A stretch of DNA of 64,000 nucleotides from an uncultured Clostridia bacterium. GTDB taxonomy: Bacteria; Bacillota; Clostridia; Christensenellales; Aristaeellaceae. The DNA is taken from the NCBI GenBank assembly GCA_944364075.1, contig CALVVZ010000001.1:48-64047 (forward strand). The letters run 5' to 3'. The notes under the pieces were generated by a model that had not been told where the DNA came from, ran no database searches, and saw only the letters and a list, made by a program, of their open reading frames with translations. Positions 1 to 64,000 of the stretch are shown here, one piece after another (positions within the stretch are counted from its first letter, which is position 1; every line of letters begins with the position of its first letter). Both the position numbers and the translations under genes were made by a program.

Positions 1-223
1 GCATTTTGAGAATTTCGCTTCCTTTATATGTCCCTGATTTTTGACATGGTTTTGGAGGCTCTGTTTTACCACGCCTTATTATGACAACTAAGCGCCCGCC
101 CGGAGAGGAAATAGCTCCATTTTCGTGCTTATTGATGCGCTATACCACGCGATAGAATCAAAAACAGCTCGTTTTGATACGATAATCCCGGTTTTGCTAC
201 GTTTTCAGACCATTTCTGAGCAT

Positions 224-255
224 AAAAAAAGAGCGCCGGAGCGTAATGCTCCGGC
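224..255 (-). terminator. Rho-independent terminator after the Dam gene
   Basis: Stem gccggagc (235..242) pairs with gctccggc (248..255), loop gtaat. A run of 7 A on the plus strand (224..230) gives a U-tract on the minus transcript. Confidence 0.7.
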
Positions 256-260
256 AATCC

Positions 261-701
261 TCATGTATGATCCCTTCTGAATATAACCAGCGCCGAAGGG
301 AAAGGCGCTGCATTCCTGGCATTCCCAAATTTCAGCCTGCCGCGTATAAACTGCACTTCACCCTTCATGCAGTAATCATGCCACCACGCAGTATCGGTGC
401 GTGCTGGCAGCAGGCAGACAAAGAGACCCGCCGCCCCCCCCCCCCCCCCCCGCACACTCTCATAGGCTTTCTGTACCCATTTCCCGATTGTGCGGCCATA
501 GGGTGGATTCATCCAGCATCGGCCTGTCCACGGCTGCACAAGCCCATCCTGCTCCTCGGTATAGTATCGTGCGCACTTCGCATTACCAGGCGTTGCACAT
601 ACGTCAAGATCAAAGTGATATACCGCATCCTGTCTGTCGAAAAACTCCTTCGGTGTTTCCCACTCACAGGACGCAGAAGAAAACATAGCATCCCGATTCA
701 T
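261..701 (-). CDS. Phage DNA N6-adenine methyltransferase (small Dam/T1-type family)
   Basis: NPPYG catalytic motif (WMNPPYGR), plus FDLDVCA and LLPARTDTAWW blocks. The ATG at 701 overlaps the upstream stop as ATGA; the longest ORF reaches 734. Confidence 0.8.
   Translation of the reverse strand: MNRDAMFSSASCEWETPKEFFDRQDAVYHFDLDVCATPGNAKCARYYTEEQDGLVQPWTGRCWMNPPYGRTIGKWVQKAYESVRGGGGGAAGLFVCLLPARTDTAWWHDYCMKGEVQFIRGRLKFGNARNAAPFPSALVIFRRDHT
434..451. repeat. 18-nt homopolymer (C18 on plus strand, G18 in the Dam coding strand)
   Basis: Counted directly: c434 through c451. In the Dam frame it encodes R-GGGGG-A and is currently in frame. Confidence 0.95.
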
Positions 702-1027
702 TCTGTCATTTCCCCCTTGCCTGTTGCTCTGCAATATTCCTGATGGATCGCCTCAAACGCATTTTCCCACACCTCGCCATGATCTGCATCTGCGCCAACA
801 GCCACATGTGCCAGTTCATGTGCCAGTATCTCTACGGCATGTTTCACCGGCAAATCTGCGCTGATGAATATTTCCGGGGACATTCGCGGATTATCAGAGA
901 ACAGCGTTACGCCGTGCGCGTCCTTAAGATCATCCGTCCAGAAGCAGAAGCAATCATTGTCGGGATAGAGCTTTTTGAATGCTTCATAGACCCTTACAAA
1001 CGGGTCGTTTACGAATAATTTCTCCAT
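698..1027 (-). CDS. Small HExxH metallopeptidase-like protein
   Basis: 109-aa ORF with a HELAH motif. GGAGG Shine-Dalgarno upstream of the ATG at 1027. Translationally coupled to the Dam gene. Confidence 0.55.
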   Translation of the reverse strand: MEKLFVNDPFVRVYEAFKKLYPDNDCFCFWTDDLKDAHGVTLFSDNPRMSPEIFISADLPVKHAVEILAHELAHVAVGADADHGEVWENAFEAIHQEYCRATGKGEMTE

Positions 1028-1030
1028 AAC

Positions 1031-1624
1031 TCACCGCCTCCTCGTCAGGTTGAATTTCATAAGGCTCTCGTCGATCTCCTCCTGGATCACGCCAATATAA
1101 ATAAGCGTTTCCCGGCGGGAGGAATGGCATAGAATCCTTTGCAGGCTCACCACGTCCTGTGTCATCTTGTAATAGTGATAGCCGAAGGTCTTGCGCAGCG
1201 TATGGCAGCCGATATGATCCTTGATACCGGCCTTGCGGGCAATCTCGTTGATGATCTGATAGGCCCGCTGGCGCGTGATGGGGCGCGGCTTGTGATCCGG
1301 CCCGCGCTGCTTGCTTTGGAGGATGTATTCATCGCCGCTGCGGCCTGCCAGCAGGCGGTTTATATCCCTCCTGGCGTGCGGGTTGATAAGGATTTTCGCC
1401 TCTTTGCCGGTCTTTTGCGCCTTGATCTCGGCATAATCCTGCCCGCGCAAGTCCCGCACCCGGAAACGGCGAATATCTGATATGCGCAGGGATGTGTTGA
1501 AACCGACGACCAGCAGCAGCTCCCAGCTCACTTCGCCGGTCTTGCGCTTCCTGTCGTGTTCATGGGCTATATCGAGGCACTTATAAAGCAGCTCCATGTC
1601 CCGGATCGGCTGCACCGCTTTCAT
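1031..1624 (-). CDS. Short tyrosine recombinase (catalytic domain only, 197 aa)
   Basis: Integrase-family catalytic signature: LRISD (Arg), HTLRKTF (His-x-x-Arg), LCHSS (His) and LIYIG (Tyr). There is no N-terminal core-binding domain. Confidence 0.75.
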   Translation of the reverse strand: MKAVQPIRDMELLYKCLDIAHEHDRKRKTGEVSWELLLVVGFNTSLRISDIRRFRVRDLRGQDYAEIKAQKTGKEAKILINPHARRDINRLLAGRSGDEYILQSKQRGPDHKPRPITRQRAYQIINEIARKAGIKDHIGCHTLRKTFGYHYYKMTQDVVSLQRILCHSSRRETLIYIGVIQEEIDESLMKFNLTRRR

Positions 1625-1663
1625 TCTGTTTTCACTCCCTTGTAATATGACAAATAGAAAAGG

Positions 1664-1704
1664 TCAAATAAAATCACCCCCGGCAATTTCGCCTGCCGGG
1701 GGTG
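1664..1704 (-). terminator. Rho-independent terminator downstream of the 1832..2362 gene
   Basis: 11-bp stem cacccccggca (1675..1685) pairs with tgccgggggtg (1694..1704). On the minus strand it is followed by ATTTTATTT. Confidence 0.65.
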
Positions 1705-1831
1705 CGCGTTATGCTGTCGTTGAGGTCGGGCAAAGCCCGACTAACGCAGACCATTGCTTGCAATGGTCAAGTGTAGCCAGCGCGTGGCCTTGTGCCGCGT
1801 GATGGCCGACATGAGAAAGGCGACGCCGGTT

Positions 1832-2362
1832 TTACTCAGCGTCGCCAGCTTCGGGCGGCTGCGTCGGCTCATCATGGAACATGTAGTCGATCAGATACTC
1901 CTTGGCGGCCTGCTCGTCGGTCGGCATGTTGCCAGGAAGGGCGAATCCGTTTGCCCTCGCAAAGCCGATAATCATTTCAAGCGGCCAATGAGTGATCTCC
2001 ATATCAAATTCTTCCCCGGTCAGCTCCACGGCATCCTCAATCTCTACGGCAGGAAGGAGCTGCCCGCTCTGCCATTCCTTGAGCTTGTTCCACAGATCGT
2101 ACAGGAAGTTCGTGCCGCGCCCGATGGCAATGCCGGTCAGTGCGTAGAAGATGTACTCTACCCACATGGGATAGTCAGCCTCCACCACATAGGCCAGCAT
2201 ATTGATCTTGCACGTCACGGCCAGCAGAACGCCCATACCCATGGAAACGTACTCGCTCACCGTAAGCTGAGTTTCGCCCTTCGTCCAGATGGGCTTGATC
2301 GCGTTGACAATCGCCTCGATGAACAGGGCAATCAGGATCACGTCGGTAATTTCAAGAAACAT
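1832..2362 (-). CDS. Membrane protein, putative holin-like, with a soluble acidic C-terminal extension
   Basis: The N-terminal ~95 aa contain three hydrophobic segments (VILIALFIEAIV, MGMGVLLAV, IFYALTGIAIG). GGAGGG Shine-Dalgarno. Located in the lysis region. Confidence 0.45.
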   Translation of the reverse strand: MFLEITDVILIALFIEAIVNAIKPIWTKGETQLTVSEYVSMGMGVLLAVTCKINMLAYVVEADYPMWVEYIFYALTGIAIGRGTNFLYDLWNKLKEWQSGQLLPAVEIEDAVELTGEEFDMEITHWPLEMIIGFARANGFALPGNMPTDEQAAKEYLIDYMFHDEPTQPPEAGDAE

Positions 2363-2485
2363 GGTATTCCCTCCTAAAAGAATGATTTATGAAAAGGGGC
2401 GGGGTTGCCCCCGTTTCCGGCCCGCCCTTTTTCGCGTCATGTGTGCGCCCGTGCGCGTGGTGAATACGGAAACCCTCCGCCGATC

Positions 2486-2509
2486 AAAAGCGAAACGGTT
2501 TTCGCTTTT
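2486..2509 (-). terminator. Hairpin/terminator at the stop codon of the 2508..2951 gene
   Basis: aaaagcgaaa (2486..2495) pairs with tttcgctttt (2500..2509), with a U-run on the minus strand. A second GC hairpin (2397..2403 with 2421..2427) follows. Confidence 0.4.
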
Positions 2510-2951
2510 ATGTCCGCTTCTGCGGCGGCCTGCTGTCCAGCTTGAGGATTTCTTCCTCGTAGTGTTCGGAAAGGTGATTTCTGCCTTTTGCCCGGTAGCT
2601 CTTGTGCATTTGGCAGAGCATTTCCTTTTTTGATCCGGGACACCATCCCTGTTGTGTGTAGAACTCCTGTGCCTGAGAAAGACGCTCATACTGCAAATCG
2701 CCGATGTCATCCGTCAGCAGCACAAGCGTGCTGTTGAGCTGGCTGAGAACTTCGCGCATTTCCTTTCGGAAAGCCGCCGCTTCCTCCTGTGCGGCCTTTT
2801 CCGTTTTGAGCCATTCTTCCTTTGCTTTGCGCTTGGCGTCGCGTTTCTGTTGAATGCGTTTCTTGATGGGGTTAAACAGGATGAGGGCCAGCAGACCGAG
2901 AATCGCCGATATAGAACCGGCAATCCCGCCCCACTCGTTGATCTGTTCCAT
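2508..2951 (-). CDS. N-terminally membrane-anchored coiled-coil protein (lysis-associated, function unknown)
   Basis: The ATG at 2951 (MEQINEWGGIAGSISAILGLLALILF) has a GGAGGG Shine-Dalgarno and avoids overlap with the endolysin. One TM segment followed by a charged helical region. Confidence 0.55.
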   Translation of the reverse strand: MEQINEWGGIAGSISAILGLLALILFNPIKKRIQQKRDAKRKAKEEWLKTEKAAQEEAAAFRKEMREVLSQLNSTLVLLTDDIGDLQYERLSQAQEFYTQQGWCPGSKKEMLCQMHKSYRAKGRNHLSEHYEEEILKLDSRPPQKRT

Positions 2952-2955
2952 CGGC

Positions 2956-4707
2956 TTAACCCTCCTCGACGGACGAATACTTGCCGCTGATCCAGCCGAT
3001 CTTGCCGCCAATCTCTACGGCGTGCCAGCCCAGAGCCTCGGCGGTAGCGATATAGGGCATGGTATCGCCCTTGTTTACGCGGGTCAGCACCTTGTATGTG
3101 GTGGCAGGGCCACTTCTCACATTCACGCTGCTGCCGGTAACATAGATGTGTTTGCTGGATGGCGTGTCGGGCGTATCGTCGCCGTCGCTGCCGTTCTCCC
3201 CCTTGGCGATGTCGTCAAGCACGCCCATCAGGGCCTTGTGGGTGATGCTGCCATACTTGCCGTCAACCTCAATTTGCGCGAAAGACTGGAATCGTTTCAC
3301 GGCCTTTTCAGTCTTTTCACCGAAGTTGCCATCCACGCCATCGCCCTTCGCGCCGTAGGTTCCAAGATCGTATCCCATTTCTTCCACGAGAATACTCTGC
3401 AAGTGGGACACGTCATCGCCCTTGCTGCCGCGCTTGAGCAGGCGGCTGCCCAGGGTGTACTTGACAGGTTCCGCCGTGCCGCCCTGTGCAGGCGTATTGG
3501 TATCAGCTTCCGTGCCATAGTCGATGAAGGGCAGCATGTACCAGTGCGTCCATTTGCCGGAAGAAAGCACGGTTTCTTTGCATCCGTAGGAAAAGCCCTT
3601 GAACTCGATGACCTTGCCATTGCCGACGTAATATCCGACATGGCCGGAGAAGGTCACGGCCAGACCGACGATCTCCGGGATGGTGCTGATCGTGCCCCAG
3701 GGCATACCCTTGTCCTTGGCGTAGGCAAACATGCTGTTTGCGCCCTTGTCCGGGCATTTGTTGGAGCCGTATTTGCTGGTGATGCTGTTGTCGTTGCCGA
3801 TGGCCTCCACAACACCCTCGCCGCCGTTCGTCCAGGCGTAGCCCTTGGCAGCGCCGATGCAGTCCGCGCACACTTCCTTGGCGGCAATGTGCTTGTTGTA
3901 GGTAGCGGTGCGGTTGTCCTTGTAGTGGCTGGGGTACTGCTTTGCCTTGCGGGTGCGCAGACTGTTGGTGCATTTGTAAATGCAAGTGCCGTACCAGTAC
4001 GGGCGACCCACCATTTCCTTCAGGAACGCTACAAAGTGTTCGTTGGAAAAGGGGATCAGCACGCGGTTGGTCGTGTTCTCTGTCATTTCCGATTCATCAT
4101 CCTTTCCATAGTTCGCCGCGATCTTCGCGCCGACATAATAAAAACCGAGTATCTCACGATACCCGATTCCGTGATTGGCAGCCCACGCCGCGCCATACTG
4201 GCTCATGCCTACGCCGTGGCCCTTGGTAATGCTTTTCCCGGCTGCTGTGCGTTCTGCGCAGGCCGCAGCGTCCCACGGGTCGTCCTGGGCGATCAGATAG
4301 GGCCGGTAGCCGCCCCAGCGCTCCTCGCTGCTGGTTGTGCGCCCGCCATTGGATGAAGAATAGCTGCAAGTCTTGAGGGGTTTCCCGTCGTAGGTAAGCA
4401 CCATACCGGCAGTAAGGGCCGCTGCCTCGTTGGCATTGGGATATTGCGAAGCATCCCAGCGCGAAGCGCGGAAAGCCTGATGGGTGCTGCTCTGGTCGGT
4501 GATGTACTTATCATCGCCGACATAGTTCATGGCGAATGTTCTGGCCGCGATAGCCTGCGCTTTGCAAGCCTCGATATGGGAGTTGCCGATCTCCGATGCA
4601 ACCACACCGGCGACATACTCCTCAATCTCGATGTTCACAATATCGCCCGCAACACAGCCGAAATAATTCAGATTCTCCGCCCGCGATAGCTTGACGCGGA
4701 TAATCAT
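2956..4707 (-). CDS. Multidomain endolysin (SpoIID/LytB-like, NlpC/P60-like, peptidoglycan-binding, SH3)
   Basis: SpoIID-like block (AQAIAARTF ... GHGVGMSQYGA). Cys/His hydrolase block (GRPYWYG ... CADCIG ... GHVGYYVG). PG_binding_1-like repeat (LKRGSKGDDVSHLQ ... FGEKTEKAVKRFQ). SH3-like C-terminus (VNVRSGP ... GWISGKY). Confidence 0.85.
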   Translation of the reverse strand: MIIRVKLSRAENLNYFGCVAGDIVNIEIEEYVAGVVASEIGNSHIEACKAQAIAARTFAMNYVGDDKYITDQSSTHQAFRASRWDASQYPNANEAAALTAGMVLTYDGKPLKTCSYSSSNGGRTTSSEERWGGYRPYLIAQDDPWDAAACAERTAAGKSITKGHGVGMSQYGAAWAANHGIGYREILGFYYVGAKIAANYGKDDESEMTENTTNRVLIPFSNEHFVAFLKEMVGRPYWYGTCIYKCTNSLRTRKAKQYPSHYKDNRTATYNKHIAAKEVCADCIGAAKGYAWTNGGEGVVEAIGNDNSITSKYGSNKCPDKGANSMFAYAKDKGMPWGTISTIPEIVGLAVTFSGHVGYYVGNGKVIEFKGFSYGCKETVLSSGKWTHWYMLPFIDYGTEADTNTPAQGGTAEPVKYTLGSRLLKRGSKGDDVSHLQSILVEEMGYDLGTYGAKGDGVDGNFGEKTEKAVKRFQSFAQIEVDGKYGSITHKALMGVLDDIAKGENGSDGDDTPDTPSSKHIYVTGSSVNVRSGPATTYKVLTRVNKGDTMPYIATAEALGWHAVEIGGKIGWISGKYSSVEEG

Positions 4708-4713
4708 TGGTTG

Positions 4714-4821
4714 TCACCGCCTTTCTCGGTCGCTGCCTGTGTGGAGTATGGCTGCCGTCATGAAGCCGATCATTGCGCAAAACGGGACGATCCAGAGCAG
4801 ATGCAGGATGTTGATTTTCAT
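4714..4821 (-). CDS. 35-aa single-TM peptide (possible holin/lysis accessory)
   Basis: Hand translation gives MKINILHLLWIVPFCAMIGFMTAAILHTGSDRERR. ATGA overlap with the upstream stop. Ends 7 nt before the endolysin start. Below the ORF-track size cutoff. Confidence 0.4.
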   Translation of the reverse strand: MKINILHLLWIVPFCAMIGFMTAAILHTGSDRERR

Positions 4822-5066
4822 AGGTCTATCACCTCGCCGCTCTCGCACCATGCCAGGAACCGGGCGCGTATGTCCTCCTCCATGCCGTCCCAGGGAACCA
4901 CGCCGCGAACAATCCGCACGCTGATGTCGTATTCCCTGAAACCATCCTCCGTGGGGTAAATGGTGACGTCCGGCATCAGGTAAACATCTACCGTGCCGTC
5001 GTCCTTCTCGTCGATGGCGTAAAAACGCCGCCCTTTTGCAGGCGGCTCTTTTGCATCCGGCAGCAT
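4818..5066 (-). CDS. Hypothetical protein (82 aa)
   Basis: The ATG at 5066 overlaps the RT stop codon as TAATG. The longest ORF reaches 5111. Confidence 0.5.
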   Translation of the reverse strand: MLPDAKEPPAKGRRFYAIDEKDDGTVDVYLMPDVTIYPTEDGFREYDISVRIVRGVVPWDGMEEDIRARFLAWCESGEVIDL

Positions 5067-6166
5067 TATGCCGCCTCCTTTCGCTGAAAAGCTATATTCC
5101 GCTCGATCCACAGCCGCACGCTATGGGCATTGCAGTTGACTGTCATGCCCATGTAGCTTTGCAAGGATTGCATTGCGCTGTCATAGCTGATGGCGTTGGC
5201 CGCGTAAAGCTCCGAAATATGCTTGAGGCAGCTCTTGATATGGCGGATGGTTTTCTTGCGCAGCCTCAGTCCATGAGGCGTTACGCGATAACCCACAAAT
5301 TCGCATCCCTGTGTAGCGGGGACAATCTGGCTCTTTGGGCTAAGATCAAGGTGCAGCTCGTCCCTGAGAAAGACATCAATCTGCGCCATGATCCGTCGTG
5401 CTTCTTCTTGTCCTTTGACCAGGATGCAGAAATCATCCATGTACCGAACATAGTAATGCAGGCCGAGTATGTGCTTGCAATACTGGTCAAGCCGGTTCAG
5501 ATAGATGTTTGCCGTTTCCTGGCTGGTCAGGTTGCCAATCGGCATACCCACATCATACAGCCGCTTCTCCTTCGGGCAGTCGTTCGCACTGGCTCCCGGC
5601 GGCAATCCAAAGGGAACGTCCGGGTTGTTGAGGATCACCGACATCAGCCGCAGAAACCACTCGTCGTCCGTGTAGTCCCGGTAGACATCCAGGGCGATTT
5701 TGTGATCCACGCGGTAGAAATACTTCGATACGTCGCACTTTATCAGCACCCAATCCCTTGTGTCGGGCTTTCGGCTGATAAGCTGCACCCAATTCAGCAG
5801 GCAGCGGGCCGCAGGGAGCGTGCCTTTGTTCTTCCTGCATCCGTAGCTGTGCTGAATAAAACGCTTGTCGGCGTATGGGTTGAGCTGACGATAGATGGCC
5901 CATTGCACCACTCGATCCCGGAACCCCAGCGCCATGATAAGGCGCGGTTTTGGGTACTTGACGTAGAACTCCCGGTACGGGCCGACGGTGTATGTGCCGT
6001 CCAACAGATCCTTTTGCAGATCAAAAAGGTTCTCCTCAAGGTTGAAGGTGAATGCCAGCACGTCCTCGCGGTAGTGCTTTTCCTTCGCGGCGTCCTCGTA
6101 TGCGGCATATAGGTTCTCAAAGGAACAGATGCGTTCTTTCAGATGTTGCAGCTTCTCCAAAGACAC
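5066..6166 (-). CDS. DGR reverse transcriptase
   Basis: YMDD box (YVRYMDDFCI) and the DGR-type motif 4 IGNLTSQ. Located directly 3' of a TR/VR pair. Start is either GTG 6166 or TTG 6160; the latter has better GGAGG spacing. Confidence 0.93.
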   Translation of the reverse strand: MSLEKLQHLKERICSFENLYAAYEDAAKEKHYREDVLAFTFNLEENLFDLQKDLLDGTYTVGPYREFYVKYPKPRLIMALGFRDRVVQWAIYRQLNPYADKRFIQHSYGCRKNKGTLPAARCLLNWVQLISRKPDTRDWVLIKCDVSKYFYRVDHKIALDVYRDYTDDEWFLRLMSVILNNPDVPFGLPPGASANDCPKEKRLYDVGMPIGNLTSQETANIYLNRLDQYCKHILGLHYYVRYMDDFCILVKGQEEARRIMAQIDVFLRDELHLDLSPKSQIVPATQGCEFVGYRVTPHGLRLRKKTIRHIKSCLKHISELYAANAISYDSAMQSLQSYMGMTVNCNAHSVRLWIERNIAFQRKEAA

Positions 6167-6493
6167 GCCTCCGTTTCAACCATGCGTGGCGTTTCCGCTC
6201 GGCGTAGGCTGTTTTTCTCTCCCGCAGGCAAGCCCGTCTAAAGGATAAGCTGCCAGCAGCCATAGCCTTACGCCCCTCCGGGCGCTTCATGGGGATTCGT
6301 AATCTGCATGTTTCCTCAATAGGTGCAGGTTACGAGTGTTGTTTCCGGGATATATTATCGCGTATCACGCATGTATGCGCGTTATAACGCGCACGCCCGC
6401 GTAGCGATTACGAAAACCCTCCCGGACGGAAATGCACCCCTCCCGTTTCTGTGCTGCCGGTCGTTCGTAACGTGCCGGTCACTCGCTGTGATC

Positions 6494-6614
6494 GGGAGCG
6501 CGGGCGACCGCCATAGTTCGCGTTGGCGTTGGAACGCGGGTTGTTGCAATTCAGATAAGCCATGCCCGCGTTGGACGTGTTGTTGTAGTTGCCGCCGCGC
6601 CGCGCCACGCGCTC
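6494..6614 (-). repeat. DGR template repeat (TR), 121 nt
   Basis: Aligns base for base with 7157..7277. All 9 mismatches fall at plus-strand T, which is sense-strand A in the TR. The surrounding ORF 6408..6662 is Asn-rich (AAY) and is not a gene. Confidence 0.92.
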
Positions 6615-6674
6615 ACAAAAGGCCGTGGCAATAATGGCCGCCAATTCTCGGCGCATTCCCAATATGTAAAAGCA

Positions 6675-7088
6675 TCAGGCTTTCACATCGTCTTTCCGTT
6701 CTGCCTGCTGCTTGAGCCATCCGCCGATGATCCTGCCGATCTCGATGTTCAGAAGCACCCATTCCTCATGCTGACCCGGAGTAATCAGGCCGCGCTTCTC
6801 GCCTCGCTTATCCGTGAAGGTCGTCTTGGCAATCCTGCGGATATGGATGCGCACCTGGGCGTTCTTGATGTCCAGCTCTTGCAGGGTAGTTTTCTTGTGG
6901 TACTTCTTCGCCGCAGCAATGCACAGTTCTTCCATGTCGGCCAGCAGCTTATAAAGCCTCTCGCCGTAGGAATTTTTGTACAGGCGCGGCCACCTGTTCA
7001 CCGCACCATCCACCCGGTTCAGCAGATCGTCGATCTTTTGCAGGGCAAATTGCCCATTTAGCAGGGCGTCATCATTAAAATTGCTCAT
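6675..7088 (-). CDS. DGR accessory variability determinant (Avd-like, 137 aa)
   Basis: Small basic helical protein located between the target gene and the TR, which is the canonical Avd position. Confidence 0.7.
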   Translation of the reverse strand: MSNFNDDALLNGQFALQKIDDLLNRVDGAVNRWPRLYKNSYGERLYKLLADMEELCIAAAKKYHKKTTLQELDIKNAQVRIHIRRIAKTTFTDKRGEKRGLITPGQHEEWVLLNIEIGRIIGGWLKQQAERKDDVKA

Positions 7089-7099
7089 AGCATCAGAAA

Positions 7100-7124
7100 G
7101 GGGGATGCGCTATCGCGCACCCCC
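7100..7124 (-). promoter_or_regulatory. GC-rich hairpin 22 nt downstream of the DGR target stop codon (DGR target-recognition hairpin and/or terminator)
   Basis: ggggg(a)tgcgc (7100..7110), loop tatc, gcgcaccccc (7115..7124). On the sense strand it lies about 33 nt 3' of the VR end. Confidence 0.6.
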
Positions 7125-7145
7125 ACAGGATTCAGACATCAGGGT

Positions 7146-8363
7146 TCAGGTTTCACGGGAGCGCGGGCGACCGCCATAGTGCGCGCCGGCGTAGGAACGC
7201 GGGTTGTGGCAATTCAGACAAGCCATGCCCGCGTTGGACGTGAGGTGGTAGTTGCCGCCGCGCCGCGCCACGCGCTCGTCCTGCGTCATCTGTACATAGA
7301 AATAGCCCTGAACGGTCGTGCCGGAAATGGGGGCTAGACCCAGCTCGTACATGATGGACGGCATGTAGGGAATATTGGTCGTGTTCACGGCAATCTGGCT
7401 GAACGTCGTGCCGCGATATTCGTTGTCGAAGGTCGGCTCCACCGTGTCAATGGTGATCTTGCTGTTCTGCCAGGTGTAGTGAAGCGTGCCGGGAGTGCCG
7501 GGGGCAACCAGCGTATAGCCGTTGTCGGTCTTGTTGGGCAGGATCGCTTTCCACGCACCGTTGGCGGAGCAGTCGGCGGTCGCGTCGGCAGCGTTGTTGT
7601 TGTCGCCGAGAATCTGGATTTCGCAGTTGACCAGACGGAAACCGTATACCTGTTCAAAGGCATTGCCCTGGATGTCACACAGGTTGCCGGGATCGCTGCC
7701 GAGATACCAGTCGATGGGGCCGGAGCCAGTCAGGGTGTTGTAGCCACTGAACTTGCTATCCGCGTTGTACTGGCTGGGGTTTGCAGGCGTGCCGCCCACA
7801 TGCTTTCCCTTCTTCCAATACAGCGGAGAATCCACGGGCAGCAGCTCCTCAGAGGAAGTATGCGCCTTGATGCACTCATACAGCCAGCCACGGAAAGAGC
7901 GCTTGTCGCCGACGTTGTAGCTCTTTGCCAGCTCCCAAGGCGTAGCGTCTCGGTAGTCGCAGCCGTAATAGTTGTTGCCGTGCGGCTCCCACTTGTTCTT
8001 GTGGGCCAGCAGCAGCATAAAGCCGTGGTCGGCAATGGTGATGCCGGATGCGCCGTTGCCAAAGGCACGCATCTTCTGCAAGAACGTGTCATGGTGCATG
8101 GAAACGCGCGGGGGCATGTTGGGGAGGGAATACTGAGTACCGTTGCCCTCCAGCTCGGAGGACATGTACTTACCGATCAGGATAGCATCCTCCTCAACAT
8201 TGTTGATGACGAAAGCCGGGTGGACGTGATCCGGCAGGGAAGCGTCCAGATCGGAGCTTTTCATCTTCGGGAATTTGCAGAAAATACTCGGATTTCCTTT
8301 CGCGTCATACTGCACTACGTTGCCATACTGACGCGCAAGCTGTTCCAGAGGGGAATTGTTCAT
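7146..8363 (-). CDS. DGR variable target protein (receptor-binding tail fibre candidate with a C-type-lectin/FGE-like C-terminus)
   Basis: 405 aa. The last ~40 codons are the VR (RVARRGGNYHLTSNAGMACLNCHNPRSYAGAHYGGRPRS). The RGG ... GGRP pattern resembles CLec-fold DGR targets. Sits at the fibre end of the tail operon. Confidence 0.88.
   Translation of the reverse strand: MNNSPLEQLARQYGNVVQYDAKGNPSIFCKFPKMKSSDLDASLPDHVHPAFVINNVEEDAILIGKYMSSELEGNGTQYSLPNMPPRVSMHHDTFLQKMRAFGNGASGITIADHGFMLLLAHKNKWEPHGNNYYGCDYRDATPWELAKSYNVGDKRSFRGWLYECIKAHTSSEELLPVDSPLYWKKGKHVGGTPANPSQYNADSKFSGYNTLTGSGPIDWYLGSDPGNLCDIQGNAFEQVYGFRLVNCEIQILGDNNNAADATADCSANGAWKAILPNKTDNGYTLVAPGTPGTLHYTWQNSKITIDTVEPTFDNEYRGTTFSQIAVNTTNIPYMPSIMYELGLAPISGTTVQGYFYVQMTQDERVARRGGNYHLTSNAGMACLNCHNPRSYAGAHYGGRPRSRET
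7157..7277 (-). repeat. DGR variable repeat (VR), 121 nt
   Basis: 112 of 121 positions are identical to the TR. Differences at plus-strand 7181, 7186, 7187, 7193, 7208, 7219, 7243, 7244 and 7247 all oppose TR adenines. Confidence 0.92.
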
Positions 8364-8381
8364 GCTGCATTATCCTCCTTA

Positions 8382-8882
8382 TCAGGTCTTGAGTTTCCAC
8401 AGGGAAGGAACGTTCGGGGGTTCCCATCCAGTCTGCGAGGTGTGTCCCTGCAAACAGATGTAGGTGCTGCCCTCGTAGGTGCATTCCGCGCCCGTGGCGT
8501 AATCGGTATCGGGCTGCCATTCAGTGCTGCCTTCCGGCTGCACACGACGGAAAAGCGACTGCCTGGCCGTGCCGGGTTCCCACCCGGTCTGCGTGGTGTG
8601 CGCCTGAATGACGACGAACATGCTGCCGCCGTACATCACGGTATCGCCGACAGCAAGTTTCATGTCGGGCTGCCATTCAGGCGTTGCGGCGCTCATGTCA
8701 ATCAGTTCCTCGTCGGTTGCTGCATCGTTGGCGACGGCATAGCGCAGGCCCGCGTCAATCCTGCGACGGACGGCGCGGAAGGGCGCGATCTTCGCCTGAC
8801 GTGCGGCCTCCCGCTGTCTTTCCATCTCGGCAATTTCCTCGTCGGTCATGCCGGGTTCGTAGGGCATGTGAACTTCACTCAT
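8382..8882 (-). CDS. Fibre-associated protein with two CBM5/12-like carbohydrate-binding repeats
   Basis: Tandem ~42-aa repeats of the form EWQPD..G....Y.GS......HT.QTGWEP....SL(F/W), at aa 69-111 and 121-162. Confidence 0.6.
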   Translation of the reverse strand: MSEVHMPYEPGMTDEEIAEMERQREAARQAKIAPFRAVRRRIDAGLRYAVANDAATDEELIDMSAATPEWQPDMKLAVGDTVMYGGSMFVVIQAHTTQTGWEPGTARQSLFRRVQPEGSTEWQPDTDYATGAECTYEGSTYICLQGHTSQTGWEPPNVPSLWKLKT

Positions 8883-8897
8883 GGTTTATCCTCCTTA

Positions 8898-9182
8898 TCA
8901 GGTAGTCAGGGCGGCGGTCTGTGCCTCAAGCTCCTCGATGCGGTCAGCCTGCGCCCGGAGCTGTGCCTGGGTGATGGTGGCATACATGTCGAACGCGACC
9001 GAAAGATGCTGCAAGGCGTCCTCGATGTTGTTGAAGTTGGTCGCGCTTTGCGGCGTACCCTGTTGCAAGACCTCGCCGGGTGCAGGGGTATGGGTCACGC
9101 TGCCGTCGGCGTTGGTGACTTCGGTAAAAGTCCTCGGACGCTCGACAACGTGATCCTGCCATTTGGTGCGGTTAAAGGCCAC
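8898..9182 (-). CDS. Hypothetical tail-fibre-region protein (94 aa)
   Basis: ORF in operon register between the tail-protein-I-like gene and the fibre genes, with a coiled-coil C-terminus. Confidence 0.55.
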   Translation of the reverse strand: MAFNRTKWQDHVVERPRTFTEVTNADGSVTHTPAPGEVLQQGTPQSATNFNNIEDALQHLSVAFDMYATITQAQLRAQADRIEELEAQTAALTT

Positions 9183-9195
9183 GGGTCATTCCTCC

Positions 9196-9501
9196 TTATT
9201 CTTCGATGATGGTAAAGCGGAAACGGTACAGAATACCTTCCTGCGCATCCTTCCGCGTGATGCTCTCGGCCTTGCTTGCCCACAGCGTACCGTTGTGGTC
9301 GAAAAGCTGTACTTCCGTCACGGTGATGTTGCCCGCTACGGTGTGGTCGATGATGAAGGTAACTGCGATACGGCCATCAGCAAGCACCTCGGCGGTCTGG
9401 ATTTCCGCCTGGTAGTAGGTGCTGCCGACTTTGTATCTTGCATACGCAATGCTGTTTTTCAGGTGATTGCGCAGCGAATTAAGGGCGCTATTCGTCAGCA
9501 T
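9196..9501 (-). CDS. Hypothetical tail-fibre-region protein (101 aa)
   Basis: ORF in operon register with normal amino-acid composition. Confidence 0.55.
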   Translation of the reverse strand: MLTNSALNSLRNHLKNSIAYARYKVGSTYYQAEIQTAEVLADGRIAVTFIIDHTVAGNITVTEVQLFDHNGTLWASKAESITRKDAQEGILYRFRFTIIEE

Positions 9502-9518
9502 GGTTTTCCTCCTCTCCG

Positions 9519-10430
9519 TTAGATTTCATCGCTTCCGCACAGGTTCTCGTCCGTGCATGGCGAATACGAAAAGGCCGTAGCCTTGCCGTCTGTTTCCGTC
9601 TGCGCCTCGCCATCGGCAATCACGCCGATGATGTTATTCTCCGGGCGTGTACCGGCTTGCGCATCCTCGCTGGTGGCGGGGTATGGATAAACATATCCCT
9701 CTGCCACCGGCGCAGCAGTGATCCGGCTTTCGCCAAGGCCGCCCACGGTGGTTTCTTCTGGCAGCGTACCGGCCTGCGTGTAGGGAAACACATGCCCTCG
9801 CGTGTTGCGCGTGGCGATAACGTAAACCTCATCCACAAGCCTGCTGATGATGCTTTCCTCCGGGTATGTACCGGCGTAAAGCCCATCGCCGGTCAGAGGC
9901 GGGCAAAACCTTGCCAGCTCTCCGCCCTCGCCGGAAACGATGATCGTCGTGCCGCTGCCAAGGGCGATGTCGTCAAGCACACTGCGCACATTCTTGCTGG
10001 CCTCGATGGCTCTGCGCAGCCATGCTTCGTTTGCGTCGTTCCATTCGCCGGAAACGGTCACGCGGAAGTGGAAGGGATCACCGGCGTACTGCCAATGCTC
10101 CTCAAGCTCCACCTGGTCGAAGAAGCCCTCAAGGAAGTTGTAGATTGCCTGCGGCGTGCCAAGGGCAGAATAAAGCGGCGTTGCATCCTTGATCCAGCGC
10201 CGCTTAGTTTCGATGTTGGCATTGTGGTCGTACAGACATCCAAGCTCCCAGGCCATTTCATCCAAGCGCCATTCGGGCATTTTGTCGATGTCTTGCAGAT
10301 TATCGACGCCCGTCTGAATGGTGCTGCACATGATCTGCAAGGCCCGCTCAATGGCCTTTGCCATGGCGTAGCCGTTCTTATCGGCCAAAATGAAGTCGGG
10401 GAAAAGCTGATGAATCGTAAAGTCGATCAT
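9519..10430 (-). CDS. Tail protein I-like (P2 gpI / Mu gp48 family)
   Basis: The ATG at 10430 overlaps the baseplate-J stop as ATGA. Position and N-terminal pattern (MIDFTIHQLFPDF ... EWRLDEMAWELG) fit the gpI family. Confidence 0.6.
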   Translation of the reverse strand: MIDFTIHQLFPDFILADKNGYAMAKAIERALQIMCSTIQTGVDNLQDIDKMPEWRLDEMAWELGCLYDHNANIETKRRWIKDATPLYSALGTPQAIYNFLEGFFDQVELEEHWQYAGDPFHFRVTVSGEWNDANEAWLRRAIEASKNVRSVLDDIALGSGTTIIVSGEGGELARFCPPLTGDGLYAGTYPEESIISRLVDEVYVIATRNTRGHVFPYTQAGTLPEETTVGGLGESRITAAPVAEGYVYPYPATSEDAQAGTRPENNIIGVIADGEAQTETDGKATAFSYSPCTDENLCGSDEI

Positions 10431-11533
10431 GTGGTCATCACCGCCAGTGTGATCTTGCCCTTGCAATGGGCGTTTTCGGCAATGGTGGTATACTGCACAG
10501 CGCCGTTGTTGAAATGGCTGCCGTCGCCCCATACAACGCGGATCGCGCCTGCCTGGTAGAGCATCGCCATCAGCTTGTCAGGGTTAAAGGCCCTGCCGAT
10601 TTCTTCATCCTGCCACTTCTGGTATTCCTCCACCGCCTCGCCAATGGCCGTCGTGATGTTGCTGCCCGCCTCCTGTGCATACTGCACTTTCAGCTCGTAG
10701 GGCATCTGCGTGGCGCGGTATACCTCCACCGTGTCGGTCAGCGGTCGCACGTCCTGGGCATTCAGGGCGGCGCTCACGCTGTCCAGAATGGCCGCAGCGC
10801 CGGTGTCGCTTGCCAGCAGCAGATAGATGCCGACCACGCCGGCGCCCAGGTTGAGAGCCCGCGCGTCCAGAATTTCGCTGGTCACGTTCATTGCGGCGCT
10901 CTCATACTGCGTCTGCGGGCCGGTGGTGGTGTTGATAAGGCCGAAGTTGCGGATGCGTTCGCGGTAAACCTCGTCGTCCTCCTCGTCCTGGCCTCCGCTT
11001 GCATCGCGGATGGCGTATACGCTGAGAACCGCCGGGTTCGGAACCATGAATTGCATCTGCGTACCGGCAAGCAGGCCGTTGCCAAGGCCGCCGGTTTCCC
11101 GACAAATCACCTCGGCATTGATGGTCTGCTCATAGCCGGTCTGCTCCACTGCCTCGGTCAGCAGATAGAGATGTTCACCGTCGGCGGTCAGGGCCGTACC
11201 GGCGGCAAGGGTTTTCGCTGTGCCGCTGGCCCGGAATTTGATTTCCACGGTACAGGTCGCAGCCTCCGCAGGAATGCGGATGCAGTTGCGCTTCTCGCCG
11301 TAGATGTCCAGGTATTCGCCCACAGCATAGCGCAGGGTGTCCATCCTCAAGGCCGCATCTACGCCAGCAAAGACCTGAGTAACGATGGCCTGGACGCCGC
11401 GCAGCAGCATTTCCTTTTCGTCGCCCGGATAAAGAATATCGCCGCCCGCTTCAACGTAGGCGACGATCATTTCCTTCCAGAGTTCTTCGGGATCGTATGC
11501 CAGATAATGAATCTCGTTGTCCAATCTTCTCAC
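10427..11533 (-). CDS. Baseplate J-like protein
   Basis: 368 aa. Sits between the gp25-like W and the gpI-like gene, as in P2/Mu baseplate modules. Confidence 0.7.
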   Translation of the reverse strand: MRRLDNEIHYLAYDPEELWKEMIVAYVEAGGDILYPGDEKEMLLRGVQAIVTQVFAGVDAALRMDTLRYAVGEYLDIYGEKRNCIRIPAEAATCTVEIKFRASGTAKTLAAGTALTADGEHLYLLTEAVEQTGYEQTINAEVICRETGGLGNGLLAGTQMQFMVPNPAVLSVYAIRDASGGQDEEDDEVYRERIRNFGLINTTTGPQTQYESAAMNVTSEILDARALNLGAGVVGIYLLLASDTGAAAILDSVSAALNAQDVRPLTDTVEVYRATQMPYELKVQYAQEAGSNITTAIGEAVEEYQKWQDEEIGRAFNPDKLMAMLYQAGAIRVVWGDGSHFNNGAVQYTTIAENAHCKGKITLAVMTT

Positions 11534-11538
11534 CTCCG

Positions 11539-11856
11539 TTACTCGTCTATGGTCACTTCAATGGTGGCCGTAATGATGATGTCGCCGTTTTCATCCATGG
11601 CGCACTCGCCGTCCACGATCTCCACGTCCGGCTCCCACAGCATGATCCTGTCCAGCTCCGGCAGCAGCTTCTCTTGCAGCTCCGGCAGCGGCAGCTCATA
11701 GAAAGCGGGATCGAAACCGCGATAGCGGTCATAGGGTACTTCGCCCATCCGGCACATCAGAAGGTTTTTCGCATTCTGGATCGTGCGCAGGATGATGTCG
11801 TTGTTGCACTCAAAATCAATCGGTGCAGGCCGGTTGGTAATCTGATATTGTGCCAT
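11539..11856 (-). CDS. Baseplate wedge protein W (gp25-like)
   Basis: 105 aa. Size, position and the C-terminal IVDGE ... TIEVTIDE pattern are typical of the GPW/gp25 family. Confidence 0.65.
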   Translation of the reverse strand: MAQYQITNRPAPIDFECNNDIILRTIQNAKNLLMCRMGEVPYDRYRGFDPAFYELPLPELQEKLLPELDRIMLWEPDVEIVDGECAMDENGDIIITATIEVTIDE

Positions 11857-11871
11857 GCTCTGCCTCCTCCG

Positions 11872-12615
11872 TTACTTTTTAAGTGCTTTGATCTTGTTCT
11901 TGATGGCGCTTGTAACCTTCGACACGACGGAGGTTTTCTTCGTGGTGGAAGATGTTTTCTTGGCATTGTTGACGGCTGCAACGGCTGTTTTCAATGCGCT
12001 TGCAGTCTTACTTGCTGCGCTTACAGCCTTAACTACCGTCGTTGCAGTCTTGGCTACCGCCGCCACTGCACCAGCCACTGCGCCAACAACAGCCGCCGTC
12101 GTCGTTTTCTTGGTCGTGGTGGTCGATGTCTTTTTGGTGCTGGTTTTCTTGCTGCCGGACGAACTGCTGGAACTGCCGGACGACGAGGACGAGGAGGACG
12201 AGGAACTGCCCGTTCCATCGTACTTCGCGCACTGTTTCATTGTCAGCTTTACTTTGCAGCTGATCCATGTGCCATTGGGGGCAATCGTTGTTTCGCTCAC
12301 AGATGCCTCCGTGAGCATGAGCTGACAGGTAATCAGCTTTTTGCCGCCCATGTAAAAGTAGTTCTTCGCGCCCGACCGCGCTTCATCCACGAATTTCAGC
12401 GCCTCATTCTTCACGTCACAGCCGGTCAGGGCGTTCAGCTCCGCCGTCAGCGTAATTTCGGAGGGATTGCTGTTTTTGCGGGAAACGTATTTCTGGCCGT
12501 CGCTGGTCTTGTCCTCGGTTTCGCTGCTGCCCTTGATGGTCAGCCCCGTAAAACCTCGGATCAGCTTCGGCGACACCGTGAAGGAGTGTCCGTTCCAGGA
12601 GGCAATTTCAGCCAT
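11872..12615 (-). CDS. Tail/baseplate protein with a Ser/Thr/Lys/Ala low-complexity C-terminal half
   Basis: The globular N-terminal ~130 aa may be P2 gpU-like. It is followed by SSSSSSSSSGSSSSSSGS, then KKTS/TTTK repeats and an Ala/Val-rich tail. Confidence 0.55.
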   Translation of the reverse strand: MAEIASWNGHSFTVSPKLIRGFTGLTIKGSSETEDKTSDGQKYVSRKNSNPSEITLTAELNALTGCDVKNEALKFVDEARSGAKNYFYMGGKKLITCQLMLTEASVSETTIAPNGTWISCKVKLTMKQCAKYDGTGSSSSSSSSSSGSSSSSSGSKKTSTKKTSTTTTKKTTTAAVVGAVAGAVAAVAKTATTVVKAVSAASKTASALKTAVAAVNNAKKTSSTTKKTSVVSKVTSAIKNKIKALKK

Positions 12616-12621
12616 ATTTCA

Positions 12622-12858
12622 TCACTCCTTCCACGGCGCAGTGCTGGGCGCGTATTCGTTTTCGTTCTCGTTTTCGGGAATTTCTACGACCGGCAGGGAA
12701 AGCACTTCATCGCCCTGGAACACCGCACGCCGTACATATCCAGGATTGGCGTTCATCAGGTCAGCGGCGTACTTCTCATGGTCGTAGATGTTCAGCGCCA
12801 CCTTGTCAAAGGTTTCACCGGCGCTGCAACGGTACACAAATCCGCTGAGTTCGACCAT
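12622..12858 (-). CDS. Tail protein X-like (LysM-type fold)
   Basis: The ATG at 12858 overlaps the TMP stop as TAATG. The pattern Y..GETFD.VA ... ANP ... G..L.LP resembles gpX/LysM. Confidence 0.5.
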   Translation of the reverse strand: MVELSGFVYRCSAGETFDKVALNIYDHEKYAADLMNANPGYVRRAVFQGDEVLSLPVVEIPENENENEYAPSTAPWKE

Positions 12859-15800
12859 TATGCATACACCTCCACATCGTCGTGCATTTGTTTTTCGCTC
12901 CACCAGCGGTCGATCCGTTCCTTGTCCTCGATCAACTTCTGCTCAACGCCGTTCGCGTCGTTGGCGTAGATCGTCGGGGAATAGATGATCTGCGCAGGCG
13001 TGCCGCCTCCGGCATTCAATCCACCGTTGCGGGCAATCAGCTCCGGCCAGGTAAAGCCTGCGGCCTCGCGGGCTGCGTTGAACAGGTTTGCTACGCGGTC
13101 GGTGTGTTCTTCCGGGATCGCCCACTCCGGGCCAGCTTCGCCGAAGATGGAAGCCTCGGTAGCTCGTCCGCCCTCTGCGAACAAAGAAAACTTCGATCCG
13201 CCGAAAAGGCTGCTGCCGCTTCGGATGCCGGAGTACGATACCTTTGCCGTCAGTGTCGGGCTGCCCCAAGCTGCATAAAGCGCCGATACGGCAGAACTGC
13301 CAGCGCTCGTTGCGTCGCTGCTGATTCCGGCGGAATCAACGGTAGCGTCAAGCGTAGGATCGCCGTAGCCGGTCATGAGGGAGGTTTCCGCCGCTGCGCC
13401 TGCCGCTTGCGCTTCCGCTTCCATGCCTGCCGCGTCAATGGTCGCGTCGGGTTCTACCGTTGCAGGGATGACTTGTTCACCGGCTGCTGCCTCTACGGCC
13501 CCTTCGGGAACCACAGGCTCCACGGTAGCTGTCAGCAGATAATCCTCGGCGTTGATGTCGCCGTACATGAGCTGCCATGCAGCCGCCTGATCTCGGAAAG
13601 GATTGCTGGCTTCTGCGAACGAGCCGCCCATGTCAGATAGAACCTTTTCAAAGTCGTAGACATTCTTGAGGGCAGCAGTCAGATTGCCAACCTCTCCCTG
13701 TGCCGACGTTCCGATGTCGGCCCATTTTGCAGCAACATCTACATCAGGCAAGCCCTTAATGCCAAGGCCCAGCGTGTCGAAAAACTCCGACACATACCAC
13801 GCAGGGGATTCGTCGAGCATTTCACGGGCAGTTGTGGCATTGTGGCTGTACAGGTAGCTGCCGATTTGCAGCGCATCGTCCAGCATTCGCGGGATCAATG
13901 CAATGGATTCGCTGTCCATGTACGGGCCAAGAATCCCCGTCAATTTGTTGTTGATGCCGGAAGCGCCGTGTTCTCCGCGCCACAGGTCGTAAAGCTGATC
14001 GTCGAGAGGGTTCTTTTCGCCGTACAACGGCATTCCATCCGGGAATAGCGCGGCCCAATTAACAGCATCAGGGGAGACTTCGCCGTGTTCGTCGCGTTTG
14101 AGATCGCCGCCGGCATATAGCCTGGATAGGAATTGCCATGCCTCGCCATAGCCGCTCTGGCTCATGAGAGCGTCGAATACCGCCATTGTGACCTGTGCGT
14201 TGTCGTCCTTGTACCCCTGAACCTTTGCCGCGTACTGAGCATCCATATCGGCCAGGAATGCCGCTTTGTCTGCGTCGGTGTACGCCGTGCCGGTAATCTG
14301 GTTGATCCATCCCTTGCTGATGGCCTCGTCAAAATAGACGCCCCATTTAGCCCGTTCGCCGATGTGTGTTTCTTCGGCTGCGGCCAGATTGGCGTTCATG
14401 ATCTCCGCCTGCTCGGCGAGGAAGGATTCCGCACTGTCCCAGCTTACGCTCTGGGCCTTGTGGAGTTGTTTTGCAAGCTCGGCTTCCTGATCTGCTTTTG
14501 CAGCAAAGGCCATGGCGTCGTTGTACGCCTGCATCTTCTCCATGATGACGTTATACTCGTTGCCGGTAATAATGCCGTCATCCATGGCCGTGCCAAGCGT
14601 TTCTCCAAACTCGCGGCCAAGCTGTTCCGCCTGCCCTACGAGGTTTTCATACATCGTATCGGCAAGCAGGATCGCGCCCGCATACTCGTCATCCGTGGCG
14701 GCGCTGTCAAGGCCGCCAAACAGCATCGTGAGATAGCTTGCGCTCTTGTCAAAGCTGGCACTGATACCGGCAAGCAGCTCATTACCCATCGTCTCGCCGA
14801 GCGAGGTAATGCTGGCAATCTGCTCCGGGGTGAGCGTTGCGCCGGTAATCATGCTGGTCAGCAGATCGCCGGAGAGCGTCGTGCTGGCCGTTTCAAAGTT
14901 TTCCACTGCTGTTTGCAGGGCAGTGTTGTAGTTGTTTACGTCGGTGTAGGTGCTGTTGAATGCGTCACCAATTCCGTTGACGTGAGCAAGGAGCGCTTCG
15001 GTGTCCAGCTCCATTTCGCCAAAGTTGGCTGCAAAATTGGCTTCGCCGAGTTGGTAGAGTGCGCCCGCTGCTGCCGCAAGGGCTGTAAGACCAAGGGCTG
15101 CCGCGCCGATGGGGGTCATGGCAAAGCCGATCAGACGGAAAGCACTGCCTGCAAGAAGCAGCGTGGGGCCAGCCGCAGCAATGCCCGTCGCTGCGCCGAG
15201 AAGCACTTCCAGCTTGTCCTTATCCATGTTGGCAAGGCCGTTCACGATGTCCGTCATGAAGTCGGCCACGCCCTCGACCGCAGGTGCAATGGTTTCGCCG
15301 ATGGTCGTCTGGAAAGCATCCCAAGAAGCGGTAAACTCGCGCAGAGCGCCGCCCAGGCCGCCCTCCATGGTGTCAGCCATGGATTCGGTATAGCCTGCGC
15401 TGCCTCCCTCAATCTGCTGCTGATAGTCAATGATCGTGCCGAGCGCGGCCATCAGGTTCAATGCCGTGGTGGTGGTGCGCTTGCCGAACAGATTGCCCAG
15501 CATTTCGTTCTGCTCTGCCTCAGAGAGCGTAGAGAGAGCCGCGTTCAGTTCGCCGATGATCTGGATAGCCGGTTTCAGTTCGCCGGTCGTCGAATCGTAG
15601 ACCGACAAGCCCAGCTCGTTCATGGCGTCCGCCGTATCGTTTACGTCAATACCGGCTTCTTCCATGTAGGATTCAAATTCTGCCCATTCCTCCTCGGTCA
15701 CGCGCAGGGATTGAATCAGCTTATCCTTGCTCTGCGTCGGGGCAAGCAGCGTCAGCATGAAGTTTCTGAGCTGTGTACCGGCGTTCGTTCCCTGCATGTC

Positions 15801-16412
15801 GGAACCAAACTGAGAAATGCCGCCCAGGATGGCGAGAATTTCACTGCTTCCGCCTGCAAAGAACTGTGCGCCGCTGCCAAGGCGCTGCATGGACTGGCCC
15901 AGGGTGTCGATGTCCGCAGCGCTGATGGCGGCGGTTTTCGACATCTGATCGCTGAGTGTGTTGGCATACTCCATCGGCATACCAAGCGCATTCAGCGTGT
16001 AGTACAAATAGTCCAGGCTGTCGGCAAGGTCGATGTTTGCCGCCGTCGCCAGGTTCATGACGGTGGGCATCAGCGTTTTGGTTTGCTCCATGTTCAAACC
16101 AAGCTGCGCCATCATCACTTCGGCCTGCGCGGCCTGATCCATTGTGTATTTGCTCGACTGAGCAATGGTCTTGTTATACTCGTTGAGGACGCGCATTGTC
16201 TTGTCGTCATATTCGCCAAGCGCCTGCACTTCTCGCATTACGTCGTCGTACTCGACGTATTCCTCAACACTTTCTTTTCCAAAGTCGATAATCTTTTGAC
16301 TGAGGGCATCAATGTGATTGCCCACGTTAATTAGGGCTGTACCAATGTTTCCAAACGTATTATCTACTTTGCCACTCAGTGTGATAACCGTTTGGAGTGT
16401 CTGCTGTCCCAT
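12858..16412 (-). CDS. Tail tape measure protein
   Basis: 1184 aa, Ala/Gly/Leu-rich and helical, with hydrophobic central segments. It is the largest gene of the tail module. Confidence 0.9.
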   Translation of the reverse strand: MGQQTLQTVITLSGKVDNTFGNIGTALINVGNHIDALSQKIIDFGKESVEEYVEYDDVMREVQALGEYDDKTMRVLNEYNKTIAQSSKYTMDQAAQAEVMMAQLGLNMEQTKTLMPTVMNLATAANIDLADSLDYLYYTLNALGMPMEYANTLSDQMSKTAAISAADIDTLGQSMQRLGSGAQFFAGGSSEILAILGGISQFGSDMQGTNAGTQLRNFMLTLLAPTQSKDKLIQSLRVTEEEWAEFESYMEEAGIDVNDTADAMNELGLSVYDSTTGELKPAIQIIGELNAALSTLSEAEQNEMLGNLFGKRTTTTALNLMAALGTIIDYQQQIEGGSAGYTESMADTMEGGLGGALREFTASWDAFQTTIGETIAPAVEGVADFMTDIVNGLANMDKDKLEVLLGAATGIAAAGPTLLLAGSAFRLIGFAMTPIGAAALGLTALAAAAGALYQLGEANFAANFGEMELDTEALLAHVNGIGDAFNSTYTDVNNYNTALQTAVENFETASTTLSGDLLTSMITGATLTPEQIASITSLGETMGNELLAGISASFDKSASYLTMLFGGLDSAATDDEYAGAILLADTMYENLVGQAEQLGREFGETLGTAMDDGIITGNEYNVIMEKMQAYNDAMAFAAKADQEAELAKQLHKAQSVSWDSAESFLAEQAEIMNANLAAAEETHIGERAKWGVYFDEAISKGWINQITGTAYTDADKAAFLADMDAQYAAKVQGYKDDNAQVTMAVFDALMSQSGYGEAWQFLSRLYAGGDLKRDEHGEVSPDAVNWAALFPDGMPLYGEKNPLDDQLYDLWRGEHGASGINNKLTGILGPYMDSESIALIPRMLDDALQIGSYLYSHNATTAREMLDESPAWYVSEFFDTLGLGIKGLPDVDVAAKWADIGTSAQGEVGNLTAALKNVYDFEKVLSDMGGSFAEASNPFRDQAAAWQLMYGDINAEDYLLTATVEPVVPEGAVEAAAGEQVIPATVEPDATIDAAGMEAEAQAAGAAAETSLMTGYGDPTLDATVDSAGISSDATSAGSSAVSALYAAWGSPTLTAKVSYSGIRSGSSLFGGSKFSLFAEGGRATEASIFGEAGPEWAIPEEHTDRVANLFNAAREAAGFTWPELIARNGGLNAGGGTPAQIIYSPTIYANDANGVEQKLIEDKERIDRWWSEKQMHDDVEVYA

Positions 16413-16440
16413 TTTTCACCGCCTTACTGCGGCGATTCGG

Positions 16441-16644
16441 TCAGAACGCCGCGAGGATTGCTCCGTGTCCGTCGTCAAACACGAAAAAATAAACGCGGTC
16501 ACCAGCCTTGTAGGCCGTGCCGCTTACGGATGGGATCGCAGGCGTCATAATGCCGTCGCGTGTGAGGGATTGCACCTTATAGCCGCCCTCGCATACCTCG
16601 GCAATGATCCCGCGCTCGATGTTCGCTCCATAATTATTTTTCAT
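16441..16644 (-). CDS. Small tail-module protein (67 aa)
   Basis: ATG at 16644 with a GAGGA Shine-Dalgarno and ATGA coupling to the upstream gene. The longest ORF reaches 16749. Confidence 0.45.
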   Translation of the reverse strand: MKNNYGANIERGIIAEVCEGGYKVQSLTRDGIMTPAIPSVSGTAYKAGDRVYFFVFDDGHGAILAAF

Positions 16645-16877
16645 GATTGTTCCTCGCTCGTCTGTTTGATATATTGCTGTCCGTACTGGCAGGCGTCCAG
16701 GCATTCGCACTGGCGAAAAACCACGCATCTGCTGTCCGCTCCGCTGCACAAATAGCTCTTGATAAGTCGGTTGGTGCTGATTTTCTTGATCTTTTTGTTT
16801 TCTTTTTCTTTATATTCAGTCGGGGCGACGCCCGGTTTAATCGCGTGATAAATGGGAAATCCCCTGATCTTGTCCAT
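16641..16877 (-). CDS. Small Cys-containing tail-module protein (78 aa)
   Basis: ATG at 16877 (GTG at 16886 is also possible). Contains a C..C...C cluster. Confidence 0.45.
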   Translation of the reverse strand: MDKIRGFPIYHAIKPGVAPTEYKEKENKKIKKISTNRLIKSYLCSGADSRCVVFRQCECLDACQYGQQYIKQTSEEQS

Positions 16878-16882
16878 AGGAA

Positions 16883-17800
16883 TCACCCAATCGCGCTGAC
16901 GCAGCGGAGCAGCTTGGCCTTGCTTTTCTTGTGGAAGAAGTCATGCTCCACCTCGTCAATCAGCCATTGGCCGTCCGCATCCGTCGGACTGTCAACGTCA
17001 ATTCTCGTCATGGCCGTCAGGCCGGGGTTGTATTCCATGCCCACGGTCAGCTCCTCCGCAGTCCTGTTGCGGCAAAGAAGCAGCCCACGCGCCCATCTGG
17101 CCGCCTGCGCTGCATCCATGGCCGGATAGTCAGTGAAAACCTCATGCTGTCCATAGGAGGCTTCCACGTCCTCTGCACCGCCGTTTGCATACGGCGTCTT
17201 GATGGTGATACCGGCCAGCTTCACATCGTCGCGCCTCAGATAGTGCGTTCCCGCCTGATCGGCGCTGATCCTGATGGTCTGCGCGGCCTCCATGGCCTGC
17301 GCGTATTCGATGGAGATTGCGGTCAAGCGCCCGTTCAGCGCTTTCAGAACCGCACCCTCGCATTGTAAAATCCGGCTCAGAAATGCCGGAGCGCCCTCTT
17401 TGTGGCGCATCAGATAAGTGTAGGTAATATCTTTGTCAATGCCAAACAAGGCACTGTCCATGCCGCATTCTGCGGCGCAGGCGGCCATGATGTCGGCAAT
17501 ACGCATCCCTTCATAGGCAGCATATACCCTGCGCCGCGCTGCGCTGGGCAGGCTCGTCGCAATGATCCTGTACTTGCCTGCCGTAGGTAGCACAGAATTG
17601 AGAAACAGAATCCCGGTGCTGTACCCGTCCATCTGAACCTCAAGCACATCGTCGCGCTGCGGCTGCCATCTGTACCATGCTGCGGCATTTTCCAGCACAA
17701 TCTCTATGCTGTCACATCGCCCGCCCGAAACGTCGCGGTGAACGCATTTCACCACGTCCACCTCGCGGGTGATGTCCGTCCCCTCGTAGAAAAGCTGCAT
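16883..17800 (-). CDS. Late-control-D / XkdQ-like baseplate hub protein (putative)
   Basis: 305 aa. The N-terminal pattern (MQLFYEGTDITREV ... ) and the size resemble gpD/XkdQ. AAGGAGG Shine-Dalgarno. Confidence 0.5.
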   Translation of the reverse strand: MQLFYEGTDITREVDVVKCVHRDVSGGRCDSIEIVLENAAAWYRWQPQRDDVLEVQMDGYSTGILFLNSVLPTAGKYRIIATSLPSAARRRVYAAYEGMRIADIMAACAAECGMDSALFGIDKDITYTYLMRHKEGAPAFLSRILQCEGAVLKALNGRLTAISIEYAQAMEAAQTIRISADQAGTHYLRRDDVKLAGITIKTPYANGGAEDVEASYGQHEVFTDYPAMDAAQAARWARGLLLCRNRTAEELTVGMEYNPGLTAMTRIDVDSPTDADGQWLIDEVEHDFFHKKSKAKLLRCVSAIG

Positions 17801-17845
17801 TCTGCCGCCTCCTTAAAAAGCGGGGCGCCGCCGGGGCGCTCCGCG

Positions 17846-18411
17846 TTATTTCTCGTTCCTTGCTTGAATTACTGTGTGGATCGCGTGTACAAACTCGTTG
17901 AACATGCTGATCGTCATATCCATAAACACATTGATGGGTGTATGGCTTGCCATGGCGGCATCAGTTATTCGCCGTATGTATTCTTCCCGGCCTCCTGTGC
18001 CGACCGTACCAAAAAAACCGTAGCCACCTGAACCGCACGCTGCGCATCAAAGAGGCTGATCCTCTCTTTGATGTCTTTCGCATCGTAGAGGCGACCGCCC
18101 TTGTCGTCCACCGGGGCCTGCTTTGCAGCGGCAGCGGCAAACAGAGCAAGAGCTTGTTTCTTGGAAACCTGGAAAACGTTCCGGCTGGCGGTGTCAGAAT
18201 CCATAGCTTCGACATATTCCCAGCCGCTCAACTTGGTAAAATCGTAATGCAATACGGAAACATCTGCGCTTCTCGCGCGGATCGGCACGGCCAGCTCCAG
18301 CGTGCCTTTGGAAATCATGCTCAGAGTGATGGGAGCGGGTTTCTGTGCTTCCTGCTCCTTGGGCTGTTCCTCAACCTGGGGCTGCTCATTCTTCTTGATT
18401 TCTTCGCTCAT
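17846..18411 (-). CDS. Frameshift-extended tail assembly chaperone (E+E'-like, -1 programmed frameshift at 18010..18016)
   Basis: The -1 frame stays open for 54 further codons after the slip site (GTVGTGGREEYIRRITDAAMASHTPINVFMDMTISMFNEFVHAIHTVIQARNEK). It stops at 17846..17848, just before the next gene. Confidence 0.5.
17965..18411 (-). CDS. Tail assembly chaperone (gpE/gpG-like), zero-frame product
   Basis: 148-aa acidic protein immediately downstream of the tube gene. Carries a slippery heptamer near its 3' end. Confidence 0.7.
   Translation of the reverse strand: MSEEIKKNEQPQVEEQPKEQEAQKPAPITLSMISKGTLELAVPIRARSADVSVLHYDFTKLSGWEYVEAMDSDTASRNVFQVSKKQALALFAAAAAKQAPVDDKGGRLYDAKDIKERISLFDAQRAVQVATVFLVRSAQEAGKNTYGE
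18010..18016 (-). promoter_or_regulatory. Slippery heptamer T_TTT_TTG
   Basis: The zero frame reads GTT TTT TTG, from a plus-strand run of 7 A at 18011..18017. The site lies 14 codons before the zero-frame stop. Confidence 0.55.
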
Positions 18412-18489
18412 GGTCTTTTTCTCCTTGTTTTTTGATGATGGAATAGGGCGGGAAAAACGAAAATGTTTGCGCTTTTCCCGCCCTTGGGA

Positions 18490-19005
18490 TTAGTTCAGCA
18501 GATTCTCGATCTGGTTGGTGTAGTCAACGCCGTTGAACTTGATGACGCCCGCCATCGCGTCAATGATGGTCGTCACCTCGCCGTTGATTTCCTCCTCGTA
18601 GCGCAGTACGGAATACTTGTCCGTGCTGCCGAAGGGGTTGCCGGTTTCGATGTTGCCCTTCTCGGTGGACTTGTGAACGCCGGTGATGCGGAACTTGACG
18701 CTCTCATGCTCAATCTCACCGGCAGCCACGGCGTAGCGCTGGCGCACAATGCGGGTTTCGATGAAGTGCTTGCCAGGGGAGGCAAGGTACTTGCAGTTCA
18801 CGCCGTTGTTGTGGCTCACGCTGAACTCCATCGCATTCAGGTGGGTGGTGTTGGGCATATCCACGTCCATAGCCATACCAGAGGAGGAAATGGTGCTGGT
18901 AGGATGCTCAATCGTCGGCAGGCTTACGCTGGTTACGTCCTCAGCAACGCGCTCGTTGTCAATAACCCGATGGCCTTCGACGTTGTTATAAACTTTGCTG
19001 GGCAT
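18490..19005 (-). CDS. Tail tube protein (P2 FII-like)
   Basis: 171 aa, immediately after the sheath gene. Confidence 0.8.
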   Translation of the reverse strand: MPSKVYNNVEGHRVIDNERVAEDVTSVSLPTIEHPTSTISSSGMAMDVDMPNTTHLNAMEFSVSHNNGVNCKYLASPGKHFIETRIVRQRYAVAAGEIEHESVKFRITGVHKSTEKGNIETGNPFGSTDKYSVLRYEEEINGEVTTIIDAMAGVIKFNGVDYTNQIENLLN

Positions 19006-19022
19006 AGCGGTTTACTCCTTTC

Positions 19023-20495
19023 TTACGCCACGTCGGCAAAATAGGTCACGAAACCTTCATCCGTCCAGTTGACAATCGCGGTCAGGCTCTTGGCAAGCGG
19101 CGTGGTGGTCACGTTGAAGGTGAAGGAATAGTCGCCGTTCATGATGTCGCTGCGGGCATCAGGCTCGGCGTTCAGGTGGACGACGCCGTAGGTCAGCGCA
19201 CCGATCTTGACCAGGGCATCGAGGCGGGTCTGCTCCTCGGCAACAATGGTCTTGATGTCGTTGGCGGTCAGAGGCTTGTCCACGTTGCGGGTGCGGCGAT
19301 GCTGGAAATCATTGCTGATGTAGTACAGCATCATGCGGTTGGTTTCAGACACGTTGATCTGATCGCCGCCCTCCTGGGAGAAGTCGGCGCTGTGGCAGCC
19401 CCAGACAGCCCAGCGGCCACCCACATAGGCAGCAGAGGCGATGCCATTCTTATTGAGCTGGTTGTTGATGAGGTAGTCATCAAACACGCGGCCCGCGCTG
19501 TCCTCACCCATGTACAGGTTGCTGATGATAGCGCACTCGGTATTGCTGGCAGTCTTGTAGGGGATGCCGTCCTGCGCGACAAGAAGCTCCTGGAAGTTGG
19601 CCGCAGCCAGCACAGACAGGTGGTAAATCTTGTCGTCCGTACCCTTCACCAGGGGGAAGTAAACGGTTTCATTGCTCTTGTTGTAGCCGTTGGCATTCTT
19701 CCAGGTGGCAGCGGTCGCAAGGGTGATCTTCTCGTCCTCCTCGTCCACAATCGGGATGTCCGCCATAACGTACACATCCCAATGGCTGTTGACCTTCTGG
19801 CTGTTCTGGATCATCGCGCTATGCACGGCGGGGATGGAGGAAAAGCCGGGAGCCAGCAGGAAGGAGGGGATGAAGCCGGTTTCCTGGTACACGTTCTTGA
19901 TGGCGAACAGGCCGGTATTCAGGCCCGCGCCGTCGGTCGCGCCGATCACGTCGTCAGCGTCAACGGCGGTCGCGTCGATGCTGTTGTAGGTGATGGTCAG
20001 GTCCTCAGTGCCAAGCCCGCCGCTGGTGATCTCAGCGATGGTCAGCAGCTTCTTCTTGAAGTCGTACTGAACAGTGTAGTCCGTGCCTTTGGTCTTGCCG
20101 GTCACGGCCACGGTGTCCAGAATGATGTCGCCAGCATTGGCGATGGTCACGCGGCCATTTTCGGGGGTCAGGTTGGCAGTGCCAGCCTCCGCAGCCTTGT
20201 GGGTCGCGGGATCGAGAACGTTAATCAGTACCAGGGGGCCGACGGCCTTGTTCTCAAGATGGGCGTGCATCGCTTCGCACAGGGTATACTTGTCCCACTC
20301 GTCGCTGTAACCAAAATGCTTGCGGGCTTCCGCAATGTTGGTCACAAGAATGGGACGGTTCACGTTGGCAGCGCCACCGGCAACGGTATGCACGGGGGCA
20401 GTACCAACATAGACGATGGCGTTCTGGCTCTTGATGGCAACCTTCGTGCCAACCGCCTGAATCTGGCCATACGCGCCATGGAGATAATCAGCCAT
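19023..20495 (-). CDS. Contractile tail sheath protein (P2 FI-like)
   Basis: 490 aa starting MADYLHGAYG, with a GGAGGA Shine-Dalgarno. Size and position are typical of sheath proteins. The longest ORF reaches 20513. Confidence 0.88.
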   Translation of the reverse strand: MADYLHGAYGQIQAVGTKVAIKSQNAIVYVGTAPVHTVAGGAANVNRPILVTNIAEARKHFGYSDEWDKYTLCEAMHAHLENKAVGPLVLINVLDPATHKAAEAGTANLTPENGRVTIANAGDIILDTVAVTGKTKGTDYTVQYDFKKKLLTIAEITSGGLGTEDLTITYNSIDATAVDADDVIGATDGAGLNTGLFAIKNVYQETGFIPSFLLAPGFSSIPAVHSAMIQNSQKVNSHWDVYVMADIPIVDEEDEKITLATAATWKNANGYNKSNETVYFPLVKGTDDKIYHLSVLAAANFQELLVAQDGIPYKTASNTECAIISNLYMGEDSAGRVFDDYLINNQLNKNGIASAAYVGGRWAVWGCHSADFSQEGGDQINVSETNRMMLYYISNDFQHRRTRNVDKPLTANDIKTIVAEEQTRLDALVKIGALTYGVVHLNAEPDARSDIMNGDYSFTFNVTTTPLAKSLTAIVNWTDEGFVTYFADVA

Positions 20496-20509
20496 GTTGT
20501 GTGTCCTCC

Positions 20510-21166
20510 TCATTTCAGATATTGGTCAAGGCTGTTGTTTACGCCCTCCTCTGCATAGCAGTTGAAGGTCACGGTTACAAAGCCATAGTAGATCGGCCTT
20601 TTGTCTACAACAAAGCTCTGATCGGTGTACAAGCTGTACGCCATCGTCGCCTCGTTGACAAACAGATCGGTCTTGGGGATGAATTTCGCGCCCAGCAGCT
20701 TCTCGATGCAGTCATCCATCCAGTCGGTCAGCGTGAAAAGTCCCTGTTCGGTTCCCTCCACAAAAAGGCTCATGTCAAGCCCGTTTTCGCTTTCTGCACT
20801 GTCAATGAATCCCGGCAGGCGAACGCCGGGTTCGTAGACACTGAACAGAATATCCACCGCAAGCGTCTGGCCGAGTTCCTGCGGTCTGTGTATGTTGTTG
20901 TAACGGTCGAAACGCTTTTCCTCGACGTACTTTGCGTTGGACAGCCTGGGCATAATCAGGATGCCGGGGCATACATTGATGGGATCAATGCGCAATGTAC
21001 CCGTTTCATCCGGGCGTGTAGGCTGCCACGCAAGGAAGCACTGCGGCTTCTGCCGCACGATCTGGGTAATATCCATGTCTGGGGCCGGGGCTTTCATCTC
21101 CCGGCCCTCGCATAGCTCCTTTTCGATCCACTGCTTGAGTTTGCGCAGCCGTTCACTCGTTCTCAT
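20510..21166 (-). CDS. Hypothetical neck/tail-completion protein (218 aa)
   Basis: ORF in register between the head and tail modules. Confidence 0.55.
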   Translation of the reverse strand: MRTSERLRKLKQWIEKELCEGREMKAPAPDMDITQIVRQKPQCFLAWQPTRPDETGTLRIDPINVCPGILIMPRLSNAKYVEEKRFDRYNNIHRPQELGQTLAVDILFSVYEPGVRLPGFIDSAESENGLDMSLFVEGTEQGLFTLTDWMDDCIEKLLGAKFIPKTDLFVNEATMAYSLYTDQSFVVDKRPIYYGFVTVTFNCYAEEGVNNSLDQYLK

Positions 21167-21504
21167 ACACTCACCGCCTTGGGGTCGTTGCTCATGAGCA
21201 GGATCGTGTACATGCCCATATCCTCCTGCACTTGCAGAATCTTCATGGGCCTGTTATCAAAGATCACATGCTCATTGGGCAGTGCGCGGCCCGGAAAGCC
21301 CTCAACGGGGGTGTACACCAGTGTTTCGCTGGTGTTGTTGTCCCACGAGAGATCAACGACGTTGTTGTTCTTTCGTTTGAGGGCGGTTTCATCGTCTGTC
21401 ACGCACTGGAATTTGCGTCCGTTCCAGGTGTGCCATTCGGCAAAGTGGCCGTGATTCATGAACACCCGCGTCAGGTCATCATGAATCTTGTCCTTGAGCG
21501 CCAT
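21163..21504 (-). CDS. Hypothetical head-tail connector protein (113 aa)
   Basis: ORF in register, with ATGA coupling to the downstream gene. Confidence 0.55.
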   Translation of the reverse strand: MALKDKIHDDLTRVFMNHGHFAEWHTWNGRKFQCVTDDETALKRKNNNVVDLSWDNNTSETLVYTPVEGFPGRALPNEHVIFDNRPMKILQVQEDMGMYTILLMSNDPKAVSV

Positions 21505-21653
21505 TAGGCATCACCGGCTTTGGCCGCTTCCTTCTTGTCAGGCTTCTTGGCGGGCTTGGGAGCAAGCACAGCCTTGCCCTGTTCGATCAGGCGCATACCG
21601 TAGCTTGCGCTGACCGTTTCAACCTTGCCGGTCTTGATGATCTTGACATTCAT
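21504..21653 (-). CDS. Small Lys/Ala-rich protein (49 aa)
   Basis: Hand translation gives MNVKIIKTGKVETVSASYGMRLIEQGKAVLAPKPAKKPDKKEAAKAGDA. ATGA overlap upstream and TAATG overlap downstream. Below the ORF-track cutoff. Confidence 0.45.
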   Translation of the reverse strand: MNVKIIKTGKVETVSASYGMRLIEQGKAVLAPKPAKKPDKKEAAKAGDA

Positions 21654-22045
21654 GCCTTTTTCCTCCCTTTGCTGGTCTTTTTCTTCGGGGCTTCCTCAGA
21701 AGCGGTAACAATTCCGTCCATCACGTCGATTTCCGGCGCGGGTGCTTCCTCGTCCGCCTCCTCGGTGGGTTCTTCGTCCTCGTCCGCCTCTGCGGGGATG
21801 AGGTTGCCGTAAGGATCGTTGCCCAGGTTTTCAGGCTGCCGGTTGTTGTCCCGCGCCTCCTCGCCGTCATCGCCGTCCTCGCCGTTTTCGTCGGCGGGAT
21901 CGGCAATGGCGGAAGGAACGGGCGCAATGGCCTTGAGCCGCAGCAGTCTCTTGAGTTTCTCTTCCGGGATCGGAATGTCAATGATTTCTCCGGGCGTATA
22001 CTTGCGCCCGGAGATTTTGACATAGTGTTTCGCGGCGTAACTCAT
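21650..22045 (-). CDS. Acidic low-complexity head-module protein (131 aa)
   Basis: ORF immediately after the major capsid gene, with a long D/E/P-rich central region. Confidence 0.55.
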   Translation of the reverse strand: MSYAAKHYVKISGRKYTPGEIIDIPIPEEKLKRLLRLKAIAPVPSAIADPADENGEDGDDGEEARDNNRQPENLGNDPYGNLIPAEADEDEEPTEEADEEAPAPEIDVMDGIVTASEEAPKKKTSKGRKKA

Positions 22046-22063
22046 GCAGTCTGCTCCTTTCTC

Positions 22064-23107
22064 TTACAGCACATTGGCGACAACCCAGGCGTCCACGTTG
22101 AAGGGAACGATGGTGGGGCAGGAAGTCAGGCGGTTCTTGATGCTGTTGCCGTCGATGGAGCCGTAGCGCAGGGGAACTTCCTTTTTGATGTAGGTCTTGT
22201 GCTGGGCATCCGCACCGGTGGATTCAACCTGGGTAACGGGGCCGTGCAGACACTTGAGCATACCCTTGCCACCGGCAATCAGCGTGCCGCTGGGCAGGAT
22301 AGGCTTCACGGTTCCGTCGTCGTCGGTGAACTTGCCGGAGAAGGAATACATTTCCACGCCGTCGCTGTTCCAGCCGATGAAGCGCACGCCCTGGCCCTTG
22401 TACTTGGTGTTGATTTCGCCCATGTTGATGTTGCGGCCATCAAACTGCTTGATGTACTTGCTGTTGTCGATCATGGCATCCGCAACATCGGGAGCCATCA
22501 CGATCATATCCACGATGCCCAGACCGTCGTAGACCAGATCGTAGATTTCGCGCATGTCGCTGTCGATCTTTGCGGAACCGTCGCTCCATACGGTATCAGG
22601 CGTGTAGGTCTGCGTAAAGCCGTAGTCGGCAATCATGGTGGTGTTCAGGTCGCGGCCCTCGTTGGTGTAGCGGAACACGCTCAGCCTGCCGGTGAGAAGT
22701 ACCTGACGGGCCATCCACTCACGGCGGCGCTGAATAGCCTTGCGCATGTCCACAAGGTCGCGCACAAGCATCTTCTTTTCGCGCTGCGCAGGGGTCATAG
22801 CGCCAAGAATCTGTTCACCAAAGGCGCGGTTCTGAAGGTCGGGGTTGGCAATCAGGCGTTCGGGGGCGATGGTGCAGAAGCCCACCTCGCGGGTTTCATA
22901 ACCCTGACGGCCCATCAGCACGCCGCCGACGCCGGGATGCACGACGGGAGCCATCTGGCGGTCGCCTTTGCGGAAGTCCCAGATCGCCTTATCTTCCTCC
23001 ACAGCGCCCATGTCAGCGCAGAAGGTGTCGTACAGGAAAGAGTATTCGCGCGGAAGCTGCTCGATGGCAGCAAGCTGCGCACGGGTAGAATAGATGTCGA
23101 TAGGCAT
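22064..23107 (-). CDS. Major capsid protein (lambda gpE family)
   Basis: 347 aa. Follows a gpD-like decoration gene and a ClpP-type protease, as in lambda-like head modules. Confidence 0.85.
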   Translation of the reverse strand: MPIDIYSTRAQLAAIEQLPREYSFLYDTFCADMGAVEEDKAIWDFRKGDRQMAPVVHPGVGGVLMGRQGYETREVGFCTIAPERLIANPDLQNRAFGEQILGAMTPAQREKKMLVRDLVDMRKAIQRRREWMARQVLLTGRLSVFRYTNEGRDLNTTMIADYGFTQTYTPDTVWSDGSAKIDSDMREIYDLVYDGLGIVDMIVMAPDVADAMIDNSKYIKQFDGRNINMGEINTKYKGQGVRFIGWNSDGVEMYSFSGKFTDDDGTVKPILPSGTLIAGGKGMLKCLHGPVTQVESTGADAQHKTYIKKEVPLRYGSIDGNSIKNRLTSCPTIVPFNVDAWVVANVL

Positions 23108-23135
23108 ATCGTTTTATCCTCCTTTAATAGGGCGA

Positions 23136-23540
23136 TTAAGCGCCCGTGCTGTTGTCGAACGTGTCGGTGTTGACCATCTGATCGAACACGATACCCTGCT
23201 TGCGGAGTACGAGCTGCACGGCGGCGGTCAGCGCCGCGCCGTCCTTGAGAGTGACCTTGCCAGCAATCAGGCGACCGGCGCGGAAAGCGCGGGCGTCCTC
23301 GGCGATGGTGGCGTTGGCGTCGGTGTCAACGGTTTCATCCAGCACAGCAAGGGAGTTGGTGTCCACGGATTCGGCAGCCGCAGCGGGCAGCCACATGCCG
23401 TCCGCGCCGCGATACATCACCGTACCGCGATTGATCTTGCCATTACCAGGCTTGCAGGGAATGGCAATCAGGTCTGCGCCGTTGGGATCGGCAAGCAGAT
23501 ATTCGGGGTTGTTCGTGCTGATGACTTCATACATGCTCAT
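23136..23540 (-). CDS. Head decoration protein (lambda gpD-like)
   Basis: 134 aa, located between the protease and the capsid gene. Confidence 0.65.
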   Translation of the reverse strand: MSMYEVISTNNPEYLLADPNGADLIAIPCKPGNGKINRGTVMYRGADGMWLPAAAAESVDTNSLAVLDETVDTDANATIAEDARAFRAGRLIAGKVTLKDGAALTAAVQLVLRKQGIVFDQMVNTDTFDNSTGA

Positions 23541-23558
23541 GTCGGTTGCTCCTTTCGA

Positions 23559-24722
23559 TTAGTACATGCCGCCAGTGCCGTTGGGGTACATTTCCTTGGC
23601 AATGTCGGCCATTTCCTTGGCATAGTCGTCAAGCTCCTGCTTGGCGGCCTTGCCGTCGTTCTGCTTGGGATCGCCGCCCTCGACCTTGGCAGCGGGAGCG
23701 GTTTCGGTCTTGCGGTCGTCCAGGAACTTCTGGCCCTTTTCGCGCTGGTGCTTCACAATCTGCTTGTGATAGTCCATGGCGGTAGTGCCGTTCTGCTTGG
23801 CCGTAGCGGCCATTTCGGCATATTCATCGCCCGCCGGGGTCAGATCGTCGATCTCCTGGATGCGTTCGCGCTCCTGCTGCGCACCGGCCTGCATGATCTG
23901 GCTATGCAGGGTGGGATTCTCAGCCTGGAGCTGTTCAAGGGTTACGTCCTTGATTTCCATGGTGATTTTTTCCTCCTCGTTGTGAGTTTTATTTTCAGTC
24001 ACTTCCCCGGCGGCAACTGTCGGTTCGGTGTTGCTGACTTTGGGGGTGTCGGCGTGTTCCTGCACGCTCTCAGGGATGTGCATGTACATCCTGCGCATGG
24101 CAGCCATGGCCCGGTTGGACACAGATGCCACAATCGGCTCGGCGTCCAGAACGGCGTCCACAAAGCCGCGCTCATGGGCTTCTTTGGCCGTCATCCACGT
24201 TTCAGCATTCATCCAGCCGCGAACGGTTTCCTCGCTCTGGCCGCTCTTGCGGGCGTAGATAGAGGCGCTGTCCGCTTCGGTGTTGCGCAGGCGCTTTGCG
24301 CCCGCCTCAAGGTCTTTCGCCTCGCCCCACGCGCCGGATTTGGGGTTGTGGATCATGTACTCGCCACCCTCGGTCATGGTGACGTGCGCACCGGGCAGGC
24401 AGGCAATCAGCGTCGCAGCGCTGGCGCACATGCCCTCAATGGAAATCTTGATTTCCTCCATGCCGCTGTTCATCAGCATGGTACGCATGGCAATGGCCTG
24501 GTTCACATCACCGCCAGGGCTGTTGATGCGGATGGTCAGGTTCTTCACGCCCTTGGCCTTGGCATCTTTCAGCAGCTTGTCAAAGTCCGTAGCGCTGATG
24601 TCGGCCTCAGTCCATTTCCACCAGTCGTCGCAGATTTCGCCGTAGATCATCACATCGGCGCTCTCGTCGGCGGCGTTCATCTGCAAGTCATACCGCAGGC
24701 GGAAACGCTCATTATTCGGCAT
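23559..24722 (-). CDS. Prohead protease (ClpP/S49 type) fused to a scaffold-like C-terminal domain
   Basis: ClpP-like block INSPGGDVNQAIAM ... EGMCASAATLIA ... MIHNP, followed by a charged helical C-terminal half. Confidence 0.85.
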   Translation of the reverse strand: MPNNERFRLRYDLQMNAADESADVMIYGEICDDWWKWTEADISATDFDKLLKDAKAKGVKNLTIRINSPGGDVNQAIAMRTMLMNSGMEEIKISIEGMCASAATLIACLPGAHVTMTEGGEYMIHNPKSGAWGEAKDLEAGAKRLRNTEADSASIYARKSGQSEETVRGWMNAETWMTAKEAHERGFVDAVLDAEPIVASVSNRAMAAMRRMYMHIPESVQEHADTPKVSNTEPTVAAGEVTENKTHNEEEKITMEIKDVTLEQLQAENPTLHSQIMQAGAQQERERIQEIDDLTPAGDEYAEMAATAKQNGTTAMDYHKQIVKHQREKGQKFLDDRKTETAPAAKVEGGDPKQNDGKAAKQELDDYAKEMADIAKEMYPNGTGGMY

Positions 24723-26358
24723 TTTGCTTTCCCTCCTCGTTAGGTTTGGTATGTTCCGTCGGCTCGGCAGGGGCCGCCGGTTTCATGTCATCAAAGGCCG
24801 CCATTTCCTTTTTCCGCTGCCGGATGTTGGAAAGCCAGTCGTTGCCGTTGTACTCGCTTGCCTCCTGCTCCTGAGTGGAAATGTTATTGGCGATACGCTC
24901 CGTGGCGGCTTTGACTTCCTTGAGCGGGTCAACATGGCCCATACTTGCGCCCATCCACATGCAGCCGCACCACGCCTGCCGGATGGCCGGATCGTCGAAG
25001 AATCCAGGAGCCTCAATGCGACCGGCAGCAACCGCCTCGGCCAGCCATGCCTCGTACACAGGCTGGTTGAAGCTGTTGTTGAATGCCGTGCGCCGCACGC
25101 GCACCTCGCGCCAGAAGTCCAGCAATGCGCCGCGTGCTGCGGTGTAATTGCTCTCGTACTTCTTAATCAGCACTTCCTTGGGAATCCCCATGCCTGCGCC
25201 GATAATCGTAATCAGCGTGGAAACAAAGCTCTCAAAGGCACTGTTGGCACGAATGGGGTTGATCTCCTGAATCTTCTTTCCAGGCGGCAGGGAGTAGATA
25301 GCTCCGGGCGCAAGCTCCAATTTCAGATCGTCGTCTGTAACCTTCTCGTCCTCATTCACCGCGTCCTCAAGGCCGGTCTTGCCGTCGTCGTCCGCACTGA
25401 CAACAAAAGCGGTCAACATGGCAGAAACCACATTGGCCGCAAGTTCGCTTGTCAGGTAACGGTCGAGCTGCTTGATCTGCTCGATCTGAGCCGCAACGAA
25501 AGGAATGCCGCGCCGCTGCTCCGGGCGCTCAACAACCATGATGTGCAGGATATTCGGGTAGCCGGTATCAGCGCCAAAAGCGTCAATCGGCTGCCACTCA
25601 ATCTCCTGCGTGCTGTTTTCCATCAGCGGGTGACGGTTGGCAATGTGGTAGCGGATCACCGTTCCGTCGCGGTCGATTTCCACGCCATCAATGATCCTGC
25701 CGCCGCCGTCCGTTTCCTTGCTCTCGCTGTCGCCGCCGGAGCTGTCCGGCGTGCTCACGCGGTCGGCTTCCAGAATGCGGATTACCGTCTGATACGGCGT
25801 GCGCTTGTTTTCCTTCATTCCGAAAAGCACAAACACATCGCCGCTCACAAGCTGACTGAGAAAAGCAAGCTGCTGCATGGTGTAGAAGTTCTTCTGCCGC
25901 TCTGCGTCACACATCACATTGTTGGCCCAAAGCTGAAATTCACGCTGCGCATTGCGCTCCCATTCGTCGCACGCCTCGTCGCTCAGTCCCAGCAGCTCAC
26001 CGTCGATCTTGGGTTTTGGCTGAATGCCCCAGCCTACAACGTTGGTGGTCAGCGTTGCAGGGCCGCTTCTGGCAAGGCCGCCGCCTGCGTACAGGTCGCG
26101 GGCACGTTGCCGGAGCAAAGCGCCGTGAAGGTCGATGTCGTCCTCTGCGCTGCCGCCGCCCACGATCCAGCCGATCATGCTGTTAAGGGTCGTGCTTGCG
26201 CCGTGATTTCCGTAGCCGCTGGCGGCCATGGTTTTGCGTTCCTTCTGGTCAGCCTGCCGCTCCCGCGCAATTCGTTCAAGGAATTTCTTGTTGCCGCGTT
26301 CGGGAGAGAGCAGGAAAAGCGCCCGTTCGCCCAAATTGGGCTGTTCTTGTTTCTTCAT
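24712..26358 (-). CDS. Portal protein (lambda family)
   Basis: 548 aa, located between the gpW-like gene and the protease. Confidence 0.88.
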   Translation of the reverse strand: MKKQEQPNLGERALFLLSPERGNKKFLERIARERQADQKERKTMAASGYGNHGASTTLNSMIGWIVGGGSAEDDIDLHGALLRQRARDLYAGGGLARSGPATLTTNVVGWGIQPKPKIDGELLGLSDEACDEWERNAQREFQLWANNVMCDAERQKNFYTMQQLAFLSQLVSGDVFVLFGMKENKRTPYQTVIRILEADRVSTPDSSGGDSESKETDGGGRIIDGVEIDRDGTVIRYHIANRHPLMENSTQEIEWQPIDAFGADTGYPNILHIMVVERPEQRRGIPFVAAQIEQIKQLDRYLTSELAANVVSAMLTAFVVSADDDGKTGLEDAVNEDEKVTDDDLKLELAPGAIYSLPPGKKIQEINPIRANSAFESFVSTLITIIGAGMGIPKEVLIKKYESNYTAARGALLDFWREVRVRRTAFNNSFNQPVYEAWLAEAVAAGRIEAPGFFDDPAIRQAWCGCMWMGASMGHVDPLKEVKAATERIANNISTQEQEASEYNGNDWLSNIRQRKKEMAAFDDMKPAAPAEPTEHTKPNEEGKQNAE

Positions 26359-26372
26359 CCTGATACCCTCCG

Positions 26373-26615
26373 TTACATGTCACGCGGAACGACGCGGACA
26401 ACTCTGCTCGTTCGCACCGTCCCGCTCAAAGCCTCGATCACGTTTGCGAAATACTCAATCCGCTTGGCGATCTCAGCAAGGTCAAACGCCGTATACTCTC
26501 GCGTGCCGACGCGGTAAGCCTTTGCCTGTCCGCTGGCAAGCGCCTTTTCGCAGTCCTTCCAGAGCTGCAGCTGCTCCCTGGCTTCCGCAAGGGTGTATGC
26601 ACTCGTAGCCGCCAT
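26373..26615 (-). CDS. Head-tail joining protein W-like
   Basis: 80 aa, located between terL and portal as in lambda. Confidence 0.6.
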   Translation of the reverse strand: MAATSAYTLAEAREQLQLWKDCEKALASGQAKAYRVGTREYTAFDLAEIAKRIEYFANVIEALSGTVRTSRVVRVVPRDM

Positions 26616-26628
26616 AGGCCGCCTCCTT

Positions 26629-28491
26629 TCAAACTTTGATGCCGCTGGAAATCACCCGGCGCGGCTTTTTCTTTTCCGCCTGCGCCTTTGTTATAGGCGC
26701 TTCCTCCGTGATGCCCAGCAGCATGCGCTCCAACTTGTTAAAGTCCCAATTAAAAAAGCGAAATGCGGCGCGGGCGTAATTTCGACAGTCCAGCGGTTCG
26801 TTTCGCTCGTATGTTTTTTCCCACGACGCCACACTTTGTCCGCGCACGCGCCGGATCACCATCTTCTCGGAACAAAGGCCACGGAAATACTCCATATCGT
26901 AGCCGCAGCGGTAATCCATGGGGAAGTGCATGTACCTGGGGCCGACAACCTCAACGGTCGTCGCGTGCATAATAGCAGCCTTTCCGCTGTCAACGCCGAT
27001 CATCAGCTTGGCGCTTTCGGCGTTTCGTGCGCTGCTTTTCATTTGGCGCACATACGGCTTTCCTTCGCCGCCGTCACCCTTGACAGCCCATACACGCTTT
27101 CCTTCACGCCTCGCACACTCTTTGTAGACCTCCTGGGTAAAGTGGCCGCCGGAATCGACGAAGGTTGCCAGGATGCGCATTTTCATGCCGTTCTTCATCT
27201 GCCATTCACGGTCAAGGAGATTGTCAATTTCCTCCCATACCGCCGGTGAATCCGGGCGACCGGGGATGATCCCGCGAGAAATGCCCCAGGATTCTTCATC
27301 CCGGCTCCATCCGACCACCTCATACTCAAGGCGGTTATCCTGCGTATCAACGCCCATGGTCAGCACCAAAACGCCGGATGGGATTTCCGCGTTGTAATGC
27401 TCCCGTCGTTCGTGCAGCTTCTCAGGCACGCCGCTGCGGTCGCGCAGCTCCCAGCTTTCGCCAAGCATGGTGTTGTGAAACACTTTGAGCAGTTCGGGAT
27501 CGTCCTTGGCTTGCAGGAAGGTCAGGGCAATGTCGTTCCAGTCAGACCACGGCGACATAAAGGCGTTTAACCGAAAAGAGCGCACGCCGTTTTGCAGCGC
27601 ACGCTCGTTTTTCACTACCCATTTTGCAGGCAGCCGCTTCGCCTCGTATTCCGGCGTTTCCCGCTGGCAAACAGGGCATTGCCACCGGGAATTTCGCACG
27701 GTATAGTTGGTTTCGCCGTTTTCGTCTTTGAACTTCTCCTTGTCAAACTTTATATCGTTGAAGTGGATATAGCTGTATTGGTGGCAGTGCGGGCATTGCG
27801 TGTGCCATTCTTCCTGTGTGCCTTTCATGTAAGCCTTCTCAATCTTGCTCGCGCCCTTTATGGTCGGTGTGCTGGTCTTGACGATCTTGCGGTTATGGCG
27901 GAACGTTTCTGTTCTGCGTTCCGCCAGCTCGATAGGATCACCTTCCGTTCCGGCGCTGGCCGGGAATCGGTCGATCTCGTCCAGAAAGATATAGCGTACA
28001 GGCTTTGATGCCAGATCGGAAGGACTGTTCGCGCCGATGATTGCCAGTGATCCGCCGGGGAAGGTTTTCATGGTGATGGTGTTCGCGGCATCGCGCCCCT
28101 TTGCCTTGAAAACCTTGTCACGCAGAGTAGGGCAGGCGGCGAACATAGGAGCAATTCGGCGCTTGGAATAGTCCTCCGCAACCTTGTCCGTCGGCTGAAC
28201 ATAGAGCATCGGCCCCGGATCGTTGTCAATCGCTCGGCCCAGCATGTTCAGCTCGATTTCAGATTTGCCCACCTGGGCAGAAGCCATAACCACGATCTCG
28301 TATACGCCCGGTTGGGTAAATGCGTCCATGATCTCGCGCTGATATGGCGCTCGATCCGTGCGCCATGGACCCGGTTCACTCGCGCTCTCTGAGGTAAGCA
28401 CTCGGTTTTCGTCCGCCCATTCAGATACGGTCTGCGGCTTCGGCGGACGAAACATGGAGTAGGTGAAGCGCAAGAGTTCCCGCAAGTCCAT
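26629..28491 (-). CDS. Terminase large subunit (lambda GpA family)
   Basis: 620 aa. Walker-type ATPase N-terminus (VVMASAQVGKSE) and paired CxxC motifs (CPHCHQ ... CPVCQ) typical of GpA terminases. Confidence 0.9.
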   Translation of the reverse strand: MDLRELLRFTYSMFRPPKPQTVSEWADENRVLTSESASEPGPWRTDRAPYQREIMDAFTQPGVYEIVVMASAQVGKSEIELNMLGRAIDNDPGPMLYVQPTDKVAEDYSKRRIAPMFAACPTLRDKVFKAKGRDAANTITMKTFPGGSLAIIGANSPSDLASKPVRYIFLDEIDRFPASAGTEGDPIELAERRTETFRHNRKIVKTSTPTIKGASKIEKAYMKGTQEEWHTQCPHCHQYSYIHFNDIKFDKEKFKDENGETNYTVRNSRWQCPVCQRETPEYEAKRLPAKWVVKNERALQNGVRSFRLNAFMSPWSDWNDIALTFLQAKDDPELLKVFHNTMLGESWELRDRSGVPEKLHERREHYNAEIPSGVLVLTMGVDTQDNRLEYEVVGWSRDEESWGISRGIIPGRPDSPAVWEEIDNLLDREWQMKNGMKMRILATFVDSGGHFTQEVYKECARREGKRVWAVKGDGGEGKPYVRQMKSSARNAESAKLMIGVDSGKAAIMHATTVEVVGPRYMHFPMDYRCGYDMEYFRGLCSEKMVIRRVRGQSVASWEKTYERNEPLDCRNYARAAFRFFNWDFNKLERMLLGITEEAPITKAQAEKKKPRRVISSGIKV

Positions 28492-29007
28492 TTATTCCTC
28501 CTCGCTTTCCTCCTCGTCCGTTTCTTCGGAAGCCGCCTCAAGCGGGAGCGGCGTTTCGGATATTTGCGTAAGTGTATCTCGTATCTCTCCGTCAATTATG
28601 CTGGCGATCATTTCCACATCCTTCATCATCACCAGCCTGGGAGAAACTTTGCTCGGCAGGCGGAGCATGTTTTGCATCACAGTATCGGCAACGCCGCCCC
28701 ACAGCCTGCGTATTTCGTAAACATCCACCAGCTTTCCCTCAAGGCGGGCCACTTCAAGCTCTGTCTTTCGGGTTTTGACGATCTCATGCTTGGCCTTTAC
28801 TTCGTCGAGCGTCTGGTCATCGCCGGTTTCGTTGTCTACGTTGTATTGCACCCATCGCTGCACAAAAAGAGCGAGGTCGTACTTGCCGCCCTCGCCCTTG
28901 ACAAACAGTTTTCCGTTCTCCGGCAAGCCCATGTCAATATCATGCAGTCGCCGGTATGTGTAGCCTGCAATGGTTGCAAGCTCTTTCTTGGTCAGATAAA
29001 TGCCCAT
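28492..29007 (-). CDS. Terminase small subunit
   Basis: 171 aa immediately upstream of terL, with an N-terminal HTH-like segment (LTKKELATIAGYTYRRL) and an acidic tail. Confidence 0.7.
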   Translation of the reverse strand: MGIYLTKKELATIAGYTYRRLHDIDMGLPENGKLFVKGEGGKYDLALFVQRWVQYNVDNETGDDQTLDEVKAKHEIVKTRKTELEVARLEGKLVDVYEIRRLWGGVADTVMQNMLRLPSKVSPRLVMMKDVEMIASIIDGEIRDTLTQISETPLPLEAASEETDEEESEEE

Positions 29008-29011
29008 ACGA

Positions 29012-29644
29012 TCACCTGCATTTGCTGATGAGGTAGGCGTGTTCGTGTTCCAGGCGCTTCATCAGGGTTTCCATGATGTCCTCCTGCACGTCCTCCTTGG
29101 AACGATTGAGAGGCATCTGAGGGACGCCCAGGCCCACCACGCGGGTGATAGGAAGTCTGTCCTTGCCGGTTCGCGTGAACGTAGCGCCGCCAAGCGAGGA
29201 GCCGAGATTTCGGAACGGAGGATTTCCGCCCTGATGGCTCATGTTCCCTGGCAGCGTGCTTCCCTGGCCCTTGACGATTTTTGCGTTGATCTTGTAGCGC
29301 CTGCCGCGTGCGGCGTTCCAGCCGTGAGCGCCGCCGCTGGCCTTGAATCTGCCGCCAATGGAGCCACGCGCTCCGTCAATGGGGATGGAGCAGCTTACGC
29401 CCATGCCTCCTCCGCCGATGGTCGTTCGCGGGCTTCCAACATGGCTGCCCACCCAGCTTGCTTTGACTTCGTAATCCTGCGGAATCTGCTGCCGCATGAT
29501 TGTCTTCACGCGCCCGCCGGTTCGCTTGAAAGCGCGATAGAGGAGCTGGTTCATTTCGTGTTCCGTATGCACAGCGCGAAGGGCGTCAATGGTTTTCTTG
29601 GCATCGCTGATGTCGATATCCAGATAAATAGCGTTTCCGGCCAC
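29012..29644 (-). CDS. First gene of the late operon; possibly minor tail protein Z / HK97 gp10-like
   Basis: GTG at 29644 lies 6 nt after a GGAGGGG Shine-Dalgarno. The longest ORF uses TTG 29683, inside the leader hairpin. Gly/Arg-rich central region. Confidence 0.5.
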   Translation of the reverse strand: MAGNAIYLDIDISDAKKTIDALRAVHTEHEMNQLLYRAFKRTGGRVKTIMRQQIPQDYEVKASWVGSHVGSPRTTIGGGGMGVSCSIPIDGARGSIGGRFKASGGAHGWNAARGRRYKINAKIVKGQGSTLPGNMSHQGGNPPFRNLGSSLGGATFTRTGKDRLPITRVVGLGVPQMPLNRSKEDVQEDIMETLMKRLEHEHAYLISKCR

Positions 29645-29667
29645 AATCAACCCCTCCGATCTGTCGA

Positions 29668-29701
29668 AATAGAAAATGGGCAACGGTTATATCCGTTACC
29701 C
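29668..29701 (-). terminator. Intrinsic terminator in the late-operon leader
   Basis: Minus strand reads GGGTAACGG-ATATAA-CCGTTGCCC (29678..29701) followed by ATTTTCTATTT. It lies about 12 nt after the predicted late transcription start. Confidence 0.6.
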
Positions 29702-29719
29702 ATCTCTTGCGACAATAGC

Positions 29720-29748
29720 ATTATAGCATGTGCCGTATGTAATTTCAA
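29720..29748 (-). promoter_or_regulatory. Late-operon promoter (TTGAAA-17-TATAAT)
   Basis: -35 is plus 29743..29748 (tttcaa) and -10 is plus 29720..29725 (attata), with a 17-nt spacer. Confidence 0.65.
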
Positions 29749-29761
29749 CACTTTTGGAAAA

Positions 29762-30238
29762 TTATTTTTCAACGTAGTACCGTTCACGCCAAACAACACT
29801 TTCCATGTCCCGCGCCTGTTCAATGGCATTCCTGGCATTTTCAAAGCCCCGCCGTGTCATGTTCAACTCCCGCTGCACCGTTGCGGCAGGGATTTGATCG
29901 ACGTAGAGCATGGTAACAAACGTCCTCATGGTTCGGCTCGGAATGCCGTTGATGATCTTCTCAGCCGCTTTCAGCTCTCGTGTGTATATGGCAATCTGTT
30001 CCCGGTGTTCCTCGTTGATCCCGGCGATGGCTGCGAAAGCGGCGTCGAAGCCGGACGGAATACCCTTTCCGCTTGGCATACCTGTTATGTGCTGCGATAT
30101 GCTGAACATCCGATCGCGCTGCCATTCACACCTTTTTTCAAGGCTGCACACATCCTGCATCACATACAACACCCGTGCAAGCAGGGGGATGTCCCGGTTT
30201 TTTACAATCCTCGGCTTCTGAACCGCTTGCTCGTTCAT
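29762..30238 (-). CDS. Late-gene regulator (sigma-70 region-4-like / RinA-ArpU-DUF1492-type, or an antiterminator)
   Basis: 158 aa from the ATG at 30238, which has an AGAGGTG Shine-Dalgarno. C-terminal HTH-like segment (IPAATVQRELNMTRRGFENARNAIEQA). It is the last early gene, directly upstream of the late promoter. Confidence 0.5.
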   Translation of the reverse strand: MNEQAVQKPRIVKNRDIPLLARVLYVMQDVCSLEKRCEWQRDRMFSISQHITGMPSGKGIPSGFDAAFAAIAGINEEHREQIAIYTRELKAAEKIINGIPSRTMRTFVTMLYVDQIPAATVQRELNMTRRGFENARNAIEQARDMESVVWRERYYVEK

Positions 30239-30276
30239 ATTGTCACCTCTTTCAAAAGCGCAAATGTTTTCGCTTT

Positions 30277-30597
30277 TTATTCTTTGCTCGTCGGCCTGCT
30301 CTGCGCCGTGAAGCGCAGGCAGCCGGGATTGTTCTTGATCCGTTTTCGCAGGATCAGGAATTTGCGGATAAGGAAATATGGGTAGAAGATCAGCATTACC
30401 ATGTGACCCAGCGCAATGATGATGCACACCGCCAGATACACAAGCCCGTCAAAGGCCATCCCTGCGGCGTCTATCATGTCCTCGCCGTTTTCGTTGATCT
30501 CCTCCAGCAGCCCAAGCCTCATGTGCAGGCACGCCCTCACGGGATGCTCCACAATCAGCCGTTCCAGCTCCTCGCCGGTTTTCGGTTCCTGGATCAT
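30277..30597 (-). CDS. Hypothetical membrane protein (106 aa)
   Basis: The ATG at 30597 overlaps the upstream stop as ATGA. Hydrophobic segment LVYLAVCIIIALGHMVMLIFYPYFLI. Confidence 0.5.
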   Translation of the reverse strand: MIQEPKTGEELERLIVEHPVRACLHMRLGLLEEINENGEDMIDAAGMAFDGLVYLAVCIIIALGHMVMLIFYPYFLIRKFLILRKRIKNNPGCLRFTAQSRPTSKE

Positions 30598-30974
30598 CAG
30601 CACCCACCGCCCTTTGCATCCACATCTGGCCGCTTATCGAATACGCTGAGCGGGCGCGTCAGGTATGTGTCGGTCACATAGGCAAACGTATCGCGCACAG
30701 CCTCGTCGGCTGACACACCCTTGTTGATCCTGTTCATAATCCAGTCTTTGATATATGCCGCCGCTTCTCCGCAATCAAGGGAGCTTGCATTCGACAGTCG
30801 GACGGCAAGCGTCCATATGCGACCGGCAAGATCGTCGTCCGGCATTTTCTCAAACCTTCGCAGCACGCATACAAATTCTTCTACGGACTGGTAATGCTTC
30901 TGTATGTACGGCACTCCCTCTGTCCGGGGCCGCCTGAACAAAAACGGCAGGATGATATTCAAGGGGTTTACCAT
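30597..30974 (-). CDS. Hypothetical protein (125 aa)
   Basis: The ATG at 30974 overlaps the Dcm stop as TAATG, with a GGAGG Shine-Dalgarno. Confidence 0.55.
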   Translation of the reverse strand: MVNPLNIILPFLFRRPRTEGVPYIQKHYQSVEEFVCVLRRFEKMPDDDLAGRIWTLAVRLSNASSLDCGEAAAYIKDWIMNRINKGVSADEAVRDTFAYVTDTYLTRPLSVFDKRPDVDAKGGGC

Positions 30975-32617
30975 TATCCCGCCTCCTTCATTTCGCACAG
31001 CTCCGGCAGATTGGCCCGCACAAGTGCCGTCGGGATCGGCGGGCATACAGCATTGCCGCAGCGGGCCACCTGTTCGGATTTGGGGTATGGCTTGCCGTCG
31101 GCGTCCACGTCGATGATGTAGTCCGACGGGAAGCCCTGGGCGTCAAACAGTTCTCTCGGCGTCAGCATCCGCAGGCCGATATCCACAATCCTGTAATCCT
31201 CGCCGTGTACGGTCACAAGCCCCATTCGATCCTTGGCTGTAATGGTGGGCGCAGGAAGGTCGCAGGAAACAGCATTGTCGCCGGAGCCGTAATACTTCAC
31301 CAGAAATGCTTTCACTTCGCCGAAATGGTTTGTGTGAGCCGTCATCGTGTTCAACGGAGATTCCACGCTTTGCCCGTCACAGTTGTTATTAAACTGCGTT
31401 ACATATGCAGCGCACACAGCATTGTGGTCAATCGCCGTTACCGTCGGCAATGGATTTTCGACACTGGCAGCTACGTTATCCCCGCCGTAAAACTTGGAAA
31501 TGAAGGTCGATACCAGCCCGTAGCGGTTGCTGCTGTCCACGGTCAGGATGGGCTTGTCTACCGTCTGGCCGCGCACGTCCTCGCTCTGTTCGCTGTGATA
31601 CTGGATCATGGATGGGGCAATCAGCATGTGATGGCCGCCGGTGGTGATCGTTCCGATGGGTTCCCGCGCATCGCTGCCCACGGCATTCTCGTTGTTCCGC
31701 ATCAGTACAGGGGCGCACACACAATGCTCTGCCTTTGAAACAACCGTCCGCAAAGGCTCGTCAATGCTGTGCTGCCTGCCGTCGCCCGCAAAGCCGGTTT
31801 GCCCAATGGAAACGATGAAGGGCTTGGGGTTGTTGACTACAAACTTCATCAGCCCACGCGCAATGCGCTTCATGGTGTTCTCAGAGAGCGGGCGCACAGC
31901 GCGGATGCCGTACTGTTCCATGATCTCCTCACTGCTGGCGAAGATCGACGGGCAGGGCAAGGAAAAATCCAGAACCTCAGAAACGGGAACCCACGGTTTC
32001 TTGCTGCCCATCCGTACCTCGATGCTGTCCGGCGCAGCATGTGTCGGCTCCGGCCATACGATTTTTTGCCCATCGCAGCGGGCAATCAGGAAAAACCGCT
32101 TGCGGATCGTCGGCGCTCCGTAGTCGCAGGCACGCAGCAGCCGGTACTCCACATGATAGCCCAGCTTCTCAAGCTGGCCCACAAAGCGCCGGAAGGTTTC
32201 GCCCTTGTAGCGCGGATCGGGCCGGTTCTTCTCGTCCAGTCGGCCCCAGTCCTGGAACTCCTCCACATTTTCCAGCATAATCACGCGGGGCTTGACGGCC
32301 TTTGCCCACTTCACAGCCACCCACGCGAGGCCGCGAATCTTCTTGCTGACCGGCTTTCCGCCCTTGGCCTTGGAGTGATGCTTGCAGTCCGGCGAGAACC
32401 AGGCGAGAGCGACCGGGCGACCGGCGCAAGCCTCCACCGGGTCAACTTTCCACACGTCCTCGGTGTAATGCTCCGTCGTCGGGTGGTTTGCGCGGTGCAT
32501 GGCGATGGCTGCCGGATCGTGGTTGATGGCAATATCCACGCTGCGGCCTATGGCGATCTCAATGCCGGTGGAAGCGCCGCCGCCACCGGCGAAGTTATCT
32601 ACTACGATCTCATTCAT
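30974..32617 (-). CDS. DNA (cytosine-5)-methyltransferase, orphan, 547 aa
   Basis: Motif I DNFAGGGG, motif IV FSPDCKHHS, ENV (IMLENV), QGFP and GNAVCPPI. There is a very long variable region between ENV and QGFP. No adjacent endonuclease gene is seen. Confidence 0.9.
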   Translation of the reverse strand: MNEIVVDNFAGGGGASTGIEIAIGRSVDIAINHDPAAIAMHRANHPTTEHYTEDVWKVDPVEACAGRPVALAWFSPDCKHHSKAKGGKPVSKKIRGLAWVAVKWAKAVKPRVIMLENVEEFQDWGRLDEKNRPDPRYKGETFRRFVGQLEKLGYHVEYRLLRACDYGAPTIRKRFFLIARCDGQKIVWPEPTHAAPDSIEVRMGSKKPWVPVSEVLDFSLPCPSIFASSEEIMEQYGIRAVRPLSENTMKRIARGLMKFVVNNPKPFIVSIGQTGFAGDGRQHSIDEPLRTVVSKAEHCVCAPVLMRNNENAVGSDAREPIGTITTGGHHMLIAPSMIQYHSEQSEDVRGQTVDKPILTVDSSNRYGLVSTFISKFYGGDNVAASVENPLPTVTAIDHNAVCAAYVTQFNNNCDGQSVESPLNTMTAHTNHFGEVKAFLVKYYGSGDNAVSCDLPAPTITAKDRMGLVTVHGEDYRIVDIGLRMLTPRELFDAQGFPSDYIIDVDADGKPYPKSEQVARCGNAVCPPIPTALVRANLPELCEMKEAG

Positions 32618-32864
32618 GGCCCTGGCCCTCCATTCCGTTTTCGATATAGCGCTTGAATGCTTCGCCCAGCCCCATATCTACAATCACTTCGGTCAGAGCC
32701 TCCGCCACCGCGAAAAGCACTTCCGGCCTGCTTGTTCCCAGGTGAAAAACCATATCCTGGCCCTTGGCCTCAAACAGAACGCCCTCCTCGGCGTGGTATT
32801 TCGTCCCATCGGCGTACAGCACATCAAACTGCACGTCGGTACTGGTCTTTATGGTGTCTGCCAT
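32610..32864 (-). CDS. Hypothetical protein (84 aa)
   Basis: ORF in operon register. Confidence 0.5.
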   Translation of the reverse strand: MADTIKTSTDVQFDVLYADGTKYHAEEGVLFEAKGQDMVFHLGTSRPEVLFAVAEALTEVIVDMGLGEAFKRYIENGMEGQGHE

Positions 32865-32881
32865 GGTAATTCTCCTTTGTG

Positions 32882-33091
32882 TTATTCATCGTCGCCGAAG
32901 TCCCGGAGATATTCTTCCTCGGTGATCTGGCGCAGCCGTCCGGCACAGCAAGGGATCTGCTGCTCCGCGAAAGCCATTACATCCTCCGGCGCGTCCGGGC
33001 CATTGAAACCAACACACAGTCCGGCCTCGTCGGTTTCTCCCGTTTCAGGATCATAACAGCCATTGATGGCAAAGTAAAAGCGTTTGCTCAC
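32882..33091 (-). CDS. Hypothetical acidic protein (69 aa)
   Basis: GTG at 33091 lies 7 nt after an AAGGAGG Shine-Dalgarno and overlaps the upstream stop as GTGA. The longest ORF reaches 33154. Confidence 0.5.
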   Translation of the reverse strand: MSKRFYFAINGCYDPETGETDEAGLCVGFNGPDAPEDVMAFAEQQIPCCAGRLRQITEEEYLRDFGDDE

Positions 33092-33468
33092 GGATGAACC
33101 TCCTTCACTTCTTTGATCCATTCCTTGGGGATTCTCCCATGGAATACGCGCCAATTCTCGCTGCCAGCAAATCCCCTAAACAGATCATCGCAAGCCGGGA
33201 ATAGCGTCGTAATTCCAAATCGACTATACAATTTGCCGCACTCTGTTTCTGGAATCTCGATGGTCAATCTCCATGCGGTGCGGTCGTATTTGATGGCATT
33301 CCGTGTTGCCCAGCTCTGTTTGTTTGGGTCTGGATCGACCGTAAGCCATGTGTAGCCGTAATATATCCTGAATCCAGTGGGTGTAGGCTCTGCAAGTGCG
33401 CCCTTTGTCAAACCCTGCCGCAAAATGGATTTGATATGCTTTGCTGCGCAGAAGTGGTAAAGGATCAT
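33088..33468 (-). CDS. Hypothetical protein (126 aa)
   Basis: ORF in register with ATGA coupling to the upstream gene. Confidence 0.55.
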   Translation of the reverse strand: MILYHFCAAKHIKSILRQGLTKGALAEPTPTGFRIYYGYTWLTVDPDPNKQSWATRNAIKYDRTAWRLTIEIPETECGKLYSRFGITTLFPACDDLFRGFAGSENWRVFHGRIPKEWIKEVKEVHP

Positions 33469-33701
33469 ACTGCATCCCTCACTTCCAGTAGCAGCGCCTT
33501 GCCGATCTCATGCGCAGCGCCGCCGATGTTATTCAAGCTCGACCGGCCATCCTGCCATTTCGCCATAAAAGCATCGCGCTTTGCAGGATCGTCGATAGCT
33601 TCCAGCGCGGCGTTATATCTGGCTCTGTCCTCAAAGCCGCCCAGCATATGGAAGGGGAAACTCTGGGTACCATCCAAGCCCTGTATCGAATCCACCGCCA
33701 T
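33465..33701 (-). CDS. Hypothetical protein (start uncertain)
   Basis: C-terminal part of ORF 33465..34022. Candidate starts are 33701 or 33647. The upstream part of that ORF overlaps a better gene in another frame. Confidence 0.4.
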   Translation of the reverse strand: MAVDSIQGLDGTQSFPFHMLGGFEDRARYNAALEAIDDPAKRDAFMAKWQDGRSSLNNIGGAAHEIGKALLLEVRDAV

Positions 33702-33966
33702 TGTCGCATTCGATGAAATACGGCTTTTCCGATATCGGCTTATCGTGATATCCGCAGTACGGGCCATATACCTCCGTTCCGGGGCCATCTGGGTCTGTCC
33801 AGTCCGGCACAGTCGCGCAGCATGCTGATATGCCGTGAATGCAGGTGATGCAGTGCCGTTTTGCAGGGTTGTTTTTGCAGGATGCTTCATGGACTGCAGC
33901 TGTGTGTGGGAGCTTGAGCAGCTTCCCGCAGTAGTCGCATTTGAAAGCCTCAACCTTTGATGGCAA
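33631..33966 (-). CDS. Cys-rich (zinc-finger-like) protein (111 aa)
   Basis: CDYC ... C ... CITCIHGISACC ... C clusters. TTG start at 33966. Confidence 0.5.
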   Translation of the reverse strand: MPSKVEAFKCDYCGKLLKLPHTAAVHEASCKNNPAKRHCITCIHGISACCATVPDWTDPDGPGTEVYGPYCGYHDKPISEKPYFIECDNGGGFDTGLGWYPEFPLPYAGRL

Positions 33967-33972
33967 TGCCGC

Positions 33973-34128
33973 TCACCCCTCTGTAAGCAAAATGCTTCTG
34001 GCAATCCAGTAGAGCCAGACAAGCACCCAGTAAGCAGAAATGAGCGGGTGCTGCTTGTTCAATCTCGTGATCGTGAATATGGATGCCGAGCAAGCGATGA
34101 GAAGAAAAATCATGATTTTTTCAAGCAT
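33973..34128 (-). CDS. 51-aa two-TM membrane peptide
   Basis: Hand translation gives MLEKIMIFLLIACSASIFTITRLNKQHPLISAYWVLVWLYWIARSILLTEG. Below the ORF-track cutoff. Confidence 0.4.
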   Translation of the reverse strand: MLEKIMIFLLIACSASIFTITRLNKQHPLISAYWVLVWLYWIARSILLTEG

Positions 34129-34537
34129 GGCCGTCTATTCCTCCTTTCGGCGGCTGCCAGTCCCACCAACCCTGTTTCCCTTTGGCTGCAATAGGCTTGT
34201 CGAAGAGAATCGGGTTGCGCAGGACGAATCCATAGCGCCCGGGCGACCAATCGCCAAGCCTGCGTTCCTTCTCCGTGGCGAGGTATAGGTAGCCGCGCTC
34301 CGCTATTCGGTTCAGCGGGATGCAGTCGACGATCTCGACCGTGCCAAGGACGCAGCCGGTGGCGTTGCAAGCCCAATGCATGCTCGAACGAGGCCACTCC
34401 TTGAGAAACTTTTCATTCACTCCGGCGTGAATAGCAACGCGGCCCCGGATATTTGTGTTCCACCCGCGTGTTTCGATGTGCTTTTCGCCGGTGAGGATAA
34501 GCCCTGCCCAAGGCTGTAATACGGTCAGCGTTCTCAA
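34121..34537 (-). CDS. ASCH-domain (PUA-like) protein
   Basis: LTVLQPWAGLILTGEKHIETRGW ... RVAIHAG matches the ASCH N-terminal pattern. TTG at 34537 lies 7 nt after GGAGGA and overlaps the upstream stop as TTGA. Confidence 0.65.
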   Translation of the reverse strand: MRTLTVLQPWAGLILTGEKHIETRGWNTNIRGRVAIHAGVNEKFLKEWPRSSMHWACNATGCVLGTVEIVDCIPLNRIAERGYLYLATEKERRLGDWSPGRYGFVLRNPILFDKPIAAKGKQGWWDWQPPKGGIDGHA

Positions 34538-34998
34538 GTTTCTTCCTCCCCGTATGCCCGTCCACAGAACGGGCAATGATTGATCTTGCAGGAAAGACGC
34601 TGTGTCTTTTCGTCTCCCGGCTGGTTTATCTCAAGCGCAAGCACCCTGTCGTAGAAACTGAGCTTTGCGCTGCGTTGTGGGTCTGCCGGATGCTCGAAGG
34701 CGAACATATCGTATTCGCCGTCTTCATTGGCGTGGCAGAATCCGCAAGGCTTCGCAGCTTCCTCCGGCATGAGGGCGACGCGGGGATCCTCCTTGATGCG
34801 GCAGCCAACATGGAGCTGGTTGCTGTTGTAATCCCTCATGTCGCAGCAGTTGGAGAAATAGCCGAGCTTGCAATGCCCTTCCCACCCGCGTTCGTTGTGG
34901 CAGACATAAGGCGTTTCGTAATATGCAGGACATTCTTTGCAGGTGGTCGGGTAGCGTTCGATTTGATAGCCAATCTGCTTTTTGAACTTAATGCTCAC
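34534..34998 (-). CDS. Cys-rich hypothetical protein (154 aa)
   Basis: GTG start 7 nt after a GGGAGGTG Shine-Dalgarno. Multiple CxxC-type pairs. Confidence 0.55.
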   Translation of the reverse strand: MSIKFKKQIGYQIERYPTTCKECPAYYETPYVCHNERGWEGHCKLGYFSNCCDMRDYNSNQLHVGCRIKEDPRVALMPEEAAKPCGFCHANEDGEYDMFAFEHPADPQRSAKLSFYDRVLALEINQPGDEKTQRLSCKINHCPFCGRAYGEEET

Positions 34999-35758
34999 AG
35001 CCGTTCACCTCCCACGGAAATTCCTGCTTGAAATCGTCGCACATGATCTCACGGAGCGATTCTTTCATAAAGACCGGGGTTCCGGCCTTCTTCGCCGCGT
35101 TGACGATCTCGTCAATCCACGACTTCTGAGGAACAACCTTGTTCTTGCGGTTTCCTGTCTCGGCACCGACGATAATCCAGTTGGTCTTGCTCGCCGGGTC
35201 AACGCCTTCGTCGGTCAAATCCTCAAACGGAGCAAGAATCGGCTCGATGCTGACAAAGGTGTTTACCTCGTCGCAACAGAAGAACTCCATCTCCGGGATG
35301 GTTGCGGTACTGCCGAACCAGAAATTCGGCTGATTCTCCGGGATGATGCCATTGGCGATCAGGTGCATATACCGCGCCGGGTTCTTGGTCAAAAACAGGT
35401 AGCGGTGCTGCGGAGCGGCAAGGCAAGCGTTGATGACTGCCTCAATCCATTCATCCGGCACCCATTTCCCGAAGAGATCGGCCATCGAACAGACGAAGAT
35501 CGTGCGCGGCTTCGTCCATGCCGCCGGTTCTCCAAGTCTGTACTGATGGAAGGTCGGCGCGAAATCAAAGGGGTACGGCTGCTTCTTTCCGTCGAAAACG
35601 GGGATTTCATGCAGTATGCGCTCGTTGATGTCGGGTTCGTTGGCGTGCCATCCAAAGCGGTTTGCAATCGCTTTGGCGTAGCAGTATTCACAACCATGCA
35701 GGCAGCCGGTAACGGGGTTCCAGGTGCTATCCGCCCAATCAATCTTGGTCTTTTTCAT
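34988..35758 (-). CDS. Phage Gp37/Gp68 family (DUF5131) protein with a CX3CX2C motif
   Basis: N-terminus KIDWADSTWNPVTGCLHGCEYCYA is the family signature and contains C-x3-C-x2-C. GGAGGA Shine-Dalgarno before the ATG at 35758. Confidence 0.75.
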   Translation of the reverse strand: MKKTKIDWADSTWNPVTGCLHGCEYCYAKAIANRFGWHANEPDINERILHEIPVFDGKKQPYPFDFAPTFHQYRLGEPAAWTKPRTIFVCSMADLFGKWVPDEWIEAVINACLAAPQHRYLFLTKNPARYMHLIANGIIPENQPNFWFGSTATIPEMEFFCCDEVNTFVSIEPILAPFEDLTDEGVDPASKTNWIIVGAETGNRKNKVVPQKSWIDEIVNAAKKAGTPVFMKESLREIMCDDFKQEFPWEVNGCEH

Positions 35759-35990
35759 TGCGTATTTCCTCCTCAATCGTCATCAGAACGTCAAACAAAT
35801 CAATTTGTCCCTTGATCTCCGTTTGACATTCATGTTCGCCGCCAATGGCTTTTACGGAGCGGTACGGGTGCAGCGGGCAGTCTTTCAGCTTGCACCGCTC
35901 AACTTCTTTCCGCTGATTGCCGCTGCAATCCATGCACTTTGCCCGGATCGCAACCAGCAGGGCCTCGGCGGTCGGAAGGTTCTTTTTCAT
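35739..35990 (-). CDS. Small Cys-containing protein (83 aa)
   Basis: ORF in register, with a CMDC ... C ... C cluster. Confidence 0.5.
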   Translation of the reverse strand: MKKNLPTAEALLVAIRAKCMDCSGNQRKEVERCKLKDCPLHPYRSVKAIGGEHECQTEIKGQIDLFDVLMTIEEEIRNEKDQD

Positions 35991-36013
35991 GTTCCATCCC
36001 TTTCCGGGCGCGG

Positions 36014-36223
36014 TTATCGGAATATCTTCCCGCTTTCTCGGTCGCGTATCTCAATCCGCGCCACCAGGTCGTAGCCCGCAAGGTCGATCATGGTTTTCAG
36101 CGCCTTAATCAGCCGCGTGGTGCGTGCCTCAAGGGCGGCGTCTGCCTGTGCGATGGGCAGCAGCGCGTCGTGCGCCGTCGGATCGGGGCAGCCGCTTGCG
36201 TTGTGCTTCGGGAATTTAACCAT
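36014..36223 (-). CDS. Hypothetical protein (69 aa)
   Basis: ORF in register. Confidence 0.45.
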   Translation of the reverse strand: MVKFPKHNASGCPDPTAHDALLPIAQADAALEARTTRLIKALKTMIDLAGYDLVARIEIRDRESGKIFR

Positions 36224-36476
36224 TTTTCTTTCTCCTCAAGGCGTCGATGGAGTATACCATCGCGTCCGTCTGGTCATTATGTTTCTCGGCTCCCTGCTCC
36301 TGTTCGATCAGGTGTGCCAGTTTCGGATAGAGATTTCCGGTCTTTTCCGAGCGGATGAACCGGGCGTCAATGATGCTTTTAAGCCTGCGTTTCCTCGCGG
36401 AACACATTTCCCGGCAGTATTTCTTCCGGCGGCATTCCTCGCAATCGCCGGTATCCTTCCACGCATCGCAACTCAT
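36216..36476 (-). CDS. Hypothetical basic Cys-containing protein (86 aa)
   Basis: ATG at 36476 lies 6 nt after a GAGGAGAG Shine-Dalgarno. The longest ORF starts at TTG 36482. Confidence 0.5.
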   Translation of the reverse strand: MSCDAWKDTGDCEECRRKKYCREMCSARKRRLKSIIDARFIRSEKTGNLYPKLAHLIEQEQGAEKHNDQTDAMVYSIDALRRKKNG

Positions 36477-36478
36477 AC

Positions 36479-36874
36479 TCAACTCTCCTCGACGTCAATG
36501 TTTTTTCTGACGGATTCCATAGCTGCATGAAGCACCGTCGGCTGCAGCACCCGCCGCAGCGCTGCCGTGCATCCGAAAATGTCCTGTCCAGCCAACCGGC
36601 AGGAGCTTTCGTGCGAGCATTCGCTGCACGCTTTGGCGCACAACCATGTGACCACCATATCCATGCGTCCGAAGTCAAGTCCAAGCCCAGTTTGTCTGGT
36701 GTAGGCTTCCAGCAGGGCGTCGCAATGGATATGCTCTTTGTTGTGCCAGAATCGGCCATCCTCCGCACTTCTTATGGCTAAGTATTCACTGTCGGGGATG
36801 ATCGGTTTGCCGCACACGTCGCAGAAATGGATTTTCTTCGCTTTGCGCTGGATGACGCTGCAAATTTCGCTCAT
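36479..36874 (-). CDS. Cys/His-rich hypothetical protein (131 aa)
   Basis: FCDVCGK ... HIHC ... CSECSHESSC motifs, with a GAGGAGGG Shine-Dalgarno. Confidence 0.55.
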   Translation of the reverse strand: MSEICSVIQRKAKKIHFCDVCGKPIIPDSEYLAIRSAEDGRFWHNKEHIHCDALLEAYTRQTGLGLDFGRMDMVVTWLCAKACSECSHESSCRLAGQDIFGCTAALRRVLQPTVLHAAMESVRKNIDVEES

Positions 36875-36885
36875 TCAGACCCTCC

Positions 36886-37296
36886 TCAGAACGGCAAATC
36901 TTCGTCGTCAACAGGCACAAAGCCGTCTTGCTCTGTATATCCTCCGCCCGGTTGCCCGGTCTGTCCGGCGCTCTGCTGCCTGCTGGTCAAAAACTCCACG
37001 CTCTCGGCCACAATCTCGGTCACATAGCGCTTGCTGCCGTCCTGGGCGTCGAAGCTGCGGTACTGGATCGTGCCCTCTACGGAGCATTTCCGGCCCTTTG
37101 CAAGATACTTCGCGCACAGATCGGCAAGCTGACGCCACACGACGATGTTGTGGAAGTCGGCTTCTCGCTGGCCGGTCTGCTGGTTGGTGTACTTCCGCTG
37201 CGTTGCTAGCCGGAATGTGCATTTCGTAACGCCGTTGGCTGTTACGCTGGTCTTGGGATCATCGGTGAGATTGCCGATCAGTATAGCCTTGTTCAT
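36886..37296 (-). CDS. ssb: Single-stranded DNA-binding protein
   Basis: MNKAILIGNLTDDP ... FHNIVVWRQLAD OB-fold pattern, Gly/Gln-rich linker and acidic tail DDEDLPF. Confidence 0.9.
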   Translation of the reverse strand: MNKAILIGNLTDDPKTSVTANGVTKCTFRLATQRKYTNQQTGQREADFHNIVVWRQLADLCAKYLAKGRKCSVEGTIQYRSFDAQDGSKRYVTEIVAESVEFLTSRQQSAGQTGQPGGGYTEQDGFVPVDDEDLPF

Positions 37297-37801
37297 TTTC
37301 GCCCTCCACGCTGCCGTCTGGCAGCTCATATTTTGCATCACCAAGCATTGCAAAGCCGGATTTTCCAGTTCCAAGGCCGGTAAATGCTGGATTGCTGAGA
37401 ATACTATCGAGCTTCAATTCCGCCGGTTTGTCACCGCGCAGATGGTTTGTAGCGCTTGCAATATAGTCCAGCGCCCTCTTTTTTCGCTCGTATAGCTCAA
37501 TCTGATCCTGTGATACACGCCCTTCTTCGATAGCCCATTCCATCAGGCTATCATTGCCGTAGGATGCCGAGTAGTGTAGCTTCTGGCACTTCTCCCTGAT
37601 CTCAGCCACTGTGGGCAGCCACTTTGACACAGAGATCAGCTGCATCACAGCAATCATGACCACATCTGCATTCAGGTCTTGCAGGGTAAACGTCCAGGTG
37701 TTCAGCAGCAGATACTTGTCCTGCTGGCTCATGGTCTTAAAAGCGTAGCTGTAATTGGCTTTCATCAGCGCCAGCAGCTTATTGACCTCCTGTTTGGTCA
37801 T
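37259..37801 (-). CDS. Helicase-loader-like protein (G39P / replisome-organizer partner family)
   Basis: The N-terminal pattern (LLALMKANYSYAF ... NTWTFTLQDL ... SKWLPTVAEIREKC) resembles the G39P loader family. ATGA coupling to the organizer gene. Confidence 0.55.
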   Translation of the reverse strand: MTKQEVNKLLALMKANYSYAFKTMSQQDKYLLLNTWTFTLQDLNADVVMIAVMQLISVSKWLPTVAEIREKCQKLHYSASYGNDSLMEWAIEEGRVSQDQIELYERKKRALDYIASATNHLRGDKPAELKLDSILSNPAFTGLGTGKSGFAMLGDAKYELPDGSVEGENEQGYTDRQSHR

Positions 37802-38493
37802 CGGCCTCCCTCCTCCCATGGAAGCGGCACAAATCCTTCGCAGCCTCCGCCGGATTCGTTGAGATCAACAAAACCAAAGTCGCCCGCCGCCGGTTGTTTG
37901 CCTCCACCATTTCTACCAGGCGTATACCTTTGACCTGAACTTGGGTTTATTCCACCTCCATATCCGCTTTGAGGATTATTTGTATATTTATCTTTAGGAC
38001 GTGGGGGCATTGTTGGGTGCATTTTTGCACCTAAAACGCCGTCGTTTCCTGCACAGTCGGGTACAGGATCGGGTGCATTGCTGGGTGCGTTGTTGGGTAC
38101 ATTGTTGGGTGCATCCTTGGGGGTATTGTTGTGTACATCGTTGGGTACTTTTTTGTAACCAACATTCACCGAAAGATAATTGATCTTGTACGCCGGGTTC
38201 TTCTTGTTCTTCTGTCCGGGCTGAAAATCAATCAATCCGCGCTGCTTCAAGCCGTTTCGCAGCGTCTCAATGGCACGTTTGTCAAGGCAGCAGTACAAAT
38301 TCAGTTCGCCATTCGATACCTGGATAAAGCCATCCGGCCAGTCGTATTCCTGGGTCTGCTCGTTAAACGTCGCCCGGTCGTTGGCGATGTAGAACAGAGC
38401 TATCCAGAGCATACGTTCACGCAAGGACAGGCTGCTATCACGGGCATATCGCATGAACAAATTAAATTCGCTGACGAAATTGACCTTGCTCAT
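37798..38493 (-). CDS. Replisome organizer / DnaD-like replication initiator
   Basis: Winged-helix-like N-terminus (LSLRERMLWIALFYIAN ... ETLRNGLKQRGLI). The central linker is encoded by 12-bp tandem repeats, and the C-terminus is Gly-rich. Confidence 0.6.
   Translation of the reverse strand: MSKVNFVSEFNLFMRYARDSSLSLRERMLWIALFYIANDRATFNEQTQEYDWPDGFIQVSNGELNLYCCLDKRAIETLRNGLKQRGLIDFQPGQKNKKNPAYKINYLSVNVGYKKVPNDVHNNTPKDAPNNVPNNAPSNAPDPVPDCAGNDGVLGAKMHPTMPPRPKDKYTNNPQSGYGGGINPSSGQRYTPGRNGGGKQPAAGDFGFVDLNESGGGCEGFVPLPWEEGGR
38059..38148. repeat. 7.5 tandem 12-bp repeats (GGGTRCATTGTT-like) inside the organizer gene; candidate origin iterons
   Basis: Contiguous units begin at 38059, 38071, 38083, 38095, 38107, 38119, 38131 and 38143. 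Two further units lie at 38003..38026. Confidence 0.8.
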
Positions 38494-38518
38494 GGTGTTT
38501 ACCTCTCCGATTCTCGAA

Positions 38519-39145
38519 TCAGAGCGCCTTGTTCCTTATGGTAAAGAGATGCGTAGACGCTGATTCGGTCTGTTCCTTGCGTTCATATTCGGGCCGGTGG
38601 ATGCTCCTCTCAGGATCGAAGCCGTCCGGGTAGCGTTTTTTCAGTTTCTCAATGTTCGTGTCGGCCACTTCGTCAATCGTCACGCCTACCAGGTCGCAAA
38701 GATGCAGCAGGCCCTTGTAAATATCACGCACTCTGTAAGCGCAGCGCATGGCGTTACCTTCAACAAAGCGGGAAACGTAGGCTTCTACCGCATTAGCCGA
38801 CAGCATGGCGGCAGTAAGCTCGATGTCGGCGCAATTCCAAGCGGCAAAAAGGCTGTACTTGTCATAACTGCCGGTGCGGAGCGTGACTTCCTCAAGCTCA
38901 AGCTCCATGCCAGAAACCGTCTCAGCACAGTACCAAAGCACGTCGCCCATTTCCTTGATGAACTTATCCTTCGGGAAGGGCGGATTCTCGCCGCTCTGGA
39001 ACATGTACTTCTTCACGATGTCCACGATCTCGCCGCTCTCGCCGATCAGGCCCAGGCAGCCATTCTTTACGCGGTCGTGGCCTGCGCCGCTGGTGCGAAG
39101 CGCCAGCCTTTGATACTCATTCAGATTCACGTCATATCCTCCCAT
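38519..39145 (-). CDS. MazG-like nucleoside triphosphate pyrophosphohydrolase
   Basis: LNEYQRLALRT ... GLIGESGEIVDIVKK ... EMGDVLWY pattern, with a second C-terminal MazG-like helix pair. Start uncertain (39145 or 39157). Confidence 0.7.
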   Translation of the reverse strand: MGGYDVNLNEYQRLALRTSGAGHDRVKNGCLGLIGESGEIVDIVKKYMFQSGENPPFPKDKFIKEMGDVLWYCAETVSGMELELEEVTLRTGSYDKYSLFAAWNCADIELTAAMLSANAVEAYVSRFVEGNAMRCAYRVRDIYKGLLHLCDLVGVTIDEVADTNIEKLKKRYPDGFDPERSIHRPEYERKEQTESASTHLFTIRNKAL

Positions 39146-39208
39146 AGTGCAACGCACGTTTTACTGATAGGCTTTATAAACCGGGCAGGAACCCGCTTAT
39201 AGGCCATT

Positions 39209-39727
39209 TCAACCCGTAGCCGGTTCAGCATCCGCCAAAGCAGCCTCCGCAGCTTCTTCTTCACGCTTACGCGCCTCCTTTACAACCTCGCGCACAATGC
39301 GCATGTTGTTCCACGTCTTGATGTTGTGCATCGCAACGTTGTATTCGTGTTTCGGGATTTCTTCAAGTGTGGTAATGCCGTAGTCGGCAAGAACGTCCTT
39401 CTTGATGATCCCTGCCAGTTTCCGCACGGCCTTGGGGTCGGAAATAGAGGACTTGTCCAGCAGCTCAAGGGTGTGTTCCTTCATGGCCGCGCTCAGATAG
39501 CGCACTTGCTGTCTGGTAACAGGCGTATTCAGGCGGATTTGCCGTTCCAGCGCTTCCAGCCGGTCATTCTGCACCTGTTGTGCTGCCGAAAGCTGTTGCA
39601 GGGCAGCGGTGTTGTTTTCCAGCAACTTTGCCATAGCTTCCACCAGCGGCCCCATCATCTGCTGCACAATGGCCGGAATTACACTGGTCTGCTCCGGCGT
39701 AAGGGTGGACAGGGCCTTTTCATCCAT
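39209..39727 (-). CDS. Hypothetical helical protein (172 aa, ORF6C-like)
   Basis: ORF in register, with a coiled-coil N-terminal half. Confidence 0.5.
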   Translation of the reverse strand: MDEKALSTLTPEQTSVIPAIVQQMMGPLVEAMAKLLENNTAALQQLSAAQQVQNDRLEALERQIRLNTPVTRQQVRYLSAAMKEHTLELLDKSSISDPKAVRKLAGIIKKDVLADYGITTLEEIPKHEYNVAMHNIKTWNNMRIVREVVKEARKREEEAAEAALADAEPATG

Positions 39728-40673
39728 GGATTTCTACCTCCTCGTATGCGATGGTATTCATAGCCTGACGGGCGTTGGCTGCCCAGCCCTCAACGGTGCG
39801 CAGCAGCTCGTCGTAGGCGTTCTTCTCGGAAAGCGTCATCGTTCCGAAGGTATGGCCCATATGGGGCATCCTGGCGCACGTCCCGATGAATTGCCGCACA
39901 GCGCTGGCGAAAACGTCAATGGTCAGTTCGTCCACCGGCACGCGCTCGGCGTCGCCCTTTGCGGCCACGCTCTGCAAGCTCAGAAGTTCGCTGCGTACGA
40001 AGTCGTACTGACGCTGGGCATCTTCGATAAGCTCGTTCTGTTCCTCGATCTCGCGGCTCAGATTGGCATTCTCCCGGCGCAAACGCTGAGCTTCCTGCAA
40101 GGCAGCGCGGCCATCATCAGCAACCCGCGTAAGCTCTCGCTGCTGGGCGTCAATGGTGTTCTGCTTTTCCACCAGCTCGTCCATGATATGATCCGGCACT
40201 TTGTCAGCTTCCAGCTCAAGCTCGGCGGCGCGATCCTCGGCTTTTTTGCGGGCCTTCCTCTCCTCGTCAAGCTCAATGCGCATTTCCTCGCGTACTTTGC
40301 GCACGGCTTCCTCAACCTCACGGGTGGACATTTCCGAAACGTCGTGATCGGTCAAGAATTGCTCCTCTGTACCGGCAGGCAGGGCGAGGAGCTTGAATAT
40401 TTTGCCGCGTTCGCCGATCTGAGCGACGGCAGCGTTGTTCCCGAAGCGGGCGTATGCCTGCATGAATACCTGTGCATAGCGCACGCTGCAACCGGCGTTC
40501 TCCCTGATCCACTGCTCCCATTCGCCATGCTTGACCAGTGGCTTTGCCTCCGTCAGCACGCGGCCAAGCTGGATTATGCCGTTGGCGATGCTCTTTGCGT
40601 AATACTGGGCCTCTTGTGCAAGCCCACCAAGCACCGCGATTTCGGTGCTGTTCTGAGTGGTAATTTCGTTCAT
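39720..40673 (-). CDS. DUF3102-like N-terminal domain / long coiled-coil protein (317 aa)
   Basis: N-terminal pattern (GIIQLGRVLTEAKPLVKHGEWEQWIRENAGCSVRYAQVFM) followed by about 150 aa of charged coiled coil. Confidence 0.55.
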   Translation of the reverse strand: MNEITTQNSTEIAVLGGLAQEAQYYAKSIANGIIQLGRVLTEAKPLVKHGEWEQWIRENAGCSVRYAQVFMQAYARFGNNAAVAQIGERGKIFKLLALPAGTEEQFLTDHDVSEMSTREVEEAVRKVREEMRIELDEERKARKKAEDRAAELELEADKVPDHIMDELVEKQNTIDAQQRELTRVADDGRAALQEAQRLRRENANLSREIEEQNELIEDAQRQYDFVRSELLSLQSVAAKGDAERVPVDELTIDVFASAVRQFIGTCARMPHMGHTFGTMTLSEKNAYDELLRTVEGWAANARQAMNTIAYEEVEIHG

Positions 40674-40712
40674 CTGCCATTATCCTTTCTCTGTATTTCA
40701 GGGCGAAAACCC

Positions 40713-40741
40713 TTGTAAATACTTGTGTTTTGTGGTATAAT
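40713..40741 (+). promoter_or_regulatory. Plus-strand promoter TTGTAA-17-(TGg)TATAAT inside the minus-strand early operon
   Basis: -35 at 40713..40718, extended -10 TG at 40733..40734 and -10 at 40736..40741. Confidence 0.6.
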
Positions 40742-40747
40742 AGCAAC

Positions 40748-40814
40748 GGAGATTGATGCAAGTCGAGCGATTTCCGCCGTCCGTAGCTATTGCGAGTAGC
40801 TGCGGGCATTTTTT
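40748..40814 (+). ncRNA. Candidate ~67-nt small antisense RNA
   Basis: Bounded by the promoter above and an intrinsic terminator. The terminator has an 11-bp stem (40779..40789 with 40797..40807), loop ttgcgag and T6 at 40809..40814. It is antisense to the intercistronic region of the early operon. Confidence 0.5.
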
Positions 40815-41193
40815 ATTGCATTTTTCGCAATTCCTTGTAATCACTCGGCGGAAGCGGCGGGGATAACCAGTGTGTGAGGTCGCTGTTCCAGTCGAATTGA
40901 TGGAATCCCGTTATGCTGATGTCGCCATGGCTGCTCCTTGCCAGGACGCAGTTGAGTGCGTCGCTATCTTCCTTGGTCGGCTTTCTTTCCGTTGCCACGA
41001 TCCACGGGGCCTTGATTCCTTCCGAAAGGCACATCCAGTAGATGTTGAACGAGTTCTTGGGGAAATCGTCCCATCGTGTAAGCATCACGCCCTGATAGGC
41101 GTGCCACGCAAACACCTTGCCGGTGGAATCGCCGTCTGTCTCGGCAGGCAGACGGCTCTCCCTGTGAATCCAACCGTTATTTAGATTCTCCAT
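40813..41193 (-). CDS. Hypothetical protein (126 aa)
   Basis: ATG at 41193 (MENLNNGW ...). The longest ORF reaches 41217. Confidence 0.5.
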   Translation of the reverse strand: MENLNNGWIHRESRLPAETDGDSTGKVFAWHAYQGVMLTRWDDFPKNSFNIYWMCLSEGIKAPWIVATERKPTKEDSDALNCVLARSSHGDISITGFHQFDWNSDLTHWLSPPLPPSDYKELRKMQ

Positions 41194-41470
41194 CTGCCGT
41201 TTCCTCCGGCAGCTCAACGATCACGCCGCGCTCTGCAAGGGCATCAATCCAGAATTTTTGAATGTGCTTCTCGCAATGGGCCATAGCATCCCACCAGGTC
41301 GGGAAACGCCCGTGCTTCTGGCGAAATTTCATCTGGTAGTACAGGCTGTCCCGGTTGTGGGGCTGATCCGGCCTGTGATCCACTGCGCACTCCCGGCATA
41401 CACCAGGCTTCGGCGGCAAGATCATCACATTCTCAAAGGGGATTTCCTTGACCTTTACCTCATTGCTCAT
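41177..41470 (-). CDS. Hypothetical protein (97 aa)
   Basis: ORF in register downstream of thyX. Confidence 0.5.
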   Translation of the reverse strand: MSNEVKVKEIPFENVMILPPKPGVCRECAVDHRPDQPHNRDSLYYQMKFRQKHGRFPTWWDAMAHCEKHIQKFWIDALAERGVIVELPEETADGESK

Positions 41471-41474
41471 GTCG

Positions 41475-42131
41475 TCAGCCCTCCAGCAGATCGCCGAACA
41501 GTGGGGGCAGATAGCCAGCCATCACCCGGAGCAGCGGCAGCGCCACCTCGCGCATCTGCGGGTGCGGAGCGCCAGTCGTACCGAGCGCACGCAGTTTGAA
41601 GAAATGACGCCATTCGCGGATGTTAGCCGTCATGACGACCTCTGTTTTCGTGCTGGTGGGCAGCACATCACGCGCCATCTGCGGCATATCGCCAATCTCA
41701 AGCAGATCGAAGTATGCCTTTTCGCACGCCTCACAGGCTTTCTTCCACACATCGTAGGATGGGGAACCCTCGCGCCAGAAGCAAGGTTCAATCACCGTAA
41801 TCTCGCTGCCGAACTGATCTTTGGCATAGTTGCAGTAGCGCGTGCTTTCCTGGGCGAAGCTGGCAAGGCGATGCCGCACAAGCTCATGGCTCACGCCGCG
41901 ATCCACGATGAATCGCACCGTCAGGCTGGCATGTTCCAGCATGGCCTCATGACCGCGAGATACCAGCGCTTTGATGAACGTCTCAGCGGTGTCCTCGCCG
42001 ATCTTGTACTCGGTTTTGTAGCATACGCGGCCCGCCTGCTCGATGGCGCTGTAAATTGCCTTGCGGCTTGCATCGTCTATCTTCTGCGGTCGCATAACCT
42101 CAAAACCGGCCCGAATGATTCTCAACCTCAA
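41475..42131 (-). CDS. thyX: FAD-dependent thymidylate synthase ThyX
   Basis: ThyX signature RHRLASFAQESTRY (RHRxxSxxxxSxR), plus a downstream REWRHFFKLR block. TTG start at 42131; ATG at 42095 is possible. Confidence 0.88.
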   Translation of the reverse strand: MRLRIIRAGFEVMRPQKIDDASRKAIYSAIEQAGRVCYKTEYKIGEDTAETFIKALVSRGHEAMLEHASLTVRFIVDRGVSHELVRHRLASFAQESTRYCNYAKDQFGSEITVIEPCFWREGSPSYDVWKKACEACEKAYFDLLEIGDMPQMARDVLPTSTKTEVVMTANIREWRHFFKLRALGTTGAPHPQMREVALPLLRVMAGYLPPLFGDLLEG

Positions 42132-42154
42132 ACACCCTCTTTCAGTTTTCGATA

Positions 42155-42228
42155 TGGAGCTACCGGCAGGAATCGAACCCGCGTCCCCTGATTACGAATC
42201 AGGCGCTTTCCCTTTAAGCTACGGCAGC
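42155..42228 (-). tRNA. tRNA-Thr (anticodon CGU), CCA encoded
   Basis: Hand-folded cloverleaf. Acceptor GCTGCCG pairs with CGGTAGC (one G-U pair). D arm GCTT-AAAGGGA-AAGC. Anticodon arm CCTGA-TTCGTAA-TCAGG. T arm GCGGG-TTCGATT-CCTGC. Discriminator T, then CCA. Confidence 0.88.
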
Positions 42229-42597
42229 GTAGCGCCTGCTTTTTCTGCTCTCAAAGTCAGTCGGGGCAGGCTTCCCGTCCTCTCCGTGCAGGACTGTGCG
42301 GCGTCGCTCTCCGTCGTGTCGCAGTTGCTATCGGTCTGTGTTCCGTCCGGCTGGCTACGGATGGGCGCGACCCAGCAGCGCACCCGTCTGTCCGAGCTGT
42401 CAAGCGTTGCTCACTTCCGCTTTGCCACCGTGCGATATTGACCGTACCCACGGGATCGTAAGGTTTACTATGCCGCCTTTCGCTCCTGAAAGTCGCTGTC
42501 GAAACCTCAAAGACCGTTGTCTACGGACGGTTTTTCGTTGCCCGGTCGTGCCGGGGCGGCTCCCAGGCCGTAGGGAGCTTGCTGAACCGTAAAGCCC

Positions 42598-42676
42598 TGG
42601 TGGAGCAGGAAGGAATCGAACCTCCCGTGCATCCTCCGCACATGTGGAATACTGCACGCCGTCCTTTGGCTGCTCC
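42598..42676 (-). ncRNA. Non-canonical tRNA-like module (79 nt, ends ...CTGCTCC-A-CCA)
   Basis: 7-bp acceptor GGAGCAG with CTGCTCC. T arm GGAGG-TTCGATT-CCTTC. Encoded CCA. In place of an anticodon arm there is a 6-bp helix (CGTGCA with TGCACG) closing a 21-nt region. Confidence 0.5.
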
Positions 42677-42836
42677 ATGATTGCCCGTCTCTCCGGGCTG
42701 TCCCGCAAACCATGCTAAAAGGGCCTTGCGGTTGGTCACTCGTACTCGCATGGTGAACCCCGGTATCATCGCTTCCGTTACTGTTCCGGGTGGCTTTGCC
42801 CATGGTTGATCGCTCCATGAACACGGAATGCCATAC

Positions 42837-42939
42837 TGGCGGGAACGAGGGGCATCGAACCTCCATTTTTTCCACGGGCCGCGCTGACATCAAAAGAATG
42901 GCTGACCTCGTGGCATACCCGATCCAGACGGGCGTTCCC
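42837..42939 (-). ncRNA. Non-canonical tRNA-like module (103 nt, ends ...CGTTCCC-G-CCA)
   Basis: 7-bp acceptor GGGAACG with CGTTCCC. D-like hairpin CCCG-TCTGGAT-CGGG starting at position 8. T arm GGAGG-TTCGATG-CCCCT with one A-C mismatch. A ~43-nt irregular helix stands where the anticodon arm should be. Encoded CCA. Confidence 0.5.
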
Positions 42940-42964
42940 ATGTTATGCCGGTCTTTCCCGGCAG

Positions 42965-43261
42965 TCACTCGCCCCTCTCAAGGTTTTCCTCACACCATTT
43001 GAGGGCCGCGTTATACTTGAGCCATCCAAGCACGCATATCTGATCGTTGGTGCCGAAGCGGAAAACACATGCTTTGCGCTCCCGGCCCTCGGTGTAAAAG
43101 GACGCGCCGATCTTGCCATCCCAGGGCGTTTTCTCCTTCTGGCGGCACGTCACGCTCCAAACCCTCGCCACATTCATGACCTCGGAGGCGCTGCCGTCCT
43201 TGCACAGCTCCACAATCGCCTTGAGCTGTTCGGGATTGCGGAAAACGAAACGCTTTGCCAT
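42965..43261 (-). CDS. Hypothetical protein (98 aa)
   Basis: ORF in register. Confidence 0.55.
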   Translation of the reverse strand: MAKRFVFRNPEQLKAIVELCKDGSASEVMNVARVWSVTCRQKEKTPWDGKIGASFYTEGRERKACVFRFGTNDQICVLGWLKYNAALKWCEENLERGE

Positions 43262-43262
43262 G

Positions 43263-43739
43263 TCATACCTCCTGTATCTCGATCCCCAGGCAGTTTTTCA
43301 TCTGCCGTCTTTTCAGCCGATAGGTCTTGTCCTTGCGGGTCGCTTCGCTCTTGGCGTCGTATACGGTGTATGTGCCGTCAGCTTCCTGGGTTACGAAATC
43401 CGCTATGTACTTCACGCCGCCCGGAAGGTAGAAAACAACCTGGCAGGCAAGGCCGATGTGCTTACCGGCAAGGCATTCCAGCCGCAGCAGCTCGTATACC
43501 TGGGCTTCGTGCTTGCTGTCAAAGCGTTTGCCGTCGTATTCGGTTGGCTGATTTCTATACTTCCGTTCCCTCGGTTTGGGATCGGCGTCATAGAGCCGCT
43601 GCTGGTTGTTCTCGTCGAGGTCAACAAGAACCGTTTCGCGCTCCTTGTCGTGTCTGGGATTTGTCCGCACATCGGGCATCTTCTGGCCGGTGCGCTTGCA
43701 GTAATCCCGGAGCCATTTATCCGAAACATAAAAGGCCAT
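43263..43739 (-). CDS. DUF1064 family nuclease-like protein
   Basis: EYDGKRFDSKHEAQVYELL ... YIADFV ... VYDAKSEATRKDKTYRLKRRQM matches the DUF1064 pattern (.YDG..FDSK.EA ... Y.ADF ... D.K ... K). Confidence 0.7.
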   Translation of the reverse strand: MAFYVSDKWLRDYCKRTGQKMPDVRTNPRHDKERETVLVDLDENNQQRLYDADPKPRERKYRNQPTEYDGKRFDSKHEAQVYELLRLECLAGKHIGLACQVVFYLPGGVKYIADFVTQEADGTYTVYDAKSEATRKDKTYRLKRRQMKNCLGIEIQEV

Positions 43740-43747
43740 CTTCTACC

Positions 43748-43960
43748 TCATACCGCCACACCGGCAGCCTCGCACGCTTCCTTGTATCTGCGCATACGCT
43801 CTGCCAGCAGCTTTCCTATGTCCTGCGTCAACCCCGATGCGGATTCCTCCGCGCCGTCCTCCGCCTTGATGTACAGCGGCACAGCAGGAAGGAAATCGCC
43901 GGTCGCCGGATCGCGCAGGGCAGTGACGCCAACCTGGATGAAACGTTCCTGCTTTTCCAT
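43748..43960 (-). CDS. Hypothetical protein (70 aa)
   Basis: ORF in register after the cro-like gene. Confidence 0.5.
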   Translation of the reverse strand: MEKQERFIQVGVTALRDPATGDFLPAVPLYIKAEDGAEESASGLTQDIGKLLAERMRRYKEACEAAGVAV

Positions 43961-43962
43961 AA

Positions 43963-44181
43963 TTACACCGCCTTTGCGCTCATAGGATCACAGCGAGAGA
44001 ACAGATACCGGGCGTTGTACTCCGGCAACAGAACTTCCATGACCTTTTCCGCTTCCGGGTAAGTGAAGTCGGTAAGGCCCATCAGCTTGTTGTAGGCCGT
44101 CTTTTCGGACACGTTCAGGAAGTCCGCAAAGGCTTTGGTGGAAATCCCCTTGGCAGTAAGAACATTCTTGATATTGAGCAT
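43963..44181 (-). CDS. Cro-like HTH regulator (72 aa)
   Basis: HTH segment (ISTKAFADFLNVSEKTAYNKL). Divergent from the repressor gene. GGAGGTGG Shine-Dalgarno. Confidence 0.7.
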   Translation of the reverse strand: MLNIKNVLTAKGISTKAFADFLNVSEKTAYNKLMGLTDFTYPEAEKVMEVLLPEYNARYLFSRCDPMSAKAV

Positions 44182-44199
44182 AAATTACCACCTCCGAAT

Positions 44200-44275
44200 T
44201 ACCCTTGCTCGTATATCTGCACCTATCATATACCCTTACTCGTAGTTTGTCAATAGTTTTTTACCGCTGGTCGTA
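44200..44275. promoter_or_regulatory. Three 14-bp operator-like repeats TACC(C/G)(T/C)T(G/A)(C/G)TCGTA spaced exactly 31 bp apart
   Basis: Copies at 44200..44213, 44231..44244 and 44262..44275. The middle copy fills the spacer of the leftward promoter. Confidence 0.6.
44225..44253 (-). promoter_or_regulatory. Leftward early promoter (TTGACA-17-TATGAT)
   Basis: -35 is plus 44248..44253 (tgtcaa) and -10 is plus 44225..44230 (atcata). Confidence 0.6.
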
Positions 44276-44284
44276 TTTTTTTAC

Positions 44285-44312
44285 TTTACAAAACCGCCGC
44301 CGATGATATAAT
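44285..44312 (+). promoter_or_regulatory. Rightward repressor promoter (TTTACA-16-TATAAT)
   Basis: -35 at 44285..44290 and -10 at 44307..44312. GGAGGTG Shine-Dalgarno at 44329..44335 before the ATG at 44341. Confidence 0.6.
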
Positions 44313-44340
44313 AGAGAAGAAAACGCTTCGGAGGTGTGAT

Positions 44341-44715
44341 ATGGACTTTTTAGAGAAGGTTAATCTGCTTATGCAGGAGCGCAAACTGAATAGGCATACT
44401 CTTTCGGAAGCCTGTGGCATTCCTTATACAACAATAGATGGATGGTTCAAGAAGGGATATGAAGGTGCGAAGGTCAGCACTCTTATAAAACTTGCCGACT
44501 ATTTCTCCGTAGAACTCGATTACCTGGTCAGGCCGTCTATCACAGATCGTAACTACGGCAGGCAGATTGAAAACATAGGAGCAGATGAAAAAGAACTCCT
44601 GACCCTTTATCGCTCCATGAACGATGTGGGTAGGAGTTTGATGCTGACCAACGCACGAACTTTCGCCGGGAATCCCGACATGCAAAAAGAAAGGCAAAGC
44701 GCGTCGGCAATATGA
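44341..44715 (+). CDS. CI-like XRE-family repressor (124 aa)
   Basis: N-terminal HTH (LNRHTLSEACGIPYTTIDGWFK). Divergent from the cro-like gene and next to the integrase end. Confidence 0.75.
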   Translation: MDFLEKVNLLMQERKLNRHTLSEACGIPYTTIDGWFKKGYEGAKVSTLIKLADYFSVELDYLVRPSITDRNYGRQIENIGADEKELLTLYRSMNDVGRSLMLTNARTFAGNPDMQKERQSASAI

Positions 44716-44744
44716 TATTCGTCGATTTTGAAAGGTAATGTGCT

Positions 44745-45392
44745 ATGAAACGTATAGTTGGTATCGTGGTCGCCTTATTGCTCCTCGCGTCCTGCGCCTT
44801 TGCAGAAGGGACGACGGAAAAGAAAAACGCATTTGAGTTTTGCGACATGTATATGCAGCGCTTGTGGGAAATGAAGTATGAGCGCGGATTGGATGCTACG
44901 CACGATCTGGCTCACTACATAGGGTACGACGGCCTTTCGTATGCGAATATGTTTGCAGGCGACGGCCAATATTACGTCGAAGTGCCTGCGGGAACGCTCC
45001 TTGTTTCCGTTCCTGACTTTAGCGTGATCCAACTTAGAATGCAGCTCGTAGCCTACAACCGCAGCGACGCAGAGAAGGAAACCGACATGATCCGGGCGGC
45101 AGTAGCTTTTGCAGCCCTTGAGTATGACAGGCTTGACGATTATTCCTATCCGCTTCTGCATCAGATTGACCCGACGAAGCCAGAAAACGTCATGCTTGAA
45201 GTAATAGACATCTTCTTTGATGCCGTGAACGGCACATTCAATGACGCCGATCTGATGGATGGCTTTTTCTCGGAGAATGGAAATAAAATCCCATTCATTT
45301 CCGGCAACTATGAGTATTCGCTGCAATACATCAACGGTGGCGAGGAAAACCCAGAGGTTGAAGTCGTTTACCTGATCGCTGAATGTAAATAA
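44745..45392 (+). CDS. Prophage-encoded lipoprotein (moron; superinfection-exclusion candidate)
   Basis: Signal peptide with lipobox (VVALLLLASC). The gene appears noticeably less GC-rich than the phage average (spot counts, e.g. 40% for 44821..44880). Co-oriented with the repressor. Confidence 0.65.
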   Translation: MKRIVGIVVALLLLASCAFAEGTTEKKNAFEFCDMYMQRLWEMKYERGLDATHDLAHYIGYDGLSYANMFAGDGQYYVEVPAGTLLVSVPDFSVIQLRMQLVAYNRSDAEKETDMIRAAVAFAALEYDRLDDYSYPLLHQIDPTKPENVMLEVIDIFFDAVNGTFNDADLMDGFFSENGNKIPFISGNYEYSLQYINGGEENPEVEVVYLIAECK

Positions 45393-45514
45393 AAAATCCG
45401 CCCAGGCTGCTACCTGTGCGGATCAAACGCAAGGAAAATGCAAACACCACTAAGCACTTTCCGCAGTCAGTATATCACAAGCTGCCTGCGTTGTAAAGTC
45501 GGAAAGGATTAAGA

Positions 45515-47236
45515 TTGAACGCTGTAATCTATGCCCGTTTCTCGTCGCACAGCCAGCGGGAGCAGTCCATCGAAGGTCAGCTCCGGGATTGCTACGAGTA
45601 TGCCAAACGCTATGATATAAACATTGTCGGTGAATACATCGACCGCGCCATATCCGGCATGACAGATGACCGCCCGGACTTCCAGCGCATGATTGCCGAT
45701 GCTCCGAAAAAGCAGTTTGAGCGGATCATCGTCTGGAAGCTGGATCGTTTTGCCCGCAATCGTTACGATTCGGCCCTCTACAAGCACAAACTCAAGCAAT
45801 ACGGCATCCGCGTCATATCTGCCATGGAGAACGTCGGAGAAGGGGACGAATCAATTCTCTTGGAAGCCCTCCTTGAAGCGTCCGCCGAGTATTATTCCCT
45901 CGATCTCAAGAAAAAGATCCTTCGCGGCCAGCGTGAAACCATTGCAAAGGGCCGTTGGTGTGGCGGGCCTATCCCGTATGGCTACAAGGCAGTGGATGGA
46001 AAGCTGGTGGCGGACGAAAAGACCGCACCGATCATCCGCTATGTTTTTGAGCAGTACGCCCAGGGCGTCCCCATGAAGGAGATTATCGACGAACTGAAAC
46101 GTCGCGGCGTCCGCAGCTCTCGCGGCGGAGAGCTGACCTATACCACCTTCTCCCGCGCCCTGACAAATCCCGTCTATATCGGCAATTTCATGTACAAGGG
46201 CGAATTGGTTCCTGGCGTCGCAGACGCATTGATCGACGAGGACACATACAACAAAGTGCAGATTATCGTAAAGGCCAATGCGCACGCGCCTGCCGCCAAC
46301 AAGGCAAAGGTGGAATATCTGTTTCAAGGAAAGGCGTTCTGCGGGCATTGCGGGTCGCACATGGTCGGGGAAAGCGGAAAGAGCAGGAACGGTGATGTGT
46401 ATTATTACTACTCCTGCGCGGCTCGGAAAAAAGCGCACAAATGCCGGAAGAAGAACGAGAAGAAGGACTTCATCGAGTGGTATGTCGTCGAGCAGACATT
46501 GAATTATGTCCTCACGCCAACCAGGATGCGTGACATCGCAAAAGCCGTTGTCGCGGAGTATGACAAGGAGTTTTCCGGCAGTAAGGTGCAGGAATACGAA
46601 AAGGCCATCAAGCAGTACGAGCGGGAGCTGGATAAACTGGTCGATGCTCTGGTAGATGCTCCGAAGGTAGCCCATAAGCGCATCTACGAGAAGATGGAAA
46701 CCCTGGAAACGCAGAAAGCGTCCATGGAGAATGAGCTGGTCAAGCTGCGGATCGCCAGCGAGATTCGTTTCACCGAAGAAGAAGTGCGGGCATGGCTCCG
46801 CCGCTTCTGCACCGGCGACCTCTTTGATCCTGAGTTCCGCCGCAACATCATCGACACCTTTATCAACTGCATTTACCTGTACGATGATCGCATCATCATC
46901 TTCTACAACATCAAAGGCGGCAAACAGGTTTCCTTTGTTGACCTTGCCGAATCGTTGGATAGCGAATCAGAGAGCAGTGGTTCGGATTTGAACGCAAATG
47001 CTCCACCAGAGCGAAAATCCGAACCTTCGTGGTTCGGATTTTTTTTGCGTTTTTTAACCCAGGCATGCTGGGCGCAGCCTGTCCGGGGATACCGCCCAGA
47101 GGCCGGGCTTGCGCACGGAACGCAACCCGAAGCAAAACCGGCGGCCGCCCCAAATGGGCGGACCGCCGGCTTCATGTATGGCATGTTGCCGCTGTTGCCT
47201 GCCGCGATGGCAGGCGAAAAACTCAGTTGCAGCTGA
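45515..47236 (+). CDS. Large serine recombinase (integrase); the 3' ~70-90 codons are read-through into host DNA
   Basis: Resolvase-type catalytic N-terminus (AVIYARFSSHSQ ... DRFARN). Recombinase and zinc-ribbon region (CGHCGSHM ... YYYSC) followed by a coiled coil. TTG start. The ORF then crosses the terminator at 47015..47046 and ends 14 nt inside pyk. Confidence 0.85.
   Translation: MNAVIYARFSSHSQREQSIEGQLRDCYEYAKRYDINIVGEYIDRAISGMTDDRPDFQRMIADAPKKQFERIIVWKLDRFARNRYDSALYKHKLKQYGIRVISAMENVGEGDESILLEALLEASAEYYSLDLKKKILRGQRETIAKGRWCGGPIPYGYKAVDGKLVADEKTAPIIRYVFEQYAQGVPMKEIIDELKRRGVRSSRGGELTYTTFSRALTNPVYIGNFMYKGELVPGVADALIDEDTYNKVQIIVKANAHAPAANKAKVEYLFQGKAFCGHCGSHMVGESGKSRNGDVYYYYSCAARKKAHKCRKKNEKKDFIEWYVVEQTLNYVLTPTRMRDIAKAVVAEYDKEFSGSKVQEYEKAIKQYERELDKLVDALVDAPKVAHKRIYEKMETLETQKASMENELVKLRIASEIRFTEEEVRAWLRRFCTGDLFDPEFRRNIIDTFINCIYLYDDRIIIFYNIKGGKQVSFVDLAESLDSESESSGSDLNANAPPERKSEPSWFGFFLRFLTQACWAQPVRGYRPEAGLAHGTQPEAKPAAAPNGRTAGFMYGMLPLLPAAMAGEKLSCS
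47015..47046 (+). terminator. Intrinsic terminator inside the integrase ORF tail
   Basis: aaatccgaacc (47015..47025) pairs with ggttcggattt (47031..47041). The T8 run at 47039..47046 begins within the 3' arm. Confidence 0.6.
47131..47169 (-). terminator. Probable pyk terminator
   Basis: 13-bp interrupted stem: ccggcgg+ccgccc (47138..47150) pairs with gggcgg(a)ccgccgg (47156..47169). Followed on the minus strand by TTTTGCT. Confidence 0.55.
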
Positions 47237-48974
47237 CCGTGCCCTTGATACCGTCCATGGTGACCACGGCGCCGGACTTGAGGATGCGGGTAGCGCCGCT
47301 TGCGCCGATAATCACGGGAATATCCAGGCTCATGCCAGCAATGGCGCCGGGGCCGTCGGGATCGGCATCCTCCAGAATCAGACCGGCGGCCTTGCGCAGC
47401 AGGGGCAGCAGCGGCTTGGTCACCTGATGGATCACCAGCACGTTGCCCTGCCGGAAGGTCTCCAGCGCCTGGGCTTCATCCTTGGCTACGCACAGGGACG
47501 CGGTGATCTGACCGCCGCACAGGCCCGTGCCGGTCACCAGCATATGGCCCACCACATGGACCTTCATCAGGTTGGTGGTGCCGGAGATGCCCAGGGGCAC
47601 GCCCGCGGTGAGCACTACCAGCTCGCCGTCCCTGATGAGGCCGGCGGCTACGGCGCTGTCCACCGCATGCTCGAACAGGTCGTCGGTGTTGCTCTCCTCC
47701 TGGATCATCAGCGGCACCACGCCCCAGCTCAAGGACAGCTGCCGCCACACGGTTTCGGAGGTGGTGCAGCCGATGATGGTGCAGCTGGGCCGGTACTTGG
47801 AAATGACCCGGGCCGTGGTGCCGGACTTGGTCACGGTAATGATGGCGCTGGCCCGCAGGTCATGGGCGGAGGTGACCGTGGCATGGCTGATGGCGCTGGT
47901 CACGTTGGTGGAGGTGGCGTAGGTGCGGCTGCGGAAGCGCTCCGCATAGTCGATGCTGGCCTCCGCCCGCAGGGCGATGCGCGCCATGGTTTCCACGGCC
48001 TCCAGGGGATACATGCCCGCGGCGGTTTCTCCCGAGAGCATGATGGCGCTGGTACCGTCGTAGATAGCGTTGGCCACGTCGGTGGTTTCCGCCCGGGTGG
48101 GCCGGGGCGCCTTCATCATGGAATCCAGCATCTGCGTGGCGGTAATGGCGGGCTTGCCCGCGGCGTAGCATTTCTTGATGAGCATTTTTTGCAGCACCGG
48201 GACTTCCTCCAGGGGAATCTCCACGCCCATGTCGCCCCGGGCCACCATGATGGCGTCCGCCACCCGGAGGATCTCGTCGATATGCTCCACGCCCTCCATA
48301 TTCTCGATCTTGGCGATGATGTTGATGGAAGTGCAGTTCTTTTCCGCCATGATGTGGCGGATCTGCAAAATGTCGTCGGCGCTGCGGGTGAAGGAGGCGG
48401 CGATGAAGTCAAAGCCGTTGTCAATGGCGAAAAGGATGTCCTCCCGGTCCTTGTCGCTGATGAAGGGCATGGTCAGATGTACGTCGGGAATGTTGACACC
48501 CTTGCGGTTGGAGATGGTGCCGCCGTTGTTGACCTTGCAGCAAACCTCCGTGTCCGTCACCCGCTCCACGGTCATGCCCACCAGCCCGTCGTCGATGAGA
48601 ATGGCGCAGCCGGGCTTCACATCCCGGGGCAGGTCCTTGTAGGTGACGCTGACGCGGGTCTCATCGCCTTCCACATCCTCGGTGGTCAGGGTAAACAGCT
48701 GCCCGGCGTCCAGGGTCACGCTCTTGTCCTTGAAAGTGCCGATGCGGATCTCCGGGCCTTTGGTGTCCAGCATGGTGGCCACAGGCAGGCCCAGCTCCTC
48801 CCGCAGGCGGCAGACCTCCTGGTACCGCTTGAGGTGGTTCTCATGGGTATCGTGGGAAAAGTTGAACCGGGCAACGTCCATGCCCGCCAGCATCAGCGCC
48901 TTCACCAGTCCTTTTTCAAACAGGTTCGGGCCCATGGTACACACGATCTTGGTTTTGCGCAGCGGTTGCGTCAC
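47223..48974 (-). CDS. pyk: Pyruvate kinase with a C-terminal PEP-utilizer (mobile His) domain
   Basis: RKTKIVCTMGPN ... MDVARFNFSH ... MVARGDMGVEIP, and a C-terminal ~110-aa extra domain. GTG start at 48974 after AGGATGGAG. The upstream part of the long ORF is Arg/Cys-rich junk. Confidence 0.9.
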   Translation of the reverse strand: MTQPLRKTKIVCTMGPNLFEKGLVKALMLAGMDVARFNFSHDTHENHLKRYQEVCRLREELGLPVATMLDTKGPEIRIGTFKDKSVTLDAGQLFTLTTEDVEGDETRVSVTYKDLPRDVKPGCAILIDDGLVGMTVERVTDTEVCCKVNNGGTISNRKGVNIPDVHLTMPFISDKDREDILFAIDNGFDFIAASFTRSADDILQIRHIMAEKNCTSINIIAKIENMEGVEHIDEILRVADAIMVARGDMGVEIPLEEVPVLQKMLIKKCYAAGKPAITATQMLDSMMKAPRPTRAETTDVANAIYDGTSAIMLSGETAAGMYPLEAVETMARIALRAEASIDYAERFRSRTYATSTNVTSAISHATVTSAHDLRASAIITVTKSGTTARVISKYRPSCTIIGCTTSETVWRQLSLSWGVVPLMIQEESNTDDLFEHAVDSAVAAGLIRDGELVVLTAGVPLGISGTTNLMKVHVVGHMLVTGTGLCGGQITASLCVAKDEAQALETFRQGNVLVIHQVTKPLLPLLRKAAGLILEDADPDGPGAIAGMSLDIPVIIGASGATRILKSGAVVTMDGIKGTVSCN

Positions 48975-49199
48975 AGGGCATCTCCATCCTTCCGGGCGCC
49001 GGAGAACGGCGCGTCTGAAATTGCAACGGGATATGTTCAGGCAATCCATTTTCATATTATACACGATTTTCCCAGGCTTGCAAAGAGGGCGGGCGGAGGC
49101 TTTTGTCCGCGGAGGGATTTCAGAGCCTTGCATCCCTCCGCCCCCTGTGTTACACTATCCATGTTGCAATATTCCCAAGGGAAAGGATGCCTGTACGCC

Positions 49200-50120
49200 A
49201 TGTCGGAAAAGAAAGGATTATTCGCCCGGCTTTTTTCGGGCTTGAGCAAGACCCGGGGCAACCTCACCGAAAAGGTGGACGAGATTACCCGGGAGGACCG
49301 GAAAATCGACGAGGATTTTTATGAGGAGCTGGAGGACGCCCTGCTCCTGGCGGACTGCGGCGTGAAGGCCACCACCGTGATTCTGGATGAGCTGCGGGAC
49401 CGGGTCAAGACCCAGAACTTGCGCTATGCCGGCCAGGCCCGGGAGGCCATGATGGACATCATCACCGCCCAGATGGACATTCCCCGTCCGCCCCTGCGCT
49501 GGCCCATGGTGATGCTGGTGGTGGGCGTCAACGGCGTGGGCAAGACTACCACCATCGGCAAGCTGGCCCTGCGTTTCCAGTCCATCGGGCGCAAGGTAAT
49601 GCTCTGCGCCGGGGACACCTTCCGCGCCGCCGCCGCCGAGCAGCTGACCATCTGGGCCCAGCGCGCCCGGGTGCCCATTATCAAGCACGACGAGGGCGCC
49701 GACCCCGCCGCGGTGGTTTTTGACGCGGTAAAGGCCGCCAAGGCCCAGGACGCCGACCTGCTGATTGTGGATACCGCCGGCCGGCTCCACAACAAGAAGA
49801 ACCTCATGGACGAGCTGGCCAAGATGCGCAAGGTCATCGACCGGGAATATCCCGAGGCGGACGTGCGCTGCATCCTGGTGCTGGACGCCACCACCGGCCA
49901 GAATGGCCTGAACCAGGCCCGCACCTTCAAGGAGTTCGCAGAAATCGGCGGCATCATCCTCACCAAGCTGGACGGCACCGCCAAGGGCGGCATCGCCCTG
50001 TCCATCCGCCAGGAGCTGAACGTGCCGGTGTGGTACATCGGCGTGGGCGAAGGCATTGACGACCTTCAGCCCTTCGACGCCAAAGACTTTACAAAGGCGC
50101 TCTTCGGCAAGCAGGAATAA
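49200..50120 (+). CDS. ftsY: Signal recognition particle receptor FtsY
   Basis: GVNGVGKTTTIGKLA, DTAGRL and TKLDGTAKGG motifs. It is the 3' third of a 1003-aa composite ORF. Confidence 0.92.
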   Translation: MSEKKGLFARLFSGLSKTRGNLTEKVDEITREDRKIDEDFYEELEDALLLADCGVKATTVILDELRDRVKTQNLRYAGQAREAMMDIITAQMDIPRPPLRWPMVMLVVGVNGVGKTTTIGKLALRFQSIGRKVMLCAGDTFRAAAAEQLTIWAQRARVPIIKHDEGADPAAVVFDAVKAAKAQDADLLIVDTAGRLHNKKNLMDELAKMRKVIDREYPEADVRCILVLDATTGQNGLNQARTFKEFAEIGGIILTKLDGTAKGGIALSIRQELNVPVWYIGVGEGIDDLQPFDAKDFTKALFGKQE

Positions 50121-50156
50121 TCCCGCCGAAGGCCCGCGGGAAAAGAGGAAACGCCC

Positions 50157-50894
50157 ATGCCCTCCCTGTCGCCCTACAAATCCGAGCTGGACTACGCCTA
50201 TGCCCCCGGCATTTTCCCTGCCATGGAATGCCTGCTCCACCGGGCCGAATGCGCCCGGCGGCTGCTTTTGCATACCAAGGCCGCGGGAACCGAAGGCGCC
50301 GAGAAGCTCGCCGCCCTGGCGCAAAGGTATCATATCCGCATTGAGGAGGCCGACAAGGCCCTGGCGCGCATTTCCGGCAAGGAGAACTGCTTTGCGGCGG
50401 TGGTGTTTGCCAAGTTCCAGGACGCCCTGGACGGGGACAAGCCCCATGTGGTGCTGCACAATCCCTCGGACTGCGGCAACGTGGGCACCATCCTGCGCAC
50501 GGCCCTGGGCTTCGGCGTGGAGGATGTGGCGCTGATTCGCCCCTGCGTGGACCTGTTCGACCCCCGGGTGGTGCGGGCCAGCATGGGCAGCATGTTTTCC
50601 CTGCGCCTGCGGGTCTACGATGATTTTGCGGCATACCGGGCGGAGTACCCTGCGCACGCCCTGTACCCCTTTATGCTGGACGGCTCCCGCTCCCTGCCCC
50701 AGGTGCTGGCGCAGCCCGTGCCGGAGCGCTATGCCCTGATTTTCGGCAACGAGGGCAGCGGATTGCCCGGAGAATTCGCCCAGCTGGGACAGCCCGTGCG
50801 CATCCCCTCCAACGACCGCATCGACTCCCTGAACCTCTCGGTGGCGGCGGCCATCGGCATCTACGGTTTCACACAAAGGCAAGGAAAGGAATAA
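50157..50894 (+). CDS. SpoU/TrmH-family RNA 2'-O-methyltransferase
   Basis: NPSDCGNVGTILRTA, LIFGNEGSGL and IDSLNLSVAAAI motifs. Confidence 0.8.
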   Translation: MPSLSPYKSELDYAYAPGIFPAMECLLHRAECARRLLLHTKAAGTEGAEKLAALAQRYHIRIEEADKALARISGKENCFAAVVFAKFQDALDGDKPHVVLHNPSDCGNVGTILRTALGFGVEDVALIRPCVDLFDPRVVRASMGSMFSLRLRVYDDFAAYRAEYPAHALYPFMLDGSRSLPQVLAQPVPERYALIFGNEGSGLPGEFAQLGQPVRIPSNDRIDSLNLSVAAAIGIYGFTQRQGKE

Positions 50895-50900
50895 TCTGTT

Positions 50901-51434
50901 ATGGAACGCATGGATCTATACGACGCCCAGCGCCGCCCCCTGGGGCGCACGGCCGAGCGCGATGAAACGCTCCCTGAGGGGGCGTACCATCTCATGGCCC
51001 ATATCCTGGTCTTTCACCCGGACGGCCGCATCCTGATTCAGCGGCGGCAGCCCTTCAAGAAGTACTGGTCCGGCCTGTGGGACATCACCACCGGCGGCGG
51101 CGCGCTGGCCGGGGAGGACACCGCCCAGGCCGCCATGCGGGAGGCCCGGGAGGAGCTGGGCCTCGCCGTGGATCTGACGGGCAAGCGCCCGGCCTTCACC
51201 ATCAACCAGGGGCGCACCTTCGACGATTACTACCTCCTTGAGCGGGAGGTGGACCTGTCCGCCCTGCGCCTGGAGCCCAGCGAGGTGGCGGAGGTGGCCT
51301 GGGCCACGGCGGAGGAGATTGTCCGGCTGATTCGGGAAAAGCGCTTCGTCCCCCTGCAAGAAGGGTATGTGCGCTTTGTTTTCGGGCTGCGCCAGGGCGG
51401 CATCCTGCTGCCGGAATCGGAGTGGCCGCGCTGA
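50901..51434 (+). CDS. NUDIX hydrolase
   Basis: Nudix box GGGALAGEDTAQAAMREAREELGL. Confidence 0.8.
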   Translation: MERMDLYDAQRRPLGRTAERDETLPEGAYHLMAHILVFHPDGRILIQRRQPFKKYWSGLWDITTGGGALAGEDTAQAAMREAREELGLAVDLTGKRPAFTINQGRTFDDYYLLEREVDLSALRLEPSEVAEVAWATAEEIVRLIREKRFVPLQEGYVRFVFGLRQGGILLPESEWPR

Positions 51435-51494
51435 GGCGGCGACCGTCCAGGACGGTTTCCCCGGAGCGAACCGGGGGTACGGAAGGAGAAAACC

Positions 51495-52538
51495 ATGTAC
51501 AAGACAGGCGTATACTTCGGCCGGTTCTGCCCGCCCCACCGCGGGCACCTGTACCAGATTGTCGAGGCGTCCACCCGGTGCGAAAAGCTGGTGGTGGTCA
51601 TCTCCGACAACCGCCATCAGACGGAGAAAATCTGTCGGGAAGCCGGCATGCCGATGATTACCTATCAACTGCGCAAACAGTGGCTGTGCCAGCAGGTGCA
51701 GGACATGGACCACATCGTGGTCCGGGTGCTGGACGAGACGGACATCCCCGAGTACCCCGCGGGCTGGGCCGCCTGGTCGGCCCGGATGCGGGAGGTGGTG
51801 CCCGAGGGCATCGACGCCTTTTTCGTGGGGGACCGGGAGTACGAGGCAACCCTGCAGTCCTACTTCCCCGAGAGCGAAATGGTGCTCTTTGACCCCGCCC
51901 GGAGCCGCTATCCCATCTCCGCCACGGAGATTCGCCACAACATCCTGGGCAACTGGCACTACATCCTGGGCCCGGCGCGTCCCTTCTTCGCCAAGAAGGT
52001 GCTCATCGCCGGCACGGAAAGCTGCGGCAAAACCACCCTGACCAAGTGCCTGGCCAAGCTGTTCAACACCTCCTGGTCCGAGGAGGTGGGCCGGTACTAC
52101 GCCCAGATTTATCTGGGCGGGGACGAGAGCATTTTCACCGACGAGGACTTCGGCCGCATGGCGCACCTCCAGGCAGAGCAGGATTATCACGCCCTGCGCA
52201 CGGCCAACAAGGTGTGCTTCTTCGACACGGACGCGGTGGTGACCGATTATTACAGCGAGCTGTACATGGGCCACCGCAACAAGCTGGTGGAGGCCTACAT
52301 CAACCCCGACCGCTACGACGTGCTGCTCTACCTGGCACCGGACGTGGCCTGGGTCAGCGACGGCCAGCGCCTCAACGGCGATCAGGCACGAAGGGAAATG
52401 CTGGACGAACGCCTCATGCGCCTGTACGAGGAATTCGGTTTCAAGGACAAGATGATCGTGGTGCGCGGGGATTACAACCAGCGCCTGACCACCGCCATCA
52501 ACGTGGTGGACAACATGCTCAATCTGCCGCAAAAGTGA
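51495..52538 (+). CDS. nadR: NadR-type NMN adenylyltransferase / ribosylnicotinamide kinase (no HTH domain)
   Basis: Nucleotidyltransferase motif GRFCPPHRGH and a P-loop GTESCGKTTL in the C-terminal half. GGAAGGAG Shine-Dalgarno. Confidence 0.7.
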   Translation: MYKTGVYFGRFCPPHRGHLYQIVEASTRCEKLVVVISDNRHQTEKICREAGMPMITYQLRKQWLCQQVQDMDHIVVRVLDETDIPEYPAGWAAWSARMREVVPEGIDAFFVGDREYEATLQSYFPESEMVLFDPARSRYPISATEIRHNILGNWHYILGPARPFFAKKVLIAGTESCGKTTLTKCLAKLFNTSWSEEVGRYYAQIYLGGDESIFTDEDFGRMAHLQAEQDYHALRTANKVCFFDTDAVVTDYYSELYMGHRNKLVEAYINPDRYDVLLYLAPDVAWVSDGQRLNGDQARREMLDERLMRLYEEFGFKDKMIVVRGDYNQRLTTAINVVDNMLNLPQK

Positions 52539-52548
52539 GGGATGCGCC

Positions 52549-53343
52549 ATGGGAAAACTGCGTCGCGCCCGGGTAGCCGCCGTGGGCAAGCAGGAAGATA
52601 TGCTGCGCATGGCCCGCGCCATGCTGGATAACGGGGACTGGCTCCACGAGGAGGAGGAATACGCGCCCCCAGAAACCCTGGAAAGGCGGCTGGAGCAGGT
52701 GGCCCGGCATGCCCGGTGGGAGGGCGGCGAGTTCTGTGGTTTCCTGGCGGAGATGATCTCCCCCAATCCCTATGGGGAGCTGATTCCAGAAACCTGCCGC
52801 CTGCAGGTGACGGAGCATCCCTGCGGGCTGTGGACGGCGCTGTTTACCATGGACAGCGAGGACGCCTTTCAGCCCGAGGACTGGGTCAAGCTTCATGAGC
52901 GCAGCGGGCGCATGCCTTTTTTTGCCATGCACGCGGGAGAGGATTTTGCCATGGAGAAGGGCGGGGTCATCTTTACCGGCGGCGCCTATTATGAGGACTG
53001 GAACCTCATGGGCGAGATCTGGCTGTGGCTGCAAAAGCAGTACTACGCCGGGCGCTCCCCCGAAGAGATTCCCCAGGCACTCCAGCGTCTGGACGCCGTG
53101 CTGGCCAGGGAATGGGACCAGGATGCCCGGGCCCTCCTGCAAAGCTGCCTTGCCCACCTGGAGCGCGTGCAATCCGCCGTCCGGGCGGTTACCGCGGACG
53201 CCCTGGCCCAGGCGCGGGAAGCCAAAGACTTCCACGAATTGTTTTCCCTGCAGGCCGCTCTGGCCGGCGGCGCGCTGTGGGACATTGACCGCGTGGCCCG
53301 CTGGCGCGCATGCCTGGAAAGCGACCTGACCGCCTACGCCTGA
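52549..53343 (+). CDS. Hypothetical protein (264 aa)
   Basis: ORF with ordinary amino-acid composition, 11 nt after nadR. Start uncertain. Confidence 0.5.
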   Translation: MGKLRRARVAAVGKQEDMLRMARAMLDNGDWLHEEEEYAPPETLERRLEQVARHARWEGGEFCGFLAEMISPNPYGELIPETCRLQVTEHPCGLWTALFTMDSEDAFQPEDWVKLHERSGRMPFFAMHAGEDFAMEKGGVIFTGGAYYEDWNLMGEIWLWLQKQYYAGRSPEEIPQALQRLDAVLAREWDQDARALLQSCLAHLERVQSAVRAVTADALAQAREAKDFHELFSLQAALAGGALWDIDRVARWRACLESDLTAYA

Positions 53344-53444
53344 AAAAACATGGACGAACGGCCCCGGATTTTCAAAGCCCATCTATGCGATCCCTTCCAA
53401 TTTATTTATACAGAAAAATACATGACCGCCTGTCAAAAAGCCTG

Positions 53445-53475
53445 AAAAAGTCGGGGGAGCCGCAGCTCCCCCGAC
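53445..53475 (-). terminator. Intrinsic terminator / REP-like hairpin
   Basis: 11-bp stem gtcgggggagc (53450..53460) pairs with gctcccccgac (53465..53475), loop cgca. Followed by TTTTT on the minus strand. Confidence 0.6.
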
Positions 53476-53483
53476 TTCATGTC

Positions 53484-53506
53484 AAAAAAAGCGCCGCCTT
53501 GGGCGC
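53484..53506 (-). terminator. Weak intrinsic terminator
   Basis: gcgcc (53491..53495) pairs with ggcgc (53502..53506). Followed by T7 on the minus strand. Confidence 0.4.
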
Positions 53507-53647
53507 ACGCTGAGCGCTTAGGGATCGGTCCTCAAAAGCACGCATTTTGAAATGCTTCCTTTTTGAGGATCTCCGTGTATGAAAGCCGAGGGAACGGCGG
53601 CGCAGTTTTTTCTGCCGCCTCCGGGCGTTTTGCCGGTCTGCGCCGTC

Positions 53648-53956
53648 TTACTGACCGCTGGCCGTCATTTCCTTATCGGCAATGCGCTTGGATATATCGG
53701 CATAGGTGTTGCATGCATCCTGCAAATGGTCGCTGAACGCCTGGTATCCCCGCGCCATGCGCCTGCCGCATTCGTCCAGCCCATCGCAGGCGGCAAAGGC
53801 TTCCTGCAGAAGGCGGCCTTCGTTTTCCGGGCAAACCTGCAAAAGGCGCTGGATCTGCTCCTGGGCATCCTTGCCAATGCGCTCCATCTCCCGGGCCGCC
53901 GTCTCCATGGCGCCGGCAGCCTGCATCAGGGTACAAAAAACTGCTTTTACGATCAT
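53648..53956 (-). CDS. Small helical protein (102 aa)
   Basis: AAGGAAG Shine-Dalgarno. Third gene of a three-gene small-protein operon. Confidence 0.55.
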   Translation of the reverse strand: MIVKAVFCTLMQAAGAMETAAREMERIGKDAQEQIQRLLQVCPENEGRLLQEAFAACDGLDECGRRMARGYQAFSDHLQDACNTYADISKRIADKEMTASGQ

Positions 53957-53969
53957 GCTGTATACTTCC

Positions 53970-54179
53970 TTACCATTTATGCGCGGACAGATCCTGCAGG
54001 CACGCCAAGGCTTCCCCGCAGGATTCTATTTCGCGGCGGAGAGCGCGTGCGGCATGATTGCCCGTATCTTGCTCCACAGCCAGCCGGTACTGAGGCTCAT
54101 AGGCCAGGGCGCGATAGACCGACTGGAGAATATTCCTTGCCTGGTCAACGAGTCTCATCATGTCAGCTTCGTTTGCCAT
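53970..54179 (-). CDS. Small helical protein (69 aa)
   Basis: AAGGAGGG Shine-Dalgarno before the ATG at 54179. Confidence 0.55.
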   Translation of the reverse strand: MANEADMMRLVDQARNILQSVYRALAYEPQYRLAVEQDTGNHAARALRREIESCGEALACLQDLSAHKW

Positions 54180-54188
54180 AGTCCCTCC

Positions 54189-54404
54189 TTACAAATCAAA
54201 AAGTTTTTCGCCCCGGGCGCAGAGGGCGTTTTCCGCGCCGGTAAGCTGCGAACGCACCGCCATGAAATGATCTCTGAGCCTGGCGATACCGTCCGTACCC
54301 ACGGACCAGTTCAGGGCTGTCAGCGCACCGGAACGCACCGCCGCGACGGAAGCCGTTGCCAGCTTGACGTTTGCGTTCGGGTCATACAAGTTAACATATG
54401 ACAA
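54189..54404 (-). CDS. Small protein (about 71 aa, start uncertain)
   Basis: C-terminal part of ORF 54189..54533. TTG at 54404 is a candidate start but no clear Shine-Dalgarno is seen. Confidence 0.3.
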   Translation of the reverse strand: MSYVNLYDPNANVKLATASVAAVRSGALTALNWSVGTDGIARLRDHFMAVRSQLTGAENALCARGEKLFDL

Positions 54405-54532
54405 TTTATAACCGCGTATTTTTTTGCCCGCAAGGGTGTTGTTAGAATTCACTAACTCAAAAAAAGTCCGGTATATTGAAGATGATTTGCACAGCATCTT
54501 TGCAAAACCACATACAGGGAGGCGCAACAGCA

Positions 54533-55900
54533 ATGGCTAACGTATCCAGAAGAAATTTTCTCAAGGGCGTCGGCGCTATGGGCCTGGGCATGGGCATGAT
54601 GCCGATTTTGTCCGTGTTGGGCGTGGATGCCAAGGCCAAGGCCGAAGGAATCGAATCCGCGGTGGAAGGCCTGAAGCACTTTGCAAACATCAACAGCTCT
54701 GACGAGCTGCTGGAAGCCGTTCTGGCCGAATCCGAGGTCACCAGCGACCTGACCATGAGCGACGGCACGGTGATTCCCGCGGTCTATGTGCGCATGCGCA
54801 ACCGCATCAACCGCATCGGCAAGGGAATCGGCTCCATCCCCAGCGCCAACAGCTACGAAATGATCATGGAGCTGTGGAGCGAGGAGGACGCGGAGAATTA
54901 CCTCAAGATGCCGTTGCATCAGGCGTTTACCGCTGCCAACTATGCGGTGGAAGCCGGCATCACCGAGGAAGCGGCCTCCGCCATTCTGGAAGACCAGGCG
55001 CACCGCAACCTGATCTGGCGCATGGTGCGCGGCGACCAGCCCTATTATGCGCTGATGCCCTACATCAACGGTTTCTGGGAGTTCGGCGAACTGGACCGCG
55101 CGCTGCACGGCACCATGGAAGACGTGGCCAAGTTCGACTCCCTGGGCATTTCCGGCACTGACCCCAACTCCAACGGCTACGACACCACCTTCCCGCTGTT
55201 CCGCTCCTATCCCATCAGCAAGGACGTGGTGGAAGGCGGCGAACTGCATCCCTACGAGGACTGGCGCGCCATCATCAAGCGGCACAAGACTATTACGGTT
55301 TCTCCCTGCCAGTGCCGCACCATGTGGCAGGCGCTGGGCGTGCCCTATCCCGAAGAGCATCCCATGAACACCTGCCTGTCCCTGGGCGAAATGGCGGAAT
55401 ATTTCATTGAGAACGATATCGGCAAGCAGATCACCCAGGATGAAGCCATCGCCATCGTCGAGGACATCATCTCCAAGGGCATGGTCGTGGAAGCCATCTG
55501 CGCCAAGAACCCGGACATCATCTGCTGCTGCCACAGCGACAGCTGCGGCAACCTGATGGGTTTCCGCGGTATCGACGGCAAGGGCGCCTGCGCCAAGTAC
55601 TACAACGCCTACACCCTGGCGTATGACAAGGACAAATGCCTCAAGTGCGGCCTGTGCGTGGACAAGTGCCCCATGCATGCCATTTCCCAGGGCGAGGACG
55701 GCTATGTGGTGCTGGATGACGCCTGCGTCCGCTGCGGCCAGTGCGTACCCGTTTGCCCGGGCAAGGCCCGCATCCTCAAGGCCATTCCCGACTATCCCGA
55801 GCTGCCCGAGGACTACATCGACTGCAACCGGTTCTTTGCCAAGGATCGTATGCAGCGCGGCCAGCTGGTGGACTTCACCGACAGCACGCTGGACGTCTAA
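54533..55900 (+). CDS. Tat-signal protein with a C-terminal 4Fe-4S dicluster domain
   Basis: Twin-arginine signal (SRRNFLKGVGAMGLG). Two CxxCxxCxxxCP motifs (CLKCGLCVDKCP and CVRCGQCVPVCP). GGGAGG Shine-Dalgarno. Confidence 0.7.
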   Translation: MANVSRRNFLKGVGAMGLGMGMMPILSVLGVDAKAKAEGIESAVEGLKHFANINSSDELLEAVLAESEVTSDLTMSDGTVIPAVYVRMRNRINRIGKGIGSIPSANSYEMIMELWSEEDAENYLKMPLHQAFTAANYAVEAGITEEAASAILEDQAHRNLIWRMVRGDQPYYALMPYINGFWEFGELDRALHGTMEDVAKFDSLGISGTDPNSNGYDTTFPLFRSYPISKDVVEGGELHPYEDWRAIIKRHKTITVSPCQCRTMWQALGVPYPEEHPMNTCLSLGEMAEYFIENDIGKQITQDEAIAIVEDIISKGMVVEAICAKNPDIICCCHSDSCGNLMGFRGIDGKGACAKYYNAYTLAYDKDKCLKCGLCVDKCPMHAISQGEDGYVVLDDACVRCGQCVPVCPGKARILKAIPDYPELPEDYIDCNRFFAKDRMQRGQLVDFTDSTLDV

Positions 55901-56012
55901 GCCGCGGAAACGCAAAGGAACGAAATCAGCAACCCGGCAAGGCATGCGCGCAAGCGTGAAAACCGGAGAGGCCGAGGTCCCTCCGGCGTCTTCCCGGGGG
56001 TTTTGACAATCC

Positions 56013-56046
56013 GAGCTGTCACAACGCTCCGGCCTTGTGACAGCTC
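56013..56046. promoter_or_regulatory. Perfect 12-bp inverted repeat with a 10-nt spacer upstream of hypA
   Basis: gagctgtcacaa (56013..56024) pairs with ttgtgacagctc (56035..56046), followed by CATTTTC. It could be an operator or a terminator. Confidence 0.45.
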
Positions 56047-56372
56047 CATTTTCACCAACGGAAAGGCGCGTTTGCAAAGCCATGCATGAAATGTCCCTGG
56101 TACGCAACATCCTGGCGCTGGTCAAGGAAGAAGCCGAAGCGGCCCATGCCAGCAGGATCACCGCGGTGCATCTCGTCGTGGGAGAAGGGCGGGATATTGT
56201 GGAGGATCTGCTACAGTCCATGTTCCGCTTCCTGGCCCGGGGCACCGTGGCGGAGGACGCGGCGGTGATCGTGCATCATGTGCCCTACAAGGTGCGATGC
56301 AATCAGTGCCGGACGGAATTTCATCTGGAAATCATGCGGCCGGAAAAATGGGCCTGCCCCAACTGCAACGCA

Positions 56373-56393
56373 TACAAGGACTATACCCTTGTC
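56373..56393 (+). repeat. 21-bp direct repeat, left copy (tacaaggactatacccttgtc)
   Basis: Identical to 56590..56610. Confidence 0.95.
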
Positions 56394-56589
56394 CAGGCTG
56401 TCAAAAAACCCCGGGGAGGCGTCGGAGGGGCCGAAGCCCCTTCGACTTTCATTCGTATCCGCCGGCTCTGCCGGCGGGGCGGGTTGTTGATTTTGCTTGC
56501 AAAATCAATTCCTTACAACTTCGGACGACCTCTGGTTGGCCGAAGTTGCTTTCTCAAAAAAGTGGCGGCGCCACTTTTTTGACACGCTG
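56394..56589. mobile_element. 196-bp MITE/REP-like insertion with 15-bp terminal inverted repeats
   Basis: The ends are caggctgtcaaaaaa and ttttttgacacgctg (13 of 15 complementary). The interior is a chain of hairpins at 56421..56446, 56488..56509, 56515..56547 and 56556..56580. No ORF. Confidence 0.6.
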
Positions 56590-56610
56590 TACAAGGACTA
56601 TACCCTTGTC
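56590..56610 (+). repeat. 21-bp direct repeat, right copy
   Basis: Identical to 56373..56393. Confidence 0.95.
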
Positions 56611-56690
56611 AGCGGCCGGGAATTCTATATCAGCCGCATTGAAGCGCAGCGGCAGGCGTCCGATTCCACGCAGAAAGACGGTATACCGGA

Positions 56691-57380
56691 ATGAATGATA
56701 CCCAATTTATCGAAGTGAAAAAGAACATCCTGGACCATAACGACCGCATCGCCGACGCCTTCCGTGCCGAGCGCACCAAAGACCGGACGTTTCTGATGGA
56801 CATCATGGGTTCGCCCGGCGCGGGCAAAACCTCCCTGCTGCTGGCGCTCATCGCCGCCCTGCGCAGGGAAGGCAGCCCGGAAATCGGCGTCATTGAAGCG
56901 GATCTGGAATCGGACGTGGATGCGTTGAAGATCAAGGCCGCGGGCATTCCCTCGGTGGAACTGAATACCAAGGGCGTGTGCCATGTGGAAATGGGCATGA
57001 TGAAGCAGGCGTATTCCGCCTTCGCCGGCCGGAAATTCGATTATCTCTTTTTGGAGAACATCGGCAACCTGGTTTGTCCCGCGGACTTTGACACGGGCTG
57101 CCACCGGCGCGTGATGCTGCTCTCCGTGCCGGAGGGTTGGGACAAGGTATGCAAGTATCCGCCCATGTTCGGCATTGTGGACGCCCTGATCGTGACCAAA
57201 TGCGACTACCTTCCGCTGAACCCGGATTTCGATATGCAGGCATTATGCGACCACGCCCGGGTGCTGAACCCCAGGCTTCAAATCTTCGTCACCTCCGCCC
57301 GCACGGGCGAAGGCATCGAGGAAGCCGCCGCCTGGATACGCAGCCAGCGGGAGGAAGTTCTGGCCTCACAGACTAAATAA
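56691..57380 (+). CDS. hypB: Hydrogenase nickel-incorporation GTPase HypB
   Basis: P-loop GSPGAGKT, ENIGNLVCP and TKCD motifs. ATGA overlap with the hypA end. Confidence 0.88.
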   Translation: MNDTQFIEVKKNILDHNDRIADAFRAERTKDRTFLMDIMGSPGAGKTSLLLALIAALRREGSPEIGVIEADLESDVDALKIKAAGIPSVELNTKGVCHVEMGMMKQAYSAFAGRKFDYLFLENIGNLVCPADFDTGCHRRVMLLSVPEGWDKVCKYPPMFGIVDALIVTKCDYLPLNPDFDMQALCDHARVLNPRLQIFVTSARTGEGIEEAAAWIRSQREEVLASQTK

Positions 57381-57393
57381 GGAGTGACGTTTT

Positions 57394-57651
57394 ATGTGTT
57401 CCAATGGTGTAAATGCCACGCAATTTCTTCAGATGATTGACCTGCTTGACGATCATGTGGCGGTAGAGTACCGCTGGGCGCACCGCCTGGCGCACACCGC
57501 CGAAAACGGCGGCTGCAATACCGCCTCCGAAAAGCTGCACCAGGCCCAGTCCATGCTGGCCGAGGTTCGGGCTCTGCTGGACGAAGCCAAGTCCAGCTTT
57601 GAGGACGACCTGGAAAGCGGCGCGGCGCAGACCACCGCCAAGCTGGTGTAA
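57394..57651 (+). CDS. Hypothetical small protein (85 aa)
   Basis: AAGGAG Shine-Dalgarno. Followed by a strong terminator. Confidence 0.5.
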   Translation: MCSNGVNATQFLQMIDLLDDHVAVEYRWAHRLAHTAENGGCNTASEKLHQAQSMLAEVRALLDEAKSSFEDDLESGAAQTTAKLV

Positions 57652-57705
57652 GCCTGCCGCCTTTGCCGCTTTCCTGGAAGCGGCTGCAAAAGCGGCGATT
57701 GCAAG

Positions 57706-57758
57706 CGCCCCTCCTGTCCCGGCACACAGATGCGTGCCAGGCAGGAGGGGCGTTTTTT
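57706..57758 (+). terminator. Intrinsic terminator
   Basis: cgcccctcctg (57706..57716) pairs with caggaggggcg (57742..57752), followed by T6. Confidence 0.7.
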
Positions 57759-57841
57759 GCTTTGCCCGGCGGCGCCGTGACGCCTTCCCGAGGATTCCTG
57801 ACCGTCCGGGCCGCCGCAGCATCGGGCGATGCTACGGCTTT

Positions 57842-58753
57842 TTATGTGGAGCGTCCAGACGCCGGTTCCCCGGCGGGAGCCAGGTTCACCAGGAAGATAC
57901 TGCCGATGATCAGCGCGCCTCCCGCCAGGGTGGCCAGGGTCAGCGTCTCTCCCAGGAACAGCACCCCCGCCACCATGGTGGTCAACGGGATCAGGTTGAT
58001 GAAAATGGCCGAAGCCAGGGGAGAGAGCGCCGTCAGGGCGTTGCCGTACAGGTAGTAGCACAGCGCCGAGCAGACCAGCGCCAGCACCGCCGCGCTGGCC
58101 CAGCCGTCCCAGGAGACGGCGGCGGGGGCAAACCCTTCCGCCAGGGCGGCGGGCAGCAGCGTCACCGCGGCCATGACCGCCTGCCAGGCGTTCATGCTCA
58201 GGCTGGAATACCGCTGGCGCAGCCTGCGGCTGAGGAAGATGTAGGCCACCCACGCCAGGCTGGCCCCGAAGATGAACAGAATGCCCGCCAGGGAGTCCGT
58301 GCCCTCCCGGGAGGAGGAGAGGGTAATCAGTCCCACCCCGGCCAGGGACAGGAACGCGCCCGCCGCCTGCATGGGCCGCAGCCGGGCGCGGGCAAGCAGC
58401 GCCTCCGCCCCCAGGGTCAGCACGGGAATGGCCGCCAGTATCAGCGACGCGCTCACCGTGGAGGTGCGCCGGATGCCGTTGTATTCACAAAAATAGTATA
58501 CGGTGATCCCCGCCAGGGAGGAAAGGAACATGGGCAGGATGTCCTCCCGGCGCAGCCGCGGGAGGCCCTCCCGCCACATCAGCAGGGGCGCCAGGGCCGC
58601 CGCGGCCAGCACGTAGCGCACAAAGGCCAGCCCCATGGGCTGAAAGCCCGCGTTCATGCCCTGTTTGCTGAAAATAAAGGACAATCCCCACATGACGTTG
58701 ATAAACACCATGGTTCCGTAGGTCTTTCGCATGATCGCTCGGTTCCTTTCCAT
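57842..58753 (-). CDS. EamA/DMT-family permease
   Basis: About 10 hydrophobic segments in two EamA-like halves. Start is 58753 or 58732. Confidence 0.75.
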   Translation of the reverse strand: MERNRAIMRKTYGTMVFINVMWGLSFIFSKQGMNAGFQPMGLAFVRYVLAAAALAPLLMWREGLPRLRREDILPMFLSSLAGITVYYFCEYNGIRRTSTVSASLILAAIPVLTLGAEALLARARLRPMQAAGAFLSLAGVGLITLSSSREGTDSLAGILFIFGASLAWVAYIFLSRRLRQRYSSLSMNAWQAVMAAVTLLPAALAEGFAPAAVSWDGWASAAVLALVCSALCYYLYGNALTALSPLASAIFINLIPLTTMVAGVLFLGETLTLATLAGGALIIGSIFLVNLAPAGEPASGRST

Positions 58754-58765
58754 GCTTTGCCGGGA

Positions 58766-59371
58766 TTACCGCAGTTTTTCCCCCGCCGCCTTGCCCACGG
58801 CCCGGGCCTCGGCCTCCGCCCGGCGGAGGATGCCCTCCACGTCCCGGCCCTGAATGTCGATGCCCTCGGCGCATACGGAGCGAAACTCCGGGATGCCCAG
58901 CAGGGAAAGCACCGCGCGCATGTAGCCCGCGCCCCAGTCGTTTTCCCCCACGGGGCTGCCGGCGGTGGAAATGTACACGGCCAGCCTGCCCCGGGCCAGG
59001 CCCACGGGCTCCCCGGCCGGGGTGTAGCGGAAGGTGAGGTTGCGCACGTAGACGTTTTCCACCCAGACTTTCAGCGCCGCGGGAAAGGACAGGTCCCAAT
59101 AGGGCGCGCCGATGAGCACCGCGTCCGCGTGGGCGAAGGCATAGGCCGGACGCAGCAGCGGGTCGTCCCAGCGCCGGGCGTCGCACAGGGCTTCCTTGCG
59201 GCGAAGCACCGGCGCGGTCACGGGCTGCAGGTTCATGCGGGTCAGGTCATGCTCCTGCACTTCCAGCCCGGGGCAGGCCTTTCGGGCCTCCTCCAGGAAA
59301 GCCCGGCACAGGGCGTGGGTGCGGGAGACCTCCGGGCCCCGCATGCAGGCGTTGACAAATAAAAGGCGCAT
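58766..59371 (-). CDS. Flavodoxin-like fold NAD(P)H oxidoreductase (AzoR / FMN-reductase-like)
   Basis: MRLLFVNAC ... and ADAVLIGAPYWDLSFPAALK patterns. AAAGGAG Shine-Dalgarno before the ATG at 59371. Confidence 0.65.
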   Translation of the reverse strand: MRLLFVNACMRGPEVSRTHALCRAFLEEARKACPGLEVQEHDLTRMNLQPVTAPVLRRKEALCDARRWDDPLLRPAYAFAHADAVLIGAPYWDLSFPAALKVWVENVYVRNLTFRYTPAGEPVGLARGRLAVYISTAGSPVGENDWGAGYMRAVLSLLGIPEFRSVCAEGIDIQGRDVEGILRRAEAEARAVGKAAGEKLR

Positions 59372-59530
59372 GGGCGCTCCTTTCCCCGGAACGCGCGGTC
59401 CCGGCGGCATAACAATAAAATTTTCCATACATTTCTTCGACCTGCCGGCAGGATTCCCTTGCATGAAAAACAAATTGTAAAGATAATACCGCTCTTTTTC
59501 GGGCGGAAATCATACAGGAGGTTCTATCCC

Positions 59531-60520
59531 ATGAAAAAGATTCTGGCGGCGATGCTGACCCTGGCGCTGTGCGTTTCCATGCTGGCGGTGCCCGCTATGG
59601 CGGAGGAAAAGACCACCCCGTCCATCTGCATCGTGGTGGCCGGCGGCCTGGGCGACCGTTCCTTCTATGATTCGGCCAACGAAGGCATCGAACAGCTGCA
59701 GGCGGACTATGGCACGGAGATTCGCGTGATCGAGTGCAAGGAGGACGCGTCCCTGTACGAGAGCAGCCTCATTGACGCGGCGGAGGTTTCCGACGTGATC
59801 GCCGCGGTGGGCTGGCAGTTCTGGGACAGCCTGCCCGGGGTCATCGAGGCCTTCCCGGACAAGCAGTTCCTGTTTATCGACAACGCCATCGACGGTTCCT
59901 TTGAAAACGGCATGTCCATCCTTTATGCCCAGAATGAGGGCTCCTTCCTGGTGGGCTACATCGCCGCCAAGCTGACCAAGACCGGCAAGATCGGCGTGGT
60001 GGGCGGCGAGGACAGCGACACCATCAACGACTTCATCGTGGGCTACGAGGCGGGCGCCGCTTATGCCAACCCGGACATCACGGTGGAGAAGCAGTACGCC
60101 AACGGCTTTGAGGACCCCGCCAACGGCAAGGAGTGCGCCCTGGCCCTGTACGGCATGGGCTGCGACATCGTGTTCCAGGTGGCGGGCAAGACCGGCGAGG
60201 GCGTGTTCGAGGCCGCGGCGGAGACCGGCAACTACGCCATCGGCGTGGACGGCGACCAGAAGTACATCAACCCCGACGTGATCATCTGCTCCATGGTCAA
60301 GAAGGTGGGCAAGTCCATCTATGACACCCTGGCCGACATGGAGAACTACTTCAAGGGCGGCGAAATCTGGGAGGCCGACATGGCCACCGGCTACATCGAC
60401 GTGGTGTACGGCGACGATACCATGCCCCAGCAGGTTTCCGACGAGCTGAAGGCCGAGGTCGAGACGTTGAAGGAAAAGATCATCAACGGCGAGATCGAAG
60501 TCCCCACCACGCTGGAGTAA
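59531..60520 (+). CDS. BMP-family (PnrA-like) ABC substrate-binding lipoprotein
   Basis: Lipobox LTLALC. GLGDRSFYDSA and GVVGGED patterns. Confidence 0.8.
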   Translation: MKKILAAMLTLALCVSMLAVPAMAEEKTTPSICIVVAGGLGDRSFYDSANEGIEQLQADYGTEIRVIECKEDASLYESSLIDAAEVSDVIAAVGWQFWDSLPGVIEAFPDKQFLFIDNAIDGSFENGMSILYAQNEGSFLVGYIAAKLTKTGKIGVVGGEDSDTINDFIVGYEAGAAYANPDITVEKQYANGFEDPANGKECALALYGMGCDIVFQVAGKTGEGVFEAAAETGNYAIGVDGDQKYINPDVIICSMVKKVGKSIYDTLADMENYFKGGEIWEADMATGYIDVVYGDDTMPQQVSDELKAEVETLKEKIINGEIEVPTTLE

Positions 60521-60615
60521 CGCACCAACAAGCATACCGGGGGGAGGCGGCCTCGCGCACGGCGGGACGCCTCCCCCTTCCTTCCTTTTCCGAAAACAAA
60601 AGCGAGGCGATTGAT

Positions 60616-62157
60616 TTGGCACAGGGCGAGACCATCGTTTCCTTTCAGCACGTATCCATGCAGTTCCCGGGGGTGCTGGCGAATCATGACGTGACGCTGG
60701 ACATCCGCAAGGGAGAGGTCTTTGCCCTGGTAGGGGAGAACGGCGCGGGCAAGTCCACGCTGATGAACATCCTCTACGGGCTGAACACGCCCACCAGCGG
60801 CAAGGTGTTCGTCAAGGGCGAACAGATCGCGCACTTCAGCCCCAGCGAGGCCATCGCCCGGGGCGTGGGTATGGTGCATCAGCACTTCATGCTGGTGCCC
60901 TCCTTCACCGTGGCGCAAAACATCGTGCTGAGCAACGAACCCCGCAAGCTGGGGATTTTTTATGATTTCTCCAAAGCGATGGAGGATACGGAAAACCTGG
61001 TACGGGAATACGGCCTCGCCGTGGACCCCCAGGCCCGGGTGGAGGACATCAGCGTGGGCCTGCAGCAGCGGGTGGAGATTCTCAAAACCCTGCACCGGGG
61101 CGCCGATGTGCTCATCCTGGACGAACCCACCGCCGTGCTGACGCCCCAGGAAACCGACGAGCTTTTCACGGTAATCCGCCGCATGGTGCAGGAAAAGCAG
61201 ATGACCATCATCATCATCACCCACAAGCTCTACGAGGTCATGGCCATCTCCGACCGGGTGGGCGTCATGCGCCAGGGCAAGCTGGTGGGCGTAGCGGAAA
61301 CCAGGGATGTGAACGAGCGCATTTTGGCCGCCATGATGGTGGGCAAGGAAGTGCTGCTGGACGCCCTGGACCGCACGGAGGCCGTCTCTGAGGAAACCGC
61401 GGTGGAGGCGCAGGACCTGCAGGCCCTGGACAACCGCGGCCTGCCCGCGGTGCGAGGGGTGAGCTTCACGGTGCGCCGGGGGGAGATCCTGGGTATTGCG
61501 GGCATTGAGGGCAACGGACAGAGCGAGCTGATCGAGGCCGTGACGGGCATGCGTCCCCTGCGGGGCGGCACGGTGCGCATCATGGGCCAATCCATCGCCG
61601 GGAAAACCCCCGGCGGGATCCGCGCCCTGGGCCTGGCCCACGTGCCCGAGGACCGGCTGGCCACCGGGGTATGCGCCCCCGCGGATGTCACCGACAACCT
61701 GATCGTGGGCAAGGAAAAGGACCGGCGCTTTTCCTGGAAGCGCATCCACATGAAGCGCAGGGCCATACGCGCCTATGCCCAGGAGGTCTTCCGGCGCTTC
61801 GACATCCGGGGCGCGGGGGTGGACACAGCGGTGGGCTCCCTCTCCGGGGGCAACATGCAGAAGGTAGTGGTGGCCCGGGAATTCTCCTTCGACACGCCGG
61901 TGCTCATCATTTCCCAGCCCACCCGGGGCGTGGACATCGGCGCCATGGACTTCATCCACCAGCAGATCATGCAAAAGCGCAACGCGGGCTGCGCCATCCT
62001 GCTGGTGAGCGCCGACCTGGACGAGTTGCTCCGCCTCTCCGACCGGCTGCTGACCATCTATGAGGGCAGAATCACCGGAGAATTCCGGCCGGAACACGTT
62101 GACAAGCGGGAAATCAGCTTCTACATGACCGGCGGGCGGAAGGAGGAACAAGCATGA
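60616..62157 (+). CDS. ABC transporter ATP-binding protein (duplicated ATPase)
   Basis: Two Walker A / signature sets: GENGAGKST with GLQQRVEI, and GNGQSEL with LSGGNMQK. TTG start. Confidence 0.88.
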   Translation: MAQGETIVSFQHVSMQFPGVLANHDVTLDIRKGEVFALVGENGAGKSTLMNILYGLNTPTSGKVFVKGEQIAHFSPSEAIARGVGMVHQHFMLVPSFTVAQNIVLSNEPRKLGIFYDFSKAMEDTENLVREYGLAVDPQARVEDISVGLQQRVEILKTLHRGADVLILDEPTAVLTPQETDELFTVIRRMVQEKQMTIIIITHKLYEVMAISDRVGVMRQGKLVGVAETRDVNERILAAMMVGKEVLLDALDRTEAVSEETAVEAQDLQALDNRGLPAVRGVSFTVRRGEILGIAGIEGNGQSELIEAVTGMRPLRGGTVRIMGQSIAGKTPGGIRALGLAHVPEDRLATGVCAPADVTDNLIVGKEKDRRFSWKRIHMKRRAIRAYAQEVFRRFDIRGAGVDTAVGSLSGGNMQKVVVAREFSFDTPVLIISQPTRGVDIGAMDFIHQQIMQKRNAGCAILLVSADLDELLRLSDRLLTIYEGRITGEFRPEHVDKREISFYMTGGRKEEQA

Positions 62158-63236
62158 ACAAAAGCAAAAGCCGCCTGCAATACCTCTTTTCCCTGGCGGT
62201 GAGCGTGCTGCTGGCCCTGGTGCTGGGCGGGCTGATTATGGCCGCCACGGGGCACAACCCCATCGAGGGGTACGGCGCGCTGCTGGCCGGCGCCCTGGGC
62301 ACCAGCCGGGGCGTTGGCAACACCCTGGCCAAGTCCGCCACCCTGTGCCTCACGGGCCTGGCCACGGCGGTGGCAGCCCAGGCGGGCATCTTCAACGTGG
62401 GCGGCGAAGGCCAGCTGTACCTGGGGGCCATTGCCTCGGCTTATGTGGGCGCGCGGCTCACGGGGGTCACGCCCTGGATCGCCCTACCCCTGTGCTTCCT
62501 GGCGGCCATTGCCGCGGGCGGGCTGTACGCCTGGATTCCCGCGGTGCTGAAGGTGAAGATGAAGGTCAACGAGGTCATCACCACCATCATGATGAACTCC
62601 GCGGCCATCTACTTCTGCTCCTATCTGGCCAACGGCCCCTTGAAAACCGCCGACCGGGGCGTTTCCGCCGGCACGGACGCGGTGGACCCAGCCTTCATGT
62701 TTGAGCGGGTCATCAAGCTGTCCAACCTGACGGAGAGCATTTTCTACGCCGCCGCCATTGCGCTGATTGTCTGGTATGTGATGCGCAAGACCACCGCGGG
62801 CTTTGAAATGAAGCTCACGGGCCATAACGAGCGCTTCGCCCGCTTCAGCGGCATCAAGGCCGGGAAGCTGGCCATCTGGAGCATGGTGGCCTCCGGGGCC
62901 ATCTGCGGCCTGGTGGGCATGTTCGAGGTGTTCGGCCTGCACAAGCGCTTTGTGACCACGGTATCCAACGAGTTTTACTTCGACGGCATGCTGGTAGCCA
63001 TGATTATGCGCTATCAGCCTGTGGGAATTATCCTCATGAGCCTGTTCTTCGGGGTGCTGAAGGTGGGCGCCACGACCATGGAGGCCAAGGTGGGCATCTC
63101 CAGCGAACTGATCATGATCGTGCAGTCCATCATCATCTTCTTCATGGCGGCGGAGGAAGGCATCATGAACAGCATACTGGCCAGGCGCGCCCGGAAGCGG
63201 GCCGCCCTGACCCTGGAAAAGGAGGCGGGGGCGTAA
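62154..63236 (+). CDS. ABC transporter permease
   Basis: Multi-TM protein. ATGA overlap with the ATPase gene. Confidence 0.85.
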   Translation: MNKSKSRLQYLFSLAVSVLLALVLGGLIMAATGHNPIEGYGALLAGALGTSRGVGNTLAKSATLCLTGLATAVAAQAGIFNVGGEGQLYLGAIASAYVGARLTGVTPWIALPLCFLAAIAAGGLYAWIPAVLKVKMKVNEVITTIMMNSAAIYFCSYLANGPLKTADRGVSAGTDAVDPAFMFERVIKLSNLTESIFYAAAIALIVWYVMRKTTAGFEMKLTGHNERFARFSGIKAGKLAIWSMVASGAICGLVGMFEVFGLHKRFVTTVSNEFYFDGMLVAMIMRYQPVGIILMSLFFGVLKVGATTMEAKVGISSELIMIVQSIIIFFMAAEEGIMNSILARRARKRAALTLEKEAGA

Positions 63237-64000
63237 TGGACTGGAGCAATGTGTTCAATATGGGCCTGCTGCAAAACACCCTGCGCACCGCCACCCCGGT
63301 GATCCTGGTGGGCCTGGGCTGCCTGATGACGGACCACGTGGGCATCATGAACATCGGCGTGGACGGCATGATGCTGGTGGGGGCGTTCATGGCGGTGCTG
63401 GGGAGCTATTTCTTCTCCAGCTGGGCCATGGGACTGCTGTTTGCCGTGCTGGCCGGGGTGCTGCTGGGGCTGTTCTATGGGCTGTTTGTGGTGAAGTTCA
63501 AGAGCGACGAGTTCATCATCGGCGTGGCGCTGAACAGCTTTGCCGGCGGGCTGACGGTGTTCCTATTGCGGACCATCTTCGGCGTGAAGGGCGCCTTCTC
63601 CGATCCCGGCATCGTGAGCCTGCCCACCCTTTCGGCGGACTGGCTGGAGGGGATTCCCCTCATCGGGCCGCTGCTGAACAACAATACCCTGCTGGTCTAT
63701 TGCAGCTGGGTGCTGGTCTACCTGTGCTGGCTGTTCATCTACCGCACGCCCGTGGGCTTCTGGATGCGGGCGGCGGGGGAGCATCCCCAATCCCTGCGCT
63801 CGGCGGGCAAGAGCCCGGAGAAGATGAAGTACCTGGCTTCGGTGCTCTGCGGCATATTCAGCGGCCTGGGCGGGGCGCACCTGTCCCTGGGCTACCTGAC
63901 CATGTTTAGCGAGAACATGTCCGCCTCTCGGGGCTACATCGCCGTGGCCTGCGTGATCTTCGGGCGCTCCAACCCGCCCATGGTGTTCCTGGCGGCGCTG
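63236..64000 (+). CDS. Second ABC transporter permease (partial; runs off the window)
   Basis: The ATG at 63236 overlaps the upstream stop as TAATG. Hand translation MDWSNVFNMGLLQNTLRTATPVILVGLGCLM ... stays open to base 64000. Confidence 0.75.
   Translation, partial: MDWSNVFNMGLLQNTLRTATPVILVGLGCLMTDHVGIMNIGVDGMMLVGAFMAVLGSYFFSSWAMGLLFAVLAGVLLGLFYGLFVVKFKSDEFIIGVALNSFAGGLTVFLLRTIFGVKGAFSDPGIVSLPTLSADWLEGIPLIGPLLNNNTLLVYCSWVLVYLCWLFIYRTPVGFWMRAAGEHPQSLRSAGKSPEKMKYLASVLCGIFSGLGGAHLSLGYLTMFSENMSASRGYIAVACVIFGRSNPPMVFLAAL

Follow-up and report, generated by a model that had tools for sequence, protein, structure and literature searches.

The prototype of the diversity-generating retroelements (DGRs), that of Bordetella phage BPP-1 (Mtd, Avd, TR and bRT), runs in the order target, avd, template repeat (TR) and reverse transcriptase (RT). 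DGR RTs carry the signature [I/V/L]GxxxSQ in place of QGxxxSP, along with a catalytic YxDD, and the bRT residues R74 and I181 have been shown to promote adenine mutagenesis (PMC7826257). The published target-recognition hairpin of DGRs has a GC-rich stem of 7-10 bp and a 4-nt GRNA loop and lies 4-34 bp past the variable repeat (VR), and Vibrio phage VHML is counted among the phage DGRs (PMC3240598). TaqVP, the variable protein of the Thermus aquaticus DGR, has been crystallised (PDB 5VF4) and has its VR at a C-terminal position (10.1101/432187). Faecalibacterium phage FP_Lagaffe (MG711461; Lagaffevirus), whose host is a member of the gut Clostridia, has a module that runs from baseplate P2 J-like and P2 I-like genes through three small ORFs to an Mtd/TaqVP-like target, and on through Avd, TR, RT and small ORFs to an endolysin.

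The 64-kb window (the whole stretch of DNA that was analysed) also comes from a gut Clostridia member and shows a module order identical to that of FP_Lagaffe, with TR, VR, target, avd and RT all on the minus strand. We put the probability that the locus is a canonical, complete DGR in a Clostridia-phage prophage at about 0.96; it is an ordinary textbook case, its gene order being already published in FP_Lagaffe. The target, avd, TR and RT lie where the first-pass annotation had placed them. The prophage, contractile-tailed and roughly 44 kb long, resides in an uncultured Clostridia genome of animal or human gut, and its genes run from head to baseplate, DGR, endolysin and integrase. The FP_Lagaffe target is homologous to that of the window over 99% of its length at about 27% identity, and the RT regions can be aligned at the DNA level (67%). 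The host lineages differ, those on the window's side being uncultured Clostridia/Christensenellales-type MAGs from goat caecum and human gut, and BLASTP finds nothing in common between the window's 97-aa ORF past the RT and the first of the two small FP_Lagaffe ORFs in that place. A terminator-like hairpin followed by GTTTTT, found by a consensus scan only, lies 20 nt past the RT stop (5027..5046, minus strand) and probably marks where the DGR transcription unit ends on its 3' side.

The TR (6493..6614, minus strand) and the VR (7156..7277, minus strand) form an ungapped match of 122 nt, which extends the 121 nt reported earlier by one base at the 3' end, and the homology ends abruptly at both sides. 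They differ at nine positions, each of which has an adenine in the sense strand of the TR (9 of the 26, as the first-pass annotation had counted), and the 95-96 non-adenine positions are all identical; the chance that all nine mismatches would fall on the 26 adenine sites is 2.8e-7 (hypergeometric). The VR lies inside a coding gene, in frame with the target ORF from codon 363, and takes up its last 41 codons (363-403), in agreement with the earlier description of it as the C-terminal ~40 codons of a 405-aa protein. The 26 TR adenines are confined to the first two codon positions, never falling on the third, and are mostly in AAY codons (nine AAC and one AAT), so that 16 residues are randomised and never to a stop, no stop codon being reachable through adenine substitution in the TR. 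The theoretical repertoire is about 1.8e15 proteins. The changed residues had all been traced to AAY asparagine codons, which does not hold for the cysteine, derived from a TAT tyrosine codon. No further TR-like copies were found within the 64-kb window.

The RT (5066..6166, minus strand) combines KPRLI (R75), IGNLTSQ (210-216) and YMDD (242-245), the last two placing it in the DGR clade as the first-pass annotation had read them, and the alignment shows the bRT residues R74 and I181 to be conserved, so that the BPP-1 and window enzymes have these as well as the IGxxxSQ motif in common. It matches Pfam RVT_1 (5.5e-21) and phrog_1423 (1.1e-118), and its nearest solved relative is BPP-1 bRT (8ub7_A, E 2.6e-38, 135 bits), 70 bits above the group II intron RTs (E about 1e-17 to 5e-17, 65 bits). 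The gene stands as annotated earlier, but its start probably needs moving. The reading of 366 aa begins at GTG 6166, only 1 nt past the RBS, and a start at TTG 6160 (364 aa) is more likely, being 7 nt past GGAGG and aligned with the ATG/TTG starts of homologues. The best-scoring NCBIfam model for the RT is that of the group II intron RT/maturase (TIGR04416), at 118 bits far below its cutoff of 300. Retron (Retron_St85_RT, 26 bits against a cutoff of 235) and defence RTs (Drt2, Drt3a and Drt4, 24-43 bits against cutoffs of 200-450) also fall far short, and neither Rfam group II intron RNA nor the retron RNA families had a match anywhere in the window. Placement among group II intron or retron RTs, which had been named as grounds for abandoning the DGR assignment, thus did not occur. 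The accessory variability determinant (avd; 6675..7088, minus strand; 137 aa), earlier called Avd-like, exceeds the threshold of Pfam bAvd (PF22296, 58.4 bits, cutoff 40) and matches phrog_3206, 'Avd protein of DGR' (1.3e-23); its NCBIfam DivGenRetAVD score of 61.4 bits is under the equivalog cutoff of 80, and its similarity to BPP-1 Avd (4dwl/8ub7_B) is weak, marginal at the sequence level.

The target gene (7146..8363, minus strand; 405 aa) encodes a TaqVP-type protein with a C-type-lectin fold of the FGE subtype. The C-type-lectin fold proposed for its C-terminus is borne out by both sequence and structure against TaqVP: a 5vf4 profile matches over the full length with the VRs aligned (E 3.2e-39), and an AF2 model (pLDDT 90) matches 5vf4 in Foldseek (TM 0.74-0.81, E 2.7e-30), with TvpA, FGE and Mtd as weak matches. 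Profile and model place the VR at the C-terminal predicted ligand-binding face. The window target and TaqVP are homologous in whole chain and fold at 26% identity, and in both the VR is the C-terminal ~40 residues, mostly AAY-encoded, with an invariant terminal strand; the window protein differs in being phage-borne in a tail module and in having 16 variable codons against 9. It also has an inserted CBM5/12-like mini-domain (about aa 143-184), located at the TaqVP insert 1' region, which scores just below the Pfam CBM_5_12 cutoff (25.6 bits against 26.2) and superposes on chitin-binding domains at an rmsd of 1.4 A over 48 aa (Foldseek). The same insert is found in A0A8S5QF86, a 'ChiA1-BD-binding domain protein' of an uncultured gut Caudovirales (50% identity, TM 0.94), which is separated from the window target by sequence divergence only and by nothing structural. 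VHML orf35 belongs to the same target family (25% identity over 95% of the query).

The target is likely a tail-associated receptor-binding protein, a label drawn from gene order only. The first-pass annotation had called it the distal tail-fibre gene; it is indeed distal to baseplate J and P2-I, but the fibre part of the label is less certain, since the product is modelled as one compact TaqVP-like globule that lacks a fibre shaft, a coiled coil and any collagen region. The missing shaft and the weak resemblance to Mtd (Foldseek probability 0.05), which is a trimeric fibre tip while the window target appears monomer-like, are the reasons for saying 'likely' and no more. It could instead be that the DGR is real and its target is neither a tail fibre nor a receptor-binding protein, acting as a virion-surface adhesin (for example, a mucus- or glycan-binding decoration protein) or at the surface of the lysogen. 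Beyond the features just given, this reading is favoured by TaqVP being monomeric and not phage-borne, by the proposal that other gut-phage DGR targets are capsid-decoration-like (PMC11792537), and by the family, PHROG 2889, being one without assigned function; phrog_5302, 'tail protein', matches the VR segment only. However, baseplate J, P2-I and three small tail-module ORFs lead straight up to the gene and the lysis genes come after it, in both respects as in FP_Lagaffe, and the 94-aa and 166-aa proteins upstream of it match tail-fibre PHROGs. Among its weaker fold matches, many bear the annotation tail collar fibre protein, and CBM5/12 domains are known in phage tail proteins (9zd7, short tail fiber). 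We judge a target of this other kind to be unlikely, though far from negligible.

Relatives of the locus vary in the manner expected of a DGR. In 12 independent TR/VR pairs (the window and 11 others from public contigs, retrieved by their A-free flanks only), 151 of 300 TR adenine sites were changed (50%) compared with 4 of 1140 non-adenine sites (0.35%), a rate for the lineage close to the 52% adenine substitution of BPP-1 in vitro (PMC7826257). By this population proxy, mismatches at non-adenine sites, the second ground on which the assignment might have been given up, do not count against it. The identical TR is carried by 10 other public contigs, each with a VR of its own, and the same architecture with A-only mismatches recurs in about 25 independently assembled loci. 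The 90%-identity cluster of the target has 686 members, and in the 15 of them that were read, the variable columns at the C-terminus correspond one for one to the A-containing TR codons. Non-adenine changes in the TRs of two relatives (L002 and L059) recur in their own VRs, as would follow from transfer from TR to VR; together with the invariant TRs and diverse VRs, these mirrored changes suggest homing in the lineage. Ordinary mutation also acts on the repeats, since some relatives have non-adenine differences in the VR (three T>G in L055, one T>C in L049) and another (L057) has two TR changes that are missing from its VR.

The copy in the window is apparently active as well, judging from its sequence: a full-length RT with YMDD and the DGR motif, Avd, TR, an IMH-like end and a target-site hairpin are all intact. 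It might nonetheless be a genuine DGR by descent that is now inactive, its VR differences being fossils of past homing and the diversity of the population coming from other, active copies. Its nine changed adenines (the other pairs range from 9 to 15) equal the lowest value among the 12 pairs, shared with L055; 13 contigs encode precisely this target protein, which means that the VR allele is sufficiently stable to be sampled repeatedly; no promoter-like site was found across the cassette; and relatives do decay, one of them (L001) being without avd and TR. Against this, no component is damaged, the TR is the one seen in the 10 other contigs, and TR and VR have zero non-adenine differences, which would build up after inactivation. 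We thus regard loss of activity as quite improbable. An assembly artefact or a segmental duplication diverged by random mutation, next to an unrelated group II intron or retron RT by coincidence, has almost nothing left in its favour beyond the existence of a repeat and the group II label of the best NCBIfam model, and is refuted by the A-only mismatches, by the affinity of the RT to bRT, by the 12-pair counts, and by recurrence in independent assemblies, where the TRs stay constant and the VRs vary, a recurrence that likewise disposes of the assembly duplication that had been raised earlier as a caution.

Target-site elements beside the VR can be recognised at base resolution. The 3' end of the VR is an adenine-free, GC-rich segment of 21 nt, TGGCGGTCGCCCGCGCTCCCG (7156..7176, minus strand), which is the same in the TR and past which TR and VR diverge immediately; the BPP-1 TR has a comparable 3' end, and by analogy with the BPP-1 IMH (PMC3240598) the segment may have an IMH-like role. 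At 31 nt after the VR, compared with 4 in BPP-1, is a GC-rich hairpin (7101..7124, minus strand; folding energy of the RNA -23 kcal/mol, z -3.3), its stem of 10 bp capped by a GATA loop, which fits the published hairpin consensus in stem, loop and distance. Related loci have counterparts with G(A/G)TA loops and with stems that differ in sequence yet stay complementary. The hairpin is thus a candidate for the DGR target-recognition hairpin or cruciform, and, having also a terminator-like match, possibly doubles as the terminator of the target gene.

The DGR RNA may have conserved structure of its own. Between TR and RT is a spacer (Sp; 6167..6492, minus strand) of 326 nt, a length that sets the window apart from BPP-1, with conserved blocks found in alignments of 8-18 loci. 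One such block, AAACGGGAGGGG (6437-6448), is predicted to form a helix with the TR 3' end that occupies Sp positions 45-56 and encloses a hairpin with a UACG-type loop (6457-6478), and a UUUCC block and a second hairpin are found further downstream. Scored on the alignment from which it was derived, the helix has 92.6% of cells paired (44-66% in slid controls), compensatory changes in 8 of 14 pairs and a covariation score of 0.40 (at most 0.15 in controls). In the minimum-free-energy fold of the window itself an alternative pairing beats this helix. No Rfam family matches the Sp. A tentative reading, which we hold to be possible but doubtful, is that the RNA module 3' of the TR is a family-wide DGR RNA scaffold and that the target is a two-part binder, in which a constant CBM5/12 glycan-binding insert may sit beside the hypervariable C-type-lectin face and may work with an upstream protein bearing two CBM5/12 domains.

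How the canonical DGR would operate can be proposed step by step by homology with BPP-1, with which the sequence evidence is consistent. An RNA spanning at least part of avd, the TR and the Sp would be transcribed and bound by an RT-Avd complex, its GC-rich, A-free TR 3' end being paired with the Sp block ~45-56 nt downstream. The cDNA would be self-primed at the Sp nucleotide adjoining the helix and extend through the TR; in the window the predicted pairing is ~50 nt downstream, and the comparable BPP-1 priming site is Sp A56. The RT would be faithful at C, G and U but would place a base at random opposite roughly one adenine in two. The resulting cDNA would then be exchanged for the VR over the final 41 target codons; the IMH-like 3' end, together with the GRNA-loop hairpin shortly past the VR, would give the process its direction. 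The exchange would randomise 16 residues on the predicted ligand-binding face of a TaqVP-type C-type-lectin domain. With its target at the far end of the tail/baseplate module, the element most likely serves to redirect phage adsorption quickly as the receptors on the host surface change, the product presumably being displayed on the virion and its ligand found on the host.

The biological value of the locus is confirmatory: it adds one more well-resolved DGR of a gut Clostridia phage, apparently active, and opens no new question. It is a clean example for annotation, in that all published DGR elements (RT motif, Avd, TR, IMH-like end, GRNA hairpin, the predicted TR-Sp pairing and C-type-lectin target) can be located in it. 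If the RNA scaffold is real, the priming site and the TR boundaries would be predictable across a large clade of Clostridia-phage DGRs, and the covarying TR-Sp helix of 18 loci could serve as a starting point for a family model of DGR RNAs, none being available in Rfam. Public data contain more than 1000 relatives of the target family, with hundreds of variants in single 90%-identity clusters, cluster sizes that point to heavy use of targeted hypermutation by these phages.

The diversity-generating retroelement (DGR) lies entirely on the minus strand, ORFs and repeats alike, in the order that the first-pass annotation had given: the target ORF encoding the variable protein (8363-7146; 405 aa), avd, the accessory variability determinant gene (7088-6675; 137 aa), the template repeat (TR; 6614-6493), a 326-nt spacer (Sp) and the reverse transcriptase ORF (RT; 6166-5066). 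The variable repeat (VR; 7277-7156) is in frame with the target and occupies codons 363-403. TR and VR are homologous without gaps over 122 nt, one more than the 121 nt first noted, with a sharp stop at either side, and, as had been reported, they differ at nine positions, every one a TR adenine (nine of the 26), with the remaining positions identical; the probability of all nine mismatches falling on adenines by chance is 2.8e-7. All 26 TR adenines are at codon position 1 or 2, ten codons are AAY, a stop codon can never be reached by adenine substitution in the TR frame, and the 16 variable codons allow about 1.8e15 possible proteins. The changed VR residues had been traced to AAY asparagine codons, which fails for the cysteine, derived from a TAT tyrosine codon. 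Searching all 64 kb with the TR by blastn-short gave no further TR-like copies or VRs beyond the known pair, and a promoter scan of 4600-9300 gave no match. An 84-aa ORF across the TR (6408-6662) and a 57-aa ORF at 6117-6290 were assigned to the DGR RNA as non-coding sequence.

The RT matches Pfam RVT_1 and PHROG 1423 (1e-118), has an intact YMDD, and carries IGNLTSQ, matching the [I/V/L]GxxxSQ signature of DGR RTs, where group II intron and retroviral RTs have QGxxxSP (PMC7826257). Its closest solved relative is 8ub7_A (E 2.6e-38, 135 bits; group II intron RTs reach ~5e-17 and 65 bits). In that entry the RT chain is partnered by a chain named Avd, which identifies it as bRT, the RT of the prototype DGR of Bordetella phage BPP-1. 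Motifs and nearest structure together uphold the DGR-type assignment made from sequence. Group II intron, retron and Drt-type models all fall far under their cutoffs, and a search of the whole window at Rfam gathering thresholds yields a tRNA only, with no match to an RNA family of DGR, group II intron or retron type. The alignment shows conserved counterparts of R74 and I181, the two bRT residues with a demonstrated role in promoting adenine mutagenesis (PMC7826257). Translation more likely begins at TTG 6160 than at GTG 6166, to judge from the DNA: TTG 6160 lies 7 nt after GGAGG and is aligned with the ATG/TTG starts of homologues. The Avd-like protein was likewise correctly recognized, with Pfam bAvd over threshold and the PHROG family "Avd protein of DGR" at 1e-23; it is below the NCBIfam equivalog cutoff, and its similarity to BPP-1 Avd is marginal.

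The final 21 nt of the repeat (TGGCGGTCGCCCGCGCTCCCG) are adenine-free and GC-rich, and TR and VR diverge right after them; this end would play the part of the IMH/IMH* region, IMH being the BPP-1 element at the VR 3' end. A hairpin 31 nt past the VR (7124-7101; 10-bp GC-rich stem, GATA loop, -23 kcal/mol, z -3.3) fits the DGR target-recognition element in stem, loop and distance, since such hairpins or cruciforms have been described as having a 7-10 bp GC-rich stem and a 4-nt GRNA loop and lying 4-34 bp after the VR (Guo et al. 2011, PMC3240598). In related loci the loop is always G(A/G)TA, and the stems vary yet stay complementary. The same hairpin is terminator-like by score, so a double role is possible. 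The TR-RT spacer contains conserved blocks, and in the RNAalifold prediction the TR 3' end pairs over a long range with the block AAACGGGAGGGG (Sp 45-56; 6448-6437), and the resulting helix encloses a small hairpin. When scored over 18 aligned loci, on the alignment that also yielded the structure, this helix has 92.6% of its cells paired (44-66% with the partners slid), compensatory changes in 8 of its 14 pairs and a covariation score of 0.40, where controls reach at most 0.15. The window's own minimum-free-energy fold favours an alternative to the helix; many homologues, folded individually, adopt the helix layout, and their inner hairpin has a UACG-type loop. The inner hairpin was seen in individual folds alone and was not recovered by a column-wise scan of the MAFFT alignment, where it is out of register. 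The geometry is analogous to that of BPP-1, in which cDNA is primed at Sp A56, a base-paired nucleotide next to the position in the GC-rich TR 3' end that is templated first (PMC6182149). The closest relative (L003; RT 99%, identical TR) has a ~78-nt spacer insertion (L003:3897-3974) just upstream of the RT start compared with the window.

Comparison of related loci shows, as read from their sequences, a DGR that appears active in this lineage, and we infer that the window's own copy is active as well. The target has more than 1000 relatives, its own 90%-identity cluster has 686 members, and in the 15 cluster members that were read the variable columns of the C-terminus (371-375, 377, 380, 382, 384, 386, 387, 391, 393, 395 and 396) are exactly the adenine-containing TR codons, all adenine-free codons of the region being invariant. 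De novo self-comparison recovered TR/VR pairs with adenine-only mismatches in ~25 of 46 loci encoding related RTs. As an unbiased proxy for read mapping, metagenome and viral contigs were scanned with the two adenine-free flanks only, leaving 77 free positions between them. Over 12 non-redundant TR/VR pairs, 151 of 300 TR adenines (50%) are substituted versus 4 of 1140 other bases (0.35%); bRT-Avd misincorporates at adenines at a rate of 52% in vitro (PMC7826257). Ten other contigs carry a TR identical to the window's, each with a different VR, and in two loci (L002 and L059) a non-adenine TR change is repeated in the locus's own VR, which indicates transfer from TR to VR.

Non-adenine differences between TR and VR are rare and occur in IMG/VR and metagenome contigs: three T>G in the VR of L055, one T>C in the VR of L049, and two changes in the TR of L057 that are not in its VR. 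Their pattern shows what would be ordinary mutation, or a TR change after the latest homing event. In a Christensenellales MAG whose RT is 98% identical (CBFFZW010000017.1; L001:3553-3674), avd and TR are missing and one VR-like repeat is fused to Sp and RT sequence, with the junction in the final ~22 nt of the repeat; either the DGR was destroyed by recombination between VR and TR, or the assembly has collapsed here. A VR-to-TR spacing of 503 nt in the human gut contig UOOD01018425 (L048), against 662-687 nt, suggests that avd may be shortened or absent there.

The C-type-lectin fold proposed for the target has been borne out. A profile of 31 homologues matches PDB 5VF4 almost over its full length with the VRs aligned (E 3.2e-39); this entry is TaqVP, a Thermus aquaticus DGR variable protein with an FGE-type C-type-lectin fold and a C-terminal VR (10.1101/432187). 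An AlphaFold2 model (pLDDT 90, pTM 0.90) superposes on TaqVP with a TM of 0.74-0.81 (E 2.7e-30), and TvpA, FGE and Mtd are weak fold matches, so the scaffold is TaqVP-like rather than Mtd-like. In the model, residues ~143-184 match chitin-binding CBM5/12 domains at 1.4 A rmsd; Pfam CBM_5_12 is marginally below cutoff. Phage relatives include Vibrio phage VHML orf35 and an uncultured gut phage protein (50% identity, TM 0.94). The 166-aa protein directly upstream (8382-8882, minus) contains two CBM_5_12 repeats (9e-26), seen in the DNA as 156-nt-period repeats, and it may form a joint glycan-binding receptor complex with the target, which has one inserted CBM5/12. Calling the target a distal tail-fibre gene agrees with the gene order; the protein itself is globular, compact and TaqVP-like and lacks a fibre shaft, and the name remains a soft label based on that order. 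This label is the one less secure part of a supported interpretation as a complete DGR.

The cassette lies within a minus-strand prophage of ~44 kb with a contractile tail. Head genes (terminase, portal, protease and major head; ~29-22 kb) are followed by tail genes (sheath, tape measure, baseplate J and P2-I; 20.5-9.5 kb) and three small ORFs, and after the DGR come a SpoIID/PG-binding/SH3 endolysin and integrase-like ORFs. Replication-type genes, thyX and tRNA-Thr lie at 30-44 kb, with the tRNA-Thr (CGU; 42155-42228, minus) adjoining thyX (41475-42131) in the early region. GC content rises from ~56% to 60-65% past ~45 kb, the point from which host genes (pyruvate kinase, for example) appear. 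No direct repeat of at least 12 nt that could mark att sites was found between 1-1100 and 42000-47300. The integrase-like sequence (698-1624, minus) is divided between two adjacent ORFs of 197 and 109 aa and may be disrupted. The 583-aa endolysin (2956-4707, minus) has an unusual domain set, an N-terminal SpoIID-like domain followed by PG_binding_1 and SH3_3, and a hydrophobic-looking ORF of 35-45 aa immediately precedes it (4714-4851).

The closest genomes are uncultured Clostridia/Christensenellales-type MAGs from goat caecum, and near-identical TRs also occur in human-gut assemblies. No close cultured relative emerged from a nucleotide search of known phages, which gave only weak RT matches (67-71%), to Clostridium phage Saumur and Faecalibacterium phage FP_Lagaffe. 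FP_Lagaffe has the same gene order as the window: P2 J-like, P2 I-like, three small ORFs and a target annotated "BPP-1 major tropism-determinant-like protein", then Avd-like, RT, small ORFs and endolysin. DGR-rich Faecalibacterium prophages are on record (PMC11792537). In the window, the RT stop codon is overlapped (TAATG) by an internal ATG of ORF 4818-5111 (minus), which is possibly no real gene because a strong terminator-like hairpin (5027-5046, minus), followed by GTTTTT, lies inside it. This ORF has no family match, does not resemble the first of the two small ORFs that follow the RT in FP_Lagaffe, and was not counted as part of the DGR. More widely, two identical DGR loci (L004 and L005) lie ~63 kb apart on the 86-kb contig JAFUDS010000015.1, possibly a concatemeric phage genome, and the isolate genome of Anaerovorax sp. 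IOR16 holds three copies of a related RT (L016-L018), with TR/VR pairs detected in L016 and L018 only. Two archaeal MAGs of rumen Methanomethylophilaceae (L042 and L044) have distant RTs (27% identity) with TR/VR pairs whose mismatches fall on TR adenines in 29 of 29 and 22 of 28 cases, respectively; unlike in the window, the RT lies between the two repeats, directly after the TR and ~2.5 kb upstream of the VR. The window DGR is a well-known kind of element, syntenic with a published phage DGR, and its modest points of interest are a covarying TR-Sp helix without an Rfam family and the CBM5/12 insert of its target.

Follow-up and report, generated by a model that had tools for sequence, protein, structure and literature searches.

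The window (the whole stretch of 64,000 nt analysed here) carries a temperate phage, whose serine recombinase gene (45515-47236) adjoins the host genes pyk and ftsY; the nearest named homologues of this pyk belong to 'Clostridia bacterium' MAGs. A divergent promoter pair at about 44225-44312 lies between a repressor-like gene on the plus strand and the early lytic operon on the minus strand. The operon starts with a 72-aa ORF (a weak HTH match), a 70-aa ORF, a DUF1064 resolvase and a 98-aa protein (42965-43261), and continues through an ORF-free island (42964-42229), a tRNA-Thr(CGU), ThyX, a 97-aa protein (p97) and the replication genes. We looked for a terminator-like site on the minus strand between the early promoter and the island and found none; as judged from the sequence, the operon, island included, is probably driven by this promoter. 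The positions of the individual elements are given in Table 1.

Table 1. Early promoter and elements of the island, in their order on the minus strand of the window
Feature	Position	Strand	Basis
Sigma-70-like early promoter, TTGACA-17-TATGAT	44225..44253	-	consensus scan, 11/12 match; consensus match alone
Leader hairpin H1 (GACTGCCGGGAAAGACCGGC)	42947..42966	-	pattern search
tRNA-like module 1, 103 nt	42837..42939	-	sequence, fold, 6 distinct homologues
Structured trailer/spacer sp1, 134 nt, from module 1 to H2	42703..42836	-	RNAalifold
Leader hairpin H2 (GACAGCCCGGAGAGACGGGC), 6 nt 5' of module 2	42683..42702	-	pattern search
tRNA-like module 2, 79 nt	42598..42676	-	MFE cloverleaf-like fold, z = -3.19; 4 versions
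Conserved trailer post2, two GC hairpins within ACGGTT/AACCGT	42520..42597	-	comparison of relatives
Conserved structured segment mid	42402..42519	-	comparison with L004
Leader hairpin H3 (GACAGCTCGGACAGACGGGT), G.U pairs in stem	42382..42401	-	pattern search
Third hairpin-led structured domain, weakly characterised	42229..42381	-	by eye; local compensatory pairs
tRNA-Thr(CGU), canonical, closes the array	42155..42228	-	ARAGORN; Rfam tRNA, 66.5 bits

Coding content and tRNA-like modules of the island

An earlier note on this DNA had seen no plausible ORF in the island, and this holds in the sense that no ORF there is conserved. The ORFs that overlap it, two on the minus strand (153 aa and 102 aa) and two on the plus strand (98 aa and 126 aa), match no Pfam or NCBIfam family and are broken in L004, one of the related loci (prefix L) that were gathered via the 98-aa neighbour protein, a 21-mer of module 1 and the p97 homologues. 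Between the window and L004 the island shows 85% identity, which makes it better conserved than its flanking genes (thyX 81%, the 98-aa gene 71%).

A search for an acceptor stem and T arm followed by NCCA gave four matches in the window, while 0.21 are expected per 64 kb on both strands, as estimated from 100 Markov simulations. Three of the matches are module 1, module 2 and the tRNA-Thr, and the fourth falls within a 1184-aa ORF; this last one, with GCCA at 15924-16051 (+), on the strand opposite to the ORF, was taken as chance. The positions that the earlier note had assigned to the two modules proved exact, as did the minus strand.

In both modules the acceptor stem pairs at 7/7 positions, C8C9 opens a D-like hairpin, and the T loop and an encoded CCA are present, all as the earlier note had described, with the reservation that the T stem of module 1 contains an A.C mismatch and is unpaired at this place in 5/6 homologues. 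Module 1 runs from GGGAACG to CGTTCCC plus GCCA, with a CCCG/CGGG hairpin closing the loop UCUGGAU, a long bulged arm in the anticodon-arm position and the T loop TTCGATG. Module 2 runs from GGAGCAG to CTGCTCC plus ACCA; it has a mini D hairpin (CC/GG, loop AAAGGAC), an arm made of 5 bp, an internal loop, 4 bp and an 8-nt loop, and the T arm GGAGG-TTCGATT-CCTTC with one G.U in the stem. The 7-bp acceptor stem, the T arm with its T-Psi-C-R-A loop and the 3' NCCA are those of a canonical tRNA, while the canonical anticodon arm (5 bp, 7-nt loop, U33, R37) is absent in both and tRNA models stay silent. As already claimed, a long irregular helix takes its place, and no 7-nt loop with U33/R37 was found at any position of either arm. 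With a conserved helix in place of the anticodon arm, the modules would therefore not pair with a codon. We also looked in the window for sequences that the inserted arms could target by antisense pairing; the best candidate is an 11-mer, which is about chance level.

Compared with shuffled sequences, the folding energy of module 2 is low (z in Table 1), and those of module 1 (z = -0.9) and of the whole island (z = -0.09) are no better than shuffles. Thermodynamic support being weak, the case for real RNAs rests on comparative evidence. Among the six distinct versions of module 1, 93.6% of the cells are paired, vs at most 52% when the partners are slid, and compensatory change is seen at three pairs. 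The four versions of module 2 have 90/92 cells paired and five compensatory pairs, three of these in the acceptor stem. The T loop and the GG of the D loop are invariant. These versions all come from gut metagenomes, and further homologues of module 1 were found in 3 viral and 7 true metagenome contigs only; the covariation counts are small, and the sequences related, because the module families are narrow. The evidence for selection on RNA structure is good but not overwhelming, as read from a small and related sample. The earlier description of the modules as tRNA mimics stands and is reinforced by compensatory substitutions in relatives.

Trailers, third domain and exchange of units among relatives

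The segments around the modules are structured as well. The terminal hairpin of sp1 (CCGCAA...TTGCGG) abuts H2, and RNAalifold on five versions of sp1, including the strongly diverged one of L137, predicts 31 pairs, of which 11 are compensated on both sides. The GC hairpins pointed out earlier do exist, at 42578-42559, 42556-42541 and about 42529-42511. In relatives, post2 follows at least four different tRNA-like bodies. The two mid hairpins, CTTTC/GAAAG and AAGCG/CGCTT, each show one compensatory change in L004. GCGCTGCT/AGCAGGCGC close the third domain, which stops 3 nt short of the tRNA-Thr; read by eye it has no T arm, and hence is not tRNA-like.

The slot between the leader hairpin and post2 is filled in relatives by at least 4-5 different tRNA-like bodies, namely module 2, a diverged form of it, two families distinguished by loops of 11 nt and 12 nt, and a 117-nt version. 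In the two loop families, the 11-12-nt loops are conserved and the stems co-vary. The first of them carries the loop UAUAGUACNUC on its co-varying stem (L002 4792-4872, L267 1722-1800, L277 1052-1132), and ARAGORN forces it into a tRNA-Thr(agt). In the second (L137, L262), the loop ends in CCUCU/CUCC, which resembles the anti-Shine-Dalgarno sequence.

The slot of the tRNA-Thr is likewise variable: in L004 (5583-5645), L129 (reverse complement, about 1075-1010) and L132 (about 1200-1265 of the reverse-complemented stretch shown) it holds a tRNA-like RNA of about 63 nt that lacks an anticodon arm. This RNA consists of acceptor, D and T arms plus UCCA, with 36/36 cells paired and four compensatory pairs. 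Overall, the arrays of relatives span 0.37 to 1.44 kb, and the odd units stand in them beside canonical tRNAs (Gly, Thr and Gln in L274, L277 and L271). The 1.44-kb array, L277 850-2320, lies between early genes and thyX and contains six to eight tRNA or tRNA-like units by eye, including canonical tRNA-Gly(tcc) and tRNA-Thr(cgt).

Proteins are also found inside the arrays. An ORF of 99 aa (MSKEPIYRIKVEVIGEEKEG...) stands between two hairpin-led tRNA-like units at L002 4451-4758, at L003 3702-4009 and in L132, the order in L002 and L003 being tRNA-like unit, 99-aa ORF, hairpin, tRNA-like unit; protein cassettes therefore use the same punctuation. The island is thus a mosaic array of independently exchanged units, each with a leader hairpin, a tRNA-like body and a structured trailer, and not one RNA.

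A further companion of these arrays is p97, a CxxC protein encoded at 41177-41470 (-) of the window, with 75 homologues and the motif PPKPGxCxxCAxxH...PHNRDSLYYQ..F..HGRFPTW.DAM; it matches nothing in Pfam, PHROG or NCBIfam. Its gene recurs just 3' of hairpin/tRNA-like arrays (the window; L028, L203, L207, L252, L262-L278), and the leader hairpin often stands immediately 5' of its start codon. Conserved gene order may explain this association equally well, a functional link being inseparable from synteny.

The leader hairpin and its distribution

Each unit of the island is preceded by a conserved 22-nt hairpin, U-GACAG-CCSGG-ARAGA-CSGGC-A, which is absent from the earlier note. The window contains three copies by pattern search, all in the island, vs 0.02 expected. 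The T in front of H1 and the GA of H1 itself form the TGA stop of the upstream 98-aa ORF, and 7 nt then lead to the start of module 1.

The 20-nt core of the hairpin is found in at least 120 IMG/VR contigs and the 22-nt form in at least 120 GTDB species genomes; about 0.5 chance matches are estimated for 596 Gb. The hosts among the matches listed include Alpha-, Beta- and Gammaproteobacteria, Cyanobacteria, Bacteroidota, Clostridia, Planctomycetes, Spirochaetes, Chloroflexi, Myxococcota and others. GenBank phage records give 132 matches at E<=10, of which 39 have at least 99% identity. Covariation between the two S positions is perfect (81 G:C, 42 C:G, 0 mismatched), and some variants have G.U pairs or a stem of other complementary sequence. 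Outside the motif, conservation is limited to the T before and the A after it. A variable hairpin that abuts GACAG on the upstream side is enriched, in part because of tandem degenerate copies, and no pairing in a fixed register was found in the flanks. No Rfam family matches the hairpin and a literature search found no paper containing its sequence; it is possibly a new element.

In all cases (L009-L257 and the window), the hairpin is co-oriented with the downstream tRNA or gene. Of 246 distinct copies, taken from phages and prophages of many phyla, 28 have an ARAGORN tRNA and 23 a non-canonical tRNA-like RNA (7-bp acceptor stem, T arm, 60-151 nt) at 4-10 nt downstream, which amounts to about 21% of the copies, compared with a control rate of 3/1028. 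Elsewhere, too, many of the RNAs led by the hairpin have a variable insert of 30-90 nt flanked by canonical D and T arms, and in L194 a canonical CAU stem-loop is nested inside a longer arm. About 77 of the 246 copies lie 5' of an ORF with a Shine-Dalgarno sequence, mostly at a distance of 15-40 nt, and in 30/121 the hairpin comes no more than 8 nt after an upstream stop codon. The E. coli lambdoid prophages and mEp390 carry it in the early-left leader, and a variant is present in P1 between trnI and ban.

Known RNAs, rival explanations and the proposed reading

The ARAGORN and Rfam searches that the earlier note had called for returned the tRNA-Thr alone at the gathering threshold, leaving the modules uncalled and ROOL, GOLLD and tmRNA without a hit. 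The note had proposed a large structured RNA of the ROOL/GOLLD kind and a resemblance to tmRNA, and a long hairpin-rich ORF-free stretch beside a tRNA in a prophage would suit the idea of one large ornate RNA or of a tmRNA-like RNA for trans-translation. We regard this idea as effectively excluded. ROOL and GOLLD give no match at the gathering threshold in the whole window nor at E<=10 in 42000-43100; the units are exchanged separately, and the island as a whole folds like its shuffles. The likeness to the tRNA-like domain of tmRNA is real as far as topology goes (acceptor stem, T arm, CCA and a long helix at the site of the anticodon arm), and the D-like loop of module 1 looks by eye like the D-loop analogue of tmRNA. 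It does not extend further: the modules are only 79-103 nt long, pair 3:70 is not the G3:U70 of tmRNA but G-C (module 1) or A-U (module 2), there is neither an mRNA-like tag reading frame nor a pseudoknot, and ARAGORN calls no tmRNA. The only Rfam match beyond tRNA at E<=10 is the permuted-tmRNA model, which covers just the T arm and CCA of module 2 at 19.4 bits vs a gathering threshold of 84. For a permuted form, the downstream GGAGCCG could serve as acceptor strand, pairing 6/7 with the 3' strand of module 2, but this pairing does not co-vary in L004.

In order of likelihood, three other explanations come before this one. The likeliest of them, which we still consider improbable, is that the tRNA-like structures only punctuate the early transcript, being RNase P and 3' signals at which it is cut, with GC hairpins guarding the ends and the excised RNAs having no function; it resembles the plant mitochondrial t-elements. 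The alternation of tRNA-like units with small ORFs in L002/L003 would agree with such a role, and so would the position of the hairpin close behind stop codons and ahead of start codons. However, the window has several consecutive units with no ORF to separate, and punctuation alone does not require inserted arms and loops to be conserved while their stems co-vary. The next possibility, which we consider very unlikely, is that the units are decaying tRNA pseudogenes with no present function. In its favour, phage tRNA arrays are known to include degenerate copies, and the locus is a variable tRNA array (Gly, Thr, Gln) in relatives. It is contradicted by the compensatory double substitutions that keep the acceptor, arm and T helices, by the invariant T loop and D-loop GG, and by an island that outconserves its flanking genes. 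Hardly credible either are decoding tRNAs of an unusual kind, whose anticodon loop might be expanded or whose insert might be taken out by some unknown step. ARAGORN does force sister units into Thr(agt) of 81 nt, Pro(cgg) of 89 nt and Ser(gct) of 91 nt, and L194 has its nested CAU stem-loop; yet modules 1 and 2 offer no U33/R37 loop of 7 nt anywhere in the arm, and bacteria are not known to splice small introns from tRNAs.

Several precedents share parts of this architecture and none matches it, all of them differing in defining features. Species 1 and species 2 of the T4 tRNA cluster (rnaC/rnaD) are stable non-tRNA RNAs with tRNA-like termini that are processed by the tRNA machinery. The island RNAs are also non-decoding and sited in a phage tRNA array, with stability and processing here predicted, but have, compared with T4 species 1/2 as described, a full T arm, a D-like hairpin, an encoded CCA and the 22-nt leader hairpin. 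Engineered tRNA scaffolds and the natural tRNA-like processing elements (plant mitochondrial t-elements, mascRNA) resemble the modules in that something else takes the place of the anticodon arm in a tRNA body, whereby the RNA becomes a substrate of RNase P and 3' processing and is stabilised; they are synthetic or eukaryotic/organellar, whereas the island elements are natural, phage-encoded, arrayed and exchangeable as cassettes. In the Y RNA-like YrlA, a tRNA-like domain sits on a Ro-binding stem made by the 5' and 3' ends. A tRNA mimic of the YrlA kind was rejected, given no Rfam match and the opposite topology of the island RNA, which ends at the acceptor stem with CCA. HDV-like (theta) and other ribozymes gave no family at E<=10 around the hairpins or trailers, and attempts to thread post2, sp1 or the region of H2 by hand through the HDV P1-P4 scheme failed. 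Theta ribozymes, which are minimal and HDV-like, occur in gut phages, tightly linked to phage tRNA genes and also alone in intergenic regions; they lie at tRNA 3' ends and form the HDV double pseudoknot (PMC10879173). The leader hairpin is also a small conserved element tied to gut-phage tRNAs, but it stands 4-10 nt 5' of the tRNA, has a simple 5-bp stem and matches no HDV family. A literature search found no paper describing anticodon-less phage tRNA-like RNAs.

We favour, with moderate confidence, the explanation that the island encodes a cluster of tRNA-shaped, non-decoding small RNAs of the phage, whose host is an uncultured gut Clostridia bacterium; these RNAs would be processed like tRNAs and act as mimics or decoys. 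The architecture of the island, the exchange of modules among relatives and the link to the hairpin come directly from the sequences, as does the evidence for selection on the helices. Each tRNA-like unit follows one plan (the 22-nt leader hairpin, 4-7 nt, the tRNA-like body, a structured trailer), with the tRNA-Thr at the end of the array, and the bodies keep the parts read by tRNA-processing enzymes, that is, the acceptor stem, the elbow of D-like and T loops, the discriminator base and the encoded CCA. The units would be co-transcribed from the early promoter, RNase P would cut the 5' end, and the 3' end would be trimmed to CCA, so that the products could accumulate as stable L-shaped RNAs. 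The tRNA part would then be a scaffold for processing and stability as well as a handle for tRNA-binding proteins. Such RNAs would act as tRNA mimics, most likely as decoys or sponges for a host tRNA-binding factor, for example a tRNA-directed defence enzyme; the decoy idea of the earlier note thus stays plausible. Alternatively, the inserted arm may be what is functional. Turnover in the manner of cassettes suggests, without proving it, an arms race, and neither a tRNA-directed defence gene nor a partner protein for the island RNAs was identified.

Some host enzymes destroy or block tRNAs, and phage tRNAs are now viewed as a response to them. If the mimic reading is true, RNAs that keep the ends of a tRNA and have lost decoding represent a different answer to tRNA-directed enzymes, or a natural tRNA scaffold. 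A broader and distinctly more tentative proposal is that the hairpin and the anticodon-less, tRNA-scaffolded RNA together form a widespread, undescribed phage module. Here the scaffold would recruit the host tRNA machinery, the exchangeable arm or acceptor end would serve as decoy or regulator against tRNA-directed defences, and the hairpin would act in cis as a universal element for a machine conserved across bacteria, for example RNA polymerase or the RNA-processing apparatus. The letter-for-letter conservation of the hairpin across phyla points to a cis-acting signal whose reader is universal in bacteria, and its identification could bring to light a rule that holds generally for gene expression in phages.

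As to what the hairpin does, it could be an end-protecting element, a signal for processing or stability, or a boxB/put-like element acting on RNA polymerase, all of which we offer as hypotheses only. Elements of the boxB/put type are hairpins of the nascent RNA by which RNA polymerase, with N/Nus factors or without help, becomes resistant to terminators. It resembles boxB of the lambda/P22 nut sites and HK022 put in its 5-bp GC stem and purine, GNRA-like loop (GAAAGA, compared with GAAAA/GAAGA/GACAA), in being strand-specific, and in its place in the early-left leader of lambdoid prophages and mEp390, where nut and put sites lie. On the other hand, neither boxA nor an N protein was recognised with it, it occurs in several copies per array and over many phyla, far beyond the lambdoid phages to which N/boxB is restricted, and three hairpins within 600 nt are a poor fit to an antitermination role that needs one per operon. 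The region of HK022 put that we searched does not contain the motif. Other roles were tried and rejected. A sigma-70 promoter with TGACA as -35 would call for -10-like conservation 17 nt downstream, where there is none; a hammerhead or HDV core, compared by hand, disagrees with the conserved letters; and the TGA of the motif, considered as a recoding site, is an in-frame stop of a long ORF in just 12/226 copies.

P1 and the leaders of E. coli prophages also have in common a structured element, conserved over about 170 nt (GGCACATGCGTCG...AGCGGTCTGG...CAGGTAGCCGGAATGTGCAAGCCAC...) and with no Rfam family at E<=0.01, that ends in a variant of the hairpin with the loop GAAGAGT (L259 1340-1530 in P1, between trnI and ban; L258 5440-5640 in an E. 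coli lambdoid prophage). Further along the early-left leader of the latter, at L258 5690-5785 and 5860-6130, we observed a tRNA-like 3' element (CCCGGTTCGATTCCGGGCGCCCA) and several single-stranded copies of (G)GGAAAGACC, which by eye are like the conserved RNase P RNA stretch GAGGAAAGUCC.
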